A program made the translations under genes and the position numbers. The notes beneath the pieces were generated by a model. It did no database searches. It saw only the letters and a program-made list of their open reading frames with translations, and was not told the origin of the DNA. 64,000 bases of DNA, taken from Planctomycetota bacterium. Its GTDB lineage: Bacteria > Planctomycetota > MHYJ01 > WSZJ01. The stretch covers positions 176,082 through 240,081 of the forward strand of contig JBBTCT010000009.1 of the NCBI GenBank assembly GCA_038060895.1, written 5' to 3'. Positions 1 to 64,000 of this stretch are shown one piece after another; within the stretch, counting starts at the first letter, position 1, and each line of letters begins with the position of its first letter.

Positions 1-1940
1 CCGGGATCGGGCCTCGCGACTCGCGCCACCAGCCCCGCAATCTCAGCCCCCCAGCGCGCCGGGTCAGCGACCCATTCCGGGTCGAGAGCGCTCGCAAAAG
101 CCGCAGCGCGTCCGCGCCCGAACGGCCGGGTGGCCGCGAGCGGGCGCCCGCCTGCGACAAAGAGCGATTCGGCACCGTCCTTGGGTTTGACGACGTTCAG
201 TTGGCGCACGCCGGGAAGCCCTTCGCAGGGAAAATCTCCCTTTGCCGTCAGCCCCTGCTCACGGGCCAGGTCTTCCCGAAGAATCTTCGAGAGTTCGGCG
301 AGGTTCTTCATCTTGTAGAAGTGCCCCGGGGCAATTTTCTCCAGGAGGGTGCCGTTGGCATCTGAGCCCTCCGCAATCGCCGACACTGTCGCCCCCGCAG
401 AGCGGAGCGCATCGGCCCGCTCGATCAGCACCGCCGGATCTTCTGCGCTCTGGCCGTCGCTCACGAGCACGACATGCCGCTTTCCGCCCGAGCCGATCGC
501 CTCGCTGGCCTTGGCCAGCGCCGGGGCGATGAGCGTCGGGCCTCCCGCGTCGAGCTGGTCGATGGCGCGGAGGAGGGAGGCCCGGTCAGAAGTGGGCGAG
601 TGGATCCACCGTGCCTGCTCCGCGAAGGCAACGAACGCGAACGTCGTGTTCTCGCGTGCGGCGCCGACGAGCGACCGCAACGCCTCCCGCGCCTCGGCGA
701 GTTTGCGTCGGCCCGGGGAGACCTCCTCGTTCATGGAACCGGAAGCGTCGAGAAGGACGACGAGGGTGAAATTCTCCTCGGGGACGGAAGTGACGGGGAG
801 AGCTTCGTCGAGCGGTGTGTCGCCGAATCCGCCGGACCCGAAGCCGGCAGCGCCGCCGAGGACGAGCAGCCCGCCGCCGTTCCTCACGTAGTCCGCGAGA
901 CGAGCCATCGCGGGATCGCCCAGTTCCTCCGCGGAGATGCCATCGAGCACGACTGCGGCGTAGAGCGAGAGGTCCATCGGTCTTACGGAGGATTCCGGAG
1001 AGAAGCGCTTGTCGGCCGCCAGCGCCGCTTCAGCAGAACGCCCCGCATCCGGGGCGAGAACGAGCACCGGAAGAGTTCCGTCGAGCAGCACCGGCGCTTC
1101 GTTCCTGTCGTTCGCCGGCGCGGAGTCGCGGAAATCCAGCGCCTGGATGCGGGCTTCGAGCCACGTGAGGGCCTGCGTCGCGGCGGGCTGGGGAAACACG
1201 ACGCGCGCCGGAATGCCGGCTTCGAGCCCGATGTCGCGGACGTCTCCGCCCAGGCTGACGCGCGCTTTCGTCGGGAGGGAGGCGGAAACCGTGACCACCG
1301 CATCGAAGCGCTCCCCGGCGCGAACCCGCCCCGGCGCTTCGACCCGGTCCACGCGCGCGTCCGTCCGGCGGGTGGAGCCGCACGGGACTGTCCGGACTGC
1401 GATGCCGCGCCGGCGTGCCGCGGCGGCGGCGATCGCGCCCGAGCTTCCGGCGGGAACCTCGCGTCCGTCCGAGATCACCACAACCTCGCCGTGCCTGCCG
1501 GCAGGAACAAGCGCACCGGCCAGGTCAATCCCCTCCGCCAACTTCGTTGCTTCATTTCGCGGCAGGGATCTTGACTTCGTGAGCTGAATCAGTCGTGCGG
1601 CCGGTCCCGGCGCAAGCTCAACGACCGCCCGCTCCCCGACCCACACGAGCGCCGCTTCATCCCCCGCTCCGAGGTCCTGCGCGTCCTGCTTCGCCAGCAT
1701 CAGGGCTTCGCCCGGTCCTCCTACGCTGGCCGAGGCGTCAAGCACGTAGACGCGGCACCGGGGAAGCTCCCCGGGTGACCCGAACCGGGGCCCGGCCGCG
1801 GCGGCAATGACGGCGAGCGCGGCAAGCGAACGAACGACCATCCGGCGACGCAGCCAGACGACGGCGGCAAGGGCCGGGAGCGCGGCAAGCAGGAGGAGGG
1901 GGTGGTCCAGGGTCGATTCGAAATGCAAAGGGTGGGCCAT
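1..1940 (-). CDS. VWA domain membrane protein (two MIDAS motifs plus a GATase-like/DUF1355-type segment), runs off the left edge
   Basis: Not in the ORF track; partial manual translation from ATG 1940: MAHPLHFESTLDHPLLLLAALP (N-terminal TM), VYVLDASAS, GGLLVLGG..GFGSGGFGDTPLDEALPV, then LVVLLDASGSM. Confidence 0.75.
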   Translation of the reverse strand, partial: MAHPLHFESTLDHPLLLLAALPALAAVVWLRRRMVVRSLAALAVIAAAAGPRFGSPGELPRCRVYVLDASASVGGPGEALMLAKQDAQDLGAGDEAALVWVGERAVVELAPGPAARLIQLTKSRSLPRNEATKLAEGIDLAGALVPAGRHGEVVVISDGREVPAGSSGAIAAAAARRRGIAVRTVPCGSTRRTDARVDRVEAPGRVRAGERFDAVVTVSASLPTKARVSLGGDVRDIGLEAGIPARVVFPQPAATQALTWLEARIQALDFRDSAPANDRNEAPVLLDGTLPVLVLAPDAGRSAEAALAADKRFSPESSVRPMDLSLYAAVVLDGISAEELGDPAMARLADYVRNGGGLLVLGGAAGFGSGGFGDTPLDEALPVTSVPEENFTLVVLLDASGSMNEEVSPGRRKLAEAREALRSLVGAARENTTFAFVAFAEQARWIHSPTSDRASLLRAIDQLDAGGPTLIAPALAKASEAIGSGGKRHVVLVSDGQSAEDPAVLIERADALRSAGATVSAIAEGSDANGTLLEKIAPGHFYKMKNLAELSKILREDLAREQGLTAKGDFPCEGLPGVRQLNVVKPKDGAESLFVAGGRPLAATRPFGRGRAAAFASALDPEWVADPARWGAEIAGLVARVARPDP

Positions 1941-1955
1941 GAGACGGCCCGTTGT

Positions 1956-1984
1956 TTATCGGCATTTCGCGCACTTCCGGCTGA
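1956..1984 (-). promoter_or_regulatory. candidate sigma-28/FliA-like promoter (TCAG-N17-GCCGATAA)
   Basis: Perfect GCCGATAA -10 element 15 nt upstream of ATG 1940; spacer 17 rather than the canonical 15. Confidence 0.35.
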
Positions 1985-2089
1985 CTCGCCTCCCCGGGAG
2001 GCCGCGCCGGAAATCCTGAAACGCCCGCGTAATTCACGCGTCCAAGTTGGTGAGGTCCACCCCTTCTCCATTTGGTAAAATCCCCGCCC

Positions 2090-3490
2090 ATGCGACTTGG
2101 CCTGTTCCTCTTCCTGTGCCTCCTCGCCGTCGCCGGCGGTCTCGGATGGGGTGTCTGGGAGTACCAGCAGCAGAACCCCGCCAGCGCGAAACAGATCGTC
2201 GAGGGGCTCAAGCCTCTTCCCGCGGGCCAGCTCAAGCCCGGGGATGGAGGGAAGAAGCCCCCGGATAATGGCAGCTCGTCGGCCCAGAAACCGCCGGACA
2301 ACGGCACGAAACCGCCGGACCCGGTCATCAAACCGCCGGACCCGGTCGACCTGAAATCGACCGACCCGGTTCTGGTGGCCGTCGTCGAGGAGGGCGAGAA
2401 GCTGCACCGCGCAGGGAGTTTCGCGGCGGCGAAGCGCAAGTTCCTGCAGGCCCTCTCGGGGAGGCTTTCCCCGGAAGACCGCCGCAAGATCGAGACTCTC
2501 TCGCAGAACGCCGCGCTCTTCGCTGGCCTGGTCGAGCAGGTCAACGCTTCGGACATCCTTCCCGTGGACAACCGCGCGACGGTTTACCTCGAGAACGGAG
2601 GCGTAATCAACGGGGTGCTGGAGAAAGAGGGAAGCGACTTCATCGAGCTGCGCAAGGACAACGGGATCGTGGCGCGGTTTTCGTCGGTGCAGGTGAAGCG
2701 CGTGGAGAAACAGTCGAAGGAAGAAGTGCTGGCGGTGTTGAACAAGGAATTCGCGGAGAAGATGGAAGGGCTGGGGGCGAAGCCTTCCGGCGTGGACTAC
2801 TACGAGCTGGCGGTGTTTTGCATCAAGAACCAGCTGGACGACAAGGTGCTGGCGCTTCTGGAAACGGCGGTGAAGCTGGACCGGAACGTGATGCAGGCGG
2901 CGACGGAGACGAAGGCGAAGATGGTCTACAACCTCTACCAGTATTTCCTGAAGAAGGGAAATGCGGACGCGGCGGAGGGGAAGCGGCGTGAGCTTGTCGC
3001 GAAGTACCCGGAGTCCCGGTATGCGCGGTTGGTGGGTGGATTGGTGGCGAAGACGAGTCCGCCGAAGGATCCCGTGAAGCCGCCGAAGGACCCGGTGAAT
3101 CCGCCGAAAGACCCGGTGAAACCGCCGAGGGATCCGCAGGATCCGCCGCCCGAGGACCCGCCGGTTCCGGCCGATCCCGGCTCCGGTACGGGTTCGGGGG
3201 AACTGTCGGATCGGCCGCCGCCGAAATTCTCGAATGCGGTGGTGCAGGCTCACGTGGACAAGGGGAACAAGGCTTACGAGGAAGGGATGGTCCACCTGGA
3301 GAAGTCGTTCGACGAAAAGACTTCCGACCGTGATGCGGAGAACATGAAGGCGCTGAACTGTTTCAAGGCGGCGTGCACGAGCTACGAAGCTGCCGTCGAG
3401 ATCGACGAGAACAATGCGTGGCTGAACGACCGTCTTCGCCAGGCCGGCGAGAACCGCGTCATGTGTTTCATCGCGGCCAAGAAGAGGTAA
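2090..3490 (+). CDS. membrane-anchored exported protein with Pro-rich linkers and helical repeats
   Basis: N-terminal TM MRLGLFLFLCLLAVAGGLGWG, KPPD and PPKDPVK repeats, coding-like codon usage; ATG 2090 follows TGGTAAAAT. Confidence 0.8.
   Translation: MRLGLFLFLCLLAVAGGLGWGVWEYQQQNPASAKQIVEGLKPLPAGQLKPGDGGKKPPDNGSSSAQKPPDNGTKPPDPVIKPPDPVDLKSTDPVLVAVVEEGEKLHRAGSFAAAKRKFLQALSGRLSPEDRRKIETLSQNAALFAGLVEQVNASDILPVDNRATVYLENGGVINGVLEKEGSDFIELRKDNGIVARFSSVQVKRVEKQSKEEVLAVLNKEFAEKMEGLGAKPSGVDYYELAVFCIKNQLDDKVLALLETAVKLDRNVMQAATETKAKMVYNLYQYFLKKGNADAAEGKRRELVAKYPESRYARLVGGLVAKTSPPKDPVKPPKDPVNPPKDPVKPPRDPQDPPPEDPPVPADPGSGTGSGELSDRPPPKFSNAVVQAHVDKGNKAYEEGMVHLEKSFDEKTSDRDAENMKALNCFKAACTSYEAAVEIDENNAWLNDRLRQAGENRVMCFIAAKKR
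3059..3165 (+). repeat. 21-nt coding tandem repeat (PPKDPVK-like heptapeptide, about 5 copies)
   Basis: PPKDPVK PPKDPVN PPKDPVK PPRDPQD PPPEDPP in the translation. Confidence 0.85.
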
Positions 3491-3542
3491 CAGCCGGGCG
3501 GCGAGTGACTCCGGGGGCATCGCGGCGTACACTTCGCGCCCC

Positions 3543-4883
<1,341 letters not shown>

Positions 4884-4884
4884 G

Positions 4885-6078
4885 CTACTTCGCCGGCAGC
4901 CATCCGAGCAGCACGGTTGCGCCCTCACGCAGTCGGAAAGCCCCGGAGCCGTCCGGCGCGCACACCCAGGTTTCGCGGTGGGACTCCCTGACGCGCGGGT
5001 CGTCGCCATTGCTCTTGACTCCGCGCTCGAACGCCACGGCCGTCCCGTCCGGCGACCAGAGCAGGCTCGCGAATGCCAGGACGCAACCTCCGTCCGCACA
5101 AACCGTGGTTCCCAGGTTAGCCGTCTTGATGCCTTCAAGGTCCCGAATGACTCCCTCCAGCATGTAACCCTTTGACAGTTTCGTGTACGCCAATCGACGG
5201 CCGTCCGGGGACCAGGTCGCGCCTCCGCACCTGCCGGCCGCGATCACCTCGCCCGCTTCGCCGGAAACCGGGCAGATCCGAAGTCCCGTTTCCTCCGCCA
5301 GGGCAAAGCGCTTTCCGTCCGCCGACCATGCGACCTGCTCCGGGCGCGTTTGCCCTGCCTTCGCGACCGTCTTCCATTCTCCCGAGCTGAACGTGAGGAG
5401 ATCCACGGTGCACTCGAGCGTTGCCAGCGATTCCGAACGGACCGCGAGGAGGCGCGCGCCGTCCGGGGAAACGGAGATCTGGCTGACGTACAGGCCGTCG
5501 GTCACCTTTTTCACGGCGCCCTGCTCCCAGACGTACAGATCGCTGGACCCTTTCTTTGAGCCCACCAGGTGCGCGGTGAAGGCAAAGCGATCCGGGCCGC
5601 ACCAGGCGGATTCTCCGAGAAGCGCGCGCTCGCCCTGCGCGGGCCAGACTTTCACTCGGGTTTCCGGCTTTGCGACGTCTGCGATTTCGATCGTTGTGTT
5701 GTCTTTGCCGTCTCCCGTCAGGGCAATGCGAGTCCCTGCGTCATTGAGGGAGGCGCGAGCGTGGCCCTTGAACGCGGCGATTTCAGGAAACGCAAGGTCG
5801 AGGGCGTCGTGAATGCGGACGAACGCGCGCGCCTCGGCGTCGTATCCGGAAACGATGAACCGGCCTGAAATGAACCGGGCGGCGCTGTTGCCCTGGCGGA
5901 TGGCGATGGATGCCGGGGAGGCGAGCAACTTTCCCGAGGGCGCCACGACATGGAGCTTGTGGCTTTCGTCGAGGATCACAATGCGGCCTGCGCCATCAAA
6001 GCGGTCCCGCTCGGCGGTTTCGGCCAGTAGCGGTGACTGTAAGGCGACGAGCGCGAGCGAGGCGAGGAAGGGGCGCAT
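4885..6078 (-). CDS. secreted TolB-like beta-propeller protein
   Basis: Signal peptide; repeated WSPDG/SPDG/WSADG blade motifs. Confidence 0.75.
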   Translation of the reverse strand: MRPFLASLALVALQSPLLAETAERDRFDGAGRIVILDESHKLHVVAPSGKLLASPASIAIRQGNSAARFISGRFIVSGYDAEARAFVRIHDALDLAFPEIAAFKGHARASLNDAGTRIALTGDGKDNTTIEIADVAKPETRVKVWPAQGERALLGESAWCGPDRFAFTAHLVGSKKGSSDLYVWEQGAVKKVTDGLYVSQISVSPDGARLLAVRSESLATLECTVDLLTFSSGEWKTVAKAGQTRPEQVAWSADGKRFALAEETGLRICPVSGEAGEVIAAGRCGGATWSPDGRRLAYTKLSKGYMLEGVIRDLEGIKTANLGTTVCADGGCVLAFASLLWSPDGTAVAFERGVKSNGDDPRVRESHRETWVCAPDGSGAFRLREGATVLLGWLPAK

Positions 6079-6166
6079 TCGTGTCTCCGTGTGGGTTTCG
6101 CCACTATGACGAGCGAAGTGGGTCGGAAGTTCGGTGAAATCCGGTCTTTTCGGGCAGGGGAGCGCG

Positions 6167-6451
6167 TCAGGAGGTGCGCGCAGGCGGCGAGGCCGCGTTC
6201 TTCTCGGGCACCGGGTCCGGCCCGAATCCGCCCCAGGGGTGGCAGCGGCACAGCCGTTTCAGGCCGAGCCAGCCGCCGACGAACAGGCCGCGTTTCTGAA
6301 GCGCCTCCAGGCAGTACGCGCCGCAGGTCGGCTGAAAGCGGCAGACGTCGGGCATGATGCGCGAGAGAGTCATGCGGTAGACCCACATGCCGCCGATGCA
6401 GATCCAGCGCAGGGGTTCGAACGGCCACTCGTACCAGGGAATCTTCATCAT
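6167..6451 (-). CDS. yidD: membrane protein insertion efficiency factor YidD
   Basis: YRMTLS..CRFQPTCGAY..GLKRLCRCHPWGGFGPDPVP; the start overlaps the upstream stop (ATGA). Confidence 0.93.
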   Translation of the reverse strand: MMKIPWYEWPFEPLRWICIGGMWVYRMTLSRIMPDVCRFQPTCGAYCLEALQKRGLFVGGWLGLKRLCRCHPWGGFGPDPVPEKNAASPPARTS

Positions 6452-7218
6452 TTCACCGCAGCCAGGTCCTTCCATTCGAGGCGCTTCGCTCCGAGCACTT
6501 TTCTCGTCGCGGGGTCGCGGGCCACGATCGCCAGGTAGACATTGGCCGTCTTCCAGTCTCCTCCGAGCGGGATATCGAATCCGGTGTTGCCGTCTTTGTC
6601 TGGCGTTGAAGGCCTGGAGAGAAAGCGGACGACTCCGTGCTCAGTGACCGTGTGACCCTTGAGCTCCCCCGCCTTGATCTCGGTGGTCAGGTTGTTCTCA
6701 GCCACCGCGACCGTCACTTCGACCGCCTGTTTCACGTCGGGCGGCAGAGTGACCCTCGCTTCAACGAACGCGTTGACCGCCCGGACTTTCCCGGAGGCCG
6801 TAATGGTCGCGGCCGCCGTGGCCTTGCCGTCGTCGTCGATTCGCTTCACGGCCTGCCCCATGTTCGACGTGTGTATCGCGCCGCTCACGACGATCATCGG
6901 CGTGTACATCCCCTTGCTCGCGAGCGGCTTCTCGTACGCCTTCTGCGCTTCCGTCATCTGTTTCGAACCGAATGGGTCCTTCCATCCGAGCCGGTCCCAG
7001 TAGTCCACGTGGTAGACGAGCGCGATTGCGTTCTCGAAGCCCTTCTCCTGCTTCGCAATTTTCCCGAGGAACTCCTCGGCGGGCGGGCAGGATTCTCACC
7101 CCTGGCTGGAGAAGAGTTCGACAAGCACGGGGGTGCCTCCGGGTTTGGGATCCTCGCCGGCGGTGAGCGTGGCGAGAAGGGGAGTGAGCGCGAGGGCGAA
7201 GATGGCGGAGAAGCGCAT
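6448..7218 (-). CDS. DUF1223-family secreted thioredoxin-like protein with in-frame TGA at 7096-7098 (probable selenocysteine, UxxC)
   Basis: AGGAG RBS, signal peptide, VELFSSQG-TGA-ESCPPA..HVDYWDRLGWKDPF..YTPMIVVSG..GEL.G.T..EHGVVR; 771 nt in one frame. Confidence 0.88.
7064..7079 (-). promoter_or_regulatory. putative bacterial SECIS hairpin
   Basis: CCGAGG-AGUU-CCUCGG stem-loop begins 16 nt after the UGA; the apical loop starts after 22 nt and has GU at positions 2-3. Confidence 0.65.
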
Positions 7219-7264
7219 GCGATGAACTCCTGTTCGTGTCCGGCGTGATTGTAACCGCGACGGA

Positions 7265-7636
7265 TCAGCGCGGGCCCAGGGGTTCAGGTCCGCCGTCCGC
7301 GGGCGCGGCCTTGCGGGCAAGCTTGACGACCGAAGCGGCGACTTCGGCGAGCGTGAGGTTGATGGTTTTCCGGGGCAGGAAGAGATAGTCCCAGCCCGGC
7401 GTCAGTTCTTCGCGGTGCAGGCGGAACGACTCCCGCAGCAATCTCTTGATTCGGTTGCGGATGGGTTTCGCCCGCACGTGCTTCCCGACGACGATGCCGA
7501 GCCGGGGAAGGCCGAGTCCGTTGGGGCGGGCGTGGAGTTGCAGGACGCCATCCCTCGCTTTGTGGGCGGAAGCGAAGGCCTGGTCGAATTCGTCGCGGCG
7601 GGTGAGGCGGAGGAGTTTGGGATAATTGTTGGGCAC
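7265..7636 (-). CDS. rnpA: ribonuclease P protein component
   Basis: YPKLLRLTRRDEF..RLGIVVGKHV...RNRIKRLLRESFR; GTG start 6 nt after TATGCT. Confidence 0.93.
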   Translation of the reverse strand: MPNNYPKLLRLTRRDEFDQAFASAHKARDGVLQLHARPNGLGLPRLGIVVGKHVRAKPIRNRIKRLLRESFRLHREELTPGWDYLFLPRKTINLTLAEVAASVVKLARKAAPADGGPEPLGPR

Positions 7637-7753
7637 GCGAAGAGCATAGCGGATCCGGCCGCTCTCCAGCCAAGAGGGAAACTGCATACCTTTGCGCGCG
7701 AAGAGCGCGCGCCGTACATTCCTCGCGTCTCTTGTGAGGGACGCACGACCGTC

Positions 7754-8029
7754 ATGGGTTCTCCCGTCGCCTACCAATGCGTGAATCACCCGGGTCGCCC
7801 TGCGATCGGGGTCTGTGTCAAGTGCCAGGCGCCGGTGTGCCCGGACTGCACGACGAAAGTCCAGGGGATCAACCATTGCCTGTCGTGCCTGCAGCTCCGC
7901 GTCAAGCCGACCGATACTTCGATCCGCCGTCCGCCCCCGTCCGTGACGCCGGCCGGAATCGCGGCGGCATTCGCCTTCTTCGTGCTCGTATTCGCCCTTC
8001 TCGGCGCCGCGTTCGTGGCGGCGGCCTGA
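7754..8029 (+). CDS. B-box-like zinc finger protein with C-terminal TM
   Basis: CVNH-x8-CVKC-x4-CPDC-x9-CLSC followed by a hydrophobic tail. Confidence 0.8.
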   Translation: MGSPVAYQCVNHPGRPAIGVCVKCQAPVCPDCTTKVQGINHCLSCLQLRVKPTDTSIRRPPPSVTPAGIAAAFAFFVLVFALLGAAFVAAA

Positions 8030-8926
8030 ATGGAACTGCGCAGCACCATCCCGCTTGCTCGACGCTTCGGGCCGATGGAAGTCGTGGACTCCGCCATCTG
8101 GTTCGCGCGCGACAACGCCGTGGCGTTCGTCACCACGGCAGGGGCGGGCGGACTCGCGTTCGCCCTGGCGCTCGCGACCTGTTTCAACCGCCTGGGCGCG
8201 CTGCCGCCGGGGGCCAAGGTCGAGGACCACCTCGTCGAAGTGGCGATCTGGGGCGTCCTCCTCGCCGCGCTTTTCCTTGGCCGGGGCCTCGGTCACTGGG
8301 CCGTCGTCGAACGGCTCTCCGCGTCCCTGCGAGGGGAAACTCGTACTCCTGAGGCTTGCTGGGCCGCCGCACTGAAGAACCCGGGGGCCGCGCTCTTTCT
8401 CGCCGGCGTTCCCGGCATGGCGCAGTGGGCCGGGTTCCTCGCCATCTGGCCGGGGCTGGCGTTCATGAACCGCTGGAGCGGCGCTCTTCCGGCCGCCGTC
8501 TTCGAAAAGCTCGAGCCGGCGCGCGCGCTTCGCCGCTCCCGCGACCTCATGGCCGGGTCGAACAACGCGATGGCCGTCTGGGGATTCCTTTTCGTCGCCT
8601 GGGTCATCCTCTTCGTCAACGTGCTCTTCGCAGGAGCCATGCTCCCGGACTTCCTCCGCGGGTTCTTCGGCATCAACCTCCCTCGTTTCGAGCAGGCGGT
8701 CTCGCCAGGCAACGGCCTCTTCATCGCCGTCGCCATCGTCTTCACGTGGGCTGCGTGTGACGCGCTTCGCGCCGTGGCCTTCGCGATTCTCTACCTGAAC
8801 GCTCGGATCGAGCGGGAGGGCGGGGACCTGCAGTCGCGGCTGGAAGCGTTCAGGTCCGGGCGAAGAGCGGGGGTTGCTTCGTACAAGGCGCCGGCAGCGG
8901 AGCCGCAGGAGGCGACGCATGCGTGA
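8030..8926 (+). CDS. multi-pass membrane protein of the MoxR cluster
   Basis: Several TM segments; ALRRSRDLM and ILYLNARIEREGGDL motifs typical of this cluster. Confidence 0.8.
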   Translation: MELRSTIPLARRFGPMEVVDSAIWFARDNAVAFVTTAGAGGLAFALALATCFNRLGALPPGAKVEDHLVEVAIWGVLLAALFLGRGLGHWAVVERLSASLRGETRTPEACWAAALKNPGAALFLAGVPGMAQWAGFLAIWPGLAFMNRWSGALPAAVFEKLEPARALRRSRDLMAGSNNAMAVWGFLFVAWVILFVNVLFAGAMLPDFLRGFFGINLPRFEQAVSPGNGLFIAVAIVFTWAACDALRAVAFAILYLNARIEREGGDLQSRLEAFRSGRRAGVASYKAPAAEPQEATHA

Positions 8927-9755
8927 AGCGATGCTGGTGCTGCTGATGGCGGTGGCCGCGGTGGCGGGGGACGAGGAGCGGCGCGCGGAGGACCGGAATC
9001 TGCGCGGGGACGCGAAGTCCTCCAGGTACGAGGAAGCGCTGAAGGGTTGGAAAGCGAAGCGTGGTGGCGATGCGGACGATGCCGCGCGCCGCGAGCGGCT
9101 GGACCGGATCCTGCGGGAAGAAACGACGCGCGACGAGATTCCGCCGGTTCCCCGGGAGCGGGAAATTGAGAAACGGGATCCGGACAATTCGAAAGAAACG
9201 AAGCGAACTCCTCCTCTGGAGGTCAGCACGGGAGGGTCGGCCTCCGCGGCGTCAGGACTCGCCAATCTCATGTATGGAGTCCTCATCCTCCTGGCCGCCG
9301 CGGTAGTCGCATTCGCAATCTACGGGATCGTCATGGCCATCCAGCGATCCAGGCGCCGCCCGCTGAAGGACGACGCCGTCGAAGTTGTGACCGGTGAGGA
9401 GGAGCGAGGTGGGGCCGCACCGCCGATTCTGCGCGACCCGGAGGAATGGCTCGCCGAAGCCCGCCGGCTTGCGGCGGCGGGGCGCTGGATCGAGGCGCTG
9501 CGCTGCCTTCTCTTCGCTTCCCTTGAACGGCTGCACCGCATGCGCTTCATCGATTACCAGCGTGCCCGCACGAATCGCGAGTGCGTGAGGGCGTTCACGG
9601 GGCCGGACGCGCGGCGAGTGCCGTTTGGCGCGCTGGTCGATGCGTTCGACATTGCGGTTTATGGCCAGCGCCCGTTCGGCGCGGCCGATTATGCGCAGGC
9701 CGAGGCTGCCGCCCGCGAGCTCGGGAAAGGAGACGCGCATGAAGGCGTCGCCTGA
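8919..9755 (+). CDS. DUF4129 domain protein
   Basis: Signal/TM, then EARRLAAAGRWIEALRCLL..RTNRE..FDIAVYG. Confidence 0.8.
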   Translation: MREAMLVLLMAVAAVAGDEERRAEDRNLRGDAKSSRYEEALKGWKAKRGGDADDAARRERLDRILREETTRDEIPPVPREREIEKRDPDNSKETKRTPPLEVSTGGSASAASGLANLMYGVLILLAAAVVAFAIYGIVMAIQRSRRRPLKDDAVEVVTGEEERGGAAPPILRDPEEWLAEARRLAAAGRWIEALRCLLFASLERLHRMRFIDYQRARTNRECVRAFTGPDARRVPFGALVDAFDIAVYGQRPFGAADYAQAEAAARELGKGDAHEGVA

Positions 9756-10875
9756 GCGCGGGTGGATCGGCATCGCCGGGCTGGTCGCCTTCGCTGCGAT
9801 TCTGGTGTGGGGCGCGGTGCGGGAATTCCGGGCACGCGAGGCGCGGGGCAAGACGGACCGCGGGTCGATCTTCTCTCCCGACGCGAGCGGGACGCGGGCT
9901 CTGTTCCTGCTGCTCCGGTCCGAAGGTCTTGCCGTGACGCCGATGACGCGGCCGCCGACCGCGGCGATGGAAAAAGGGCTGCTGGTCGTGATCGACCCGG
10001 GAATCGAGATGGACAAGGATGCCGCGGGGCAGGTCGTGGACTGGATCGAATCCGGCGGCGCCGTGGTGCTCGCCGGTGAATATCTTGGCGCGCTCGGCCT
10101 GGCTCTGAAGGCCACCTCCTCGGTGCCGACTCAGAGAGAACTGGGGCTCGCGCTTCCGACTCATCGCTCGGACAGATTTGCGCTCGCGACTGGCAGCAAT
10201 TCGGAAGTTACGGTCGAAGGGGAGCGCGACGTTCTTCTCAGGCGGGACAGCGCCGCCCAGGCGGTCGAACTCGAGCGCGGCCAGGGGAAGGCCGTCCTGC
10301 TCCCGGACGCGTTCTGCGCGACGAACTCGGGACTCGACATGGCGGACAACGCTTCGTGGTGGGTCGAAACGTGCCGCCGGCTTTCGGATGGCCGGCCGGT
10401 GATGTTTCTCGAGACGGTTCACGGCTTCGCTCGCGAACCTTCTATCCCTGAATACTTCACGGACAAAGGTCTCGGTCCATTCGTGCTTCAGCTGTTTCTC
10501 GTCGCGGGCGTGCTCGTCTGGCTGCTTGGGTCCCGCAAGGCGCCGCCGCTCGCGCCCTCCATGCTGATCCGCAGGCCGGCGGCAGAGTACGCCGCGACGA
10601 TGGCACAGCTCTACAGGCAGGGGAGGTCGGAAGCGCACGCGGCGGGAGTCGCGCTCTCTGAACTCGAGGCGTGGTGGAGGCGTCCCGCTTCGGCGCGGGC
10701 GTTCGCAAGGCTCGACGCGGCGCGGAAAGCCGCGGTACTGAAGGAAATCGAATCCCTGGCGTCGGAAGGTCGCGGGCTCACGGGGCTCGCCCGGCCCGGG
10801 GAAGATGCCGTGCACGGCTGGGTGTCGCGCGCGGCGGCGTTCCGAAGGAGGGTGACCGGTGACGATCGTGAATGA
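9739..10875 (+). CDS. DUF4350 domain protein
   Basis: N-terminal TM, SIFSPDASGTRALFLLL, WIESGG, GQGKAVL, NSGL..ADNA, second TM, EYAATMAQLY. Confidence 0.78.
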   Translation: MKASPERGWIGIAGLVAFAAILVWGAVREFRAREARGKTDRGSIFSPDASGTRALFLLLRSEGLAVTPMTRPPTAAMEKGLLVVIDPGIEMDKDAAGQVVDWIESGGAVVLAGEYLGALGLALKATSSVPTQRELGLALPTHRSDRFALATGSNSEVTVEGERDVLLRRDSAAQAVELERGQGKAVLLPDAFCATNSGLDMADNASWWVETCRRLSDGRPVMFLETVHGFAREPSIPEYFTDKGLGPFVLQLFLVAGVLVWLLGSRKAPPLAPSMLIRRPAAEYAATMAQLYRQGRSEAHAAGVALSELEAWWRRPASARAFARLDAARKAAVLKEIESLASEGRGLTGLARPGEDAVHGWVSRAAAFRRRVTGDDRE

Positions 10876-11830
10876 AGCACCCGCGGGCCTCAAAGCAATA
10901 ACCGGGGCCGTACGCGCTGAACTGCACAAGGTGATCATCGGGCAGGACGACGCCCTGACGTGGATGATGCTGGCGGTGTTCCTCCGGGGCCACGTGCTCC
11001 TCGAAGGCGTCCCCGGCACCGCGAAGACGCTCGCCGTCCGCACGCTGGCGAAGACGCTTCATGCCTCGTTCCGCCGCGTCCAGTTCACACCCGACCTCAT
11101 GCCGAGCGACGTCACCGGAGTGCATATCTTCGACCTGCAGAAAAACGAGTTCACCCTTCGCAAGGGACCGATCTTCACCGACCTCCTCCTCGCCGACGAA
11201 ATCAACCGCACGCCGGCAAAAACCCAGGCGTCGCTTCTCGAAGCCATGCAGGAGCGGAGCGTCACGATCGACGGCGAGACGCACCAGCTGCCGTCCATCT
11301 TCACGGTGTTCGCGACGCAGAACCCGATCGAAATGGAAGGGACCTATCCGCTCCCCGAAGCCCAGACCGACCGGTTTCTCTTCAAAGTGTCGATCACCTA
11401 TCCCGCTCCGGCCGAGGAAGAGGCCGTCCTGCGCGCGTACCACGAGGGGCGCGAACCGCACGACATCGAGCGCGCGGGCGTGAGGGCGGTGCTCACGGCG
11501 GAGCAGGTGCTCGCGGCGAAGCGCCTGATCGATTCGGTCCAGGTGTCCGACGGGCTGATCACCTATGTCCGCAAGGTCGTCGCCGTGACGCGCGAGTCGC
11601 CCGACGTGCTCCTCGGCTGCGGCACGCGCGCAGGGATTCACCTGCTCCTTGCGGCGAAGGGGCTTGCGGCCATGGACGGCCGCGCGTTCATCCTGCCGGA
11701 CGACGTGAAGCGCGCCTCCGTTCCGGTCATGCGCCACCGCCTGATTCTCAACCCGGAGGCTGAAGTCGAAGGCCTGAAGCCGGAAAATGTCATCGAGCGC
11801 ATCCTTGCCAAGGTCGAGGTTCCGCGGTGA
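10859..11830 (+). CDS. MoxR family AAA+ ATPase
   Basis: GHVLLEGVPGTAKT, RVQFTPDLMPSD, LLADEINRTPAKTQASLLEAMQE, ATQNPIEMEGTYPLPEAQTDRF. Confidence 0.96.
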   Translation: MTIVNEAPAGLKAITGAVRAELHKVIIGQDDALTWMMLAVFLRGHVLLEGVPGTAKTLAVRTLAKTLHASFRRVQFTPDLMPSDVTGVHIFDLQKNEFTLRKGPIFTDLLLADEINRTPAKTQASLLEAMQERSVTIDGETHQLPSIFTVFATQNPIEMEGTYPLPEAQTDRFLFKVSITYPAPAEEEAVLRAYHEGREPHDIERAGVRAVLTAEQVLAAKRLIDSVQVSDGLITYVRKVVAVTRESPDVLLGCGTRAGIHLLLAAKGLAAMDGRAFILPDDVKRASVPVMRHRLILNPEAEVEGLKPENVIERILAKVEVPR

Positions 11831-13134
11831 GGCCGACGCCCCGATTCGTCGTGCTCTTCGCGCTGGGGCTCGTCCCGGCGGCGCTCGCGGTGCGCGGCGA
11901 CTTCTGGCTGTTCGTCGCGGCGGCGTGGGACGCGGCGCTGGTGCTGCTGCTTCTCGCGGAACGCTCCGCAGGGGTCCGGCACGGCTGGATCGAGGTCGAG
12001 CGGACGCTTCCCGACAAGATCTGTGTCGGCGAGCCGAACGCGTGCGCGCTGACGTTCCGGAATTTCGCTTTTCTGCCGCTTCGGGTTTCCGCGATCGAGG
12101 GATGGCCGTCGGAATTCGAAGCGGAGCCGTGGGAATTCCAGGTCAAGGTGGACGCGTACGGTTCCCAGACGGTGAAGTACGTTCTGCGGCCTGGCGGGCG
12201 GGGAGAGTTCGAACTGGGGCCGGTGCAGGTGCGCGTGCGGTCCCCGCTGGGGCTGATCGAAAAGCGGATGTCGTTCGGAACTCCGCTGAAAGTCCGGGTG
12301 TACCCGAACCTGAAAGACCTGCGCCGCTATGACCTGCTGTCGCGGCGGCGCCTGCTCTCGCAGCAGGGGATCCGCGCAGTGCGCCGCGTCGGCGAAGGGC
12401 GCGAGTTCGAGCGGCTGCGCGAATACTCGTCGGGCGACGAGCTTCGGACGATCGACTGGAAGGCGACCGCGCGCCGCCGCAAGCCGACCGTCCGCGTTCA
12501 CGAGACCGAGCGTGGCCAGAACGTCCTCATTCTCCTCGACGCCGGCCGCTTGATGGCCGCCGCGACGGGCGGACTGACCAAGCTCGATTTCGCGATCAAC
12601 GCCGCGCTCATGCTCGGTTACGTCGCGCTTCGCAACAACGACCGGGTCGGGCTCGCGGTGTTCTCGAGCGACGTCGAATCGTTCGCCCTTCCGCGCGCCG
12701 GCAAAGCCGCGCTCGCGCGGCTCATGGACGCCCTGGTGCCGCTTCAGCCCCGCCTGACCTTCTCGAACTACCGCGCCGTGATCGAATCCGTCCGCGCCAA
12801 GATGCGGCGGCGCGCGCTCGTCGTGATGTACACGGACCTGGCGGATCCCGAGGCGATGGAAGAGATCGTCGAGGTTTTCCCGGTGCTGCGCCGCAGCCAC
12901 CTGCCGATGTGTGTGTCGTTCCGGGATCCTGCGCTTCTCGAAATGGCCCACGCCCCGCCCGCGCGCGCCGCCCTGTACGAACACGTCGCCGCGATGGAGA
13001 TGGTCGCGGAACGCCGCAAGGCCCTCGGCGACCTGCGCGCGGCGGGAGTGAACATCGTCGATGTCCCGCCTGAGGAAATCGCCGTCGCGTCCGTGAATCG
13101 CTACCTCAGGCTCAAACGCATGCAGGCGATCTGA
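11827..13134 (+). CDS. DUF58 (VWA-like) protein
   Basis: VRVYP, EFERLREYSSGDELRTIDWKATARR, LLDAGRLM, DRVGL. Confidence 0.92.
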   Translation: MRPTPRFVVLFALGLVPAALAVRGDFWLFVAAAWDAALVLLLLAERSAGVRHGWIEVERTLPDKICVGEPNACALTFRNFAFLPLRVSAIEGWPSEFEAEPWEFQVKVDAYGSQTVKYVLRPGGRGEFELGPVQVRVRSPLGLIEKRMSFGTPLKVRVYPNLKDLRRYDLLSRRRLLSQQGIRAVRRVGEGREFERLREYSSGDELRTIDWKATARRRKPTVRVHETERGQNVLILLDAGRLMAAATGGLTKLDFAINAALMLGYVALRNNDRVGLAVFSSDVESFALPRAGKAALARLMDALVPLQPRLTFSNYRAVIESVRAKMRRRALVVMYTDLADPEAMEEIVEVFPVLRRSHLPMCVSFRDPALLEMAHAPPARAALYEHVAAMEMVAERRKALGDLRAAGVNIVDVPPEEIAVASVNRYLRLKRMQAI

Positions 13135-13136
13135 CC

Positions 13137-14114
13137 ATGGACCTCGACCGCTTCATCTCGCAACGGCAGGGCGCCTGGCGGCGCCTCGAGGCCACGCTTC
13201 AGCAAATCGAGCGAAGCGGCCTGGACACGCTGACGGTCGCGCGGCTTCGCGAGCTGGGGGCGCTCTACCGGCAGTCGTGCTCCGACCTCATCTACGCGCG
13301 GACCGTCCTCCAGAACGACGAGCTCGGGGACTTTTTGAACAAGCTTGTCGGCGACGCTTACGCGGCCATCTACCGGCGGTCGTGGCTGACGCCGGGAGCG
13401 GCGTGGACGTGGTTCGCAAGGGGATTGCCCGCCACGGTCCGGCGAAGCTGGGGGCCCGTTCTTGCCGCGTGGATCCTGCTGCTCGGAGGCACGGCGGCGG
13501 GGTTCTTCGGCACGCTCCGGGACAAGGAAGCGTTCTACTACATCGTTCCCAGCGAGTACCACCACGTTTACGCGAAGAAGGCCGACGATCCTCGCGAGGC
13601 GCGCTTCGGCAACAGCGTCACCATCGCGAAATCCCGCGACTTCGCCGCCATGCTTTTCACGCACAACATCAAGGTCTCGCTCACGGCCTTCGCGCTGGGC
13701 ACGAGCGGGGGAACGCTCACGTCCGTCATGATGGCTTACAACGGCGCGCTTCTCGGCAGCATCGCTGCCAATTACCACCGCTGGGACCAGGATCTCGAAT
13801 TCTGGGGACTCATCGTTCCCCACGCCGGGCTCGAACTCTCTTCCATTGCGCTCGCCGGCGCGGGCGGACTTATGCTCGGCTGGGGACTCATCCGGCCGGG
13901 GAGAAAGACGCGGGGCGAAGCGTTTTCCGATGCGGGGAAGGAAGCGGTGTCGCTCGCACTGGGCGCTGCGCCGTTCCTGGTCATCGCCGGTTTCATCGAG
14001 GCATTCGTGACGCCGTCGGATGCGATCGGGCCGACGGCCAAAGTCATTCTCGGGGTCATGACCGGCGCGGGAATGTGGATCCACCTGCTGCTGCCGAGGA
14101 GGACCGCTGCCTAG
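13137..14114 (+). CDS. stage II sporulation protein M (SpoIIM/DUF95) family membrane protein
   Basis: LYRQSCSDL, FTHNIKVS, YNGALLG, IVPHAGLELSSI, AGFIEAFVTP. Confidence 0.9.
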   Translation: MDLDRFISQRQGAWRRLEATLQQIERSGLDTLTVARLRELGALYRQSCSDLIYARTVLQNDELGDFLNKLVGDAYAAIYRRSWLTPGAAWTWFARGLPATVRRSWGPVLAAWILLLGGTAAGFFGTLRDKEAFYYIVPSEYHHVYAKKADDPREARFGNSVTIAKSRDFAAMLFTHNIKVSLTAFALGTSGGTLTSVMMAYNGALLGSIAANYHRWDQDLEFWGLIVPHAGLELSSIALAGAGGLMLGWGLIRPGRKTRGEAFSDAGKEAVSLALGAAPFLVIAGFIEAFVTPSDAIGPTAKVILGVMTGAGMWIHLLLPRRTAA

Positions 14115-14880
14115 CCCCTCCTGGATCGACCGCGTTCACGTCATCACGACCCCCGAGGCCGTCGATTTCGCGTACGACCTGGCGGGGGCCGGCCCGCGGA
14201 CGCTCGCGTGGCTGGTCGACGCGAGCATCATCGCGGTGCTGACGGTCGGCGCCGCGATCTTCGCCGCCGCCATCCGCGTCAACGCCATCGGCTTCGTCCT
14301 CGTCTTCGCCGTCCAGACCTGCTACTTCCTCGTGCTCGAGGCCTGGATGCACGGCCAGACGCCCGGCAAGAAAGTTTTCGGCATCCGCGTCATCGACGCA
14401 CGCGGCTTCCGCATCTCGTTCCTGCAGTCCGCCCTTCGCAACATCCTCCGCTTCGCCGACTCTCTCCCCGCGTTCTATCTCGTCGGCGGCGCCGTCTGCC
14501 TCTTCAACCGCCGCGGACTCCGCCTCGGCGATCTCGCGGCCGGGACCATCGTGATCCGCATCCCGACCGTGCCTTCTCCCGAGCGGCTGCTTCCCGCGGG
14601 GCAGCGAAGCGACGCTCTTCTCGGCGATTTCGCCCTCGGCGAGCGCGTCCGGCGGGTGCTGAGATCACCGGAAAAGGACCTGCTGGTGTCTCTGGCGATC
14701 CGGCGCGAGCGGCTCGAGCCGCGTCCTCGAAGCGAAGTCTTCGAGGCGGCGGCGGCCTGGTTTGCCGGCCGCCTGGAGATTCCGAAACCTCCCACCATGA
14801 GCGCCGAAACATATATCCTCAATCTCGCCGCTATTGCGCATTCTCCGCAGCGGCGAACCCAACCCCCGAAAGCGAGGTGA
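14107..14880 (+). CDS. RDD family protein (probable CTG start)
   Basis: ITTPEAVDFAYDLAG..RTLAWLVD, GQTPGKKVFGIRV, RNILRFAD, RLGDLAAGTIVI; GAGGAGG precedes CTG 14107. Confidence 0.85.
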   Translation: MPSPSWIDRVHVITTPEAVDFAYDLAGAGPRTLAWLVDASIIAVLTVGAAIFAAAIRVNAIGFVLVFAVQTCYFLVLEAWMHGQTPGKKVFGIRVIDARGFRISFLQSALRNILRFADSLPAFYLVGGAVCLFNRRGLRLGDLAAGTIVIRIPTVPSPERLLPAGQRSDALLGDFALGERVRRVLRSPEKDLLVSLAIRRERLEPRPRSEVFEAAAAWFAGRLEIPKPPTMSAETYILNLAAIAHSPQRRTQPPKAR

Positions 14881-14882
14881 AC

Positions 14883-15287
14883 ATGCCCGGTCCGTGCACG
14901 AATCACCCGATGACGGAAGCCACCAAGACCTGCGCCGGCTGCCGGCGGCCGTTCTGCGACGCCTGCGTCGTGGAACTCGGCGGCTGGACCTACTGCGGCG
15001 TCTGCAAGAACGCTGCGGTCGCTTCTTCACAGTCCGTCCAGGAATTCAAGCAGCCGAAACAGGCGCTGACCTACGCGATCGTCGGGATCTTCTGCTTCGG
15101 GATTATCCTGGAGCCGATTGCGATCTGGAAAGGGATCGACGCGCTGAACCAGATCAAGCGGAACCCGCAGCTGCCCGGTCACGGAATGGCGGTGGCGGCG
15201 ATCATCATCGGCGGGCTCTTCCTTCTCCTCAACATCGCCTACCTCGGGCTCGTCCTGACCGGCGGACTTGCGGGAATGACGAGGTAG
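14883..15287 (+). CDS. B-box-like zinc finger plus DUF4190-like membrane domain
   Basis: CTNH-x8-CAGC-x4-CDAC-x9-CGVC; AIWKGIDALNQIK..GHGMAVAAIIIG; GAGG RBS. Confidence 0.85.
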   Translation: MPGPCTNHPMTEATKTCAGCRRPFCDACVVELGGWTYCGVCKNAAVASSQSVQEFKQPKQALTYAIVGIFCFGIILEPIAIWKGIDALNQIKRNPQLPGHGMAVAAIIIGGLFLLLNIAYLGLVLTGGLAGMTR

Positions 15288-15297
15288 AAGCGAAACG

Positions 15298-15891
15298 GTG
15301 AAGGGTTCCTGTCCATTCTGCGGAAGCGTCTTCGATGTGGATCAACCTGCGTTGACGCGGGTGTGCTCTTCGTGTCGAAACGTGGTGCGCGTTTTCCAGG
15401 TTGAAGCTCCGCCGATGCTTCCGATTGTGGCGGCGGCCGTCGCGCCTGCGGCGGTGGAGGGGGGCGGCCCGGTTCAGGCGCCACCCTGTGCGCGCCACCC
15501 TGCGAACGCTGCCGTGACGGCCTGCAACCGCTGCGGCGACTTCGTGTGCAGCGTTTGCGCGACGCCGGTGGAAGGCGCCGTTCTCTGCGTGCGCTGCTTC
15601 GAGTTCAAGCACGGCCAGGGGGAGTTGTACTCGCAGAAATCCGGATTTCGCCTGCCGCAGACCAGCCGGAATTGCGGGATCGGGGCGATCATCCTCTTCT
15701 GGTTCTGCGGCCTGGGCGGCATTCTCGGCATCTCGGCGATCGTGACGGGCATTCTGGCGATCCGCCACATTCGCCGGCAGCCGGGTCTCCCCGGCGAGAA
15801 GACAGCGCTTTCCGGCATCATCATGGGCTCGGTTGGAACGATTGCGACCGTGGCCTTCATCCTCTGGTCAGTCCTCTCGAGCAATCCCTGA
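15298..15891 (+). CDS. zinc ribbon plus B-box-like finger plus DUF4190-like membrane domain
   Basis: CPFC..CSSC; CARH-x8-CNRC-x4-CSVC-x9-CVRC; AIVTGILAIRHIR..GEKTALSGIIMG. Confidence 0.82.
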   Translation: MKGSCPFCGSVFDVDQPALTRVCSSCRNVVRVFQVEAPPMLPIVAAAVAPAAVEGGGPVQAPPCARHPANAAVTACNRCGDFVCSVCATPVEGAVLCVRCFEFKHGQGELYSQKSGFRLPQTSRNCGIGAIILFWFCGLGGILGISAIVTGILAIRHIRRQPGLPGEKTALSGIIMGSVGTIATVAFILWSVLSSNP

Positions 15892-16565
15892 TGCTCAACC
15901 CACCCACATTCGGGTTGCCCGTGACGGTCCCGGAGGGCGGTCTGCTCCGGCGCGGGCGCTGGTCCCTTTACCCGGACCGCCTCACACGCGAGTCCCAGGA
16001 ATTCCTCTGGGGATACTCGCCGGACTCCAACGTCATGCTCGGCGACGTCCGCCTCATCTACGTCTACCACCGCGCCCGGCCGCTCAACCTCCTCTGGGGG
16101 CTGTTCGGCATCCCGTTTCTCCTGGTCGCGGTCGCCATCGCCAGCGACAGCCGCGATGCCAACTCCATCGGCGTCGCGATCTTCGCTTCCATCGGACTCG
16201 GCATCATTCTCCTCGCCTGCGTCCTGGGCTTCCTGCGGCGGCCTCACGTCACGATCCAGACCTCCCGTGAAACCGTGTCGATCGGCATGGACCGTCCCTG
16301 GTGGTCCGGCTCAAGGCGGCGGGTGTTCTTCAACGGCCTCGCACAGATCCTGGGGGTTCCCGACCTGCTTCCGGGGGGCGGAGTGAGACGCCCCACCGTG
16401 CCGCGGCCGGGAGTCATTCCCGGAAGCGTCCCCGCCGCGCCTCAGCCTCCGCAAGCGCCAATGCCCCACGCGGCGACAGACGCCGAGGTCAATTTCTGGG
16501 AGCGACCCGCGCCGCCTCCTCCTCCGGTCCCGCCGGCCGCTGATGGGACAACAGGGGCTGTGTGA
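15891..16565 (+). CDS. hypothetical membrane protein (2 TM, Pro-rich tail)
   Basis: TGATG coupling to the previous gene; two hydrophobic helices. Confidence 0.7.
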   Translation: MLNPPTFGLPVTVPEGGLLRRGRWSLYPDRLTRESQEFLWGYSPDSNVMLGDVRLIYVYHRARPLNLLWGLFGIPFLLVAVAIASDSRDANSIGVAIFASIGLGIILLACVLGFLRRPHVTIQTSRETVSIGMDRPWWSGSRRRVFFNGLAQILGVPDLLPGGGVRRPTVPRPGVIPGSVPAAPQPPQAPMPHAATDAEVNFWERPAPPPPPVPPAADGTTGAV

Positions 16566-16699
16566 CTCTCGAATCGTGAAGAGAGCCTCGCGAGTCGGGC
16601 GAAGTCGGCCGGATCAGCACATGTCTCTCATACCGTTTTCTGGCCGACGCAGCCTGACTTGCGAGGTTCTCTTCACGATTCGAGAGGCGCACAGCCCGG

Positions 16700-16728
16700 T
16701 TGACGCCCGCCCGCGCTTCCCTCAGAGT
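16700..16728 (+). promoter_or_regulatory. sigma-70-type promoter of uvrA
   Basis: TTGACG-N17-CAGAGT, 8 nt before the ATG, no SD. Confidence 0.5.
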
Positions 16729-16736
16729 GGCGCGCC

Positions 16737-19586
<2,850 letters not shown>

Positions 19587-19589
19587 CCT

Positions 19590-19680
19590 CAAACCCGAAA
19601 CGCGCCACCCAGGACCCCACCCGGAACTCCGAACCCGGAACCCGGAACTCAACCTCCGGAACTCCAAACCCCCAACTCCC
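19590..19680. repeat. degenerate 7-nt tandem repeat (CCCGGAA-like)
   Basis: cccggaa ctccgaa cccggaa cccggaa ... tccggaa ctccaaa cccccaa, intergenic. Confidence 0.75.
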
Positions 19681-19729
19681 TTTTCTTTCGCTGACACTCC
19701 CTCTTCGTATGGATACCATTCGCCCCCTC

Positions 19730-20164
19730 ATGCTTCCTGACTCCGTCGCCAAGCGCGATCTCCTCTGGGCCGAGCACAAAACTCCGCCGAACTACGCTGC
19801 GTACGGTGACCAGTTTCTCAAAGAGGGGTGGCTTGCGGACGCGGCGGAATTCTTCGGGCGCGCGGACAGCGAAGCGAAACTCAGGGAAGTCCTGAAACTG
19901 GCCGTGCGCGAAGGCGACGCTTCGCTCGTGGGGCGCCTGGCGCAGATCCGCGCGGGGCTCGTCGCAGTGCCGGATTGGAGCGAGTGCGCGCGCGAAGCGG
20001 AGCGGCTCGAGAAGTGGTCGTACGCGCGGGTGGCATGGGAAAAGGCGGGCGACGCGGAAAAGGCGGCGGGGGCCCGTGCCAGGGCGCTCGTCGCGCTCGG
20101 CTACACGATTCAAAAGGCGGTCACGAATGAAAGCGGCGCTCCAGGAAATAATCCAGCACCTTAA
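19730..20164 (+). CDS. small helical-repeat (TPR-like) hypothetical protein
   Basis: CTGACA-N17-TACCAT upstream; all-helical pattern; alternative ATG at 19709. Confidence 0.7.
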   Translation: MLPDSVAKRDLLWAEHKTPPNYAAYGDQFLKEGWLADAAEFFGRADSEAKLREVLKLAVREGDASLVGRLAQIRAGLVAVPDWSECAREAERLEKWSYARVAWEKAGDAEKAAGARARALVALGYTIQKAVTNESGAPGNNPAP

Positions 20165-21560
20165 GAAGAAGAAGGTGGATTACGCCGACGCGCGGTATGT
20201 GGACTCCGACGAAGAGACGGTCGGCGCGCGCAACGGGGTTCTCGAGGTGAATTCGCGCTCGCGCAGCCGCGGCATCGGCGTGCGCGTCCTTTGGAACGGT
20301 TCCTGGGGTTTTGCGGCGACCGACGATCTCGCGGATCTGGGCGTCGCCGACCGGGCTCTCGCCGTCGCGCAGGCCACCGCGCGCGCTTCCGCGGCGCCGG
20401 CGCGCCTCGCGGATGTCGAGCCCGCGAAGGCCTCCTGGAAGACGCCGTGCAGGATCGACCCGTTCACGGTCCCGCTCGCGAAGAAAGTCGCGCTTCTCAC
20501 CTCCGTTTCCGAATCGCTGAAAAAGGGAAAGAGGATCGTCTCGGCGAACGCGGTGTACACGGCGTACAAGACCCGCAAGATCTTCGCCTCCTCCGAAGGC
20601 GCCCTCATCGAGCAGGAGATCATCGAGTGCGGGGCGGGCGCGGTCGCGACGGCGGCGGCCAACGGCATCGTGCAGTCGCGCAGCTACCCGAATTCGCACC
20701 GTGGGGACTTCGTGACCGGCGGGTGGGAGCACATCGAGGCCATGAAACTGGCCGACCACGTCGAGGAGGTGCGCGACGAGGCGGAACAGCTGCTCGACGC
20801 GCCGGATCTGCCCGAAGGAACCTACGACCTGATCCTCTGGGGCCCGCAGCTGTCGCTTCAGATCCACGAATCCTGCGGCCACCCGATCGAGCTGGACCGG
20901 GTGCTCGGGACGGAGCAGTCGCTCGCCGGCGGTTCGTTCCTGCAACCGGACAAGCTCGGCAAGTTCAAGTACGGAAGCGAGTACGTCACGATCTCGCTCG
21001 ACGGGACGATCCCGGGCGGGCTGGGGTCGTACGGCTACGACGACGAGGGCGTGCCGACGGCACGCGGGCCGGTGATCGACGGCGGCGTTTTCGTCGGGTA
21101 TCTCACCAGCCGCGAGACCTCCGCGAAAATGAAACTGAAACCGAACGGCGCCATGCGCGCCGACTCGTGGTCGCGCATCCCGCTCATCCGCATGATGAAC
21201 ATCTCGCTCGAGCCCGGGAACTGGGAGGCCGACGAGCTCCTGGCCGACTCGAACGGCGCGATTCTCTGCGACATCAACAAGTCCTGGTCCATCGACGACC
21301 GCCGACTCAATTTCCAGTTTGGCTGCGAAGCGGCGTGGCAGATCAAGAACGGCAAGAAGGGGAAGCTCTTCCGCAACCCCATGTACTCCGGCATGACCCC
21401 GCAGTTCTGGAACGCCTGCGACGCGGTCTGCTCGAAGCCTCATTGGCGTGTCTGGGGTGTTGCGAATTGCGGGAAGGGCGTGCCGGGGCAGACCGCGCGC
21501 GTGGGGCACGGCGCGGCGCCTTCGAGATTCCGCGGGATCAAGATGGGAGCGTCCAGGTAA
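20127..21560 (+). CDS. tldD: TldD family metalloprotease
   Basis: GIGVRVLWNGSWGFA, IHESCGHPIELDR (HExxxH), GSYGYDDEG, PLIRMMNISLEPG, NCGKG. Confidence 0.93.
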   Translation: MKAALQEIIQHLKKKKVDYADARYVDSDEETVGARNGVLEVNSRSRSRGIGVRVLWNGSWGFAATDDLADLGVADRALAVAQATARASAAPARLADVEPAKASWKTPCRIDPFTVPLAKKVALLTSVSESLKKGKRIVSANAVYTAYKTRKIFASSEGALIEQEIIECGAGAVATAAANGIVQSRSYPNSHRGDFVTGGWEHIEAMKLADHVEEVRDEAEQLLDAPDLPEGTYDLILWGPQLSLQIHESCGHPIELDRVLGTEQSLAGGSFLQPDKLGKFKYGSEYVTISLDGTIPGGLGSYGYDDEGVPTARGPVIDGGVFVGYLTSRETSAKMKLKPNGAMRADSWSRIPLIRMMNISLEPGNWEADELLADSNGAILCDINKSWSIDDRRLNFQFGCEAAWQIKNGKKGKLFRNPMYSGMTPQFWNACDAVCSKPHWRVWGVANCGKGVPGQTARVGHGAAPSRFRGIKMGASR

Positions 21561-23002
21561 TGAAACGCGTTACAAAAAAGCCGGCCAGGCGGGCAAGCAA
21601 GGGAGCGGGCAAGCGGGCGGGCGGGCAGGCGGGCCCTGCCATCTCACCCGTCGCCTCCCGGGAAAAGGTGCTTTCGGCGCTTCGCGAAGCCTTGAAGTCT
21701 GCTGGCGGCGAGGCGGAGCTGGTCTACATCGCCCACGACAGCGGCACGACCCGCTTCGCCGCAAGCGGCATTCACCAGAACATGAGTGAGCGGGGCGTCA
21801 GCGTTTCCGCGCGGGTTGCCGTCGGGAAGAAACTCGGCGTCGCTTCCGTGAATTCCCTCGCGAAGGGCGAACTCGTCGCGGCGCTGAAGCGGGCCCGTGA
21901 AATCGCGAATTCGTCGAAGCCGCTGGCGGAGTTCCCGGGATTTCCGGGGCCGCAGACGTACGGCCCGGCGCCCCACCCGGACCCGGCGATCGTCGGGCAG
22001 GCGCCCGCCGAGCGGGCCGATGCGCTCAAGCCGCTCTTTGCGGCCGCGACGAAATCAAGAACAGAGCTTCATGGCGCGCTCATCGCCCGCACCACCCAGC
22101 TCGCGGTTGCCAATACGTCCGGCCTCACCGCATTTCACGAGGGGACCCTCGCGGACGCGCAATTCATCGCGATGGACGCAGGAATTGGCGGAAGCGGCTA
22201 CAGCGCGGACGCCGCCCCGCGATGGGATGGCATTGACCTTCCGACGCTCGCGGACATGGCGATCCGGAAGTGCGTGGACAGCAGGAAACCGCGCGACCTG
22301 GACCCGGGAACTTACGAAGTGATCCTGGAACCCGCGGCGGTCGCCGAGATCTTTTCGTGGCTTCCGTGGATTGCGTTCACCGGCCGTTCCGTCGAGGACG
22401 GGCAGTCCTTCCTCAAGGACAAGTTCGGGCAGATGGTCGCCACGGACGCCGTCACGATCTACGACGACGGCCTGGACTCCGAGGGCATTCCTCTCCCGTT
22501 CGACTTCGAGGGCCGTCCGAAAAAGTCGGTCTACTTCATCGACCGGGGCGTCGCGCGCGAGGTTGCCCACGACGTCGTCAGCGCCGCCAATGCCAAGGCT
22601 CGACCGACCGGTCACGCGCCGTTTCCCGGGATGGGCGTCACCGCCATGCCGCTCAACCTCTTCGTCGCGCCCGGCATGTCGAGCGTCGAGGAAATGATCG
22701 CCCAGACCCATCGCGGCGTCCTCGTGACCCGCTTCCACTATCTCAACGGGCTCCTCAACCCGCCGATCGCCCTGTTCACCGGGATGACCCGCGACGGCGC
22801 CTTCTGGGTCGAAGACGGAAAAGTCCGTCATCCCATCAAGAACATGCGCTTCACGCAATCCATCGCCAAGGCTCTTCACGGCGCGGAGCTCGTCGGCCGC
22901 GACCGCACGATCACCCCGAACACGTGGGCGTCGTTCGGAAGCGCCTGCGTGCCCGCGATGAAGTTCCGGGAGTGGGTGTTCAGTTCCAAGACGGAATTCT
23001 GA
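21560..23002 (+). CDS. pmbA: TldE/PmbA family protein
   Basis: TRFAASGIHQN, LDPGTYEVILEPAAV, PFDFEG, TGMTRDG; no HExxxH; TAATG coupling. Confidence 0.85.
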   Translation: MKRVTKKPARRASKGAGKRAGGQAGPAISPVASREKVLSALREALKSAGGEAELVYIAHDSGTTRFAASGIHQNMSERGVSVSARVAVGKKLGVASVNSLAKGELVAALKRAREIANSSKPLAEFPGFPGPQTYGPAPHPDPAIVGQAPAERADALKPLFAAATKSRTELHGALIARTTQLAVANTSGLTAFHEGTLADAQFIAMDAGIGGSGYSADAAPRWDGIDLPTLADMAIRKCVDSRKPRDLDPGTYEVILEPAAVAEIFSWLPWIAFTGRSVEDGQSFLKDKFGQMVATDAVTIYDDGLDSEGIPLPFDFEGRPKKSVYFIDRGVAREVAHDVVSAANAKARPTGHAPFPGMGVTAMPLNLFVAPGMSSVEEMIAQTHRGVLVTRFHYLNGLLNPPIALFTGMTRDGAFWVEDGKVRHPIKNMRFTQSIAKALHGAELVGRDRTITPNTWASFGSACVPAMKFREWVFSSKTEF

Positions 23003-23075
23003 TCGCGCGAAAAAAGCGAGCGTCATCGCGCGCTCGGATGAGGCGACGGAGACTTACGATGAGAATCGGCCTCGA

Positions 23076-23909
23076 TTACAGGCCCGGAGAACTTGCTTCC
23101 GGGGCGCGAACGCGACGGAATGCGGTGCAGGCCGCGATCGCGAATGTGCCGAGCAGGACGATCGCAAACAGCGCGTCGGGAAAGCTGCGCGCGGCCAGCG
23201 AAGCCACCAACAGAGCGACGAATACCGCGGTGAACTCGACCGAGGCGCGCTTCGGGTTCGGCCAGCGCAGAACGATCGCACTCCAGGCAACGAGCGTGCC
23301 CCAACGCCAGAGCGGGAACGAAGTGAGTGAGTAGCGCCACCAGGGCAGAATGATCTTGAGCCCCGGCAGCGACCAGTTCTCGCCGTCGAAGTTCGTTTCG
23401 ACGTCCGGGTTCAGGATTCGATCGCCCTCGACTTCGACCCAGACGTGCTCGTACGACGCTTCGATGCGCGCCTTGAAGCCCCGGTGCCGCAGCAGGGAAG
23501 CGGTGAGGACGGCGATCCCGTCGCAGTCTTCACGCCCGGAAGCAAGCGTCTCGGACGGTGACGGCCAGTAGTCCACGTTCCACCACTGGTCCCAGTCGTT
23601 GGCGTACACAATGCGTTTTTCGACGAACTTCTCGATCCAGGCGACCTGGTGCGGTCGATCGAGGGTCGACGGGATGGAGGCATCGACTTCTGAAGAGAGT
23701 TTCGCCACCGCCGGATCATCGGGCGCGATCAGGGCGTTCGGGTCGCTGAGTGTGCGAACCTCGCGAATCGCCCGCCCTGGATGCGGGAAGAGAAGGAAGA
23801 GGAATCCCGCGGGGAACAGCAGGGCGCGCACGAGCGCCGATTTCCAGCAGAATCGGCGAACGGCCGGGCGGCCGGGTTGGTCTGCCGCCCTGGTTTCGAC
23901 TTCCTGCAC
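23076..23909 (-). CDS. transglutaminase-like domain membrane protein
   Basis: DYWPSPSETLASGREDCDGIAVLTASLL..HVWVEV; N- and C-terminal TM segments. Confidence 0.8.
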   Translation of the reverse strand: MQEVETRAADQPGRPAVRRFCWKSALVRALLFPAGFLFLLFPHPGRAIREVRTLSDPNALIAPDDPAVAKLSSEVDASIPSTLDRPHQVAWIEKFVEKRIVYANDWDQWWNVDYWPSPSETLASGREDCDGIAVLTASLLRHRGFKARIEASYEHVWVEVEGDRILNPDVETNFDGENWSLPGLKIILPWWRYSLTSFPLWRWGTLVAWSAIVLRWPNPKRASVEFTAVFVALLVASLAARSFPDALFAIVLLGTFAIAACTAFRRVRAPEASSPGL

Positions 23910-23912
23910 GGA

Positions 23913-25238
23913 TTACTTCTTCTTCTCGCCGTTCGACTCTGCGCCCTTCGCCTTCAGGCCGTCCACGAGCGCGACCAGCCCGGCAACGAGCGAGTGCATG
24001 CCGTCGGCGCCCGGGCCGATGGAGACAGAGCGCAGCTCATTCGGCTTCGGCATTTTCGAGGCGACCTCGGGCAGCTTATCGATGAGCTGCGCCTGAAGCG
24101 CGGTCGTGGAAAGGTCGTTCTCGACCTTGCGGCGGGCCGCTTCCAGCGCGAGCCCCTTCTCGGCCCATTTGTGATTGAAGACGCGCTGAATCTCATCTCT
24201 CGCGAGGTCTGATTCGGCCTGGAGGCGCGCCATTTCGGACTTCTTGGCGATCTTGTCCTTTTCGTGCACCAGTGTCAGCGCGAGGGACTCAGCTTCAATC
24301 TTTGCCCGCCGAGCCTTTTCGGACTGGTCGCGGTCGAAGGCCGTCGCTTCGGACGCAGCGCGAAGCCGTGCGACCTCAGCCTCGGTTTCGATCTTCAGCT
24401 TCGCGTTTGCTTTCGAGGCCTCGGATTCCTTCGCGTTGACGACGGCCTCGCTGGTGAGCTGCGCCAGACGCGCTTCCTTCGCGCGCTCAGACCTGAACGG
24501 CCGCTGCAGCATCTCCCAGACGGTCGGCGAGCTGACGATCGCTTCCTTGATCTGCACGGTCACGATCCGCAGCCCGAGCCCGCGATCCTGCCCCCCCGAC
24601 TCGCCTTCCATGACTTCCCGGAGCCGCTCCGTCAGTTCCTTGATGATCGGCTGCTTGTCGGCCAGCACTTCGTCGATCGACATCGTCGCGACCTTGTCCT
24701 TGATCGCCGCTTCAGCCTGTTCGCGCAGCTGGACGTTGACGAGGCGCATCGGGTCGAGCGCGTCGGTGAAGTCGCATTTGCGATAGGCAGTCTTGAAATC
24801 CTCGATGATCCACTGCACGTAGCCCTGCACGAGCACGCCCTGGCGTTCCTTGGAGATCGACCGGGCGTTGATCAGGATCGTCTGCATCGCGGCCGGGACG
24901 ACGATGAACGAATCAGTCCAGGGGTCGAAGCGAAACGAGACGCCGAGGCCGACGTTCAGGGGCTCGGGGTTGCCGCGGCGGGTGTGGACGACCCAGCAGT
25001 TCGGCGGGACGACGACGTTTTTCCAGCGCCAGAGCCCGGTGATGCGGTAAGGAACCGCGCCGGAACCGGCGTCCATACCGGACGATTCGGCCTGGAAGAA
25101 GCGCGTCCCGTCGCTCCCGCCTCGGGCCGCGGCCTGGGCGGGCGCTGCGACACGCTGCACCTTGAGCGCGTTCTCAAGATGGACCTGTTCGCGGAGAACC
25201 TGGTCCATGTATTCGTTCTTCATCTGCTGTTGTTCCAT
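23913..25238 (-). CDS. SPFH/band-7 (flotillin-like) protein
   Basis: LREQAEAAIKDKVATMSIDEVL, LGLRIVTVQIKE, Ala/Glu-rich coiled coil; GGAGGGAG RBS. Confidence 0.85.
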   Translation of the reverse strand: MEQQQMKNEYMDQVLREQVHLENALKVQRVAAPAQAAARGGSDGTRFFQAESSGMDAGSGAVPYRITGLWRWKNVVVPPNCWVVHTRRGNPEPLNVGLGVSFRFDPWTDSFIVVPAAMQTILINARSISKERQGVLVQGYVQWIIEDFKTAYRKCDFTDALDPMRLVNVQLREQAEAAIKDKVATMSIDEVLADKQPIIKELTERLREVMEGESGGQDRGLGLRIVTVQIKEAIVSSPTVWEMLQRPFRSERAKEARLAQLTSEAVVNAKESEASKANAKLKIETEAEVARLRAASEATAFDRDQSEKARRAKIEAESLALTLVHEKDKIAKKSEMARLQAESDLARDEIQRVFNHKWAEKGLALEAARRKVENDLSTTALQAQLIDKLPEVASKMPKPNELRSVSIGPGADGMHSLVAGLVALVDGLKAKGAESNGEKKK

Positions 25239-25312
25239 GACCGCTCCCTCCCTGATGGCGCGCTGAAGACAGTAACCCTAACGCGGAAGAGCGGCGAAAT
25301 GTTCTTCGGTGT

Positions 25313-26383
25313 TTACGGCGGCGGCGTGACCCGCACGGTTGCCGGAGTCGCTCCTTCGATGTAGATCCGCGCTCCGATTCCCTCACGCAGCAACTGCGCG
25401 CAACTCGTCACATGCTCCGTCTCTTCGGAGATCAGGAATTCGCTCGGGCTTGAGGCGAGCGCCGCCCAAACGAGAAGCTGATCGGCGAGGTGCCTGTCCA
25501 CCGGCGCCTCTGCGGCGAGTTCGGCAAGCAGCCGCCCTCCCGCCTCTCGGCCGACAGCCTCGCTCATCTTGCCTCGTTCACCGAGAGCGGAAGCGCCGAC
25601 GCGGGCGCCGTTTGCGGCCAGGGCCCACAGCACGATGCCGGCGCCCGGCGAGGGACCCTTCGACAATTCGATTCGGACGTCGTGGTCGCACTCCCGAAGC
25701 GCCGACTTCGCGTCAGCCGTGAGGCCTTTGCCGCTTCGAAGCTCCTTGAGTGCGGCTGCACGAATTCGTTCGGGGACGTGTTCGGGCAGGGAAGACGCGT
25801 ACGCGACGCCGGAGATTCTTACAGGGCCGTTCCAGGAGGTGCGCGCGATCCCTTTCCACTCTGCGGTGGCCGGGCAGGAGACGGTGATTTCGCCGCCACC
25901 AGCCGGAAAGAATCCGCGGCGGACGAGCTCGATGCCGGGCGCGACGCCGATGGAACGCAGTGCGGGAACGAGGATTTCGCGGAACCAGTCGACTGGCGGG
26001 GCCAGCGGATTGTCAGTGCCGCCCGAGACGACCAGGGTTCCGCCGCGGCGGGCGAGAAGCGGAAGCGCGGCTTGAAGCACGAGCATCGTCGAGCCGGCGC
26101 TTCCGATATCGACTGACTCGCGGACGAGGCCGCTGGCGGTCCCTGGAAAGAACTCCACCCACGAAGACCCCTTCACGCAGCCCGCCAGGCGGCCTCCACT
26201 AAGCCGTTCGACGGCGAGAATCGCGGCGAGGTGCTGGCGCTGGAGCCCAGGGTTTCCGCGGCTGCGCCGGATGTTCTCGACGCGGACCGGGACCCCGCGC
26301 AGCGCGGCAATGGCCACCGCCGTACGGACAATCTGTCCGCCGCCGATGGAACCGTCCACGCGCCAGGGGGATGAGGGAGTCAT
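25313..26383 (-). CDS. rtcA: RNA 3'-terminal phosphate cyclase
   Basis: DGSIGGGQIVRTA, NPGLQRQH, AGSTMLVLQ, GGTD, RGFFPAGGGE, VDRHLADQL. Confidence 0.92.
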   Translation of the reverse strand: MTPSSPWRVDGSIGGGQIVRTAVAIAALRGVPVRVENIRRSRGNPGLQRQHLAAILAVERLSGGRLAGCVKGSSWVEFFPGTASGLVRESVDIGSAGSTMLVLQAALPLLARRGGTLVVSGGTDNPLAPPVDWFREILVPALRSIGVAPGIELVRRGFFPAGGGEITVSCPATAEWKGIARTSWNGPVRISGVAYASSLPEHVPERIRAAALKELRSGKGLTADAKSALRECDHDVRIELSKGPSPGAGIVLWALAANGARVGASALGERGKMSEAVGREAGGRLLAELAAEAPVDRHLADQLLVWAALASSPSEFLISEETEHVTSCAQLLREGIGARIYIEGATPATVRVTPPP

Positions 26384-26424
26384 GGTCAAAAAAAATCGCC
26401 ACCGGCTGGGCCGGCGGCGCCTGA

Positions 26425-26508
26425 TGCGGGAAAGAGGAGTTGAACCTCCACGGGTGTGACCCCACTAGCTCCTGAAGCTAGCGCGTCTGCCAATTCCGCC
26501 ATTCCCGC
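26425..26508 (-). tRNA. tRNA-Leu(CAG)
   Basis: GCGGGAA acceptor stem, TGGCGGAATTGGCAGACGC D-arm, CTAGC-TTCAGGA-GCTAG anticodon arm, long variable arm, GGTTCAACTCC T-arm; CCA not encoded. Confidence 0.96.
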
Positions 26509-26659
26509 AGGAACGGCGTATTAATAGGTGCTGGGCGCGGGAAGTTCAAGCGAAAACCGGAGCAGCCTCGCCGCACCGCGCGCAGGGACGGCCGAATTGA
26601 CGCTTCATGGGCACGGGGATAGGATCGCCGGATCGGCATTTGCAAAGGAAACGCTTTCG

Positions 26660-26983
26660 ATGATCCAGACGATCAACAACGCCCAGCTGGAGCAGGGGAT
26701 CGGGAAGCCTGAAATTGCGATCGTGGACGTACGGCAGCCTGAGGAGTTCGCGGCGCGGCACATTCCGGGAGCGATCCTGGCGCCGCACACGGACATCGAG
26801 GTCTATCTCGCGGACCTGCCGCGGGACAAGGACCTGTACGTGCACTGCGAAGTTGGGGGGCGTTCGAAGTACGTCTGCGAGGCGCTGGAGGCGTCGGGGT
26901 TCACCCGGTTGTTCAACGTCGTGCCGGGCATGAGCGCGTGGCGAGGTGTCGTGGAGAAGGGATTGCCGAACGGTTGGAAGTAG
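26660..26983 (+). CDS. rhodanese-like domain protein
   Basis: IVDVRQPEEFAARHIPGA, HCEVGGRS, GMSAW. Confidence 0.9.
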   Translation: MIQTINNAQLEQGIGKPEIAIVDVRQPEEFAARHIPGAILAPHTDIEVYLADLPRDKDLYVHCEVGGRSKYVCEALEASGFTRLFNVVPGMSAWRGVVEKGLPNGWK

Positions 26984-26985
26984 GA

Positions 26986-28077
26986 ATGACCGGGATGATC
27001 ACGCTTGATTCGATTCGCGAGAAAGTGGCTGCGGGGGAGAGGCTCTCCTTCGAGGACGGGTCATTCCTGTATCGCGCGCCGCTCATCGACGTCGGCGAGC
27101 TGGCCAACACCGTGCGCGAGCGGATCAACGGCAACGTCGCCTACTGGGTGTCCAACCGGCACCTGAACTATTCAAACGTCTGCGTGCTGACCTGCCTGTT
27201 CTGCGCGTTTGCGCGGAAGCCCGGCGAGGAAGGCGCGTACGAGTATTCGCTCGACGAGGCGTTTGCCAAGGCCGAGGAGTTGCGCGGGACGAACGCGACG
27301 GAGATCCACATCGTCGGCGGCCTGCACCCGGACCTGCCCTGGGAGTACTACACGGACCTGCTCAAGGGCATCAAGGCCCGGCTTCCGCACCTTCACCTCA
27401 AGTGCTTCACCGCCGTGGAGATCGACTTCTTCGCGAAGAAATTCGGCAAATCCATCGAACAGGTCCTGCGCGAGCTCATGGACGCCGGGCTGGATTCGCT
27501 TCCCGGCGGCGGCGCGGAGATGTTCGCCGAGCGCGTGAGGAAGAAGATCTGCAAGTTCAAGATCACGGGGCAGGAGTGGAAGGACATTCACCGGGTCGCG
27601 CACGGGCTCGGGCTGAAGTCAACGGCGACCATGCTGTACGGGCACATCGAGACGCCCGAGGACTGCGTGGACCACATGGTTCAACTGCGCGAACTCCAGG
27701 ACGTGTCAAAAGGGTTCACAGCGTTCATCCCGCTGCTCTTCCATCCCGAAAACTCGATCCTCTCGCACATCCGCAAGCAGAGCGGCCTCTCCGACCTGCG
27801 GCACATCGCCGTCTCGCGGCTGATGCTCGATAATTTCCCGCACATCAAGGTCTACTGGATCATGACCGGAACGCGCGTGGCGCAGACGGCGCTTTCGTTC
27901 GGCGCCGACGACATGGACGGAACCGTGCGCGAGGAAAAGATCACGCACATGGCGGGAGCTACCAGCCCGCAACAGGTGGATCAGGCCGAACTGGAGGCTT
28001 TGATCCGCGAAGCGCGTCGCGTGCCCGTCCGGCGGGACACCATTTACAAGACGCTCGAAGTCGGCAGGGCCCGATAA
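26986..28077 (+). CDS. mqnE: aminofutalosine synthase MqnE (radical SAM)
   Basis: NRHLNYSNVCVLTCLFCAF, EIHIVGGLHP, LPGGGAE, ATMLYGHIE, HIKVYWIM, FGADDMDGT. Confidence 0.88.
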   Translation: MTGMITLDSIREKVAAGERLSFEDGSFLYRAPLIDVGELANTVRERINGNVAYWVSNRHLNYSNVCVLTCLFCAFARKPGEEGAYEYSLDEAFAKAEELRGTNATEIHIVGGLHPDLPWEYYTDLLKGIKARLPHLHLKCFTAVEIDFFAKKFGKSIEQVLRELMDAGLDSLPGGGAEMFAERVRKKICKFKITGQEWKDIHRVAHGLGLKSTATMLYGHIETPEDCVDHMVQLRELQDVSKGFTAFIPLLFHPENSILSHIRKQSGLSDLRHIAVSRLMLDNFPHIKVYWIMTGTRVAQTALSFGADDMDGTVREEKITHMAGATSPQQVDQAELEALIREARRVPVRRDTIYKTLEVGRAR

Positions 28078-28173
28078 GGGACGGGCTCACCGTCATGCGG
28101 CCCCCTCCGCGAAGCCGCGGCCCGTTCCAGCCAGCCCTCGCGGCATCACCGCTTCTCCTTTAGAATGTCACTC

Positions 28174-28821
28174 ATGTTCCTCGCAAAACTTGTCGTCGGA
28201 CCCTTCGCGGAGAACTCTTACGTCATCGGCGACGAAGCGGCGCGCGAAGGAGCTCTTGTCGATCCCGGCGGCGATGTCGAGGAACTGCTTGAGATCGCGA
28301 AAAATGCCAGACTCAAGGTCGGGAAGATCCTCATTACGCACGCGCACTGGGATCACGTGTTTGGCGTGGCGGAAGCGAAGCGCCTGACGGGCGCAGAAAC
28401 GATCCTGCCCAGGGGCGAGCGGAAAATGCTGGAGGCGCTTGACCGGCAGTCCGAAATGATGGGCCTGCCCGCGCCTGAAGAGCCGGAAATCGACCGGTGG
28501 GTCGACGAGGGGGACACCATCGAGATCGGGAGCCTGGAGTTCCGCGTGATGATCGTCCCCGGTCATTCGCCCGGGCACGGCGCTTTCATCAGTGGGCTCG
28601 ATGCGCTTTCCGGCGACACTCTCATGGCGGGAAGCGTGGGTCGCACGGACCTGCCCGGCGGCAATTTCGAGGTCTTTGCCGACAGCATCACGAACAAGAT
28701 CCTCAAGCTCCCTGACAAGACGCGCATCCATCCCGGCCACGGGCCCTCCACGACGGTGGGCAAAGAGCGCGACTCGAATCCCTTCGTCCTCGAAATGCTC
28801 TCGATGCGGAGCCGCCGGTGA
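28174..28821 (+). CDS. MBL-fold metallo-hydrolase (glyoxalase II-like)
   Basis: THAHWDH, PGHSPG, GDTL, GRTDLPGG, PGHGPSTT. Confidence 0.92.
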   Translation: MFLAKLVVGPFAENSYVIGDEAAREGALVDPGGDVEELLEIAKNARLKVGKILITHAHWDHVFGVAEAKRLTGAETILPRGERKMLEALDRQSEMMGLPAPEEPEIDRWVDEGDTIEIGSLEFRVMIVPGHSPGHGAFISGLDALSGDTLMAGSVGRTDLPGGNFEVFADSITNKILKLPDKTRIHPGHGPSTTVGKERDSNPFVLEMLSMRSRR

Positions 28822-29171
28822 TTGCCACCATCGCGGCGGCCCTCTATTGCCTTGCGATGGCGCTGGCGTCGCGCCTCGTGCCCATGTGCCCGTGCTGCCC
28901 CGAGTCCGTCCGCATCTCCCGCATCGTGGCTGCCATCGCCTGGGTCGTTCTCGCAGGAGCGCTCTTCGCCCTTCCGAGGAAGCGCTTTCACGTGCTGTGC
29001 GGCATCGCGCTTCTTTCGGGCGTCCAGGTTGCAAACTTCTGGGAACAGATGCGTCACGACGAGATGAGTCTCTCGTCCTTCGCAACGCAGACGCTGGCCC
29101 TGGCCCTTCTCGGCGCGACCACTTTCGCAATCATTGCTCTTTTCTCGAAACCCAGGGCCGCGGCGCGATGA
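28818..29171 (+). CDS. small membrane protein with CPCC motif
   Basis: GTGA and ATGA overlaps on both sides; 4 hydrophobic segments. Confidence 0.6.
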   Translation: MIATIAAALYCLAMALASRLVPMCPCCPESVRISRIVAAIAWVVLAGALFALPRKRFHVLCGIALLSGVQVANFWEQMRHDEMSLSSFATQTLALALLGATTFAIIALFSKPRAAAR

Positions 29172-29911
29172 TCGTGCCCTGGTATTCCGCGTTCTTCTTC
29201 GCGCTCGGCGTGGGGCTGCTTGCGTTCTGCCTGCCGGTTCCGATCCGCGAAGTCGGTCGCGGCTTCTACAAGATGATGGCGGGCTGGGCGCTCTTTCTCG
29301 CGGCGTGCGCCACGATGACGCGGCCGCTCGATGCCTCGGCGGCCAGCGTGACGGGCTACGTGTTCCTCGGCGCAGCCGCATTCGTCAACGGTCTCCTCTG
29401 GGCCGGCGCCGAGCGAGCCGCGGCGTGGAGCGCCATCCCCGCCGTGCTCGCAGGCGCCGCCGGCCTCGCCGCCTCCGTGCGCTTTCCCTCCCGCGGCCTT
29501 CCCGCGGAACCCTGGATCGCCGGCGCTTCCCTCGCCGCCAGCGCGGCGATGCTGGGAAGCGTCCTCGACACGATGGTGCTGGGGCACTGGTACCTCGTCA
29601 AAAAGGGAATGTCGTTCGACCACCTGGGCCGCATGAACGCTCTCTTCGCGGGGTCGGTCGCGCTGCGCGCGGTGGTTCTGGGGGCGGAAGCGCTTCTGCT
29701 CACGCAGGTTTTCAGGTCCGCGACGCAGGACCAGCTGATGTTCTTTCTGCGACTCGCCGTCGGCGTGATCGGACCGGCGACGCTGGCATGGATGACGTGG
29801 CGGTGCATCCGAATCAAGGCGAACCAGAGCGCGACGGGGATCCTGTACGTGGCGTGCGTTTTCGTGCTGATCGGTGAGATGGTGGCGACGTGGAGCCTGC
29901 GGGCGCTATGA
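29168..29911 (+). CDS. conserved multi-pass membrane protein (MVLGHWYL / QSATGILY motifs)
   Basis: About 8 TM segments with distinctive polar motifs. Confidence 0.75.
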   Translation: MIVPWYSAFFFALGVGLLAFCLPVPIREVGRGFYKMMAGWALFLAACATMTRPLDASAASVTGYVFLGAAAFVNGLLWAGAERAAAWSAIPAVLAGAAGLAASVRFPSRGLPAEPWIAGASLAASAAMLGSVLDTMVLGHWYLVKKGMSFDHLGRMNALFAGSVALRAVVLGAEALLLTQVFRSATQDQLMFFLRLAVGVIGPATLAWMTWRCIRIKANQSATGILYVACVFVLIGEMVATWSLRAL

Positions 29912-30366
29912 AGATCCGAGTCTGGTGCGAGAGGGACAAGTGCCTCGGCTTCGACGTTGTGACGCCGGAGTCGCCCGTCGGCAAATGTCCTTCCTGCGGG
30001 GACGAGCTGAGAGTGACGCCGCCGGCGGCGCCGGACGACCGCATGGATGTTGCGAAGTGCTGGAGGTGCGGGTGCCCGAACCTGTACGTGGAGAAATCGT
30101 TTCCGCAGGCGCTGGGTTGCCTGGTGATTGCGACTTCGGCGGCGGTGGCGATTTACTACGCACAGCAGACGTATGGGATTTCATTCATGGGAATCGTGGT
30201 GCTCGATTTCATCCTGTACTTTTTCGTGCCCACGCGCGCCGTTTGCTACCAGTGCTCGGCGGAGTACCTGGGTGCGCCGAACAACAAGAGGCACAAGGGG
30301 TACGACCTGCTGATCGCGGGGAAGTATGCGGACACGGAGGATGTGGGTGGGCCAGCGGGGCATTGA
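29908..30366 (+). CDS. multi zinc-ribbon membrane protein
   Basis: CERDKC, CPSC, CWRC, LYVEKSFPQALG, 2 TM, CYQC. Confidence 0.78.
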   Translation: MKIRVWCERDKCLGFDVVTPESPVGKCPSCGDELRVTPPAAPDDRMDVAKCWRCGCPNLYVEKSFPQALGCLVIATSAAVAIYYAQQTYGISFMGIVVLDFILYFFVPTRAVCYQCSAEYLGAPNNKRHKGYDLLIAGKYADTEDVGGPAGH

Positions 30367-30386
30367 GCGGGACTGCTATGCAATTC

Positions 30387-30496
30387 CCAACTCCAACTCC
30401 AACTCCAAAAGGTCCGACGTCGAGATCCTGGACGGGCCATATGGACGGATGCCGAGCGCAACCCAAGTTATCACCTGGAGTTGGGGTTGGAGTTGG
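30387..30496. repeat. inverted repeat of CCAACT hexamer arrays (21-bp arms, 68-nt spacer)
   Basis: ccaactccaactccaactcca (30387-30407) versus tggagttggggttggagttgg (30476-30496), one mismatch. Confidence 0.85.
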
Positions 30497-30597
30497 AATC
30501 TGGAGTTGTCCTTCGCATTTCTCCGGAACTCCGCGTTCCCCCGTGCGTCCAACCCCCCAAGCCACGCTCCAACTGTATCCCACAGGAGACCTTGCTC

Positions 30598-33500
30598 ATG
30601 AGATTCCGCCTCATCGCTTCTGCCGCCGCCGCCGCCCTCGTCGTCCTCGCTTTCACGCTGGTTCGCGCCGGCGATCCATCAGCCGAGGATTCGTGGAAGA
30701 AGGGAAACAAGTTCTACGAGGAGAAGTCGTACAAGAAGGCGCTCGAAAGCTATCTCGAGGTGAAGCGTCTCGCGCCCGAGTTCGTCGAAAAGGACGACCT
30801 GAATCTCCACATCGCCGTCTGCCACCTCCGCCTGCGGCAGTGGGACCCGGCCGAGGCCGCGCTCAAGGTCGCAGCGAAAGGCGAGGATCACTTCAAACTG
30901 CGCTCGCTTGTGCTGCTCGGCCAGCTCTACCGCGACTGGCCGCACGAGGTGTACGTGAAGGGCGAAGAGCGGAAGCGCGGGGAATGGTTCGAGGGCGCGA
31001 CCTACGAGTGGACGCAGGGCGCGGATATGGTGAATGCACTTAAGTGTTTTGAGGAGGCGAAGAAAGTCGGCTACGAGCTGCGCGACCTGTACGCGGCCGG
31101 CCTGACGGCGAACCCGAAGGACCGGGAGTCGATCGACAAGAAGGACCGCCTGGTTCGGACGCTGACGTGCGACCTCAACGCGGAGCTCTGGCCCTTCGTG
31201 GAATCACAGATGGGGCACGCGGGTGCAGGAGTGCGCTGGAAGGACCCGGCAGCGGATGCGAAGCGGTACGACCCTTCCTGGTCCGGAAACGAAAAGGTTT
31301 CGTTCCTGCTCGACGAGATCGTAAAGCTCGATCCGGACGACGAAAAACACTCGAAGTCGGCCGTCGCGATGCGCGACAAGGCGATGTACATCCTGCGCCG
31401 GAACTGGCACTTCGAGGTGAAAGCCGACGACGATCTTCTCACTCAGGCGCTCGGGATTCTCCGCGGCGCGAAGAGCGAGTGGCCCTCTTCCGGAATCGCG
31501 GACCAGATCCAGTACATGATCGCGCGGACGCTGGAGGACCGGGCGCAGTGGGTGGAGGCGGTGGCGGAGTTCAAGAAGGTGCTGGACCACAAGGACTCGA
31601 AGTGGCTGTCGGACGCGCAGTACCACATCCAGGAGATCCAGCGTCCGAGGCTGGGGCTGTCCGGGGCGGCGAACTGGCTGCCCGGGCAGAAAGTGCAGCT
31701 GAACGTGAACTGGCGGAACGTGAAATCAGTCGCATTCACGCTGGATGAATTCGACCTGGAGAAGGCCTGGACGAAGTACGTCGAGCAGCGCGACGGCGAG
31801 TTCACGACAGGCGACTTCGCGAATTTCGCGGCGGCGCGCTCGCCGAAGAAGCTGGCGGGCGCCGAGGTAGCGAGCTGGACGCTGGACACGCAGGACGACG
31901 GCGGGCATGTGCAGAAGGGGCAGGCGATCGACGTCCCGGCGAAAAAGACCGGGTCCTACCTGCTTTCGGCGGAGGCGAACGGCGTGGTGTCGCGTGTCGT
32001 GGTCCTCGTGTCGGATCTCGTGATGATCGAACGAACGGGCCGCGAGGGGCTTTTCTACGTGACCGACGCCGCCACCGGCAAGCCGGAGGACGGCGCCGAC
32101 GTGCGAGTGCTGGAGCGGATCACGTGGTGGGCCAACGGCAAGCAGCAGGTGCAGGACAGCAAGTTCTCGAAGAAGACGGACGCGGACGGGCTCGCTTTCG
32201 TCGATTTCACCGGCGGAAACCGCGGCGCGCAGGTGATGGCGTTTGCGAAGAAGGACGGGCGGCTGGCCATCGCGATGCCGGCGCACCACTACTGGTCGGA
32301 AGAAGGCGGGCGCGGGGCACGCATCGACACCTGGACGGACCGTCCAGTCTACCGGCCGGGACAGGCCGTGAACTGGAAGGCAACGATCCGGGTTCCACGC
32401 ATGACCGGATACGCCGTGCCCGAGGAGCGGACCGTGCACGTGAAGATCACGGACCCGAAGGGAAACGTGCTGGCCGACAAGGACCTGAAAACGAACGAAT
32501 TCGGGAGCATCTCGGGAACCGTAACTCCGGCCGTCAAAGCGGCGCTCGGGGTGTACTCGATCCAGATCCAGGGACCCGAGAATTCGCGCGGCTGGAGCCA
32601 GTTCCGCGTCGAGGAGTACAAGAAGCCTGAAGTGAAAGTCGAGGTCGTCGCAAAGACGGAGCTCGCAAGACTTGGAGAAGGGTTGACCGCCGAAATTCAC
32701 GCGGACTACTACTTCGGCGGCGGCGTCCCCAACGCCGACGTCCACTACACCGTGACCCGTCGCGGATACCATTTCTGGTACCGCGAGCCGCAGGAGTTCG
32801 ACTGGTACTACGGCGACCGCTGGGGCCGCCCGGGCCGCGACTGGAACGAAGAAGTGATCGTTGATGGGCGCGGCAAGACCGACGAGAACGGCGTGCTCCT
32901 CGTCGAGTGGTCCACGCTGAAGGCGAAGTCCGAGATGCCGAATCAGGACCATGAGTACGAGATCCGCGCGGAAGTCACCGACGCTTCACGCCGCACCGTT
33001 GAAGGAACCGGAACCGTCAGGGTCACGCGGACGCAGATGTTTGCGACCATCTCCCCGAAGCGCGGCTTCTACACAGCCGGCGACCACGTGGAGATCGAGC
33101 TGAACACCCAGAACGCGAACAACCTGCCGCTTCCCAGCGAAGGGACCATGACGGTCGCCCGCATCGTCTGGGACGCGAAGATCGAGCCCAACGGGAACTG
33201 GAAGGACGAGCCGTTCTATACGGAACCCGCGACGACCGGGAAGGATGGCCGCGGCTTCTGGAAGTGGCAGGTGGATCGGGGCGGCTTCTACGCGTTCATC
33301 TTCGAGTCGAAGGACGGCTGGGGTGAGAAGGTGACGGGGCGCACGACCATCAACGTTGCGGACCCGAACGCCGCGAATGCCGCGGCAAGGTTCCGGGAAC
33401 TCGACCTTTCGCCCGAAGAGCGCACCTACCGGCCGGGGCAGACGGCGCGGATCCTTCTGTGGAGCGACGTGGCGGGCGCGGCCGTGCTTGTGACTACGGA

Positions 33501-36468
33501 AGCAAACCAGACGACCCTGAGCCGGCAGGTGGTGAGGCTGGAAGGGAAGTCGAAAGTGCTGGAGTTCAAGCTGGCGGAAGCTCAGTGCCCGAATTTCCAC
33601 GTGAAGGCGGTGACGGTGCGGAACGGCGAAGTCCACCAGGCGCACACGGAAATCTTCGTGCCCCCGGCGGACAAATTCCTCGACGTGAAAGTGACGCCCT
33701 CGAAGCCGGAATACAAGCCGGGCGAACACGTGCGCTACGACATCAGCGCGACGGACTGGCAGGGGAAGCCGGCCCAGGCGGAATTCGCGCTGGCGGTGTT
33801 CGACAAGAGCGTGCTTTATATCGCGCCGTCGAACGTGCCGGACCTGCGGCTCTCGTTCTGGGGCGGCCGCCGCTGGGCGAACGTGAACATGATGACGTCG
33901 CGGCAGTTCAGCACCAGCCCGACAACCTCGGACGGCAACAAATACCCCGAATTCAAGCTGCACGGCGACCCCGCCGGATACGGCGGTGGCGGGCGCTTCG
34001 GCGGCCGGCGCGGTCGCTCGAAGGGCGATGACGGCGGGGCCTGGGCTCCGGACGCTTCGACGGGTTTTGCCCCGGGCGCGGAGGAGTCGGACCACAATGA
34101 GTCGGCCGACCGCGAGGACCTGGCCGAGGGCGGTGCGGAGCTGAAGAAGCTGGAGTCCAAGGAGAAGGCTCCGGCCTCCCCGAAGCCGGCCGCCGACCCG
34201 GCGAACAAGGACGGCAAAGCGCGCCAGGAGCAGCAGGGTGGCGGCGGCGCGGCCGGCGCGGAGCCCGTGGTGCGCAAGAATTTCGCCGACACGGCCTGCT
34301 GGTCGCCGTCGGTCGTCACGGACGCGGACGGCAAGGCCACGGTTGAGTTCGACATGCCCGATTCGCTCACGACGTGGCGCGCGGTCGCACGCGGAATGGA
34401 CACCTCCACGCGCGTCGGCGGCGCTTCCGCCGAAGTGCAGACCCGCAAGACGCTCATGGCCCGGCTGCAGGCGCCGCGGTTCTTCCGCGAACGCGACGAG
34501 CTCCTCATCAGTGCGATCGTGAACAACGCGGCGAAGGTCGATGAGCAGGTCAAGGCGACGCTAAAGCTCGAGGGCGGCACGCTCGAGCTGGGTTCTCCGG
34601 AAGCGATCGACATCAAGGTTGCGGCCAACGGCGAGGTTCGGCTCGACTGGAAGGTGAAGGCCACGAAGGAAGGCTCGGCGCGCATTATCGTCAGCGCGGT
34701 CGGCCAGCAGGACTCCGACGCCATGCAGCTCGATTTCCCGGTCTACGTCCACGGGATGGACAAGCTTCAGAGCTGGGCCGGCGTCGTGAAGGGCGACACC
34801 GAGACGGCGACCTTCACGATCGACGTCCCCGCGGACCGCAAGGTCACCACGGCGGACCTGACGATCCAGATCAGCCCGACGATGATGGGAGCTCTTCTCG
34901 ACGCGCTGCCTTACCTCATCGAGTACCCCTACGGCTGCGTCGAACAGACGATGAGCCGCTTCCTCCCCGCGGTCGCCGTCGCCAAAACGCTGAAGGACAC
35001 CGGAATCAACCTGGAAGACGTGGGCAAGCGCCGCGAGCTTGCGTACGCCGATATCGCCCCTTCGAAGAACGCAGTGTTCCACACGGCGGCGCTGGAAGCG
35101 ATCGTCGAGCAGGGGCTCAACCGCCTGTACGGATTCCAGAACGGCCACGGAGGCTGGGGCTGGTGGCAGTCGGACAAGATCGATCCGTTCATCACGGCCT
35201 ACGTCGTCAATGGCCTGCGCGTCGCCAAGGCGGCGGGCGCGCCGGTGGATGCGAACCGGCTGCAGAACGGAATCAACGCCCTGAAGAACGGCCTGCGGGA
35301 GGAGAAGGACCTGCATCGCGCCGCGTACTGCGCCTACGTCCTGGCGGAGTGCGGGGCGCTCGACGTGAAAGATCGCGAGCACCTCTACACGCGCCGCGGC
35401 GACATGAACAGCTACGGCCGCGCGCTCATGGCGATGGCGCTTCATCTTTCCAAGGACAAGGAAAAGGCCGAGGTCTGCATCCGCAACATGGAGGACTTCG
35501 TCAAGGTGGACGAGAAGGCCGGCACCGCCTGGTGGGATCGCGAAGACAAGTGGGCCTGGTGGTACTGGTACGGCGATGACGTCGAAGGGAATTCCGCGAT
35601 TCTCCGTGCTTACATCATGGTGGACCCGAAGAACGCGAACGTCCCGAGGATGGCGAAGTGGCTGCTGATGAATCGCGACGGAGTCCGCTGGAAATCCACG
35701 CGCGACACGGCGCACGCGATGCTGGCGCTCCTGGAGTACGCCAAGGTCGCCGGCGAGCTCAACCCCGAGTACACGGCCGACATCGAGGTGGACGGGAAGC
35801 TGCTGAAGTCGTTTGGTGTGACCAGCGAGAATGTTCTGACGCTGAACGCGGAGACGAAGGTCAAGGGCGACGCCCTCGAGACCGGGAAGCACACGATCAC
35901 GGTGAGGAAGTCCGGCAAGGGAACGGCGTACTGGAGCGTGTACCTGAAGTACTTCACGACCGAGGAGGACCTGACGGCCGGCAGCTCGAAGATGAGCGTG
36001 AGCCGGACGGTTTATCGCCTGAAGGGCCACGTCGAGAACACGAATGAGAACGGCCGCCCCGTGAAAAAGATGGTTTACGACCGTGAGAAGCTGGCCAGCG
36101 GTGCCAAGGTCACCAGCGGCGATTTGCTCGAGATCGAGATGGAGATCGACGCCCCGAACGACTACGAGTACCTGGTGTTCGAGGACTTCAAGGCTGCCGG
36201 CGTCGAGCCGACGGAAGTCGTGAGCGGCCGCGTGTGGGGAGCCCTCGACAGCAACCGGGAGTTCCGGGACGAAAAGGTCGCCTTCTTCGTGGACTGGATG
36301 CCCCGCGGGAAGCACAAGATCTCATACCGCGCGCGCGCCGAAATTCCAGGCTCGTTCCACGCCATGCCAGTGAACGGCTACGCGATGTACGCTCCCTCCG
36401 TCCGCGCCATCTCTGACGAGTTCAGGATCACGATCGAGGACAAGCCGACGGACAAGGGGACCAAGTAG
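30598..36468 (+). CDS. bacterial alpha-2-macroglobulin with N-terminal TPR region
   Basis: AGGAG RBS, signal peptide, TDRPVYRPGQ, FRVEEYKKPE, RKNFADTACW, MPDSLTTW, thioester YPYGCVEQTMSRF, GGWGWW, EFRDEK. Confidence 0.95.
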   Translation: MRFRLIASAAAAALVVLAFTLVRAGDPSAEDSWKKGNKFYEEKSYKKALESYLEVKRLAPEFVEKDDLNLHIAVCHLRLRQWDPAEAALKVAAKGEDHFKLRSLVLLGQLYRDWPHEVYVKGEERKRGEWFEGATYEWTQGADMVNALKCFEEAKKVGYELRDLYAAGLTANPKDRESIDKKDRLVRTLTCDLNAELWPFVESQMGHAGAGVRWKDPAADAKRYDPSWSGNEKVSFLLDEIVKLDPDDEKHSKSAVAMRDKAMYILRRNWHFEVKADDDLLTQALGILRGAKSEWPSSGIADQIQYMIARTLEDRAQWVEAVAEFKKVLDHKDSKWLSDAQYHIQEIQRPRLGLSGAANWLPGQKVQLNVNWRNVKSVAFTLDEFDLEKAWTKYVEQRDGEFTTGDFANFAAARSPKKLAGAEVASWTLDTQDDGGHVQKGQAIDVPAKKTGSYLLSAEANGVVSRVVVLVSDLVMIERTGREGLFYVTDAATGKPEDGADVRVLERITWWANGKQQVQDSKFSKKTDADGLAFVDFTGGNRGAQVMAFAKKDGRLAIAMPAHHYWSEEGGRGARIDTWTDRPVYRPGQAVNWKATIRVPRMTGYAVPEERTVHVKITDPKGNVLADKDLKTNEFGSISGTVTPAVKAALGVYSIQIQGPENSRGWSQFRVEEYKKPEVKVEVVAKTELARLGEGLTAEIHADYYFGGGVPNADVHYTVTRRGYHFWYREPQEFDWYYGDRWGRPGRDWNEEVIVDGRGKTDENGVLLVEWSTLKAKSEMPNQDHEYEIRAEVTDASRRTVEGTGTVRVTRTQMFATISPKRGFYTAGDHVEIELNTQNANNLPLPSEGTMTVARIVWDAKIEPNGNWKDEPFYTEPATTGKDGRGFWKWQVDRGGFYAFIFESKDGWGEKVTGRTTINVADPNAANAAARFRELDLSPEERTYRPGQTARILLWSDVAGAAVLVTTEANQTTLSRQVVRLEGKSKVLEFKLAEAQCPNFHVKAVTVRNGEVHQAHTEIFVPPADKFLDVKVTPSKPEYKPGEHVRYDISATDWQGKPAQAEFALAVFDKSVLYIAPSNVPDLRLSFWGGRRWANVNMMTSRQFSTSPTTSDGNKYPEFKLHGDPAGYGGGGRFGGRRGRSKGDDGGAWAPDASTGFAPGAEESDHNESADREDLAEGGAELKKLESKEKAPASPKPAADPANKDGKARQEQQGGGGAAGAEPVVRKNFADTACWSPSVVTDADGKATVEFDMPDSLTTWRAVARGMDTSTRVGGASAEVQTRKTLMARLQAPRFFRERDELLISAIVNNAAKVDEQVKATLKLEGGTLELGSPEAIDIKVAANGEVRLDWKVKATKEGSARIIVSAVGQQDSDAMQLDFPVYVHGMDKLQSWAGVVKGDTETATFTIDVPADRKVTTADLTIQISPTMMGALLDALPYLIEYPYGCVEQTMSRFLPAVAVAKTLKDTGINLEDVGKRRELAYADIAPSKNAVFHTAALEAIVEQGLNRLYGFQNGHGGWGWWQSDKIDPFITAYVVNGLRVAKAAGAPVDANRLQNGINALKNGLREEKDLHRAAYCAYVLAECGALDVKDREHLYTRRGDMNSYGRALMAMALHLSKDKEKAEVCIRNMEDFVKVDEKAGTAWWDREDKWAWWYWYGDDVEGNSAILRAYIMVDPKNANVPRMAKWLLMNRDGVRWKSTRDTAHAMLALLEYAKVAGELNPEYTADIEVDGKLLKSFGVTSENVLTLNAETKVKGDALETGKHTITVRKSGKGTAYWSVYLKYFTTEEDLTAGSSKMSVSRTVYRLKGHVENTNENGRPVKKMVYDREKLASGAKVTSGDLLEIEMEIDAPNDYEYLVFEDFKAAGVEPTEVVSGRVWGALDSNREFRDEKVAFFVDWMPRGKHKISYRARAEIPGSFHAMPVNGYAMYAPSVRAISDEFRITIEDKPTDKGTK

Positions 36469-36484
36469 CAATTCGGAAAGCGCC

Positions 36485-36521
36485 GGGGAGGGGGCGGCGA
36501 ACAGCCGTCCCCTCTCTTTTT
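36485..36521 (+). terminator. Rho-independent terminator
   Basis: GGGGAGGGGGCGGC-gaaca-GCCGTCCCCTCTCT followed by a T run. Confidence 0.85.
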
Positions 36522-36544
36522 GAGCCTGCTACACTGAGGCCCGG

Positions 36545-37141
36545 ATGAACTCCTCAAGGCCGCTCGCGCTTCTGATCGCTTTCCTTGCGGCGCTTGCCGC
36601 CGTGTTCTTCATCTGGAGCGACCGGAATCCGACTTCGACGGAAGGTCCACCCGCGTTCTCGAAGCCTGCCGAAATCGCATTCGAGCCTGGCAGCAAAATG
36701 GCGCCCAAGCCGCTTTCCCGGGAAGAGGCCGTACCGGTTGATGCTGGCGCGGAAGCGAAGCCGGAAACGGGGCCGGGGATGGATCCGGATCCTGTCGGCG
36801 GTCCAGCGGCCCATTCGGCGACGCCGGAGGCCCGCGACAGATCGAAACAACGGATGGAGCAGATTGGGCGCCAATGGCTCAGGCCCTTCGCAGCGGAGAC
36901 GGCCATGCCGGAATCCCAGGAGGCCAAGGTCTGGGAAGTCGTCAAGGCGTTCATTGTTGCCTACGAAGCGCTGCGATGGAGGCGTGAGGTCGAAGAGGAT
37001 GTGGAGACGACGATAGAAAGGCTCTACGGGAGGGCGGAGCGTGACATCCGGGCGCTTTTGGGTACGGGACAGGAGGGCTCGTTCCGCGGGCTTCCGCGCG
37101 ACTGGGGATTCAACCTTCTCGACCCCGGACCGGGGCGTTGA
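36545..37141 (+). CDS. hypothetical membrane-anchored protein
   Basis: N-terminal TM, Pro-rich linker, helical C-terminus; TGcTACACT upstream. Confidence 0.65.
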   Translation: MNSSRPLALLIAFLAALAAVFFIWSDRNPTSTEGPPAFSKPAEIAFEPGSKMAPKPLSREEAVPVDAGAEAKPETGPGMDPDPVGGPAAHSATPEARDRSKQRMEQIGRQWLRPFAAETAMPESQEAKVWEVVKAFIVAYEALRWRREVEEDVETTIERLYGRAERDIRALLGTGQEGSFRGLPRDWGFNLLDPGPGR

Positions 37142-37148
37142 CCCCGGC

Positions 37149-37203
37149 TTAAAATTCTTAAGAATCTGCTTGATTAGAAACCTGAGTTAATCAATAATTA
37201 ATG
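37149..37203. promoter_or_regulatory. AT-rich regulatory patch with two palindromes
   Basis: ATTCTTAAGAAT (37154-37165) and TTGATTA-N11-TAATCAA (37170-37194). Confidence 0.55.
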
Positions 37204-37321
37204 GGTCGCGGGTGGCACGACCTGCCGCCGCGGACGTGGGATTGGGGTTTCGGGGCTGTTCAGGCACAGAACTTTTTCCGCCGTCGCGGTTGAAGCGGAG
37301 AAGACGCCTCGTACGGGAGTC

Positions 37322-39937
37322 ATGGAAGGGACCACCGTGAGACGATTCGTCGCTGTTTCCAGTCTGCTAATTGCCCTCGTTCTCGCCTCGATTTCCCTTC
37401 AGGGCGCTCCGCGCGCCCCCCTCGGGAAGGTGGACCTGAAATCCGCCGGCGGGGTGCCGATTGCATTCATGGCGGCGAGCGGCGCCCTCAGTCCCGCGGG
37501 CCAGGATTACCGTCAGAACCTCCACGTGACGTGGAACGGAAATCGCGACTCCGCGATCATCACGTACACGACGCTTACGGGTGGCCTGTGGGCGCATCAC
37601 TTCAACGGAACCGCCTATACACCCGGCGTCAATATCGTCCCGGCCGACGGAAGCACAGCGAGCGTGATCGGCGACCGCGTCGTGACGGCCTTCATCAATA
37701 CGACGGACCATCCGAACGATTACGCCAAGAAACGCGACGGCGACGCGCTGATTCTCTTCACGGCCGTCGACAACGACAACGACGGCGCCGCGGCGGCGGA
37801 CGGCAAGAACCGCGCCCTTTACGTCGCGTACTTTGACACGACGTACAAAACGTGGCCTGCGCTCGAGTACGGCTTCCAGACGACCGGCGCCCGCATCAGC
37901 GACCGCGATGGCGAAGAGGAAAACGTCATCTGCCACGGTGTCGTGACCGACGGGCTGATCGGTGAAGCACGCTGGCTCAACTACCAGTACAGCTACAAGT
38001 ACGGCGACGCAACGAGCGGGTTGGCGATGTTCTGGTCGCAGGGGGAAAACCTGGACGGTGACGCGGACATCGAGGACATGGCGACCTACGCAGCTTTCTT
38101 CGATCTCGGTCAGCCTGGTTCCGAATCCCTTCCTCTGGTCGCAGGGCCGGACGCGCGTCTTTCCACCTTGAACTTCGGCGCTTCGGACTCCGGTTCGACC
38201 GCAGCCCAGACACGCGTGGACGCGCGGTACCTGGTCTACAACAACGTCCTGGTCTTGCGGTGCGCCGCAAATGCCGCGGGTCTTGGGGCCGAGCCGGAGC
38301 TCTGGAATTTCGGATCCACGATGAACCAGGGGGACGACGTGACGCTGCAGGCCGTCGCGTTCGACTTCGGCACGTCTACCGTGGGCGAAGCACGCCTGTT
38401 GCACGGCGCGCCGCCCGATGCCACCGACACATCGGAAAACAACGCCATGCCTCTTCGCCAGGACGGCTCGTTCCTGAGCGGCGGGCACGCGATGTACGGG
38501 CCCGACGAAGGGTTGTCGCGCCTGGAGCTCGTGTTCGCGGAGTTGGTGAACGGCCAGGCGAACGTGAGCTGGGGGACGAACGCGAACAACGCGCGCATCG
38601 GTGCGGTCGAGATCGACCCCGTCACGGGCGCCGTTTTGGGGCACGCCTACCTCGATCTCGAGGACCCGGCGATCAACGACAGCGTTGGCTCAACGACGGC
38701 GGACTGCCGGCTCTCGCGCAACGGCGACTACATGTTCGTGGGCTGGCTCGAGAACTGGAACGAAGGCGCGTTCCTCGACAAGGCCCTTTGGACCGCCCAG
38801 ATCCTCACTCCTCGTGGTTCCACCGCCCCTCCGGCGTTCATCGACCGTGTTGGCGGGGGCCTCAAGGTGAATACGGAGATCGACGACTTCCCGGTCACCT
38901 GGTTCTTCTTCGAAGAAGGGCTTTGTTACGTGACTGGTGCGCAGTCGAACGCCGAAGTCATGAACATCATCTACGAACAGAGCTGTCACACCGATGACGG
39001 CATCTGGATCGGCCGACTGACGGCCGACCTGGACGCGGCTCCTGTTTTGCCCGCAGGTTCCGTGGTCCTTGCTGAGTCGTTCGAAGAGGGCTCGCAGCCC
39101 GGAATGGGCACGCTCAACGAAGAACACTGGGGCTGCAATGGCACTGATAGCGGCTATGACGGGCAGCCGATCATCTTCTACATCAAGGATCTGCCGGCCG
39201 CAGGGACCGACATGGGGATGTACGCGGAAAAGGGCGGCGTCTCCCCGGCAACCTGCCGGATCGATCGGCCCAGCACGGCAACCGACATGGCGATGCAGGG
39301 CGTCGGCGTCGCGATCACGCAGGCAGGGTCGCTGATCGGCCCCGGCGCACGCACCTGGAGTTCCAATCGCGTCCATGTGATGTGGAACGAAGGGAGATCG
39401 ACGACCGGAATGTGGGCCGGGAGCGGACTCTGGACCCGCTACTGGAGCGTCGGCTCCACGGCGAGCGCTTTCGCCGACCAATTCACCCCCTCGGCTGCAA
39501 CGACGCCTTCGGGCACTCTGCGCCCGATCCAACTCGATCCTGAGGGCGTGCTCTTCGACATCACCGATGTGCAGGAAATCCACGGAATCGCACGCAACGG
39601 AAACAAGCTCGGCGTCTGGCTCGCTTCACGCGGACACATCTGGTGCTCGGAGTTCGGCCCCAACCCGTTCGGAACGAGTTGGGACGTCTATTACACCGCC
39701 TCCCTCGGCAAGCCCACGCAGGTCGACGACGGGGGCGGCGTCTCCAGCGCAGGCCGTATTTACAAGGTTCCTGGCTTCGTCGGACCCGCAACGCCCGCGA
39801 AGTCAGTAGGCCCGATGAAAGCGTTCTTTCCGCGGCCCGGCGCCAACTCGCTAGACCGCGCCCTGTACCTCTGGATCCAGGAGGTCAGTTTCGACGGGCT
39901 GCCCCTCCTCTTCGCACGCGCCAGGGCGAAGGACTAG
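37322..39937 (+). CDS. large secreted acidic beta-rich hypothetical protein
   Basis: Signal peptide, 871-aa ORF with coding bias, DNDNDG/NLDGDAD loops. Confidence 0.8.
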   Translation: MEGTTVRRFVAVSSLLIALVLASISLQGAPRAPLGKVDLKSAGGVPIAFMAASGALSPAGQDYRQNLHVTWNGNRDSAIITYTTLTGGLWAHHFNGTAYTPGVNIVPADGSTASVIGDRVVTAFINTTDHPNDYAKKRDGDALILFTAVDNDNDGAAAADGKNRALYVAYFDTTYKTWPALEYGFQTTGARISDRDGEEENVICHGVVTDGLIGEARWLNYQYSYKYGDATSGLAMFWSQGENLDGDADIEDMATYAAFFDLGQPGSESLPLVAGPDARLSTLNFGASDSGSTAAQTRVDARYLVYNNVLVLRCAANAAGLGAEPELWNFGSTMNQGDDVTLQAVAFDFGTSTVGEARLLHGAPPDATDTSENNAMPLRQDGSFLSGGHAMYGPDEGLSRLELVFAELVNGQANVSWGTNANNARIGAVEIDPVTGAVLGHAYLDLEDPAINDSVGSTTADCRLSRNGDYMFVGWLENWNEGAFLDKALWTAQILTPRGSTAPPAFIDRVGGGLKVNTEIDDFPVTWFFFEEGLCYVTGAQSNAEVMNIIYEQSCHTDDGIWIGRLTADLDAAPVLPAGSVVLAESFEEGSQPGMGTLNEEHWGCNGTDSGYDGQPIIFYIKDLPAAGTDMGMYAEKGGVSPATCRIDRPSTATDMAMQGVGVAITQAGSLIGPGARTWSSNRVHVMWNEGRSTTGMWAGSGLWTRYWSVGSTASAFADQFTPSAATTPSGTLRPIQLDPEGVLFDITDVQEIHGIARNGNKLGVWLASRGHIWCSEFGPNPFGTSWDVYYTASLGKPTQVDDGGGVSSAGRIYKVPGFVGPATPAKSVGPMKAFFPRPGANSLDRALYLWIQEVSFDGLPLLFARARAKD

Positions 39938-40884
39938 CCGTTCGACCTTAATGCCTTCACTGCCGGGTCCGCGTAGACGGGAACCAGGAAGCGCGCGCCG
40001 AAGTCCACGCCCGGCGCTTCACCGGCGACTTCCAGTTCCCAGTAGCGCGGGGTTACGGTCTGACGTTCGGTGGCGAAGTGCGACTCTGCGGGCAGCCGGA
40101 ATGAAACCGGGATCTCGCGGGACGGGGGCTCGACGACCCTTACTTCCTTCCAGATCTCGAACACCGCCAGGTTCAGCCCGGATCCCGTCGCCTCGGCGTC
40201 CACCTGCTCGCGGAGGCAGCGAAGCGTGAAGACCAGGTTCTTGAGCGAGCGCACGTCGGCGGAGGTGCGGAAGTCGGCCTCGAGAGTGTCGCCGAGAAAG
40301 AAGGGGAAGCGGCGGAAGACGAGCGTCGAAGCGCCGAATTTCCAGAGGCGCGCGAGATAGTAGAGGCCCTGGCCGAAGACGCCGATCATGACGAGGTCGA
40401 AGATGCCGACGACGCCGACGACGAAGAAGTTCCCCTCGCTGGACAGGAAAGCCCACCAGTTGAAGGGGATGAGAAACACGAAGAGGAAGGCTGCGGCGAA
40501 GAAGGACCCCGCGGCCTGTCCTGCGTTTCCGTCGGTCGCGGAGCGCGCGCTCCACGGGTGATCGGCGAGCCACGGCTCGCCGGGTCGCGTCAGGAGGATC
40601 TCCTTTCGACGCGCCATGTCCCAGATCTGCCAGATGCCCCGCCAGAGCACCAGGAGGCCCGCAATGGCGAACATCGAGCCGCCAGAGGCGATGACCCAGG
40701 CTGGCGAATTCGATTCGCCCTTGAGCGGCCACAACCGCAGGCCGGCCCCCGTCAGCATGACGCCTGCGGCGATGAAGGGAAGGCTGAAGACGATCAGGAA
40801 GCCCGAGTGCGCGCGCGCCTGTCCCTTCGGCGTGCGGTCCTTTAGCCGGACTTCGTGCGACGGCGGAACGGGGGCGTCACTCAC
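39934..40884 (-). CDS. hypothetical membrane protein (4 TM plus C-terminal beta-sandwich)
   Basis: GTG 6 nt after TACGAT; PWLADHPW, W.LEV..E.PGVDF.ARF.VPVY. Confidence 0.75.
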   Translation of the reverse strand: MSDAPVPPSHEVRLKDRTPKGQARAHSGFLIVFSLPFIAAGVMLTGAGLRLWPLKGESNSPAWVIASGGSMFAIAGLLVLWRGIWQIWDMARRKEILLTRPGEPWLADHPWSARSATDGNAGQAAGSFFAAAFLFVFLIPFNWWAFLSSEGNFFVVGVVGIFDLVMIGVFGQGLYYLARLWKFGASTLVFRRFPFFLGDTLEADFRTSADVRSLKNLVFTLRCLREQVDAEATGSGLNLAVFEIWKEVRVVEPPSREIPVSFRLPAESHFATERQTVTPRYWELEVAGEAPGVDFGARFLVPVYADPAVKALRSNG

Positions 40885-41090
40885 GCGGCCATCGTAGCGC
40901 ATGCTGGCACGGCGTTCGGTCATAGGCACCTCCCGGTTCGAGTGTGCCGGTCAGTACCGCAACCGCGGGGCCAGCCGCACCGCGCGGGGTTTCCGGTTTC
41001 ACGGACGTTTCACGCCAATCCCTGCACAATCGCCGGACGACCCCGCACGCCCGGAGGTTCCACGCGTTCCACGCGTGATAAAGTGCTCGC

Positions 41091-41399
41091 ATGCCGCTCG
41101 TAACAGTCGCGACCGTCGACCAGGTCCCCCCGGGATGCGCCCTGCGCGTGAACATCCAGGCGCGCGAGATCGGGCTCTTCAACCACGGGGGCCAGCTCTT
41201 CGCGATCAAGAATCTCTGCCCGCACATGGGCGACGCGCTGCACAAAGGGAAGGTGACGGAGCTGGGGCGCGTCGTGTGTCCGGGCCACGCGTGGCACTTT
41301 GACCTGTCGACGGGGAAGTGCACGAGCGGGCAGACGGAGGCGAGCGTTAGGACGTATCCGGTTGTGGTTCAGGGAGATGACATCCTGATCGAAGTTTGA
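41091..41399 (+). CDS. Rieske [2Fe-2S] ferredoxin (NirD/dioxygenase-ferredoxin-like)
   Basis: NLCPHMG ... VCPGHAWHFDLSTG. Confidence 0.93.
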   Translation: MPLVTVATVDQVPPGCALRVNIQAREIGLFNHGGQLFAIKNLCPHMGDALHKGKVTELGRVVCPGHAWHFDLSTGKCTSGQTEASVRTYPVVVQGDDILIEV

Positions 41400-41424
41400 G
41401 TTGCGAGTCACAAGGAGTGGCGCG

Positions 41425-41760
41425 ATGGCCTGGTGGAAGCACGTCGGGGACGAAATGAAATTCGCCGCCGAGAAGATGGCGAAGACGAACCTGTTCGAGA
41501 CGGATCGCATGTTCTGCGATGTCTACGGGCTGGAGCCGGGGCAATCGCAGAAGTCGCACGTCCATGGCGACGCGGACAAGGTCTATTACGTCGTCGAGGG
41601 GGAGGGACTCTTTGAAGTAGGGAAGGAGTCCCGCGTCCTGGGCCCCGGCGTCGTCGTCCACGCCGCTTCCGGCGAGCCGCACGGCGTTACGAACACGGGC
41701 CAGGGCCGCCTCGCTTTGCTCGTCGTCATGGCCCCGCATTCGAGGTTCAAGAAGATCTGA
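41425..41760 (+). CDS. cupin domain protein
   Basis: LEPGQSQKSHVH..DKVYYVVEGEG..PHGVTN; AAGGAG RBS. Confidence 0.9.
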   Translation: MAWWKHVGDEMKFAAEKMAKTNLFETDRMFCDVYGLEPGQSQKSHVHGDADKVYYVVEGEGLFEVGKESRVLGPGVVVHAASGEPHGVTNTGQGRLALLVVMAPHSRFKKI

Positions 41761-42224
41761 TGCGTCGTTTCACCATCCGTCGGGCCACCGTCCGTGACCT
41801 GAAGCACCTCCGTCACCAGCGCGACGGCATGTTCCGCGACATGGGTTGCGACGACGAAAAGGCCCTCGCCGCTGCCGACCGCGCGTACGCCAATTGGGTC
41901 CGCGTTCGCATTCGCTCCGGCCGATTTTTCGCCTGGCTCGCCGTCGCCCCCGGCAACCGCGTTGCTGCTGGTGGCGCCGTCTGGCTGCGGGAACAGCAGC
42001 CCGGCCCGCGGCGCGCCCGGCTCCTGCCTTACCTGCTCTCGATGTACACCGAGCCGGAGTTTCGCGGGAAGGGACTCGCGACGAAGATCGTCAAGGCGGC
42101 GACCGCGTGGGGAAAAAAACGCCGGCTGACAAAGATGCTGCTTCACGCGTCCTCGATGGGGCGCGGCGTCTACGTGCGTCTCGGATGGAAACGGACATGG
42201 GAAATGGAGATTCCGCTCAAGTGA
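41760..42224 (+). CDS. GNAT family N-acetyltransferase
   Basis: MYTEPEFRGKGLA, LHASSMGRGVY.RLG. Confidence 0.92.
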   Translation: MRRFTIRRATVRDLKHLRHQRDGMFRDMGCDDEKALAAADRAYANWVRVRIRSGRFFAWLAVAPGNRVAAGGAVWLREQQPGPRRARLLPYLLSMYTEPEFRGKGLATKIVKAATAWGKKRRLTKMLLHASSMGRGVYVRLGWKRTWEMEIPLK

Positions 42225-42330
42225 AGAGGCTGCTCGTTGCGTGCGTCCTCCTGGCCGGCTGCGGCCGCGAGCCCGCGCTGTCCCCGGCCCAGCTCGCCTT
42301 GGACTGTTGCTCGGACTTTGACTGGATCCT
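42221..42330 (+). pseudogene. possible truncated lipoprotein 5' remnant
   Basis: GTGA-coupled start MKRLLVACVLLAGC (lipobox LAGC); after about 37 codons the frame runs antisense into the convergent oxidase gene. Confidence 0.45.
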
Positions 42331-43728
42331 CTACGTGTCGGGAATCAGCTTTCCGGGGTTGAGAATTCCCCTCGGATCAAACGCCGCCTTCACCCTCCGC
42401 ATCAGGTCAATCTCTTCCTTCGTCATCGCGATCGGCAGCCACTCGCGTTGGACGTACCCGATCCCGTGCTCACCGCTGATGGTCCCTCCGAGCTTGACGA
42501 CCTCCGTGAAGATCTCGCGAATGGCGGGCGGGAGCTTTTCTTCCCAATCCTTGTCGCTCATCGTCATCTTGAGGATGTTGACGTGGATGTTGCCGTCGCC
42601 GGCGTGCCCATAGCAGATGGTGGTGAGGCCGTGGCGTTTCTTGATGCCGTCGAGGGCGCGCATGAGTTTGGGGAGGTTGGCGCGAGGGACGACGGTGTCC
42701 TCTTCCTTGTAGATCGACAGCCCCTTCACCGCTTCGCCGATCGCCCGGCGCATGTCCCACATCTCCTTCTGCTGAGTCGGCGAGTCCGCGACGATGACGT
42801 CGAGCGCGTTGTTTTCGAGGCAGACTTCGCCGGTGCGCTCGCCGTCGCGCTGGACGACGTCCTTGTCGTAGCCGTCGACTTCGATCAGCAGGGTGGCTGC
42901 GGCTTCCATGCCGGGGAAGTGCTTTCCGCGCTTTTTCGCGGCGGCCTGGATGGCGGCGGATTCCATGAACTCGGTGGCGCAGGGGATGATGCGGGCTTCG
43001 AAGATCTTCGTGAGGGCGACGGCGGCGCCTTCGAGGGAGTCGAACGTCGCGACGAGAGTGCTGCGGAAGGGCGGGTATGGGATGAGTTTTACGATGATCT
43101 TCGTGACGATCGCCAGCGTGCCTTCGCTTCCTACCAGCAGCTGCGTGATGTTGTAGCCGGTCACGTTTTTGAGCAATTTGCCGCCGGTGTTGATGACCGT
43201 GCCGTCGGCGAGCACCGCTTCCAGCCCGAGAATCCAGTCTTTCGTCACGCCGTACTTCAGCGCGCGCGGGCCGCCGGCGCACTCGGCGACGTTGCCGCCC
43301 ATCATGCAGGAGCCGCGGGAAGCAGGATCCGGCGGGTAGAAGAGGCCTTCCTTTTCGACGGCTTCCTGGAGGACCTGGGTGATGACGCCGGGCTCGAGGA
43401 CGGCCATGAGGTTGGCGCGGTCGATTTCGATGATGCGGTTCATCTTCTCGAGGGAGAGGGCGATGCCGCCTTTGACCGGGAGCGCGCCGCCGCTCAGGCC
43501 GGTTCCGGCGCCGCGGGGGGTGACGGGGATCGCGTGCTGCGAGGCGATCTTCATGACGGCGCTGACCTGCGCGGTCGTCGTCGGCGTGACGGCGACGGCG
43601 GGCCAGAAGACGAGGTCCTCGGTTTCGTCGCTGGCGTACTTCTCGAGGGGCTCGCGGTCGACGATGAGATTTTCGCGGCCGACGGCGTCGCGAAGCTGGG
43701 CGACGACGGCGGCGGGGAGGGAGTGCAT
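42331..43728 (-). CDS. FAD-linked oxidase, GlcD/D-lactate dehydrogenase family
   Basis: PRGAGTGLSGG, YPPDPAS, GGPRALKYG, GSEGTL, GHAGDGNIH, SGEHGIG, FDPRGILNPGK. Confidence 0.93.
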   Translation of the reverse strand: MHSLPAAVVAQLRDAVGRENLIVDREPLEKYASDETEDLVFWPAVAVTPTTTAQVSAVMKIASQHAIPVTPRGAGTGLSGGALPVKGGIALSLEKMNRIIEIDRANLMAVLEPGVITQVLQEAVEKEGLFYPPDPASRGSCMMGGNVAECAGGPRALKYGVTKDWILGLEAVLADGTVINTGGKLLKNVTGYNITQLLVGSEGTLAIVTKIIVKLIPYPPFRSTLVATFDSLEGAAVALTKIFEARIIPCATEFMESAAIQAAAKKRGKHFPGMEAAATLLIEVDGYDKDVVQRDGERTGEVCLENNALDVIVADSPTQQKEMWDMRRAIGEAVKGLSIYKEEDTVVPRANLPKLMRALDGIKKRHGLTTICYGHAGDGNIHVNILKMTMSDKDWEEKLPPAIREIFTEVVKLGGTISGEHGIGYVQREWLPIAMTKEEIDLMRRVKAAFDPRGILNPGKLIPDT

Positions 43729-43833
43729 GGGCGAAGCGTACCAGACGGGAAATCCCCCGCGAACAGGAGGGCTCAACTCCGCTTCGCCCCGAAGCCGATA
43801 TACGGAATGCGGATCCCCCGCAGAGGAGACCCT

Positions 43834-44703
43834 ATGCCGACCGAAGCCGTCGCAGAAAAGAAGTCCTCCGCTTCCGAGAAACCGCAGTCCGTTCTCGCCC
43901 GGTACGGATTTTCAGCCTCCGTCGCGGTGCTCGGCGTTCTGATGCTGGTGCTCATTCACCGCTCGGTCTACGCGTACCTCACCAGCGGCGATGACTACAC
44001 GATCGATCTCGCGACGCTGCACGTCGCTGACCGCCCGGAATGGGCGGGGGACGGCCTGATCTCGGAAATCAAGTCGACCGCGCCGCTCTCCGGCAAGATG
44101 TCCATCTTCGACCCGGACCTCACGAAAAACGTGACCGAGCACTACCAGAAAAACCCCTGGGTCTCGCGGGTCCTGTCCGTGCAGAAGGAATTCCCGAATA
44201 CCCTTCGCGTGAAAGTCGAGATGCGCAAGCCGCTGGTCGCGGTCGAGCGGAAGGGCGAATTCATCCTGATCGACCGTGACGGCGTGCGGATTCCCGGCTC
44301 TTACGTGAACGTGCCGAAGTTCACCTTCACGGTCTGCCGGGTGCTGGGCGTCCGTTCGACGCCGCCGGAAGCCGGCAAGAAGTGGAGCGACGTCGGGGTC
44401 GATGCGGCCGTCGGCGTCGCTTCGGCCCTCTCCGAGAACCGTGTCGACCGCATGATGACCGTGCACTCGATCGACGTGTCGCGCGTCGGGCGCGGCGGGC
44501 GCGAGACCGAGGTCATCCTTCACGCCGAGGACAGCGTGCCGATCGAGTGGGGCCGGTCGCCGTCATCGCGCGAGTACGGCGAGCTGACCGTGGAGGAGAA
44601 GGTGCGAAATCTGAAAGGTGTGCTGATGAGCCAGCCGAGGCTGAAGGGCGTCGGGCGGGTGAAGGTGCAGTTCGACGACCCGGTGGTGATCATGCGGAGA
44701 TAG
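43834..44703 (+). CDS. FtsQ/DivIB-like protein (TM plus POTRA-like plus beta domain)
   Basis: GAGGAG RBS; single TM; NPWVSRVLSVQKEFPNTLRVKVEMRKPLVAV..LIDRDGV. Confidence 0.72.
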   Translation: MPTEAVAEKKSSASEKPQSVLARYGFSASVAVLGVLMLVLIHRSVYAYLTSGDDYTIDLATLHVADRPEWAGDGLISEIKSTAPLSGKMSIFDPDLTKNVTEHYQKNPWVSRVLSVQKEFPNTLRVKVEMRKPLVAVERKGEFILIDRDGVRIPGSYVNVPKFTFTVCRVLGVRSTPPEAGKKWSDVGVDAAVGVASALSENRVDRMMTVHSIDVSRVGRGGRETEVILHAEDSVPIEWGRSPSSREYGELTVEEKVRNLKGVLMSQPRLKGVGRVKVQFDDPVVIMRR

Positions 44704-44732
44704 AACCGCGCGGCTGGAAAAACGTTCAATAG

Positions 44733-44761
44733 ACGGGCCGGCGAGATGCCGGCCCGTTTTT
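44733..44761 (+). terminator. Rho-independent terminator
   Basis: ACGGGCCGGC-gagat-GCCGGCCCGT followed by TTTT. Confidence 0.8.
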
Positions 44762-44774
44762 CTTGAGGAGGCGC

Positions 44775-45353
44775 ATGAGCCGGCTGTTGCTCGCGTTCGC
44801 GCTGGTCCAGGGGCTCGCAGCTGCGGCCTTTCTGTGGGCGCCCCTGCCCCCGGAGGGTCGCGCCCCAGGGGACCTTCTGCCCTGGACGCTCGGCGCCGCG
44901 GCGTGCTTCATGCTCGTCGCCTGGCCGCTGCTGGAAGCGCGCGTGGAAGGCGTCGAGCAGCCGTACCGGGACGAAGCACTCGCGGTGGCCGGCCGCGGAG
45001 TGCTTCTGCTGCTCGCGGTCGTGCCGTTCGTGTCCGCCTCGCTCGCGCTGGCACCGCTCCCTGCGCGCGAATCGTTGCGCGCTCTTTTGCCGCTCCTGGG
45101 CGCCTGGGGCGCCGGCGGACTGCTCGCATGGTCCGTGCGCGCCGGCGGCGCCGAAGTCGGGCGCGCGGTGGCGGCGGCGGCGCTCGCGGGGCTCGCGCTC
45201 GGGCCGATCGCGCGGATGCTCTCGGGCGCGGCGGGTGCAGACCCCGGGCCCTCGATCACCGTGGCCGGCAAGCCCTGGCTGCTCCTTGCGGCCCCGCTGT
45301 TCGTGGCGGCGGCGGTCATGGCGCGGCGGCTGCGCGGAACGGAGGCGGCATGA
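44775..45353 (+). CDS. hypothetical multi-pass membrane protein
   Basis: GAGGAGG RBS; about 6 Ala/Leu-rich TM segments. Confidence 0.65.
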   Translation: MSRLLLAFALVQGLAAAAFLWAPLPPEGRAPGDLLPWTLGAAACFMLVAWPLLEARVEGVEQPYRDEALAVAGRGVLLLLAVVPFVSASLALAPLPARESLRALLPLLGAWGAGGLLAWSVRAGGAEVGRAVAAAALAGLALGPIARMLSGAAGADPGPSITVAGKPWLLLAAPLFVAAAVMARRLRGTEAA

Positions 45354-46780
45354 AGCGCGTCCTCGCCATCGTCCTGCTTGCCGCTCTTCCCGCCCCGGCG
45401 CTCACCCTCGAACTGGTCTCGTTCGGTTTCGACAAGATTGCCCGGCGAGGAAGGCCAGCTCCCGTCACCGTGCGGGTGTCAAGCGATGTGGCGTTCAAAG
45501 GGGATCTGTCTCTCGAGGGTGGACCGGTGACGCGCCTGTTCCCGCTCGACCTTCCGCCCCGCGGCTCCCTCGAATTGCGCACGACGTTCACTTTCTACGC
45601 AACGCCGGAAATCCAGTGGCGAGCCGGCCCGGAGTCGGGAACGCTGAAACTCGAACCTCAGGAACCGCTTCCCGGCGAAGCGCTGGTCGCCTCGGAGCGC
45701 GACGCGGTAGGGAGGCGCGCGGACAAGTACAAGATGGACTTCCCTCCCGGGACGCGGTTTTTCTTCGTCGAGTTCCCGAGGGACGCGACGCCTGAATTGT
45801 TCGCGGCCGTGGACGCGATCGTCCTCAAGGATCGCGGGGAGAGGGAAGCGCCGCTTCCCGGCCTCGCGGCGTTCCGGGCGCGGGGCGGAGCGATCCTGTG
45901 GGTCGGGGAAGCTGGGAAGGAGTGGGAAGGGCGGGTGGATCCGCGGGAAGACCTGTCGTGGGGCGAGGACCTGTACGCGGTGCTGGAGCGGCCGGCGTGG
46001 GCGGCGGGGCCGCGGCCGTACCTGGCGAGGCTGTTCGGGTTCGCGCTCGCGCCTGTGCTCCTGGCGGCGCTGGCGGGCGCGCTGGTTCCCGGGAGCGTCC
46101 GGCTCCGCGGCGCCGTCGCGGCCGTGCTTCTGGTCGCGGGTGCCGCGCTCGCGCCGCTGGCCGCACCGCGGACGCTCGCGATGCGCGAGTCCTGGGCCAT
46201 CGAGATCCTGCGGGGGCGGGAAGCCGACCGGCTGGAGATTTCCGCCGGAACGCTTCCGTCGAAAGGTTCGCCGTCGTTCGCATTCGCGGCGGGGCCTGTC
46301 CCCGAGCCCGTTTTCTTCTCGCGACGCGACGCGATGGAGCGGCGCGTGACGGTAAGGCACGAACCGGGCGGATACGAGATCTCAGCCGGCCAGGCAGCGG
46401 CCGGTGCGACGCTGGGCGTCATTCGCGAGACCCACCGGGCCGTTCCCGGCGTCATCCGTTCCGAAGGCTTCGACGCGATCAACGAGTCTACACGGGACCT
46501 GAAGGACAGTTTCATCATCGAAAAGGGGCGAGCCGGATGGATCGGCGATCTGCCGGCAGGAAGCTCGCGCGCGGCGCAGGGTTCACTACGGATGAGCGAA
46601 GTGCGCTCAAAGCTGGGCGCGACTCCGTGGCGGCGGATGGCGGAATTCTGGTGGCGCCGCGCGGACCACGACGGGCGCTACCTGGTCGGATTCGCGGAAG
46701 AAGAGCCGTCCCGCGAAGGGGAGGCGGCAGTCAGGCGAGGGCTCGGAGTGATGGTCGTGGTGCCGCTTAAGCGAAACTGA
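45350..46780 (+). CDS. exported membrane protein of unknown function
   Basis: ATGA coupling, signal peptide MKRVLAIVLLAALPAPA, 2 central TM segments. Confidence 0.7.
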   Translation: MKRVLAIVLLAALPAPALTLELVSFGFDKIARRGRPAPVTVRVSSDVAFKGDLSLEGGPVTRLFPLDLPPRGSLELRTTFTFYATPEIQWRAGPESGTLKLEPQEPLPGEALVASERDAVGRRADKYKMDFPPGTRFFFVEFPRDATPELFAAVDAIVLKDRGEREAPLPGLAAFRARGGAILWVGEAGKEWEGRVDPREDLSWGEDLYAVLERPAWAAGPRPYLARLFGFALAPVLLAALAGALVPGSVRLRGAVAAVLLVAGAALAPLAAPRTLAMRESWAIEILRGREADRLEISAGTLPSKGSPSFAFAAGPVPEPVFFSRRDAMERRVTVRHEPGGYEISAGQAAAGATLGVIRETHRAVPGVIRSEGFDAINESTRDLKDSFIIEKGRAGWIGDLPAGSSRAAQGSLRMSEVRSKLGATPWRRMAEFWWRRADHDGRYLVGFAEEEPSREGEAAVRRGLGVMVVVPLKRN

Positions 46781-46801
46781 CGATGCGAGAGGCCAGCGTG
46801 C

Positions 46802-48088
46802 CTATTTCTTCTTCTCCGTCGTCAGCGTCCGGATGTACTCGATCAGCGTCTTCATCTCGTCCTTCGAAAGTTGCGACGAATAGCTCGGCATCACGCCGCT
46901 GATGTTCATCGCCGGCCCGCCGTTCTCCAGCAGGTCGAAGAGATACTGGTCCGTCAGGTCGTTCATGCGTGCGCCGTCCGCAAGATTCGCCGCAACGAAC
47001 TCCTTCTTTGCGACTCCCGGCCCCTTGGAACGCGCCGTCGGGCCGTGGCACTCAGCGCACTTCATGCGGTCGTAGATTTCCCGCCCCGGGTGCGAGGCAT
47101 TCGGCATTTTTCCGGCCTTGATGTCCGCCCAGTCCTCGATGTCCTGCTCGATGCCGAGCACGAGACGCCAGTAAAGACGCTTCACGGAATCGCCCAGCAC
47201 TTTGGAAAGCTCGTCACGGCCGGCAATCACGGGAGGGTTCACGCCTGAAATCCCTGCGTCCGCGCCTTCGAAGGACTTCAGGAACGTGTCGACCGACGCC
47301 GTGTCCCGCTCCTTGCCCTTCAGAAGCACGACTTGCTCGAAGACCGCGGCCTTGTGGACTTTTTTTGCCTTGTCGATCGCCACGCCGATCGACACCTGTT
47401 TGCCCTCCGCCACGGGAATCCGCGTGAAGGCCACGTACCCTGCCAGGCCCGCCGTGTCGGGCGCCGGGACGGGTTCATCCACCTGCCGCGCGCGCCCCTT
47501 GACGTCCGACCAGACCGCGAAGACCGTCACCGTCGCGTCCCCGGGAGCCAGTTCGCTTCCCGACTTCGATTTCACCTGATCCGCCCGCGCCGGGGTCAGA
47601 ACCGATTCGTGCCGCGTCCAGTCGCCTGCCGCGACGAAATCCGGGATGTTCGGATGAAGCCTCCGCACCCACGCGAGGATGTCGTCCTGCTGGTGCGCAT
47701 TGAAGGTCGTGCTCCACGCCGGCATGATCCGCGACAGCTGCGACTTCGAATCCCGCCCGCCGTTTCCGAGAACGTCCAGCAGTTGCTCGTCCGACCGGCC
47801 GTTCATGTAAGAGCCGTCGGCAATGTTCCGCGGCCGGCGCCAGAGATAGGGGTCGCTCGGGCCGTCACCTTCTCCTCGCCACCCATGGCAGGCCGTGCAG
47901 TTCTGGTCGTACATCGTCCGCCCGTACATCGGGTCCACCGCGGACTCCGGGTCGCCCGGCTTGGGACGCAACTCCACCAGAATGTCGGAGCCCGGTTTCG
48001 GGCCGCCTTTCCTGAGCATCATCACGACCACGACGACGAGGATGATCAGCCCCGCCACCCCGATCGCCACCACCACCGGCTTCTTCAT
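46802..48088 (-). CDS. membrane-anchored diheme c-type cytochrome with central FMN-bind-like domain
   Basis: N-terminal TM; CTACHG..MPAW and CAECHG..MPSY class I cytochrome domains. Confidence 0.85.
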   Translation of the reverse strand: MKKPVVVAIGVAGLIILVVVVVMMLRKGGPKPGSDILVELRPKPGDPESAVDPMYGRTMYDQNCTACHGWRGEGDGPSDPYLWRRPRNIADGSYMNGRSDEQLLDVLGNGGRDSKSQLSRIMPAWSTTFNAHQQDDILAWVRRLHPNIPDFVAAGDWTRHESVLTPARADQVKSKSGSELAPGDATVTVFAVWSDVKGRARQVDEPVPAPDTAGLAGYVAFTRIPVAEGKQVSIGVAIDKAKKVHKAAVFEQVVLLKGKERDTASVDTFLKSFEGADAGISGVNPPVIAGRDELSKVLGDSVKRLYWRLVLGIEQDIEDWADIKAGKMPNASHPGREIYDRMKCAECHGPTARSKGPGVAKKEFVAANLADGARMNDLTDQYLFDLLENGGPAMNISGVMPSYSSQLSKDEMKTLIEYIRTLTTEKKK

Positions 48089-48122
48089 CTTCAGCCTCTC
48101 CCGGGTTTCCTTTTCCGCGACT

Positions 48123-49151
48123 CTACTTGCCGTTCCTCACCGGATACCGGCCCTTGTCGGAAAACGTGGCCCACCGGAACTTCATGTGGCATTCCGTGCA
48201 ATGAAGCGCCTCGACGGTCTTCCACGACTCCAGCGCCTTGGCGGCGTCCTTGCCGTTGACCACCGCCTCCATCTCGGCCAGGGCGCCGGCATACTCCTTG
48301 TCGATCGCCTTGAACTCGTCCAGCTCGTCCTCGAAGACGTGCGGCACCATGTGCTCGATCAGCCTCTGGTACGACTTCACCAGCGCGAAATTCTTCTTCG
48401 CCTCCTCGAGGTTCCCTTCCTCAAGCGCCATCCCCGCGCGCGTCCAGTACTTGCCCGTCTTCCTCATCGTCTCGTGCTGGATGATCATGTCCATGCGCTT
48501 GCCGTCGAACTCGTGGCCTGTGTCGTCGGCTTCGCCCGGAAGCACCGGAAGCTTGAATTCGACTTCGTCGTAGTTGCCGTCGTCGAACGTCACTTTCACC
48601 TTCAGGCGCAGCCGTCCGGGCGCGACGAAGCGGCAAGTGGAGCGGAAGATCCCCTTTTCCTTCAGCGCCTTGAACGTGAGCTTGGGATTCGACGTGGTAG
48701 AGCGGCCGCCGGCAAGTTCTGCAATGAGCTCGCACTCGGACTGCTCCACCTTCGTCGGCTTTCCCTTCGCCTCGGACGAGTTCGGCTGGATTTCCACGTG
48801 GAACTGCATTTCTTCGCCTGCGAAAAGTTTTGCGGGGCGCGAGAAGTATTTCGCGAGCCAGGTCTTGTCGCGCAGGTACTGCACCGCGCCGGCGTAGAAG
48901 CCGCGCTTTTCCTGGAAGAGCTTGAAGCACTGCTGGTTGCAGAAGTAATAGCGCTCGCCCTGGAAGTCCTCGAAAAAAGGCGCGGTGGACTTGTGGATGT
49001 TCATCTGGCAGACCGGGTCAACGGTCATGTCGTCCTGGGGGCCGCCCTTTGCGGGAGGAGGCATCGGCTCTTTAGGATCCTGCGCCGGCACGGACAGCGC
49101 GACGGCGACGAGGGTGGCGGACACGACGGAAAATGCGAAGAAGCGCTTCAT
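48123..49151 (-). CDS. secreted YHS/TRASH plus Ig-like plus class II cytochrome c fusion protein
   Basis: AGGAGG RBS, signal peptide, DPVCQM..YYFCNQQC, helical C-terminal domain ending in CTECH. Confidence 0.82.
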   Translation of the reverse strand: MKRFFAFSVVSATLVAVALSVPAQDPKEPMPPPAKGGPQDDMTVDPVCQMNIHKSTAPFFEDFQGERYYFCNQQCFKLFQEKRGFYAGAVQYLRDKTWLAKYFSRPAKLFAGEEMQFHVEIQPNSSEAKGKPTKVEQSECELIAELAGGRSTTSNPKLTFKALKEKGIFRSTCRFVAPGRLRLKVKVTFDDGNYDEVEFKLPVLPGEADDTGHEFDGKRMDMIIQHETMRKTGKYWTRAGMALEEGNLEEAKKNFALVKSYQRLIEHMVPHVFEDELDEFKAIDKEYAGALAEMEAVVNGKDAAKALESWKTVEALHCTECHMKFRWATFSDKGRYPVRNGK

Positions 49152-49230
49152 GGATCCTCCTGATGTACGGGAGAAAATACCAGACTGTGCCGGGTCCGTG
49201 GAGGGAAACTCGGCATGCCCGAAGGAGGTA

Positions 49231-49246
49231 CGCAACGGGAGTGCCG
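49231..49246 (-). promoter_or_regulatory. candidate sigma-54 promoter
   Basis: CGGCAC-TCCCG-TTGCG (GG-N10-GC), about 80 nt upstream of ATG 49151. Confidence 0.5.
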
Positions 49247-49354
49247 GGGGGATTGAAATCCGTAACTGCTGGTGGGCCGGGGGCTAACGAAAGTTTGAAT
49301 CTCGCGAACCGGCCGGCCGGGTGTTTCCCCGTAGCCCGGCGGTAACGCCGGCAC

Positions 49355-49393
49355 AAATAAAAACAGCCTCTCCGCACGGAGCGGAGGGGCTGT
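49355..49393 (-). terminator. Rho-independent terminator after the ferredoxin
   Basis: ACAGCCCCTCCGC-tccgt-GCGGAGAGGCTGT followed by TTTTATTT. Confidence 0.85.
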
Positions 49394-49413
49394 CTGCGGT
49401 TTTCTTCAGGCCC

Positions 49414-49650
49414 TTACTGGTCGCCGTCTTCGCCGATGGCGTCCACCGGGCACTCTTCCATCGCCTGCTTGCACTGCTCCTCTTCTTCCGGCGTCTCCGC
49501 CTGCTTGAAGACGTAGGAGTAGCCGCCCTCGTCGTTGCGCGTGAAGTTGGCGGGAGCGGTCTGGCGGCAGAGGTCGCAGTCAATGCACTGTGTGTCGGTG
49601 TAGAACTTGCCGCCGGCGTTGGTCGGGTACTTGTCGTTCTTGTCGGCCAT
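49414..49650 (-). CDS. single-cluster 4Fe-4S/3Fe-4S ferredoxin
   Basis: CIDCDLC...CPVDAIG; GAGGAG RBS. Confidence 0.95.
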   Translation of the reverse strand: MADKNDKYPTNAGGKFYTDTQCIDCDLCRQTAPANFTRNDEGGYSYVFKQAETPEEEEQCKQAMEECPVDAIGEDGDQ

Positions 49651-49768
49651 GGTGGTCTCCTCGATTTCGTTCCCCGCGGCGCGGGGGTATGGTGGAAAGA
49701 CTAACACGGTGCTGCGGGGCGTCAACATTCGTCTGAGTCCTCCAGCAGATAATCAAGCGGAGGCTATG

Positions 49769-49837
49769 CTAATGAATCCGCAGGGGCGCGGCGAGGCCCG
49801 GTTTGTTTTCGGTGTAGCGGTCGTTTTGATCGGCCAT
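49769..49837 (-). pseudogene. truncated ferredoxin paralog (22 codons)
   Basis: AGGAG RBS plus MADQNDRYTENKPG, which matches MADKNDKYPTNAGG of the neighbour; no Cys motif. Confidence 0.6.
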
Positions 49838-49869
49838 GGCCAGTTCTCCTGAGGTGGGAAAGCGAAGAA

Positions 49870-50133
49870 TCAAGCCGCGGGAGTACCTGCCGGCGTCCCG
49901 GCGGGCGGGTCTTCGCCGATGGCGTCCACGGGGCATTCCTGCATCGCATCGCGGCACTGGGCGAGCTCTTCCTCCGTCGCCGGCTGGCGGGCCACGATGG
50001 AGATTCCCAGCTCCTCGTGCCGGGCGAAATTGTCCGGCGCGGCGATGCGGCAGACGTCGCAGTCGATGCAGGCGTCGTCGACGAAAAAGGGGCCCGGTGC
50101 ATTGGGTTGCAGCCGTGCGGCGGGATCGGCCAT
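49870..50133 (-). CDS. ferredoxin paralog
   Basis: CIDCDVC...CPVDAIG; AGGAG RBS. Confidence 0.93.
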   Translation of the reverse strand: MADPAARLQPNAPGPFFVDDACIDCDVCRIAAPDNFARHEELGISIVARQPATEEELAQCRDAMQECPVDAIGEDPPAGTPAGTPAA

Positions 50134-50302
50134 GCGGAATCTCCTGAACGCCGACGCTATTAGTAAAGCATTGTATTTATGAAGTGAGGATGCGACATGG
50201 GGTCCTGTTAGTCAATATCCAGCTTGATTAAAGAACCGGATTCGGCCCGCGGTTTTCCTCGAAAGGAATTCTGGAGGTTCCACCTCTGATTTTCGCGCCA
50301 CA

Positions 50303-50331
50303 TTGACAGCGCCACTCCTTCCCCCTAGCAT
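50303..50331 (+). promoter_or_regulatory. sigma-70-type promoter
   Basis: TTGACA-N17-TAGCAT, 9 nt before ATG 50341. Confidence 0.7.
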
Positions 50332-50340
50332 CCCCTCAAC

Positions 50341-50613
50341 ATGATTTCAAAAGACCTCCTCGACATCCTCGCCTGCCCCCTCTGCAAGGGCGACCTCCGC
50401 CTCGAGGGCGCCAAACTCCACTGCGCCAACCCTTCCTGCGGCTGCCGTTACGCCGTCATCGATGACATTCCGGACATGTTGATCGAGGAAGCGGAGCGCC
50501 CCTGTCCCAAGTGCTCGGCGCAGCGGAAGTGGGAGCCGGAGAACGATTCGCTGACGTGCGAAAAATGCGGCGAGCGGTTCGCGTGGCAGCGCTCGGGGGC
50601 TAAGGCCAAGTAG
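50341..50613 (+). CDS. Trm112/YcaR-like protein with an extra zinc ribbon
   Basis: LLDILACPLCKGDL..YAVIDDIPDMLIEEA, then CPKC..CEKC. Confidence 0.85.
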   Translation: MISKDLLDILACPLCKGDLRLEGAKLHCANPSCGCRYAVIDDIPDMLIEEAERPCPKCSAQRKWEPENDSLTCEKCGERFAWQRSGAKAK

Positions 50614-52430
50614 TGGACAAGCTGCGGCCGGTCATTGCGATCGTCCTGTGCCTGGTGATCTGGGGCGTGTACTTCAAGTTCTTTGCGCCGGACACCCCGA
50701 AGTCGCAGCCGAAAAAGCCCACGCCGACCGAGATCGGAAAGGGGCCGGGCGGGACCAACGGCAACGGAACGATCGTTGAAAAGCCGCCGGTCGATCCGGC
50801 CCAGCCGCCGCCGGCCGCGTTCACCCACCCGGTCGTCGCCGTTGATAACACGGTCCTCGAGAACGAGGTCCTCCGCGTCGAGATCACAAATGCCGGCGCG
50901 TCCGTCCGACGGTTGATCCTCAAGGCGTACAAGGATCCCTTCGAGCGCGACGAACACGGCAACCGGAAAGATCTCGCCTTCCTCGATGAATTCCAGGCGG
51001 GATTCCGGTCTCTCTCGCTTCGAGACTCCGCGGGCGTGCTTCCCCTCGATACCGTCAACTGGGAAACCCTGGAAGCGCCCGCAGGAGAGGTGAAGTACCG
51101 GTACACGACGCCCGACGGGCTTCGGATCGTGAAGACGATCGGCTTGGGGCCGGAGAAGCACGCGGTGAAGTTGAAACTGGAGGTGGAGAACATCTCCGAG
51201 ACCCCGCTGGCGCGCGGCCTGGAATTGATCGGGGCGGCCGGGATCGTGCAGGAGGCGAGCGGCGGGATTTATCCGTCGGACGCGGCGGGGCTGTGGCGCG
51301 ACGGCAAGACCTATTCGGTCGACACCCATTCGAGCGGAAGCGGATGCTGCGGGCCCAGCGCGCCGCTCAAGGACCTGACCGCGAAAATGCGCGAAACGGA
51401 CCTTGCGGGCGTGTCCTGGAACGCCGCCGTGAACAAGTACTTCGTCTGCGCCATCATCCCTCGCCCCGAAGACCGCGCGTCGGTCGCGAAGTTCCGTTCG
51501 TGGGCCATCGAATTCAAGGCCGAGGCGAAACGAAAACTCGAACACGAGAAGATTTCGCGGTCAGACCCGAAGGCGAAAGAGCTGCTCGACTGGACCGTGA
51601 ATACCGTCGCCATCAGCGCGGTGCTGAAGGACCGCACCTGGCAGAAGGGGGAGAAATCCTCCACCGAGTGGGTGATCTTCGCCGGGCCGAAGGAGACCGA
51701 CGCGCTGAACGAGGGGCGCTTCAAGGACTGGCGTCTCGGGGACCTGCTCGACTTCGGCTGGTTCGGGATCATCAGCAAACTGCTCCTCACAATCATGGGG
51801 TGGATGCACTTCGTGTTCCGCAATTGGGGCCTCGCGGTCATCGCGCTCGTCCTCATCGTCCGCATGTGCATCTTCCCGATCTCAAAGAAGGCACAGGTCT
51901 CGATGTTCCGGATGCAGAAACTGCAGCCGCAGCTCAAGGTGATCCAGGAGCGCTACAAGGGCGACCCCTCGCGCGTGAACGCCGAGACGATGAAGTTCAT
52001 GAAAGAGCAGGGCGTAAACCCGATCGGCGGCTGCCTGCCGCTCTTCCTGCAGCTCCCCATCTTCCTCGGCCTCTACAACGCACTTCTCAGCGACATCCAC
52101 CTGCGCCAGCAGCCGTTCTTCGGCTGGATCAACGACCTGTCGCAACCCGACCACCTCGCGAATCTCCCGTTCAGCGTCCCGATGCACGCGACGAACGCTT
52201 TCAACCTCCTGCCGCTCGTCATGATGGCAACGTGGTTCATCCAGGCGTTCATGGCGCCTCGGAGCCCCGACCCGCAGATGGCGGCGCAGCAGAAGATGTT
52301 CATGATCATGCCGCTGGTGATCGGCTGGATGATGTACATGAGCCCCTCGGGCCTCGTGCTCTATTGGCTCGTGTCCACGGCGTGGGGCATCGCCGAGCAG
52401 CAGTACATCAAGAGGACGTACCTGAAGTAG
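50613..52430 (+). CDS. yidC: membrane protein insertase YidC
   Basis: Periplasmic domain; DFGWF, NWGLAVI, MQKLQP, GVNPIGGCLP..LQLPIF, WINDLSQPD, PSGLVLYW. Confidence 0.97.
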   Translation: MDKLRPVIAIVLCLVIWGVYFKFFAPDTPKSQPKKPTPTEIGKGPGGTNGNGTIVEKPPVDPAQPPPAAFTHPVVAVDNTVLENEVLRVEITNAGASVRRLILKAYKDPFERDEHGNRKDLAFLDEFQAGFRSLSLRDSAGVLPLDTVNWETLEAPAGEVKYRYTTPDGLRIVKTIGLGPEKHAVKLKLEVENISETPLARGLELIGAAGIVQEASGGIYPSDAAGLWRDGKTYSVDTHSSGSGCCGPSAPLKDLTAKMRETDLAGVSWNAAVNKYFVCAIIPRPEDRASVAKFRSWAIEFKAEAKRKLEHEKISRSDPKAKELLDWTVNTVAISAVLKDRTWQKGEKSSTEWVIFAGPKETDALNEGRFKDWRLGDLLDFGWFGIISKLLLTIMGWMHFVFRNWGLAVIALVLIVRMCIFPISKKAQVSMFRMQKLQPQLKVIQERYKGDPSRVNAETMKFMKEQGVNPIGGCLPLFLQLPIFLGLYNALLSDIHLRQQPFFGWINDLSQPDHLANLPFSVPMHATNAFNLLPLVMMATWFIQAFMAPRSPDPQMAAQQKMFMIMPLVIGWMMYMSPSGLVLYWLVSTAWGIAEQQYIKRTYLK

Positions 52431-52442
52431 GCCGGTCGAGGG

Positions 52443-53732
52443 TTGAAGGTGGAGACGATCGTCGCGCTCAGTTCCCCTCCCGGCCCGGCGGCGCGCGCTG
52501 TCATCCGGCTCTCCGGGCCCCGCGCACTCGAAATCGGCGCTTCCCTCTGCGGCGTCCCGCGCCCGTCGTGCCGAACCGCCGTTCGCGGCGCGTTCACGGC
52601 GTGCGGCGCCCAGGCGCCGGTGCTTCTGCTCGCCATGCCCGCGCCGCGCAGCTACACGCGCGAGGACGTCGCTGAGATGCACCTGCCGGGCGCTGCACCG
52701 ATCGTGGCCGAAGCGCTTCGGCGCGCCCTCGCGGCCGGCGCGCGGCACGCTCTTCCCGGCGAGTTCACGCGCCGCGCCTACGAAAACGGGCGCCTCTCGC
52801 TGGCGCAGGCTGAAGCGGTGATGTCCGTGATCCGCGCGGGCGACGACGCCTCCCTGCGGCTCGCGGCCGAGAGGCTGGCGGGGAAGGGCGGCCGGGCGCT
52901 GGACGCCGCATCGGACCTGCTCTCCTCGCTTGTCGCAGACGTGGAGGCGTCGATTGATTTCATCGAGCACGACGTGCCGTGCGTCGGGCGCGAAGAAGTG
53001 ATCGAGCGGGTTGCCGCGCTCGCCGAAAGGCTGTCGCGCGCCGGCTCCGGCGCAGCGCCGGCCGACGACGCGCCCCGCGTCGTTCTCGCCGGCCCGCCAA
53101 ACGCGGGAAAGACCTCGCTCTTCAACGCGCTCACCGGCGCCCGCGGCCTCGTTTCGCCGCTTCCCGGGACGACGCGTGATGCGCTCGAAGCGGACCTGGT
53201 CCTGGGATACCTTCTCGTCCGCATCTCCGATGCGCCGGGGGACGCGCCCTGCGAACCGGGCCCGGACGCTGAAGCCGCTTCGCGCGGCCGTTCGGCGCGC
53301 GACCGGGCGGACATCGTGCTGCACCTGCGCGACGGTTCGCGCCCCTTCAACGCCCCGGCGCTCGACCCCGCGCGGGAGCTCCTGGTGATCACCAAGGCCG
53401 ACCTCGGCTCTGCCCTGAGCGAGTCGAAGGGACTTGCCGTCTCTGCGCTCACTGGCGCGGGGATTCCCCGGCTGCGCGCGCGCATCGCCCTCCTGGCCCG
53501 TCGCCGCGCCGGGGAGTCAGACAGCGTTCTCTCGGCGCGCGAACGCGAAGCGACGCGACGGGCGACCGATGCGCTGGAGCGCGCCCGGCGAGCGGCTGCC
53601 GACGTGTTGGGCGAGGAGTTCATTGCGCTTGAATTGCGCGAGGCGCTCGACGCCCTGGGCGAGGCGGTCGGGGTGGTTAGTAGCGAGGAAGTTTTGGACC
53701 GCGTTTTCGCGAGGTTTTGTATTGGGAAGTGA
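52443..53732 (+). CDS. mnmE: tRNA modification GTPase MnmE
   Basis: TIVALSSPPG..IRLSG, PRSYTRED, PGEFTRRA, GPPNAGKTSL, PGTTRD, FCIGK; start may be GTG 52449. Confidence 0.9.
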   Translation: MKVETIVALSSPPGPAARAVIRLSGPRALEIGASLCGVPRPSCRTAVRGAFTACGAQAPVLLLAMPAPRSYTREDVAEMHLPGAAPIVAEALRRALAAGARHALPGEFTRRAYENGRLSLAQAEAVMSVIRAGDDASLRLAAERLAGKGGRALDAASDLLSSLVADVEASIDFIEHDVPCVGREEVIERVAALAERLSRAGSGAAPADDAPRVVLAGPPNAGKTSLFNALTGARGLVSPLPGTTRDALEADLVLGYLLVRISDAPGDAPCEPGPDAEAASRGRSARDRADIVLHLRDGSRPFNAPALDPARELLVITKADLGSALSESKGLAVSALTGAGIPRLRARIALLARRRAGESDSVLSAREREATRRATDALERARRAAADVLGEEFIALELREALDALGEAVGVVSSEEVLDRVFARFCIGK

Positions 53733-53744
53733 ACGTGACGTCGG

Positions 53745-53857
53745 TGGGAGTGGGTAGGTGGTAGGGGGTATTGGGTAGGAACGGCTTCGTCGTGGGGAGC
53801 GTTCCGTCGGCTGAGGAGCACTCCCCATTCGTGTTACTACCTGCTACTCCCTACTTC
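53745..53857. repeat. degenerate GGTAG-type short repeats in inverted arrangement between convergent genes
   Basis: gggagtgggtaggtggtagggggtattgggtagg ... ttactacctgctactccctacttcc. Confidence 0.6.
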
Positions 53858-54759
53858 CTGCCTTCCAGCCGTTCGAGCAACTCCCGCGCCCTGGCCGCGG
53901 CCTCGCAATCGTCACCCGCCGCGGTCTCCAGCAGAAGCGCTCGGGCCGCTTCCCCGGCGCGCGCCAGTCCGCGACTCGCCCTGTCGCGCACGGCTGCTTC
54001 TTCGTCGGCCAGGTCTCGAACCCAATTCGAAAGGTCTGCGGCCGTAATGGGCGTCCGCGCTTCACGGAATTCGTCCAGTTGTTGCGCCAGCGCCCCCGAC
54101 CAGTCCGACGCCTCCTCACCGCCGGGCTCTCCCCCCCGGGAGTGCAGCTCGGCGGCGTAGAGGCTGTGAAGCGTCTTTGCGAAGCAGAGACTTGAGACGA
54201 GCCGGTAGAACTCGCGCGCCCGGGCGAGAACGCCGCGGCCGGCACGGAATTCGTCGAGTTCGTTCGACAGCGACTGCCGGCGCGCTTCCCAGCCGGGGGA
54301 CCAGAGGCGCCAGCGTTCGAGGTTCTTGGTGGAGCTGCAGTCGTCGTGGAAGCGATGGAGTTCGTCGGTGAGCGAGACGATGCGCTCGTAAGCGGCGCCG
54401 AGCCAGGCGGCCTGAGGACGGGCGTAGGCTTCGCGCGCCTCTTCCGTTCCGGAGAGGACGTCGGCGCGGGCGGTGCTGCGCCCTGCGACGATATCGAGGG
54501 CGTAGGCTGCGGCGGGGAGGGCCCGGGGGCGGAGAAGGGACGAAAAGCGGCCGTTGGAAGCGATCGTTTCGCGCGTGGCGAGGACGAGCGGGTCGTCGGC
54601 GACACGGAGTTCGAGGGTGAGCGGTCCGTCGGGAGCGGTCCCCTCGACCCAGAGCGCTTGCGCGTCGGCGGAGAGCGAGATCCATTCGACGGTGGTCGTG
54701 AGGACGTCGCCGGCGCGCGCGGCGAGGGAGAGAGTCAGGAAGAGGAAAGTGGAGCGCAT
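53851..54759 (-). CDS. secreted hypothetical protein with C-terminal HEAT-like repeat
   Basis: Signal peptide; LADEEAAVRDRASRGL..D.EAAARARELL. Confidence 0.7.
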   Translation of the reverse strand: MRSTFLFLTLSLAARAGDVLTTTVEWISLSADAQALWVEGTAPDGPLTLELRVADDPLVLATRETIASNGRFSSLLRPRALPAAAYALDIVAGRSTARADVLSGTEEAREAYARPQAAWLGAAYERIVSLTDELHRFHDDCSSTKNLERWRLWSPGWEARRQSLSNELDEFRAGRGVLARAREFYRLVSSLCFAKTLHSLYAAELHSRGGEPGGEEASDWSGALAQQLDEFREARTPITAADLSNWVRDLADEEAAVRDRASRGLARAGEAARALLLETAAGDDCEAAARARELLERLEGRK

Positions 54760-54994
54760 CGGTTGCGTCAGGAGTTGCAAAGGCTGTGCCGCCACCGTGC
54801 GCCGACCCAGCGCAAAGTCTTGGTAAATTAGAAGTTGCGAAGGGCGTCCTGCGGCGAATCGGCGCGCTCGTTACGTCGACGGCCACAGTTACCGTCCGGT
54901 AACAATAGTCCCATGATCCTCTTGACGGGTACCCGCAGCCCATTCAGACTTCCTACTATCCCTAGCGGAGCGCAACGACCGCTTCCACCACCCC

Positions 54995-55456
54995 ATGCGA
55001 TGCCCCTTCTGCAAAGCTGATAACGACAAAGTCATCGACTCGCGCTCAACGAGCGACGGCGCGTCCATCCGCCGCCGCCGCGAATGCCTCGGCTGCAAGA
55101 AGCGCTACACAACCTACGAACGCTCCGAGGAACAGCCCCTCGTCGTCATCAAGAAGGACGGCACGCGCCAGCAGTTCGACCGGAAGAAGATTCTCGATGG
55201 GATCCGCAAGGCCTGCCAGAAGCGCCCGATCGAAACCCAGCGAATCGAAGACATCGTCGTTCGCATTGAACTGGACCTCTACGAGCGCTTCGAAAGGGAA
55301 GTCCCCTCGAAGGAAGTCGGCGAGCTCATCATGCGGGAACTTCGCGATCTTGACTCGGTCGCGTACGTGAGGTTCGCCTCGGTCTATCGCGCGTTCCAGG
55401 AAGCGAAAGACTTCGTGGATGCGGCGCAGCCGTTTGGCGAGAAGCCGAAAGGGTAG
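54995..55456 (+). CDS. nrdR: transcriptional repressor NrdR
   Basis: MRCPFC..VIDSR..IRRRREC..C.KRYTTYE, ATP cone, VAYVRFASVYR. Confidence 0.98.
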   Translation: MRCPFCKADNDKVIDSRSTSDGASIRRRRECLGCKKRYTTYERSEEQPLVVIKKDGTRQQFDRKKILDGIRKACQKRPIETQRIEDIVVRIELDLYERFEREVPSKEVGELIMRELRDLDSVAYVRFASVYRAFQEAKDFVDAAQPFGEKPKG

Positions 55457-55469
55457 GGTCGGAACCCGA

Positions 55470-57908
55470 TTACTTCCGCAAGCGCGAGTCCAATCGTTTC
55501 ACCGATGCCGCCGCGTCGGCCTGAACCCGCGGCGAAGGCGACTGCGCCGCAACCTTCGCGAGGACGTCACAGGCTTCGCGCGTTCCCATGCGCTCGAGTG
55601 CGGCGTTGGCGCGGAGTCGGCGAAGAATCGGGTTCCAGCTCACGAGGCCGCTCGACAGCCCATCGAGGTGCTTTTCGAGAACCGTGCGAAGGCGTGGGGT
55701 GGCCGCGGGACGGCGGGACGCGATGTTCACTTCGAATCGATCATTCATCGTCGCCAATTCTCCCATCCCGATTTCCTGTATCTCGGGGTCTTCCCTGGTC
55801 ATCCCGTGAATCGCGCGTTCCAGGGCAGCCAGTTGGGCCTGCGAGAGCGGAACCCGAAGGTCCCCGAAATCCAGCACTCGCGCCGAGAGGTCGTCGACGG
55901 ACGCAGGGGCCAACCGGAGTTGCTCCAGTGCCTTCCATGCGATCGCTGCGTCGTGAGACTGCAGGTCGTTCCAGCATTGATCGACATCGGTCCGTGCTCC
56001 CGACGCAGTCGCCCCCTCCAGGCGCCAGGCTTCGAGTCCGGTGAACCCCGAATTGGAGACGAGCATGGCGCCATCGGGCGAGAAGCAGGCGAGTGGCTTG
56101 CGGCTCGTTCCCATTTCCATCTTCAGGGAAGTGACGAACTTGCCGGTCCAGGCTTCGTGGAGATCCACGGTGCGATTTGAAGCGACGACATAGAGGCGGG
56201 CGTCTGGCGACCAGGCAATCGCATTCTCTCTCGGGTCGCTGACGACCAGGCGCGGGGCGCGAAGTCCTCGCAGCTCGACGCATTGCGGCTTGACCATTCC
56301 TGACTGCCTGTCCACCAGCTGAACTCCGGATCCGTCCGGGAGCCACTGGATCGTCGTCCGGAAGAATGTGTCGACTTCGGGCATCGGACCTGCTTCATCT
56401 GCTCCCGTTTCGGCGTTCCAGATTCTCAGGACTTTTCCTTGCGCGACTGCGAGACGTTTTCCGTCCGGGCTGAAGGCGACGGCAATCGAGTGGGACCGCA
56501 AGGTCGGAATCGTGATGCCCTCATTGCCTGCGCCGGGTTTCACCACCAGGAGTGATGTTTCGTCCAGCCCATATTCCAGATACGCCGCGCGCGTGCCATT
56601 GTCGGCAATGAGCACGGGTCGCTCCGAGCCTCCTCGTCTGGCGGTGGGCGTTTCAAGGAGTTCCCGTTCCCACGTCACGGCGGTCTTGGGCTTGGGTACA
56701 CCAAAGACCCTGTTTCCATCAGGCGTGAACACAGGCGCTGAGGTTCCATACACGTAGACGCCGGCCACCGAGCGAGTCCGACCAGTAGTCAGGTTCAGCA
56801 TTCGAAATGTGCCGTTCTGTGACTGGGTGGCTATTTCCTTGCCGTCCGGAGAGAACCCCATGGCAATCACGGCAAGGTCCGGATCGGGACCGCGAGATCG
56901 TTCCGACGCTTCCTGAATCGCTTCTGCGCGCGGCCGAATGCCCGGGCCGGCCAGCAGGAATTTCGCCGGATTCCCCGCAATGCGAAAGACCGTCGGGGAA
57001 CTCCGACCCCAGCCTGTGCGGAACCGGGACCACGCGCCCTGCACCGGCCAGATTATTTTCGTCTCACCGACAAGCGGAAGAACCAGTGCTCCATCCTGCG
57101 GAATCCAGCCGAACAGGCCGTTGGAAATCGCGGATGTTTCTGGAAGCGCGAGCAAGCACGTCTGGTTCGAAAGATCCCAGATCGCCGCTTCTCCCGTCGC
57201 AGAGAGGGCCGCGACCATGACTCCATCCCCGGACAGGCCGGTTTGAGTCACAGGGCTGCGGAATCCCGAGAATTCCTGTACTTCACTTCCATCTTCGGAC
57301 TTCAAGACGCGGACGGAACCGTCCTGAAAACCGGCGGCCACTCGCGAGCCGTCTCCCGAGATGCCGAAGGACGAGACGATTGGGACACGGGCTTCGGTTC
57401 GATAAAGAACCTTTGACGGCCCAAGCCAGACGGCCAGATCCCCAGCCTCCCCGATGGTGGACAGCCTCCCGTCCGGAAGAAATGCAATCCCGGCGACGCC
57501 CGACGCATGTCCCTGCCATCGCTTCAGATCGCACCCGTCGATGCCGCACCACGCGACTTGGCCGGTTTCGAACCCCCACGCGAGGCGTGTTCCTTCGGAA
57601 TTGAGCGAGATGCCGCGAAAGGCGGAGGCGTCCTCGAGAAGCGTGAAGCGGTTTTCTTTCGAGTGGACATCGCGAAGTCGGACGACGCCGCCCCGAGTCG
57701 CAAGGGCGACACGCGAGCCATCATCCGAGGCTCCCATGAAATCCCAGCCGGAGTCCTGGTCCAGGTAACACTCCGCGATGAGGCCGAGCGGTGGCCTGCC
57801 GGGTCCCTGGAGTTCGACCCTTGCAGGACGGAAGAGATCGGGCGCGTCTTCGGCAGCCGCCGGCGCTGTGAGAAAGAGGAGGACGGCTATCAGCGACGTG
57901 AAGCGCAT
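55470..57908 (-). CDS. secreted WD40-repeat protein with C-terminal helical domain
   Basis: Signal peptide MRFTSLIAVLL; GHASGVAGIAFLPDG, FSPDG repeats; WNDL..DAAIAWKA..RANAALERMGT. Confidence 0.85.
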   Translation of the reverse strand: MRFTSLIAVLLFLTAPAAAEDAPDLFRPARVELQGPGRPPLGLIAECYLDQDSGWDFMGASDDGSRVALATRGGVVRLRDVHSKENRFTLLEDASAFRGISLNSEGTRLAWGFETGQVAWCGIDGCDLKRWQGHASGVAGIAFLPDGRLSTIGEAGDLAVWLGPSKVLYRTEARVPIVSSFGISGDGSRVAAGFQDGSVRVLKSEDGSEVQEFSGFRSPVTQTGLSGDGVMVAALSATGEAAIWDLSNQTCLLALPETSAISNGLFGWIPQDGALVLPLVGETKIIWPVQGAWSRFRTGWGRSSPTVFRIAGNPAKFLLAGPGIRPRAEAIQEASERSRGPDPDLAVIAMGFSPDGKEIATQSQNGTFRMLNLTTGRTRSVAGVYVYGTSAPVFTPDGNRVFGVPKPKTAVTWERELLETPTARRGGSERPVLIADNGTRAAYLEYGLDETSLLVVKPGAGNEGITIPTLRSHSIAVAFSPDGKRLAVAQGKVLRIWNAETGADEAGPMPEVDTFFRTTIQWLPDGSGVQLVDRQSGMVKPQCVELRGLRAPRLVVSDPRENAIAWSPDARLYVVASNRTVDLHEAWTGKFVTSLKMEMGTSRKPLACFSPDGAMLVSNSGFTGLEAWRLEGATASGARTDVDQCWNDLQSHDAAIAWKALEQLRLAPASVDDLSARVLDFGDLRVPLSQAQLAALERAIHGMTREDPEIQEIGMGELATMNDRFEVNIASRRPAATPRLRTVLEKHLDGLSSGLVSWNPILRRLRANAALERMGTREACDVLAKVAAQSPSPRVQADAAASVKRLDSRLRK

Positions 57909-57983
57909 GGCTCCATTCAACCGGTCCGGCCCTCCAAAACGAAGCGCGACGTTTCGGAATCCGCCGCATAGAATCCGCACGCC

Positions 57984-58994
57984 ATGCGCATCTTCGTCAC
58001 CGGCGGCTGCGGGTTCATCGGCTCGAACTTCGTGCGGTTCCTGCTGCGCGAGCGGGCAGACGCGCACGTCACGAATTTTGACGCGCTGACGTACGCCGGC
58101 AATCTCGAAAACCTGGCCGGGATCGAGGAGCACCCGCGCTACCGCTTCGTGCACGGGTCTATTCTCGACCGCGCGGCGGTGGACGCGGCGCTGAAGGACG
58201 GGGCGGACATCGTGTACAACTTCGCGGCGGAGTCGCACGTGGACCGGTCGCTGTACGAGCCGCAGACCTTTCTCGACACGAACGTGAAGGGCACCTCGAC
58301 GCTGCTCGAGGCGGCGATGAAGGCGAAGGTGAAGCGGTTCGTGCAGGTCTCGACGGACGAGGTATACGGGTCGCTGGGGAAGGACGGGGTGTTCACGGAG
58401 GCGACCTCGATCAAACCGTCGAGCCCGTACAGCGCGGCGAAGGCGGCGGCGGACCTGTGGGTGCTGGCGTACCACCACTCGTTCGGCGCGGACGTCGTCG
58501 TCACGCGCTCGTCGAACAACTACGGGCCTTACCAGTTTCCTGAAAAACTCATCCCACTTTTTATTTCGAACGCCCTCGAGAACAAGCCGCTTCCGGTCTA
58601 CGGCGACGGCAAACAGGTTCGCGACTGGCTCTTTGTCGAGGACAACTGCCGCGGGATCGAGTTGTGCGGCGTGAAAGGCAAGTCCGGCGAGGTCTACAAC
58701 ATCGGCGGCAAGTGCGAGCGCGAGAATCTCACGGTTACGAAAGCGCTTCTCAAGGCCGTCGGCAAGCCCGAGAGCCTGATCCAGTACGTCGCGGACCGGC
58801 CCGGGCACGACCGGCGGTACGCGCTGGACATTTCCAAGATCGAGAAGGAGCTCGGGTGGAGCCCGAAGGTGACGTTCGAAGAAGGGCTGCCGGCGACGGT
58901 GAAGTGGTACCTGGAGCACCGCGAGTGGTGGGAGCGGGTGAAGAGCGGGGCGTACCGGGAGTACTACAAGCAGAACTACGGCAAGCGGCTCTAA
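57984..58994 (+). CDS. rfbB: dTDP-glucose 4,6-dehydratase
   Basis: VTGGCGFIGSNF, DALTYAGN, AAESHVDRS, STDEVYG, PYSAAKA, NNYGPYQFPEKLIP, DRPGHDRRYA. Confidence 0.97.
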   Translation: MRIFVTGGCGFIGSNFVRFLLRERADAHVTNFDALTYAGNLENLAGIEEHPRYRFVHGSILDRAAVDAALKDGADIVYNFAAESHVDRSLYEPQTFLDTNVKGTSTLLEAAMKAKVKRFVQVSTDEVYGSLGKDGVFTEATSIKPSSPYSAAKAAADLWVLAYHHSFGADVVVTRSSNNYGPYQFPEKLIPLFISNALENKPLPVYGDGKQVRDWLFVEDNCRGIELCGVKGKSGEVYNIGGKCERENLTVTKALLKAVGKPESLIQYVADRPGHDRRYALDISKIEKELGWSPKVTFEEGLPATVKWYLEHREWWERVKSGAYREYYKQNYGKRL

Positions 58995-59116
58995 GGAGTT
59001 CCGGTTCCGCGCGGACTGCCGGCCGGCAATCTGGAATGGGCCGGCGACGGGTAAAATGCGGACAGGACCTTTCCGGTTCTGCCCCGCGCGACCCTCGTTG
59101 AGCCAGGATTCCTCAC

Positions 59117-60802
59117 ATGAACGCATCTGCCGATGATCCTCCGATCCTTCGTGGGGGGTGCGTCCATCGGGCCCGCATGCGCTGGTTCGAGAAGCTCGTG
59201 GTCGCCGCGTACCGTCAGGGCGCGACGGTCATTCGGGCACGCGCCGGTCAGAGGTTCGCATTTCGATTCGGCGGAGAAACCCGAACGATTGGGACGCATC
59301 CGGTTCGAGAAGAGGATCTGCTCGATCGGTTGGGCGAGTTGCTTCCGAAGTCGCTGGCCAGATTTCTTCGCGTGGGCGGGCAGGTGGCGTTCGAATACGT
59401 CATCGTTCCATGGGCGCCGGCGCACGCTCACATATTTCACGGAGTTCGAGGGCTGGTCATGGGGGTCCGACTGGGCGGAGACGGTGAAGGAGTCCCGCAA
59501 CGCGCGACCCCGCCGGCGTCCAGGAAGCCGGTGCCGGGTGAAGAGGAGACTCAACTCTCGAAGCTGGTGCAGCCGTCTATCCCTCCGGATTCCGGAGAAC
59601 CGAATCTCCCGATCGCTCCGGTTTTCGGTGAAGGCGAGATCGAGATTCGTCCTTCCGAGCGGGACATTGACCGAATTCTTCGCGCGGCCTTCACCGCAGG
59701 CGCGAGCCAGGTGCTCATCAAGCCGCGCGCGCCGCTGGCGCTGAAAATCGGCGCGGGGTTCGTCCGCCCGGGCGCGCACGGCTTGTCTGCCGACTTCGTG
59801 GAGAAGCTGCTCGGCGAAATCCTGACGGCAGAGGAACGCTTCCTCCTGCTGCCGGACGCCGAGCTGCAGGTTGAAATCGGAGTGTGCCCGTTTGCGACCT
59901 GCGCCGCTGAAATCTTCCTCGGCGGCGGAGAGCCCAGTCTTCTCATCCGCCTTCCCGGGACCGAACTGACGCGGGAAGAGCCGCCTGCCGCGCCGCCTGC
60001 GGAGGCTCTCCGGCAGCCGCCGCCGAGCCTGACCGTCGAGGGATGCCGCCGGGAAATCCGCGATTGCATCCAGCAGTGCGCCCTGCTGCACGATCGCCGC
60101 GTCGCCGAGTCGGCGGCTGCGCGACAGAAGCGACCGGTTGCAGGGGAGGACTCGCGCGAGTTGCGGCTCGACTACGTGAAGTGGCTCGAATCCCGCCGGC
60201 GGTCGCGCCGCCTGATCGACCGGCTTCGCGCGGTCGTCTCCAGTACGGAGAGGGAGACGAGCCTGGAGATGGTCCGCGCGATTCTCCGGGAGTCCGTCGG
60301 GATCCATATCGAGATGAAGGACCTGAAGCCACCGCTGCCCGAGACACCGACGGCGGCCCCGGCCCTGGACCGCGGCTTCCCGGCGACCGGCTTTCCGCTC
60401 CTGAACGCAGGATTCGTGCTCGGTGCTTCCGAGTTGCTTCTGTTCGAAGGCGAAGTCCCCACCTACTTCATCAGCGGCGAGCCGAAGCGCCCGAGCTCGG
60501 CGCAGATTGCCCGGAAGGAGCTGGAAGCGCTTCTGGGCCTCTGGGAGACGGGCCCGGAGTACGACGCGGGCGAGGTCCCGGTGGCGGATGTGTTCCGGCT
60601 GAAGTTCACGAATGGGGACGTGGTGCGCGTCCTCGTGAAGCGGCAGGACGACCGTCTGGAAGTCACCGTGGTGTTCCTGAAAAGGGGAGGTGGAGCGGAA
60701 TCCGCCGGGGTGGGCGCCCTCCTCCCGAAGAATCCGCCGCGACCCTTCCTGCGCGCTCTTCCCCCGGATTCCGGCAATCAGAACCCTCCACTGCCGGCGT
60801 GA
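59117..60802 (+). CDS. protein with three degenerate PilT N-terminal domains and no ATPase domain
   Basis: Gapless manual alignment of repeats 1 and 2 to the N-terminal about 98 aa of the downstream PilT; no Walker A; start could be ATG 59177. Confidence 0.75.
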   Translation: MNASADDPPILRGGCVHRARMRWFEKLVVAAYRQGATVIRARAGQRFAFRFGGETRTIGTHPVREEDLLDRLGELLPKSLARFLRVGGQVAFEYVIVPWAPAHAHIFHGVRGLVMGVRLGGDGEGVPQRATPPASRKPVPGEEETQLSKLVQPSIPPDSGEPNLPIAPVFGEGEIEIRPSERDIDRILRAAFTAGASQVLIKPRAPLALKIGAGFVRPGAHGLSADFVEKLLGEILTAEERFLLLPDAELQVEIGVCPFATCAAEIFLGGGEPSLLIRLPGTELTREEPPAAPPAEALRQPPPSLTVEGCRREIRDCIQQCALLHDRRVAESAAARQKRPVAGEDSRELRLDYVKWLESRRRSRRLIDRLRAVVSSTERETSLEMVRAILRESVGIHIEMKDLKPPLPETPTAAPALDRGFPATGFPLLNAGFVLGASELLLFEGEVPTYFISGEPKRPSSAQIARKELEALLGLWETGPEYDAGEVPVADVFRLKFTNGDVVRVLVKRQDDRLEVTVVFLKRGGGAESAGVGALLPKNPPRPFLRALPPDSGNQNPPLPA

Positions 60803-60871
60803 AACCTGTTAAACTTTAACATCTTCACCACACGCCCTTAGACCCGCACCGCGATCCAGGAGCCGAAGCCA

Positions 60872-62029
60872 ATGGATGACCTGAAAGACCTCGCCAACCT
60901 GGGGAAACCTGACGAATCGGGGCAGCAGCAGGCCTGGAAGGACATGGAGAAGTTGTTCATCGCCATGACCAAGAACAAGGCGAGCGACCTGCACCTCAAG
61001 CCGGGGATGCGTCCCGTGTTCCGCATCGCGACGGTGCTTCATGACGTCGGGAACCGGCCGCTGAAATACGACGAAGTGAAGCGGATGATCTACGAAATCC
61101 TTTCCGAGTCGCAGATCGACCAGTACGAGCGCGAGCTGGACCTCGATTTTGCGTATTCGATCCAGGGGTACGGGCGATATCGCGTGAACATTTTCCACGA
61201 CCGCGGCAACCCGGCGATGGCGGTCCGGCGCGTGAACACGGAAATCCCGAGCTTCGAGATGCTGAATCTCCCGCCGGGCGTGAAGAAGATTCCGACATTC
61301 AACCAGGGGCTGGTGATCGTGGCCGGCGCGACGGGCTCAGGGAAGTCCACGACGCTGGCGTCGATCCTGAATTACGTGAACGAGACGCGCAGGGTCCACA
61401 TCATCACGGTCGAGGACCCGATCGAGTACCTGTTCGAGGACAAGAAGTCGTTCCTCAACCAGCGCGAAGTCGGCATCGATGTCACCAGCTTCCAGAGCGC
61501 GCTCAAGCACGTCGTGCGCCAGAACCCCGACGTGATCCTCGTCGGCGAAATGCGCGACCACGCGTCGTTCGACGCGGCGCTTCAGGCCGCCGAAACGGGG
61601 CACCTCGTGTTCGGCACCATCCACGCCTCAAGCTCGGCGGGGACCGTCGGCCGAGTCCTCGATCTGTTCCCGACCGAGCGCCAGGACCTCATCCGGCAGG
61701 GACTCGTGTTCAACCTGAAGTGCATCGTCTGCCAGAAGCTGCTTCCGTCGTGCAAGGAAGGCGTCCGAATGGTTCCTGCGGTCGAGTTGCTGATGGTGAA
61801 CTCGACGGTTCAGAAAATGATCGCGCAGCGCGAGGACAAGAAGCTCAGCGACATCGTCCGCGGCGGCGCGGAAGAAGGCATGCAGGACTTCAACCAGTCG
61901 CTCGTCGCCCTCATTAACCAGGGCCTGATCACCAAGAAGGTCGGCCTCGCGTTCTCGCCGAACCCGGAGCAGTTGAAGATGAACCTGCAGGGGATTTACC
62001 TTGGAGAAGACCACAAGATCCTTGGGTAA
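60872..62029 (+). CDS. pilT: PilT/PilU family type IV pilus retraction ATPase
   Basis: ASDLHL, RYRVNIF, GATGSGKSTT, HIITVEDPIE, PDVILVGEMRD, AAETGHLVFGTIH, GMQDFNQSL; the AIRNLIRE motif is divergent, so it may be PilU-like. Confidence 0.9.
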   Translation: MDDLKDLANLGKPDESGQQQAWKDMEKLFIAMTKNKASDLHLKPGMRPVFRIATVLHDVGNRPLKYDEVKRMIYEILSESQIDQYERELDLDFAYSIQGYGRYRVNIFHDRGNPAMAVRRVNTEIPSFEMLNLPPGVKKIPTFNQGLVIVAGATGSGKSTTLASILNYVNETRRVHIITVEDPIEYLFEDKKSFLNQREVGIDVTSFQSALKHVVRQNPDVILVGEMRDHASFDAALQAAETGHLVFGTIHASSSAGTVGRVLDLFPTERQDLIRQGLVFNLKCIVCQKLLPSCKEGVRMVPAVELLMVNSTVQKMIAQREDKKLSDIVRGGAEEGMQDFNQSLVALINQGLITKKVGLAFSPNPEQLKMNLQGIYLGEDHKILG

Positions 62030-62066
62030 GGCAGTTCGTAGTAGGTAGTTGGAAGTGAGTAGTGAC

Positions 62067-62095
62067 AAGGGCCCTGCTTCGGCGGGGCCTTTTTT
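62067..62095 (+). terminator. Rho-independent terminator
   Basis: GGCCCTGC-TTCG-GCGGGGCC followed by TTTTTT. Confidence 0.88.
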
Positions 62096-62105
62096 CGTCC
62101 GAGCA

Positions 62106-63104
62106 CTAGTTGGCGAGCGGTGAATGACCGGCGTCCGGCGGTGTCGGAGGCGCGACTTTTTCAGCGCGGACCTCTGCCAACGCCTGACGAAGGGCGTCGT
62201 CCTCAGGATGGGACGCCAAGCGTGTTTCGCCGATCGCGATCGCCAGGTCGAAGCGGCGATCGGACCGAAGCAGAGCGAAGATTGCGAGCAGCGTCGGAGA
62301 TGATCGGGGATTGGGGAATAACTTCCGATACAGCCACCTGGCAAGGCGCCAGGACTTTGGAAGCAGATACAGCCCGAACAGGACGAGGAAAAACCAGATC
62401 GCGGCATTCGAACTACCAGGGGTCCTGATCCGATGGGAGACCACGACGCAGATCATCAAGAGCCCGACCATGACGAAGAGTGCCGTCGTGAAGGTCGAGG
62501 ATTGCCGCGACTTCTCGCGCGTTTCCAGTGCTCGCAGCAACGCGCGGTGATCTTGCAATTCCTCACGCTCCACGGGGGGAAGTGACTCCGGGGCAATCGC
62601 CTCGCACAGCAGGATGGCCTCATTCAGGTTACCCATCCTGGAGTTCAGCTTCGACAAGCGGTACCGCGTTCTCGAGTCACCCCCATCGGATTTCAGGGCG
62701 ACCTGAGCGAGTGCGATGGCTTCCGCTCGGAATCCGAAGAGGTCCAGTGCATCTACTATGTCTGTTGCGGGCGCGCCCGGAGCGAGGAGCACAGGGCGCA
62801 GCGTCATGACCACGGACAGCCCGGCCGCGACGAGGAGGAAGACAACGGCTGCAGCATTCAGCCACGGATACCAGACCGGAGGGACCCATGGCCTCGCAAT
62901 CCAGCACAGCAGTGATGCCGCAAAGTGCACTGCCCCGAGCCCTCTCCGAAGGTACTGCGAGTCTCCAGAGCGCTTTGATCGCCGGATGCCACGGAGAAGT
63001 GCGAGTCCCGCCCAGAAGATGACGAGGGACCCGACCAGGACCGAAACACCCCGGTAATCCTGCCAATACTCCGGATCGAGCAGATCCGCCAAGGCGCACT
63101 TCAC
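62106..63104 (-). CDS. membrane protein with TPR-like segments
   Basis: About 5 TM segments interleaved with TPR-like helices; GTG 6 nt after TGcTATGAT. Confidence 0.6.
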   Translation of the reverse strand: MKCALADLLDPEYWQDYRGVSVLVGSLVIFWAGLALLRGIRRSKRSGDSQYLRRGLGAVHFAASLLCWIARPWVPPVWYPWLNAAAVVFLLVAAGLSVVMTLRPVLLAPGAPATDIVDALDLFGFRAEAIALAQVALKSDGGDSRTRYRLSKLNSRMGNLNEAILLCEAIAPESLPPVEREELQDHRALLRALETREKSRQSSTFTTALFVMVGLLMICVVVSHRIRTPGSSNAAIWFFLVLFGLYLLPKSWRLARWLYRKLFPNPRSSPTLLAIFALLRSDRRFDLAIAIGETRLASHPEDDALRQALAEVRAEKVAPPTPPDAGHSPLAN

Positions 63105-63175
63105 GAGAAGATCATAGCAGCAAGTTGCGAGGGCCATTCCCAACTGCTCCCGCTTCTGGCATCCTCTCTCCCCGC

Positions 63176-64000
63176 ATGAAATTCTTCCGCGTCCGCCTTT
63201 CTTCTCCCGCCTCCTCCGCCGAGGATGCCGCCGCTTCGCTGGCGGAGGTCGGCTGCAGCGGCGTGCACATCAAGGAGGGCGAGCCTTCGATCCTCGAAGC
63301 GCACTTCATCAAGGAAGTTGCCACCGAGGCCGCGGCGGTCGCGACGGCCTGGGGCGCGAAGGTGGAGAGCGCGGAGTGGGTGGAAGAGGACGACTGGACG
63401 GATGCGTGGAAGAAGCGGGCTCTTCCGATGGTGATCGGGGGGTGGTATGTGCATCCGTCGTTCGAGGGGCCGAAGGCGGGGATGAGGAATCTGAAGATCG
63501 ACCCGGGGATGGCGTTCGGGTCGGGGGACCATGCGACGACGCGGCTGATGCTGCTGGAGATGGAAGAGATGGTGAAGGTGCGGCCGCTGGGGCGGGTGGT
63601 GGACCTGGGGACGGGCTCGGGGATTCTGGCGATGGCGGCGATCCAGCTCGGGGCGACGGAGGTCATCGCGTGCGACGTGGACCGGCGGGCGCTCGACGAG
63701 GCGAGGAAGAACGTGAAGGAGAACGGGATCGAGCGGGTGCACTTTCTGGAAGGATCGCTGTCAAAGTGTCCCGGGAAGTTCGACTCGATCATTGCGAACG
63801 TGACGACGGACGTGCACCTGAAGCGGAGCGGGGACTACCCGAAGAAACTGGCGCCGGGCGGGCGGGCGCGGCTGGGGGGAGTTCGTGCGGACGAGTCGGA
63901 TTCGGTGGCGTCGGTGACGGGGACGGAGCTGTCGCGGGCCTGTGAAGGGTGGACGGTGCTGAAGTATCCGGGGGAGGCGACGATGGCGCCGCCGCCGGAC
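63176..64000 (+). CDS. prmA: ribosomal protein L11 methyltransferase, runs off the right edge
   Basis: Manual translation: EEDDWTDAWK, IDPGMAFGSGDHATTRL, VVDLGTGSGILA, IIANV. Confidence 0.92.
   Translation, partial: MKFFRVRLSSPASSAEDAAASLAEVGCSGVHIKEGEPSILEAHFIKEVATEAAAVATAWGAKVESAEWVEEDDWTDAWKKRALPMVIGGWYVHPSFEGPKAGMRNLKIDPGMAFGSGDHATTRLMLLEMEEMVKVRPLGRVVDLGTGSGILAMAAIQLGATEVIACDVDRRALDEARKNVKENGIERVHFLEGSLSKCPGKFDSIIANVTTDVHLKRSGDYPKKLAPGGRARLGGVRADESDSVASVTGTELSRACEGWTVLKYPGEATMAPPPD

Follow-up and report, generated by a model that had tools for sequence, protein, structure and literature searches.

A TGA-interrupted DUF1223 gene in a planctomycete genome as a probable, unannotated selenoprotein gene

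Do the two open reading frames called on the minus strand next to yidD in this planctomycete contig (7096..7320, 74 aa, ending in ...VLVELFSSQG, and 6448..7008, 186 aa) represent one gene, and, if so, how is the stop codon that divides it decoded? Both share one frame in which the sole interruption is a TGA at 7098..7096, and a single Pfam family (DUF1223) matches across it, as expected from an earlier sequence-only reading of the locus as one gene split by a single TGA. With the TGA translated as U, the product reads ...VLVELFSSQG-U-ESCPPAEEFLGK...HVDYWDRLGWKDPF. We consider it very likely that 7218..6451 on the minus strand encodes one exported, thioredoxin-like DUF1223 protein of 256 residues, in which UGA41 is decoded as selenocysteine (Sec) and a short hairpin downstream serves as SECIS element. 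The features of the locus are the following, with positions referring to the window, i.e., the whole 64-kb stretch of DNA that was analysed:

7265..7699 (5' limit provisional), minus strand: rnpA (RNase P protein), the upstream neighbour; Pfam Ribonuclease_P, E 1.7e-21
7248..7253, minus strand: TACAAT hexamer, possible -10 promoter element, 29 nt upstream of the ATG
7227..7231, minus strand: Shine-Dalgarno-like AGGAG, 8 nt upstream of the ATG
6451..7218, minus strand: proposed DUF1223 selenoprotein CDS of 256 codons, with its ATG at 7218..7216 and its terminal TGA (6450..6448) just beyond the span
7159..7218, minus strand: signal-peptide-like, hydrophobic N-terminus, about codons 1-20 (MRFSAIFALALTPLLATLTA), as read from the sequence
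7096..7098, minus strand: in-frame TGA, codon 41, proposed Sec codon and first position of U-E-S-C
7087..7089, minus strand: TGC codon 44, resolving Cys of the UxxC motif
7064..7079, minus strand: putative bacterial SECIS core, composed of CCGAGG (7079..7074), loop AGUU (7073..7070) and CCUCGG (7069..7064)
6167..6451, minus strand: yidD, membrane protein insertion efficiency factor; Pfam YidD, E 4.6e-23

The match to DUF1223 (PF06764) extends over residues 32-231, including the TGA, and over profile positions 1-199 of 202 (E 2.4e-46, 158.8 bits vs. a cut-off of 30.7). It is the sole Pfam family matched at E <=0.01 (PF00085, PF01323 and PF13098 were not matched), and a search of NCBIfam release 20.0 at E <=0.01 returned one weak Omp28 match (25.4 bits, far under the cut-off of 150) and left the selenoprotein models (e.g., NF047660, NF045500, NF040730, NF041383) unmatched. 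An alignment of 55 sequences shows that the protein carries the residues of the family-invariant columns, namely E34, G40, C/U41, C44, P45, A47, H70-V-D-Y-W-D75, G78 and W79. The family is classed as thioredoxin-like in a passage of PMC3091736, and the structural comparisons uphold this identity, which had been proposed from the sequence. An AlphaFold2 model (pLDDT 91, pTM 0.86) places U41 between the strand 31-37 and the helix 44-55, and its top structural match in the PDB (Foldseek) is 2axo (E 2.8e-14, TM 0.61/0.69), with HBP35 (5y1a) also among the best. The entry 2AXO is the Cys-form DUF1223 protein Atu2684/AGR_C_4864 of Agrobacterium tumefaciens, with which the planctomycete protein shares family, fold (2axo_A sequence match E 6.7e-22) and the motifs VELF-[ST]-S-[EQ]-G-C/U-x-x-C-P-x-A and HVDYWD..GW; in 2axo_A the residue opposite U41 is the first Cys of a CASC motif. 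Unlike the Cys forms, however, the planctomycete gene encodes its first redox residue by TGA instead of TGC or TGT, and its clade-specific residues E48, E49, F50 and G52 give rise to a hairpin in the RNA. The structure search also revealed a two-domain architecture in common with HBP35 of Porphyromonas gingivalis (5Y1A; E 9.7e-14, TMq 0.65) and with Omp28 (PDB 2R2C, E 5.4e-05), both at a sequence identity of only 12-14%, which we take neither as membership nor as a basis for functional inference.

The interrupting codon falls exactly in the column of the first Cys of the CxxC motif, which is Cys in all 50 aligned full-length Cys-form homologues. A search of genome contigs found four related loci in total (L001-L004, Planctomycetota MAG loci of different species with 68-74% identity), and each of them has a TGA at the matching column, in flanks that are kept as PVLVELF[ST]SQG-U-[ES]SCP[PK]AEEFLGK. 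Comparison with homologues thus confirmed the placement of the TGA at the first redox position. The 10 closest database proteins (54-99% identity) are all N-terminally truncated, being 169-204 aa long with assorted starts past the CxxC column; next in rank comes P0012, a full-length protein of 257 aa (43% identity) with the motif CSSC. Seven further relatives are truncated past the TGA column, and a TGA in these is deduced solely from the truncated gene calls. In a phylogenetic tree, the five verified Sec forms, six truncated proteins and the Cys-form P0012 form one subfamily (SH-aLRT 100), and the comparison at the DNA level comprises five sequences from one clade which are not independent of each other.

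The second element of the proposal is the hairpin. Bacterial SECIS elements are best studied in fdhF of E. coli. The stem CCGAGG/CCUCGG with an AGUU loop that had been noticed in the sequence is present at 7079..7064, its stem lying 16 nt and its loop 22 nt from the UGA, with a local hairpin energy of -9.4 to -10.8 kcal/mol. This agrees with the rules given for bSECIS elements, i.e., a loop of 3-9 nt, a stem of 4-16 bp, a UGA-to-loop distance of 16-37 nt, an MFE <= -7.5 and a G at loop position 1 or 2 with a U after it (PMC13188914), in that the loop has 4 nt with G at position 2 and then U, the stem has 6-7 bp and the distance is 22 nt. As in the consensus of the bSECISearch model, the stem-loop sits directly downstream of the UGA and inside the ORF; unlike the bacterial SECIS consensus it is short, perfect and without a bulged base, and we infer that SelB binds it. 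The hairpin is nucleotide-identical in all five Sec-form genes (stem of 6 bp, or 7 bp in three of them) and absent at the matching place in all 16 Cys-form genes, which stem from proteobacterial plasmids. A check by SECIS prediction and covariation, as suggested along with the sequence-only reading, therefore had a mixed outcome: the consensus rules are obeyed, and covariation is lacking because the stem is invariant across the five Sec forms.

Of 123 degenerate codon columns with an invariant amino acid, 44 are codon-identical across the five genes, and the chance of identity for the five hairpin codons is about 0.001 (a post hoc hand calculation using residue-specific rates); these codons, GCC GAG GAG TTC CTC, are also preferred codons of this high-GC genome. 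F50 is found in 5/5 Sec forms and 0/50 Cys forms, and 47 of 50 Cys forms have D at the position of E48; the palindrome-forming residues are specific to the Sec clade. Hairpins of this kind occur in the window at a low background rate, with 44 of its 1497 TGA triplets (2.9%) preceding a rule-obeying hairpin with at least 6 Watson-Crick pairs. Folding energy was considered as evidence for a SECIS element and rejected: the 49-nt MFE of -12.8 kcal/mol corresponds to a z of -0.45, with 67 of 200 shuffles folding at least as well, and the 45-nt MFE does not tell the two groups apart, since values of -12.8 to -18.6 in the Sec forms fall within the -4.5 to -19.6 range of the Cys forms. A search of Rfam over 6000..8000 at E <=10 gave only chance-level matches to CRISPR-DR23 and sX4 and nothing at the hairpin.

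We also searched for the machinery that Sec insertion would need. No gene for selA, selB, selD or tRNA-Sec was found within the 64-kb window (ARAGORN, Pfam on 38 ORFs, Rfam), where Rfam at gathering score identified one tRNA-Leu only, and no sel gene was found near L001-L004 among 9 chosen flank ORFs (from 29 composition-filtered ORFs). Likewise, other selenoprotein genes, which would have been an indirect sign of the Sec trait, were found neither in the window nor in the flanks of these four loci. Complete Sec machinery has been reported in some Planctomycetes in a passage of PMC4807772; the main text of PMC5029168 does not mention Planctomycetes. The 746 'Planctomycet' entries in the supplement of BSepDB were rejected as a list of Sec users, because that table lists all genomes analysed.

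Several other explanations for the interrupted frame have to be weighed against Sec insertion. The gene might be split or truncated, with translation stopping at UGA41 and the C-terminal part being produced from an internal start or, in a pseudogene, not being made at all. Existing gene calls point in this direction, as only C-terminal pieces (169-204 aa) are called in 10/10 close relatives, and ATG and GTG codons do exist downstream; but the called internal starts vary between relatives, and the GTG start of the window corresponds to GTT in L001 and to GTC in L002. Selection, estimated by the Nei-Gojobori method over the 10 pairs of the five genes, is purifying on both sides of the TGA, with a pN/pS of 0.07 in the 11 codons before it (pN 0.025, pS 0.346) and of 0.19 in the 30 codons after it (pN 0.078, pS 0.413), within the stretch that leads from the TGA to the first conserved Met; in the remaining codons pN is 0.189 and pS 0.517. 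The region from the TGA to Met88 contains no conserved start codon, so codons 42-87 can be translated by readthrough only, and a product initiated downstream of the TGA would be devoid of the signal peptide, of strand beta-1 and of both redox residues of a fold that is modelled as one unit. Because purifying selection flanks the TGA, a pseudogene or a sequencing error is excluded, the latter also because the TGA is conserved in five assemblies. The sequence-only reading had argued against a pseudogene as well, and had named a TGA unique to this strain with relaxed selection downstream as a finding that would count against it; we found instead the TGA in four more loci and the low pN/pS just quoted. 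A split gene is therefore very improbable. Reassignment of TGA to an amino acid throughout the genomes of this lineage has next to no probability, as nothing other than the open frame itself speaks for it. TGA is the commonest stop among the 28 Pfam-supported ORFs of the window (12 TGA, 10 TAG, 6 TAA) and therefore the code is not reassigned; it also serves as the ordinary stop of rnpA, which lies upstream of the DUF1223 gene in L001-L003 too, and as terminator of the DUF1223 gene itself in four of the five genomes (window, L001, L002 and L003). A scan of the whole 64-kb window for TGAs with coding-like composition on both flanks returned only two, and the second (1776, plus strand) is antisense to a real gene, which leaves one credible in-frame TGA; no other was flagged in L001-L003.

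The UGA could also be read through without Sec, whether through tRNA-Trp or tRNA-Cys acting as near-cognate suppressors or through some other recoding, giving a full-length protein free of selenium. That no Sec machinery lies within the 64-kb window and that the hairpin combines an ordinary folding energy with a lack of covariation would both be compatible with such a mechanism. However, it leaves unexplained why the UGA has taken precisely the place of the nucleophilic Cys in a CxxC that is otherwise invariant, the position that is typical of Sec in the known UxxC families (PMC13188914), and why 5/5 genes with the UGA, but 0/16 Cys forms, also have a hairpin that conforms to the bSECIS rules. 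Insertion of Trp would destroy the redox centre of a gene that is nevertheless under purifying selection, and leaky suppression would result in a low yield and offers no reason for TGA being kept over TGC among sequences with 68-74% identity. We thus regard readthrough without Sec as decidedly improbable, and the core of the sequence-only reading, a DUF1223 protein whose CxxC motif has Sec in its first position and whose gene carries a SECIS-like hairpin, is supported by the conservation of the TGA, by selection and by the restriction of the hairpin to this clade.

If UGA41 is indeed a Sec codon, the exported protein would combine a thioredoxin-like domain with a C-terminal beta-sandwich domain, with a U-x-x-C redox centre replacing the otherwise invariant C-x-x-C of the family. 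When the ribosome reaches UGA41, the hairpin would act as bacterial SECIS and recruit SelB-GTP-Sec-tRNA(Sec), such that Sec is inserted and termination avoided. The signal-like N-terminal peptide would direct export. Once in the periplasm, Cys44 and Sec41, the latter located where helix alpha-1 begins, might cycle between the selenol/thiol and the selenenylsulfide state, the protein acting as thiol-disulfide oxidoreductase on some substrate. The position of the Sec would in this way provide a functional lead, in that it identifies the catalytic nucleophile as the first Cys of the CxxC motif and speaks for a redox chemistry that takes place in the cell envelope.

Translation would end at UGA257, and this terminal TGA (6450..6448) overlaps the ATG of yidD in an ATGA at 6451..6448, as had been noted from the sequence. 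A stop/start overlap of this kind (ATGA or TGATG) is kept in all four loci that carry yidD, and since UGA257 overlaps the start codon, yidD is probably translationally coupled to synthesis of the full-length protein. It is tempting to go one step further and to suppose that DUF1223 forms an exported selenoprotein family of one planctomycete lineage whose Sec-UGA is at the same time a selenium-sensing gate for yidD, although we consider this extended version unlikely. If it were true, a scarcity of selenium or Sec-tRNA would make ribosomes terminate at codon 41, with the yidD start still 648 nt ahead; YidD production would then fall, and envelope biogenesis would be tied to the selenium status of the cell. 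The conserved overlap makes this a testable case of a housekeeping gene located downstream of a Sec-dependent ORF.

The Sec form of DUF1223 is most likely real and unannotated. A review of May 2026 lists 119 families or subfamilies of prokaryotic selenoproteins, and DUF1223/PF06764 is not among them (PMC13188914). A literature search retrieved no paper joining DUF1223 and selenoproteins (the DUF1223 papers found were not about selenium) and nothing relevant for COG5429/PF06764, and DUF1223 is absent from 12 of the 14 supplementary files of PMC4807772, from part of one file of PMC13326102 and from two files of PMC2398784. The closest parallels are the catalogued thioredoxin-fold selenoproteins with UxxC, i.e., Sec-thioredoxin (PF00085), Sec-glutaredoxin (PF00462), DsbA-like form 1 (PF01323) and the thiol:disulfide interchange protein (PF13098) (PMC13188914). 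Like these, the planctomycete protein has a thioredoxin fold and would have Sec in place of the nucleophilic Cys, the first of the two in CxxC, where helix alpha-1 begins, it has abundant Cys homologues, and its SECIS (putative in this case) lies just downstream within the coding region; unlike them, it belongs to a different Pfam family and possesses a C-terminal beta-sandwich domain. DUF1223 is itself a sizeable family (8646 cluster representatives at E <=0.001), and its Sec form possibly adds a new family to the known prokaryotic selenoproteome. Each of the 10 nearest database entries is a truncated 'hypothetical protein', and the redox domain is therefore invisible to users of these annotations. 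In phyla that have been sampled poorly, as this case illustrates, such genes escape selenoprotein finders that start from known families, as is described for BSepDB.

The ribosome binding site noticed earlier, AGGAG 8 nt before the ATG, has a counterpart (GGAG or GGGAG) at the matching place in L001, L002 and L003. The signal-like N-terminus has a higher pN/pS than the codons that follow it (0.47 vs. 0.07 for the next 11 codons), and the AlphaFold2 model leaves it disordered, with low confidence across residues 1-24 and a pLDDT below 50 at residues 15-24. A scan for the sigma-70 consensus found no full promoter near the DUF1223 gene. All five genes, including that of L004 with its different neighbourhood, have the TACAAT hexamer at a distance of 27-32 nt before the start codon, and this conserved sequence is possibly a lead, though only that, to a -10 element.

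Under the standard code the DUF1223 gene appears in the ORF listing as two ORFs, 7096..7320 and 6448..7008, which the sequence-only reading had taken for a single frame broken by a TGA. A single minus-strand frame does run from the ATG at 7218 to the TGA at 6448, and the ribosome-binding site that had been described as intact was located as an AGGAG motif. The relevant features are:

7218..7216, minus strand: ATG start codon, with AGGAG 8 nt 5' of it
7098..7096, minus strand: in-frame TGA, the sole interruption of the gene
7079..7064, minus strand: hairpin CCGAGG-AGUU-CCUCGG (putative SECIS), 16 nt after the UGA
6450..6448, minus strand: terminal stop codon, TGA

Reading the internal TGA (codon 41) as selenocysteine (Sec, U) yields a 256-residue product, MRFSAIFALALTPLLATLTAGEDPKPGGTPVLVELFSSQG-U-ESCPPAEEFLGK...HVDYWDRLGWKDPF..., in a window with a G+C content of 62-68%. 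The Pfam domain DUF1223 (PF06764) matches residues 32-231 and thus spans the TGA (E 2.4e-46), in line with the proposed assignment to a thioredoxin-like family. DUF1223 has been classed as thioredoxin-like on the basis of the structure 2axo (PMC3091736). A sequence search of the PDB found 2axo_A (Atu2684) as sole relative (E 6.7e-22), and in a structure search the best matches were 2axo (E 2.8e-14) and 5y1a (E 9.7e-14), which is HBP35, a hemin-binding protein from Porphyromonas gingivalis similar to the model over the whole two-domain fold. The AlphaFold2 model, built with an alignment of 5 Sec forms and 50 full-length Cys forms chosen from 110 listed matches (pLDDT 91, pTM 0.86), places residue 41 in a loop that links strand 31-37 to helix 44-55; in this prediction that is the canonical active-site position of the thioredoxin fold. 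The N-terminal 24 residues have low model confidence, as would be expected for a signal peptide, and on the C-terminal side the model shows a beta-rich domain which resembles Omp28 (2r2c). A weak match to Omp28, far below threshold, points in the same direction and was the only one obtained in NCBIfam release 20.0, where no selenoprotein family was matched.

Searching a protein database at E up to 1e-5 gave 1733 relatives. The 10 closest (54-99% identity) are all 169-204 aa long and begin at assorted ATG or GTG codons past the CxxC column; none of them is annotated at full length, and one carries the NCBI name "hypothetical protein." Next comes P0012 (43% identity), a full-length protein with VELFTSQGCSSCPPAEDYL, and the remaining 109 matches listed have 235-285 aa. 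A scan of genome contigs gave four loci, all in Planctomycetota MAGs and 68-74% identical across the whole query, and all four have a TGA at the same column, flanked by PVLVELF[ST]SQG-U-[ES]SCP[PK]AEEFLGK. All 50 Cys forms of the alignment carry Cys at column 41, and C44, P45, A47 and an HVDYWD motif are invariant in it; the search for homologs with TGA or Cys at this position bears out the placement of the TGA at the first Cys of the CxxC.

Sequencing error is ruled out, since five independent assemblies share the codon. Reassignment of TGA to an amino acid was likewise rejected: TGA ends 12 of 28 Pfam-supported ORFs of the window (TAG 10, TAA 6; one further such ORF runs off the edge), and the DUF1223 gene itself terminates with TGA in 4 of 5 genomes. 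Initiation downstream of the TGA, as in the window gene call with its GTG start, finds no conserved start codon between the TGA and Met88 in the five genes (the GTG is GTT in locus L001 and GTC in L002), and the conserved stretch after the TGA could therefore be made only by reading it. Selection on this stretch was assessed as follows.

Nei-Gojobori estimates for the 10 pairs among the five Sec-form genes (mean pN, mean pS, ratio)
11 codons directly 5' of the TGA: 0.025, 0.346, 0.07
Signal-like peptide: ratio 0.47
30 codons 3' of the TGA: 0.078, 0.413, 0.19
Rest of the gene: 0.189, 0.517, 0.37

The ratio of 0.19 past the TGA agrees with the coding signal reported there, and what had been named as speaking against a selenoprotein, a TGA unique to this strain with relaxed selection downstream, was not found (TGA in 4/4 loci). 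Overall, the gene is most likely a genuine Sec-decoded one, the doubt that is left concerning mainly the Sec machinery of the genome. A composition-based scan of the window left this codon as its one credible in-frame TGA; a second, at 1776 (+) and coding-like on both sides, is antisense to a VWA-domain gene (3..1955, minus strand) and looks like a composition artefact.

In the window and L002 the hairpin stem is 6 bp long; L001, L003 and L004 have 7 bp (GCCGAGG...CCUCGGC). The bacterial SECIS consensus calls for 3-9 nt in the apical loop and 4-16 bp in the upper stem, a G at loop position 1 or 2 with mostly G or U after it, a UGA-to-loop distance of 16-37 nt and an MFE at or below -7.5 kcal/mol (PMC13188914). 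The hairpin conforms to every one of these rules (UGA-to-loop 22 nt; hairpin alone -9.4 to -10.8 kcal/mol), in keeping with the SECIS-like pattern seen in the sequence-only reading. A comparable hairpin of 6 or more Watson-Crick pairs follows only 44 of the 1497 TGA triplets on both strands of the window (2.9%), and a rule-obeying one followed the Cys codon in none of 16 Cys-form genes (16 genera, from 42 matching plasmid records, loci L011 and L018 included); two of these genes have a hairpin of 6 bp or more whose stem includes G-U pairs and whose distance differs. All five genes use the same five hairpin codons (A E E F L), an identity found in 44 of 123 amino-acid-invariant degenerate columns and, outside the hairpin, for A in 2/13, E in 2/10, L in 2/11 and F in 2/2; the joint chance is about 0.001 by a hand calculation that is post hoc and concerns related sequences. 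The palindrome moreover rests on residues specific to the Sec clade (F50 in 0/50 Cys forms; position 48, E in the clade, is D in 47/50; G52 in 4/50). These counts suggest that the hairpin is more than chance, a reading weakened by four observations: the stem is invariant in the five genes, so that the covariation looked for was absent, the 49-nt region shows no gain in folding over shuffled copies (z -0.45), Sec and Cys forms were not separated by 45-nt MFE, and the hairpin codons are also preferred codons of this high-GC genome.

The 5 Sec forms were placed in a quick maximum-likelihood tree together with 6 truncated proteins and 39 Cys forms (50 rows; P0004, P0007 and P0010, the gene calls of L003, L004 and L002, and P0009 omitted). 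In it the Sec forms, the truncated proteins and Cys-form P0012 form one subfamily (SH-aLRT 100), nine members of which lie in a core clade (SH-aLRT 96). The tree gives no resolved branching order for P0012, P0011 and P0131 and is compatible with a possible single Cys-to-Sec change near the subfamily base. At E up to 0.001 the DUF1223 family counts 8646 cluster representatives; under 50% clustering one of them (P0007) stands for the Sec clade, with P0131, a truncated protein (44% identity) beginning at query residue 56, in addition.

No selA, selB, selD or tRNA-Sec lies within the 64-kb window. Full Sec machinery is reported (PMC4807772) for two Porphyra-associated strains, Gemmata obscuriglobus and Isosphaera pallida, which establishes the trait for the phylum only. 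PF06764/DUF1223 is absent from Table 1 of a May 2026 review, which gives 119 prokaryotic selenoprotein families or subfamilies with domain identifiers (PMC13188914), and from the portions searched of the selenoproteome supplements (PMC4807772, BSepDB). A full-text literature search found nothing holding both DUF1223 and selenoprotein, the DUF1223 literature retrieved not being on selenium. The mechanism is not new: the gene adds another Sec-containing protein to a well-established class, that of UxxC thioredoxin-fold selenoproteins whose SECIS lies inside the ORF. It is a solid addition for selenoproteome specialists and corrects a systematic mis-annotation, with the probable coupling to yidD as a modest twist.

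The order rnpA, DUF1223 gene, yidD is kept in L001, L002 and L003, whose neighbors are 83-89% identical to those of the window, and this synteny also puts the organism of the window among these Planctomycetota; in L004 the gene lies among WD40 and TPR proteins. The reported overlap of its stop with the yidD start (ATGA or TGATG) holds in 4/4 loci with an adjoining yidD, which makes translational coupling a reasonable inference; selenium-dependent modulation of yidD, built upon it, is speculation. The classical cluster is rnpA-yidD-yidC-mnmE. Here it is broken up, with the DUF1223 gene inserted between rnpA and yidD and with yidC and mnmE at 50604..53732 (+), about 44 kb from 6167..7699 (-) and on the other strand. 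A run of DUF4129, DUF4350, MoxR-type AAA_3 ATPase, DUF58, SpoIIM-like and RDD genes occupies 8799..14880 (+), and its DUF4350 and DUF4129 part also adjoins the gene in L001.

A TACAAT hexamer (7248..7253, minus strand) sits in the 46 nt that separate rnpA from the DUF1223 gene and is possibly a promoter belonging to the latter. It lies 27-32 nt 5' of the start codon in all five Sec-form genes, including L004 with its different neighbors, and in L001 and L003 is preceded by TGC, resembling an extended -10 element; a consensus promoter scan called no promoter there. The L001 orthologue alone might be a lipoprotein: its signal-like peptide ends in a Cys, codon 21 (..FVAC-EDP..), a position at which the other four have G, S or A.

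The database protein P0128 (253 aa) carries two tandem DUF1223 N-terminal thioredoxin-like halves, each with VELFTSQGCSSCP, which may reflect duplication or fusion of neighboring genes. In L018:201-470 (Bosea sp. AS-1 plasmid) C-S-V-S stands in place of the CxxC. Loss of the resolving Cys with retention of the first fits the first position as the essential nucleophile. Among the annotated neighbors of the Cys-form genes in plasmid loci L012, L010 and L006 are a DsbD-domain protein-disulfide reductase in Burkholderia, a PCu(A)C copper chaperone in Microvirga and a glutathione S-transferase in Rhizobium, a hint that the DUF1223 family may take part in envelope redox or copper handling.
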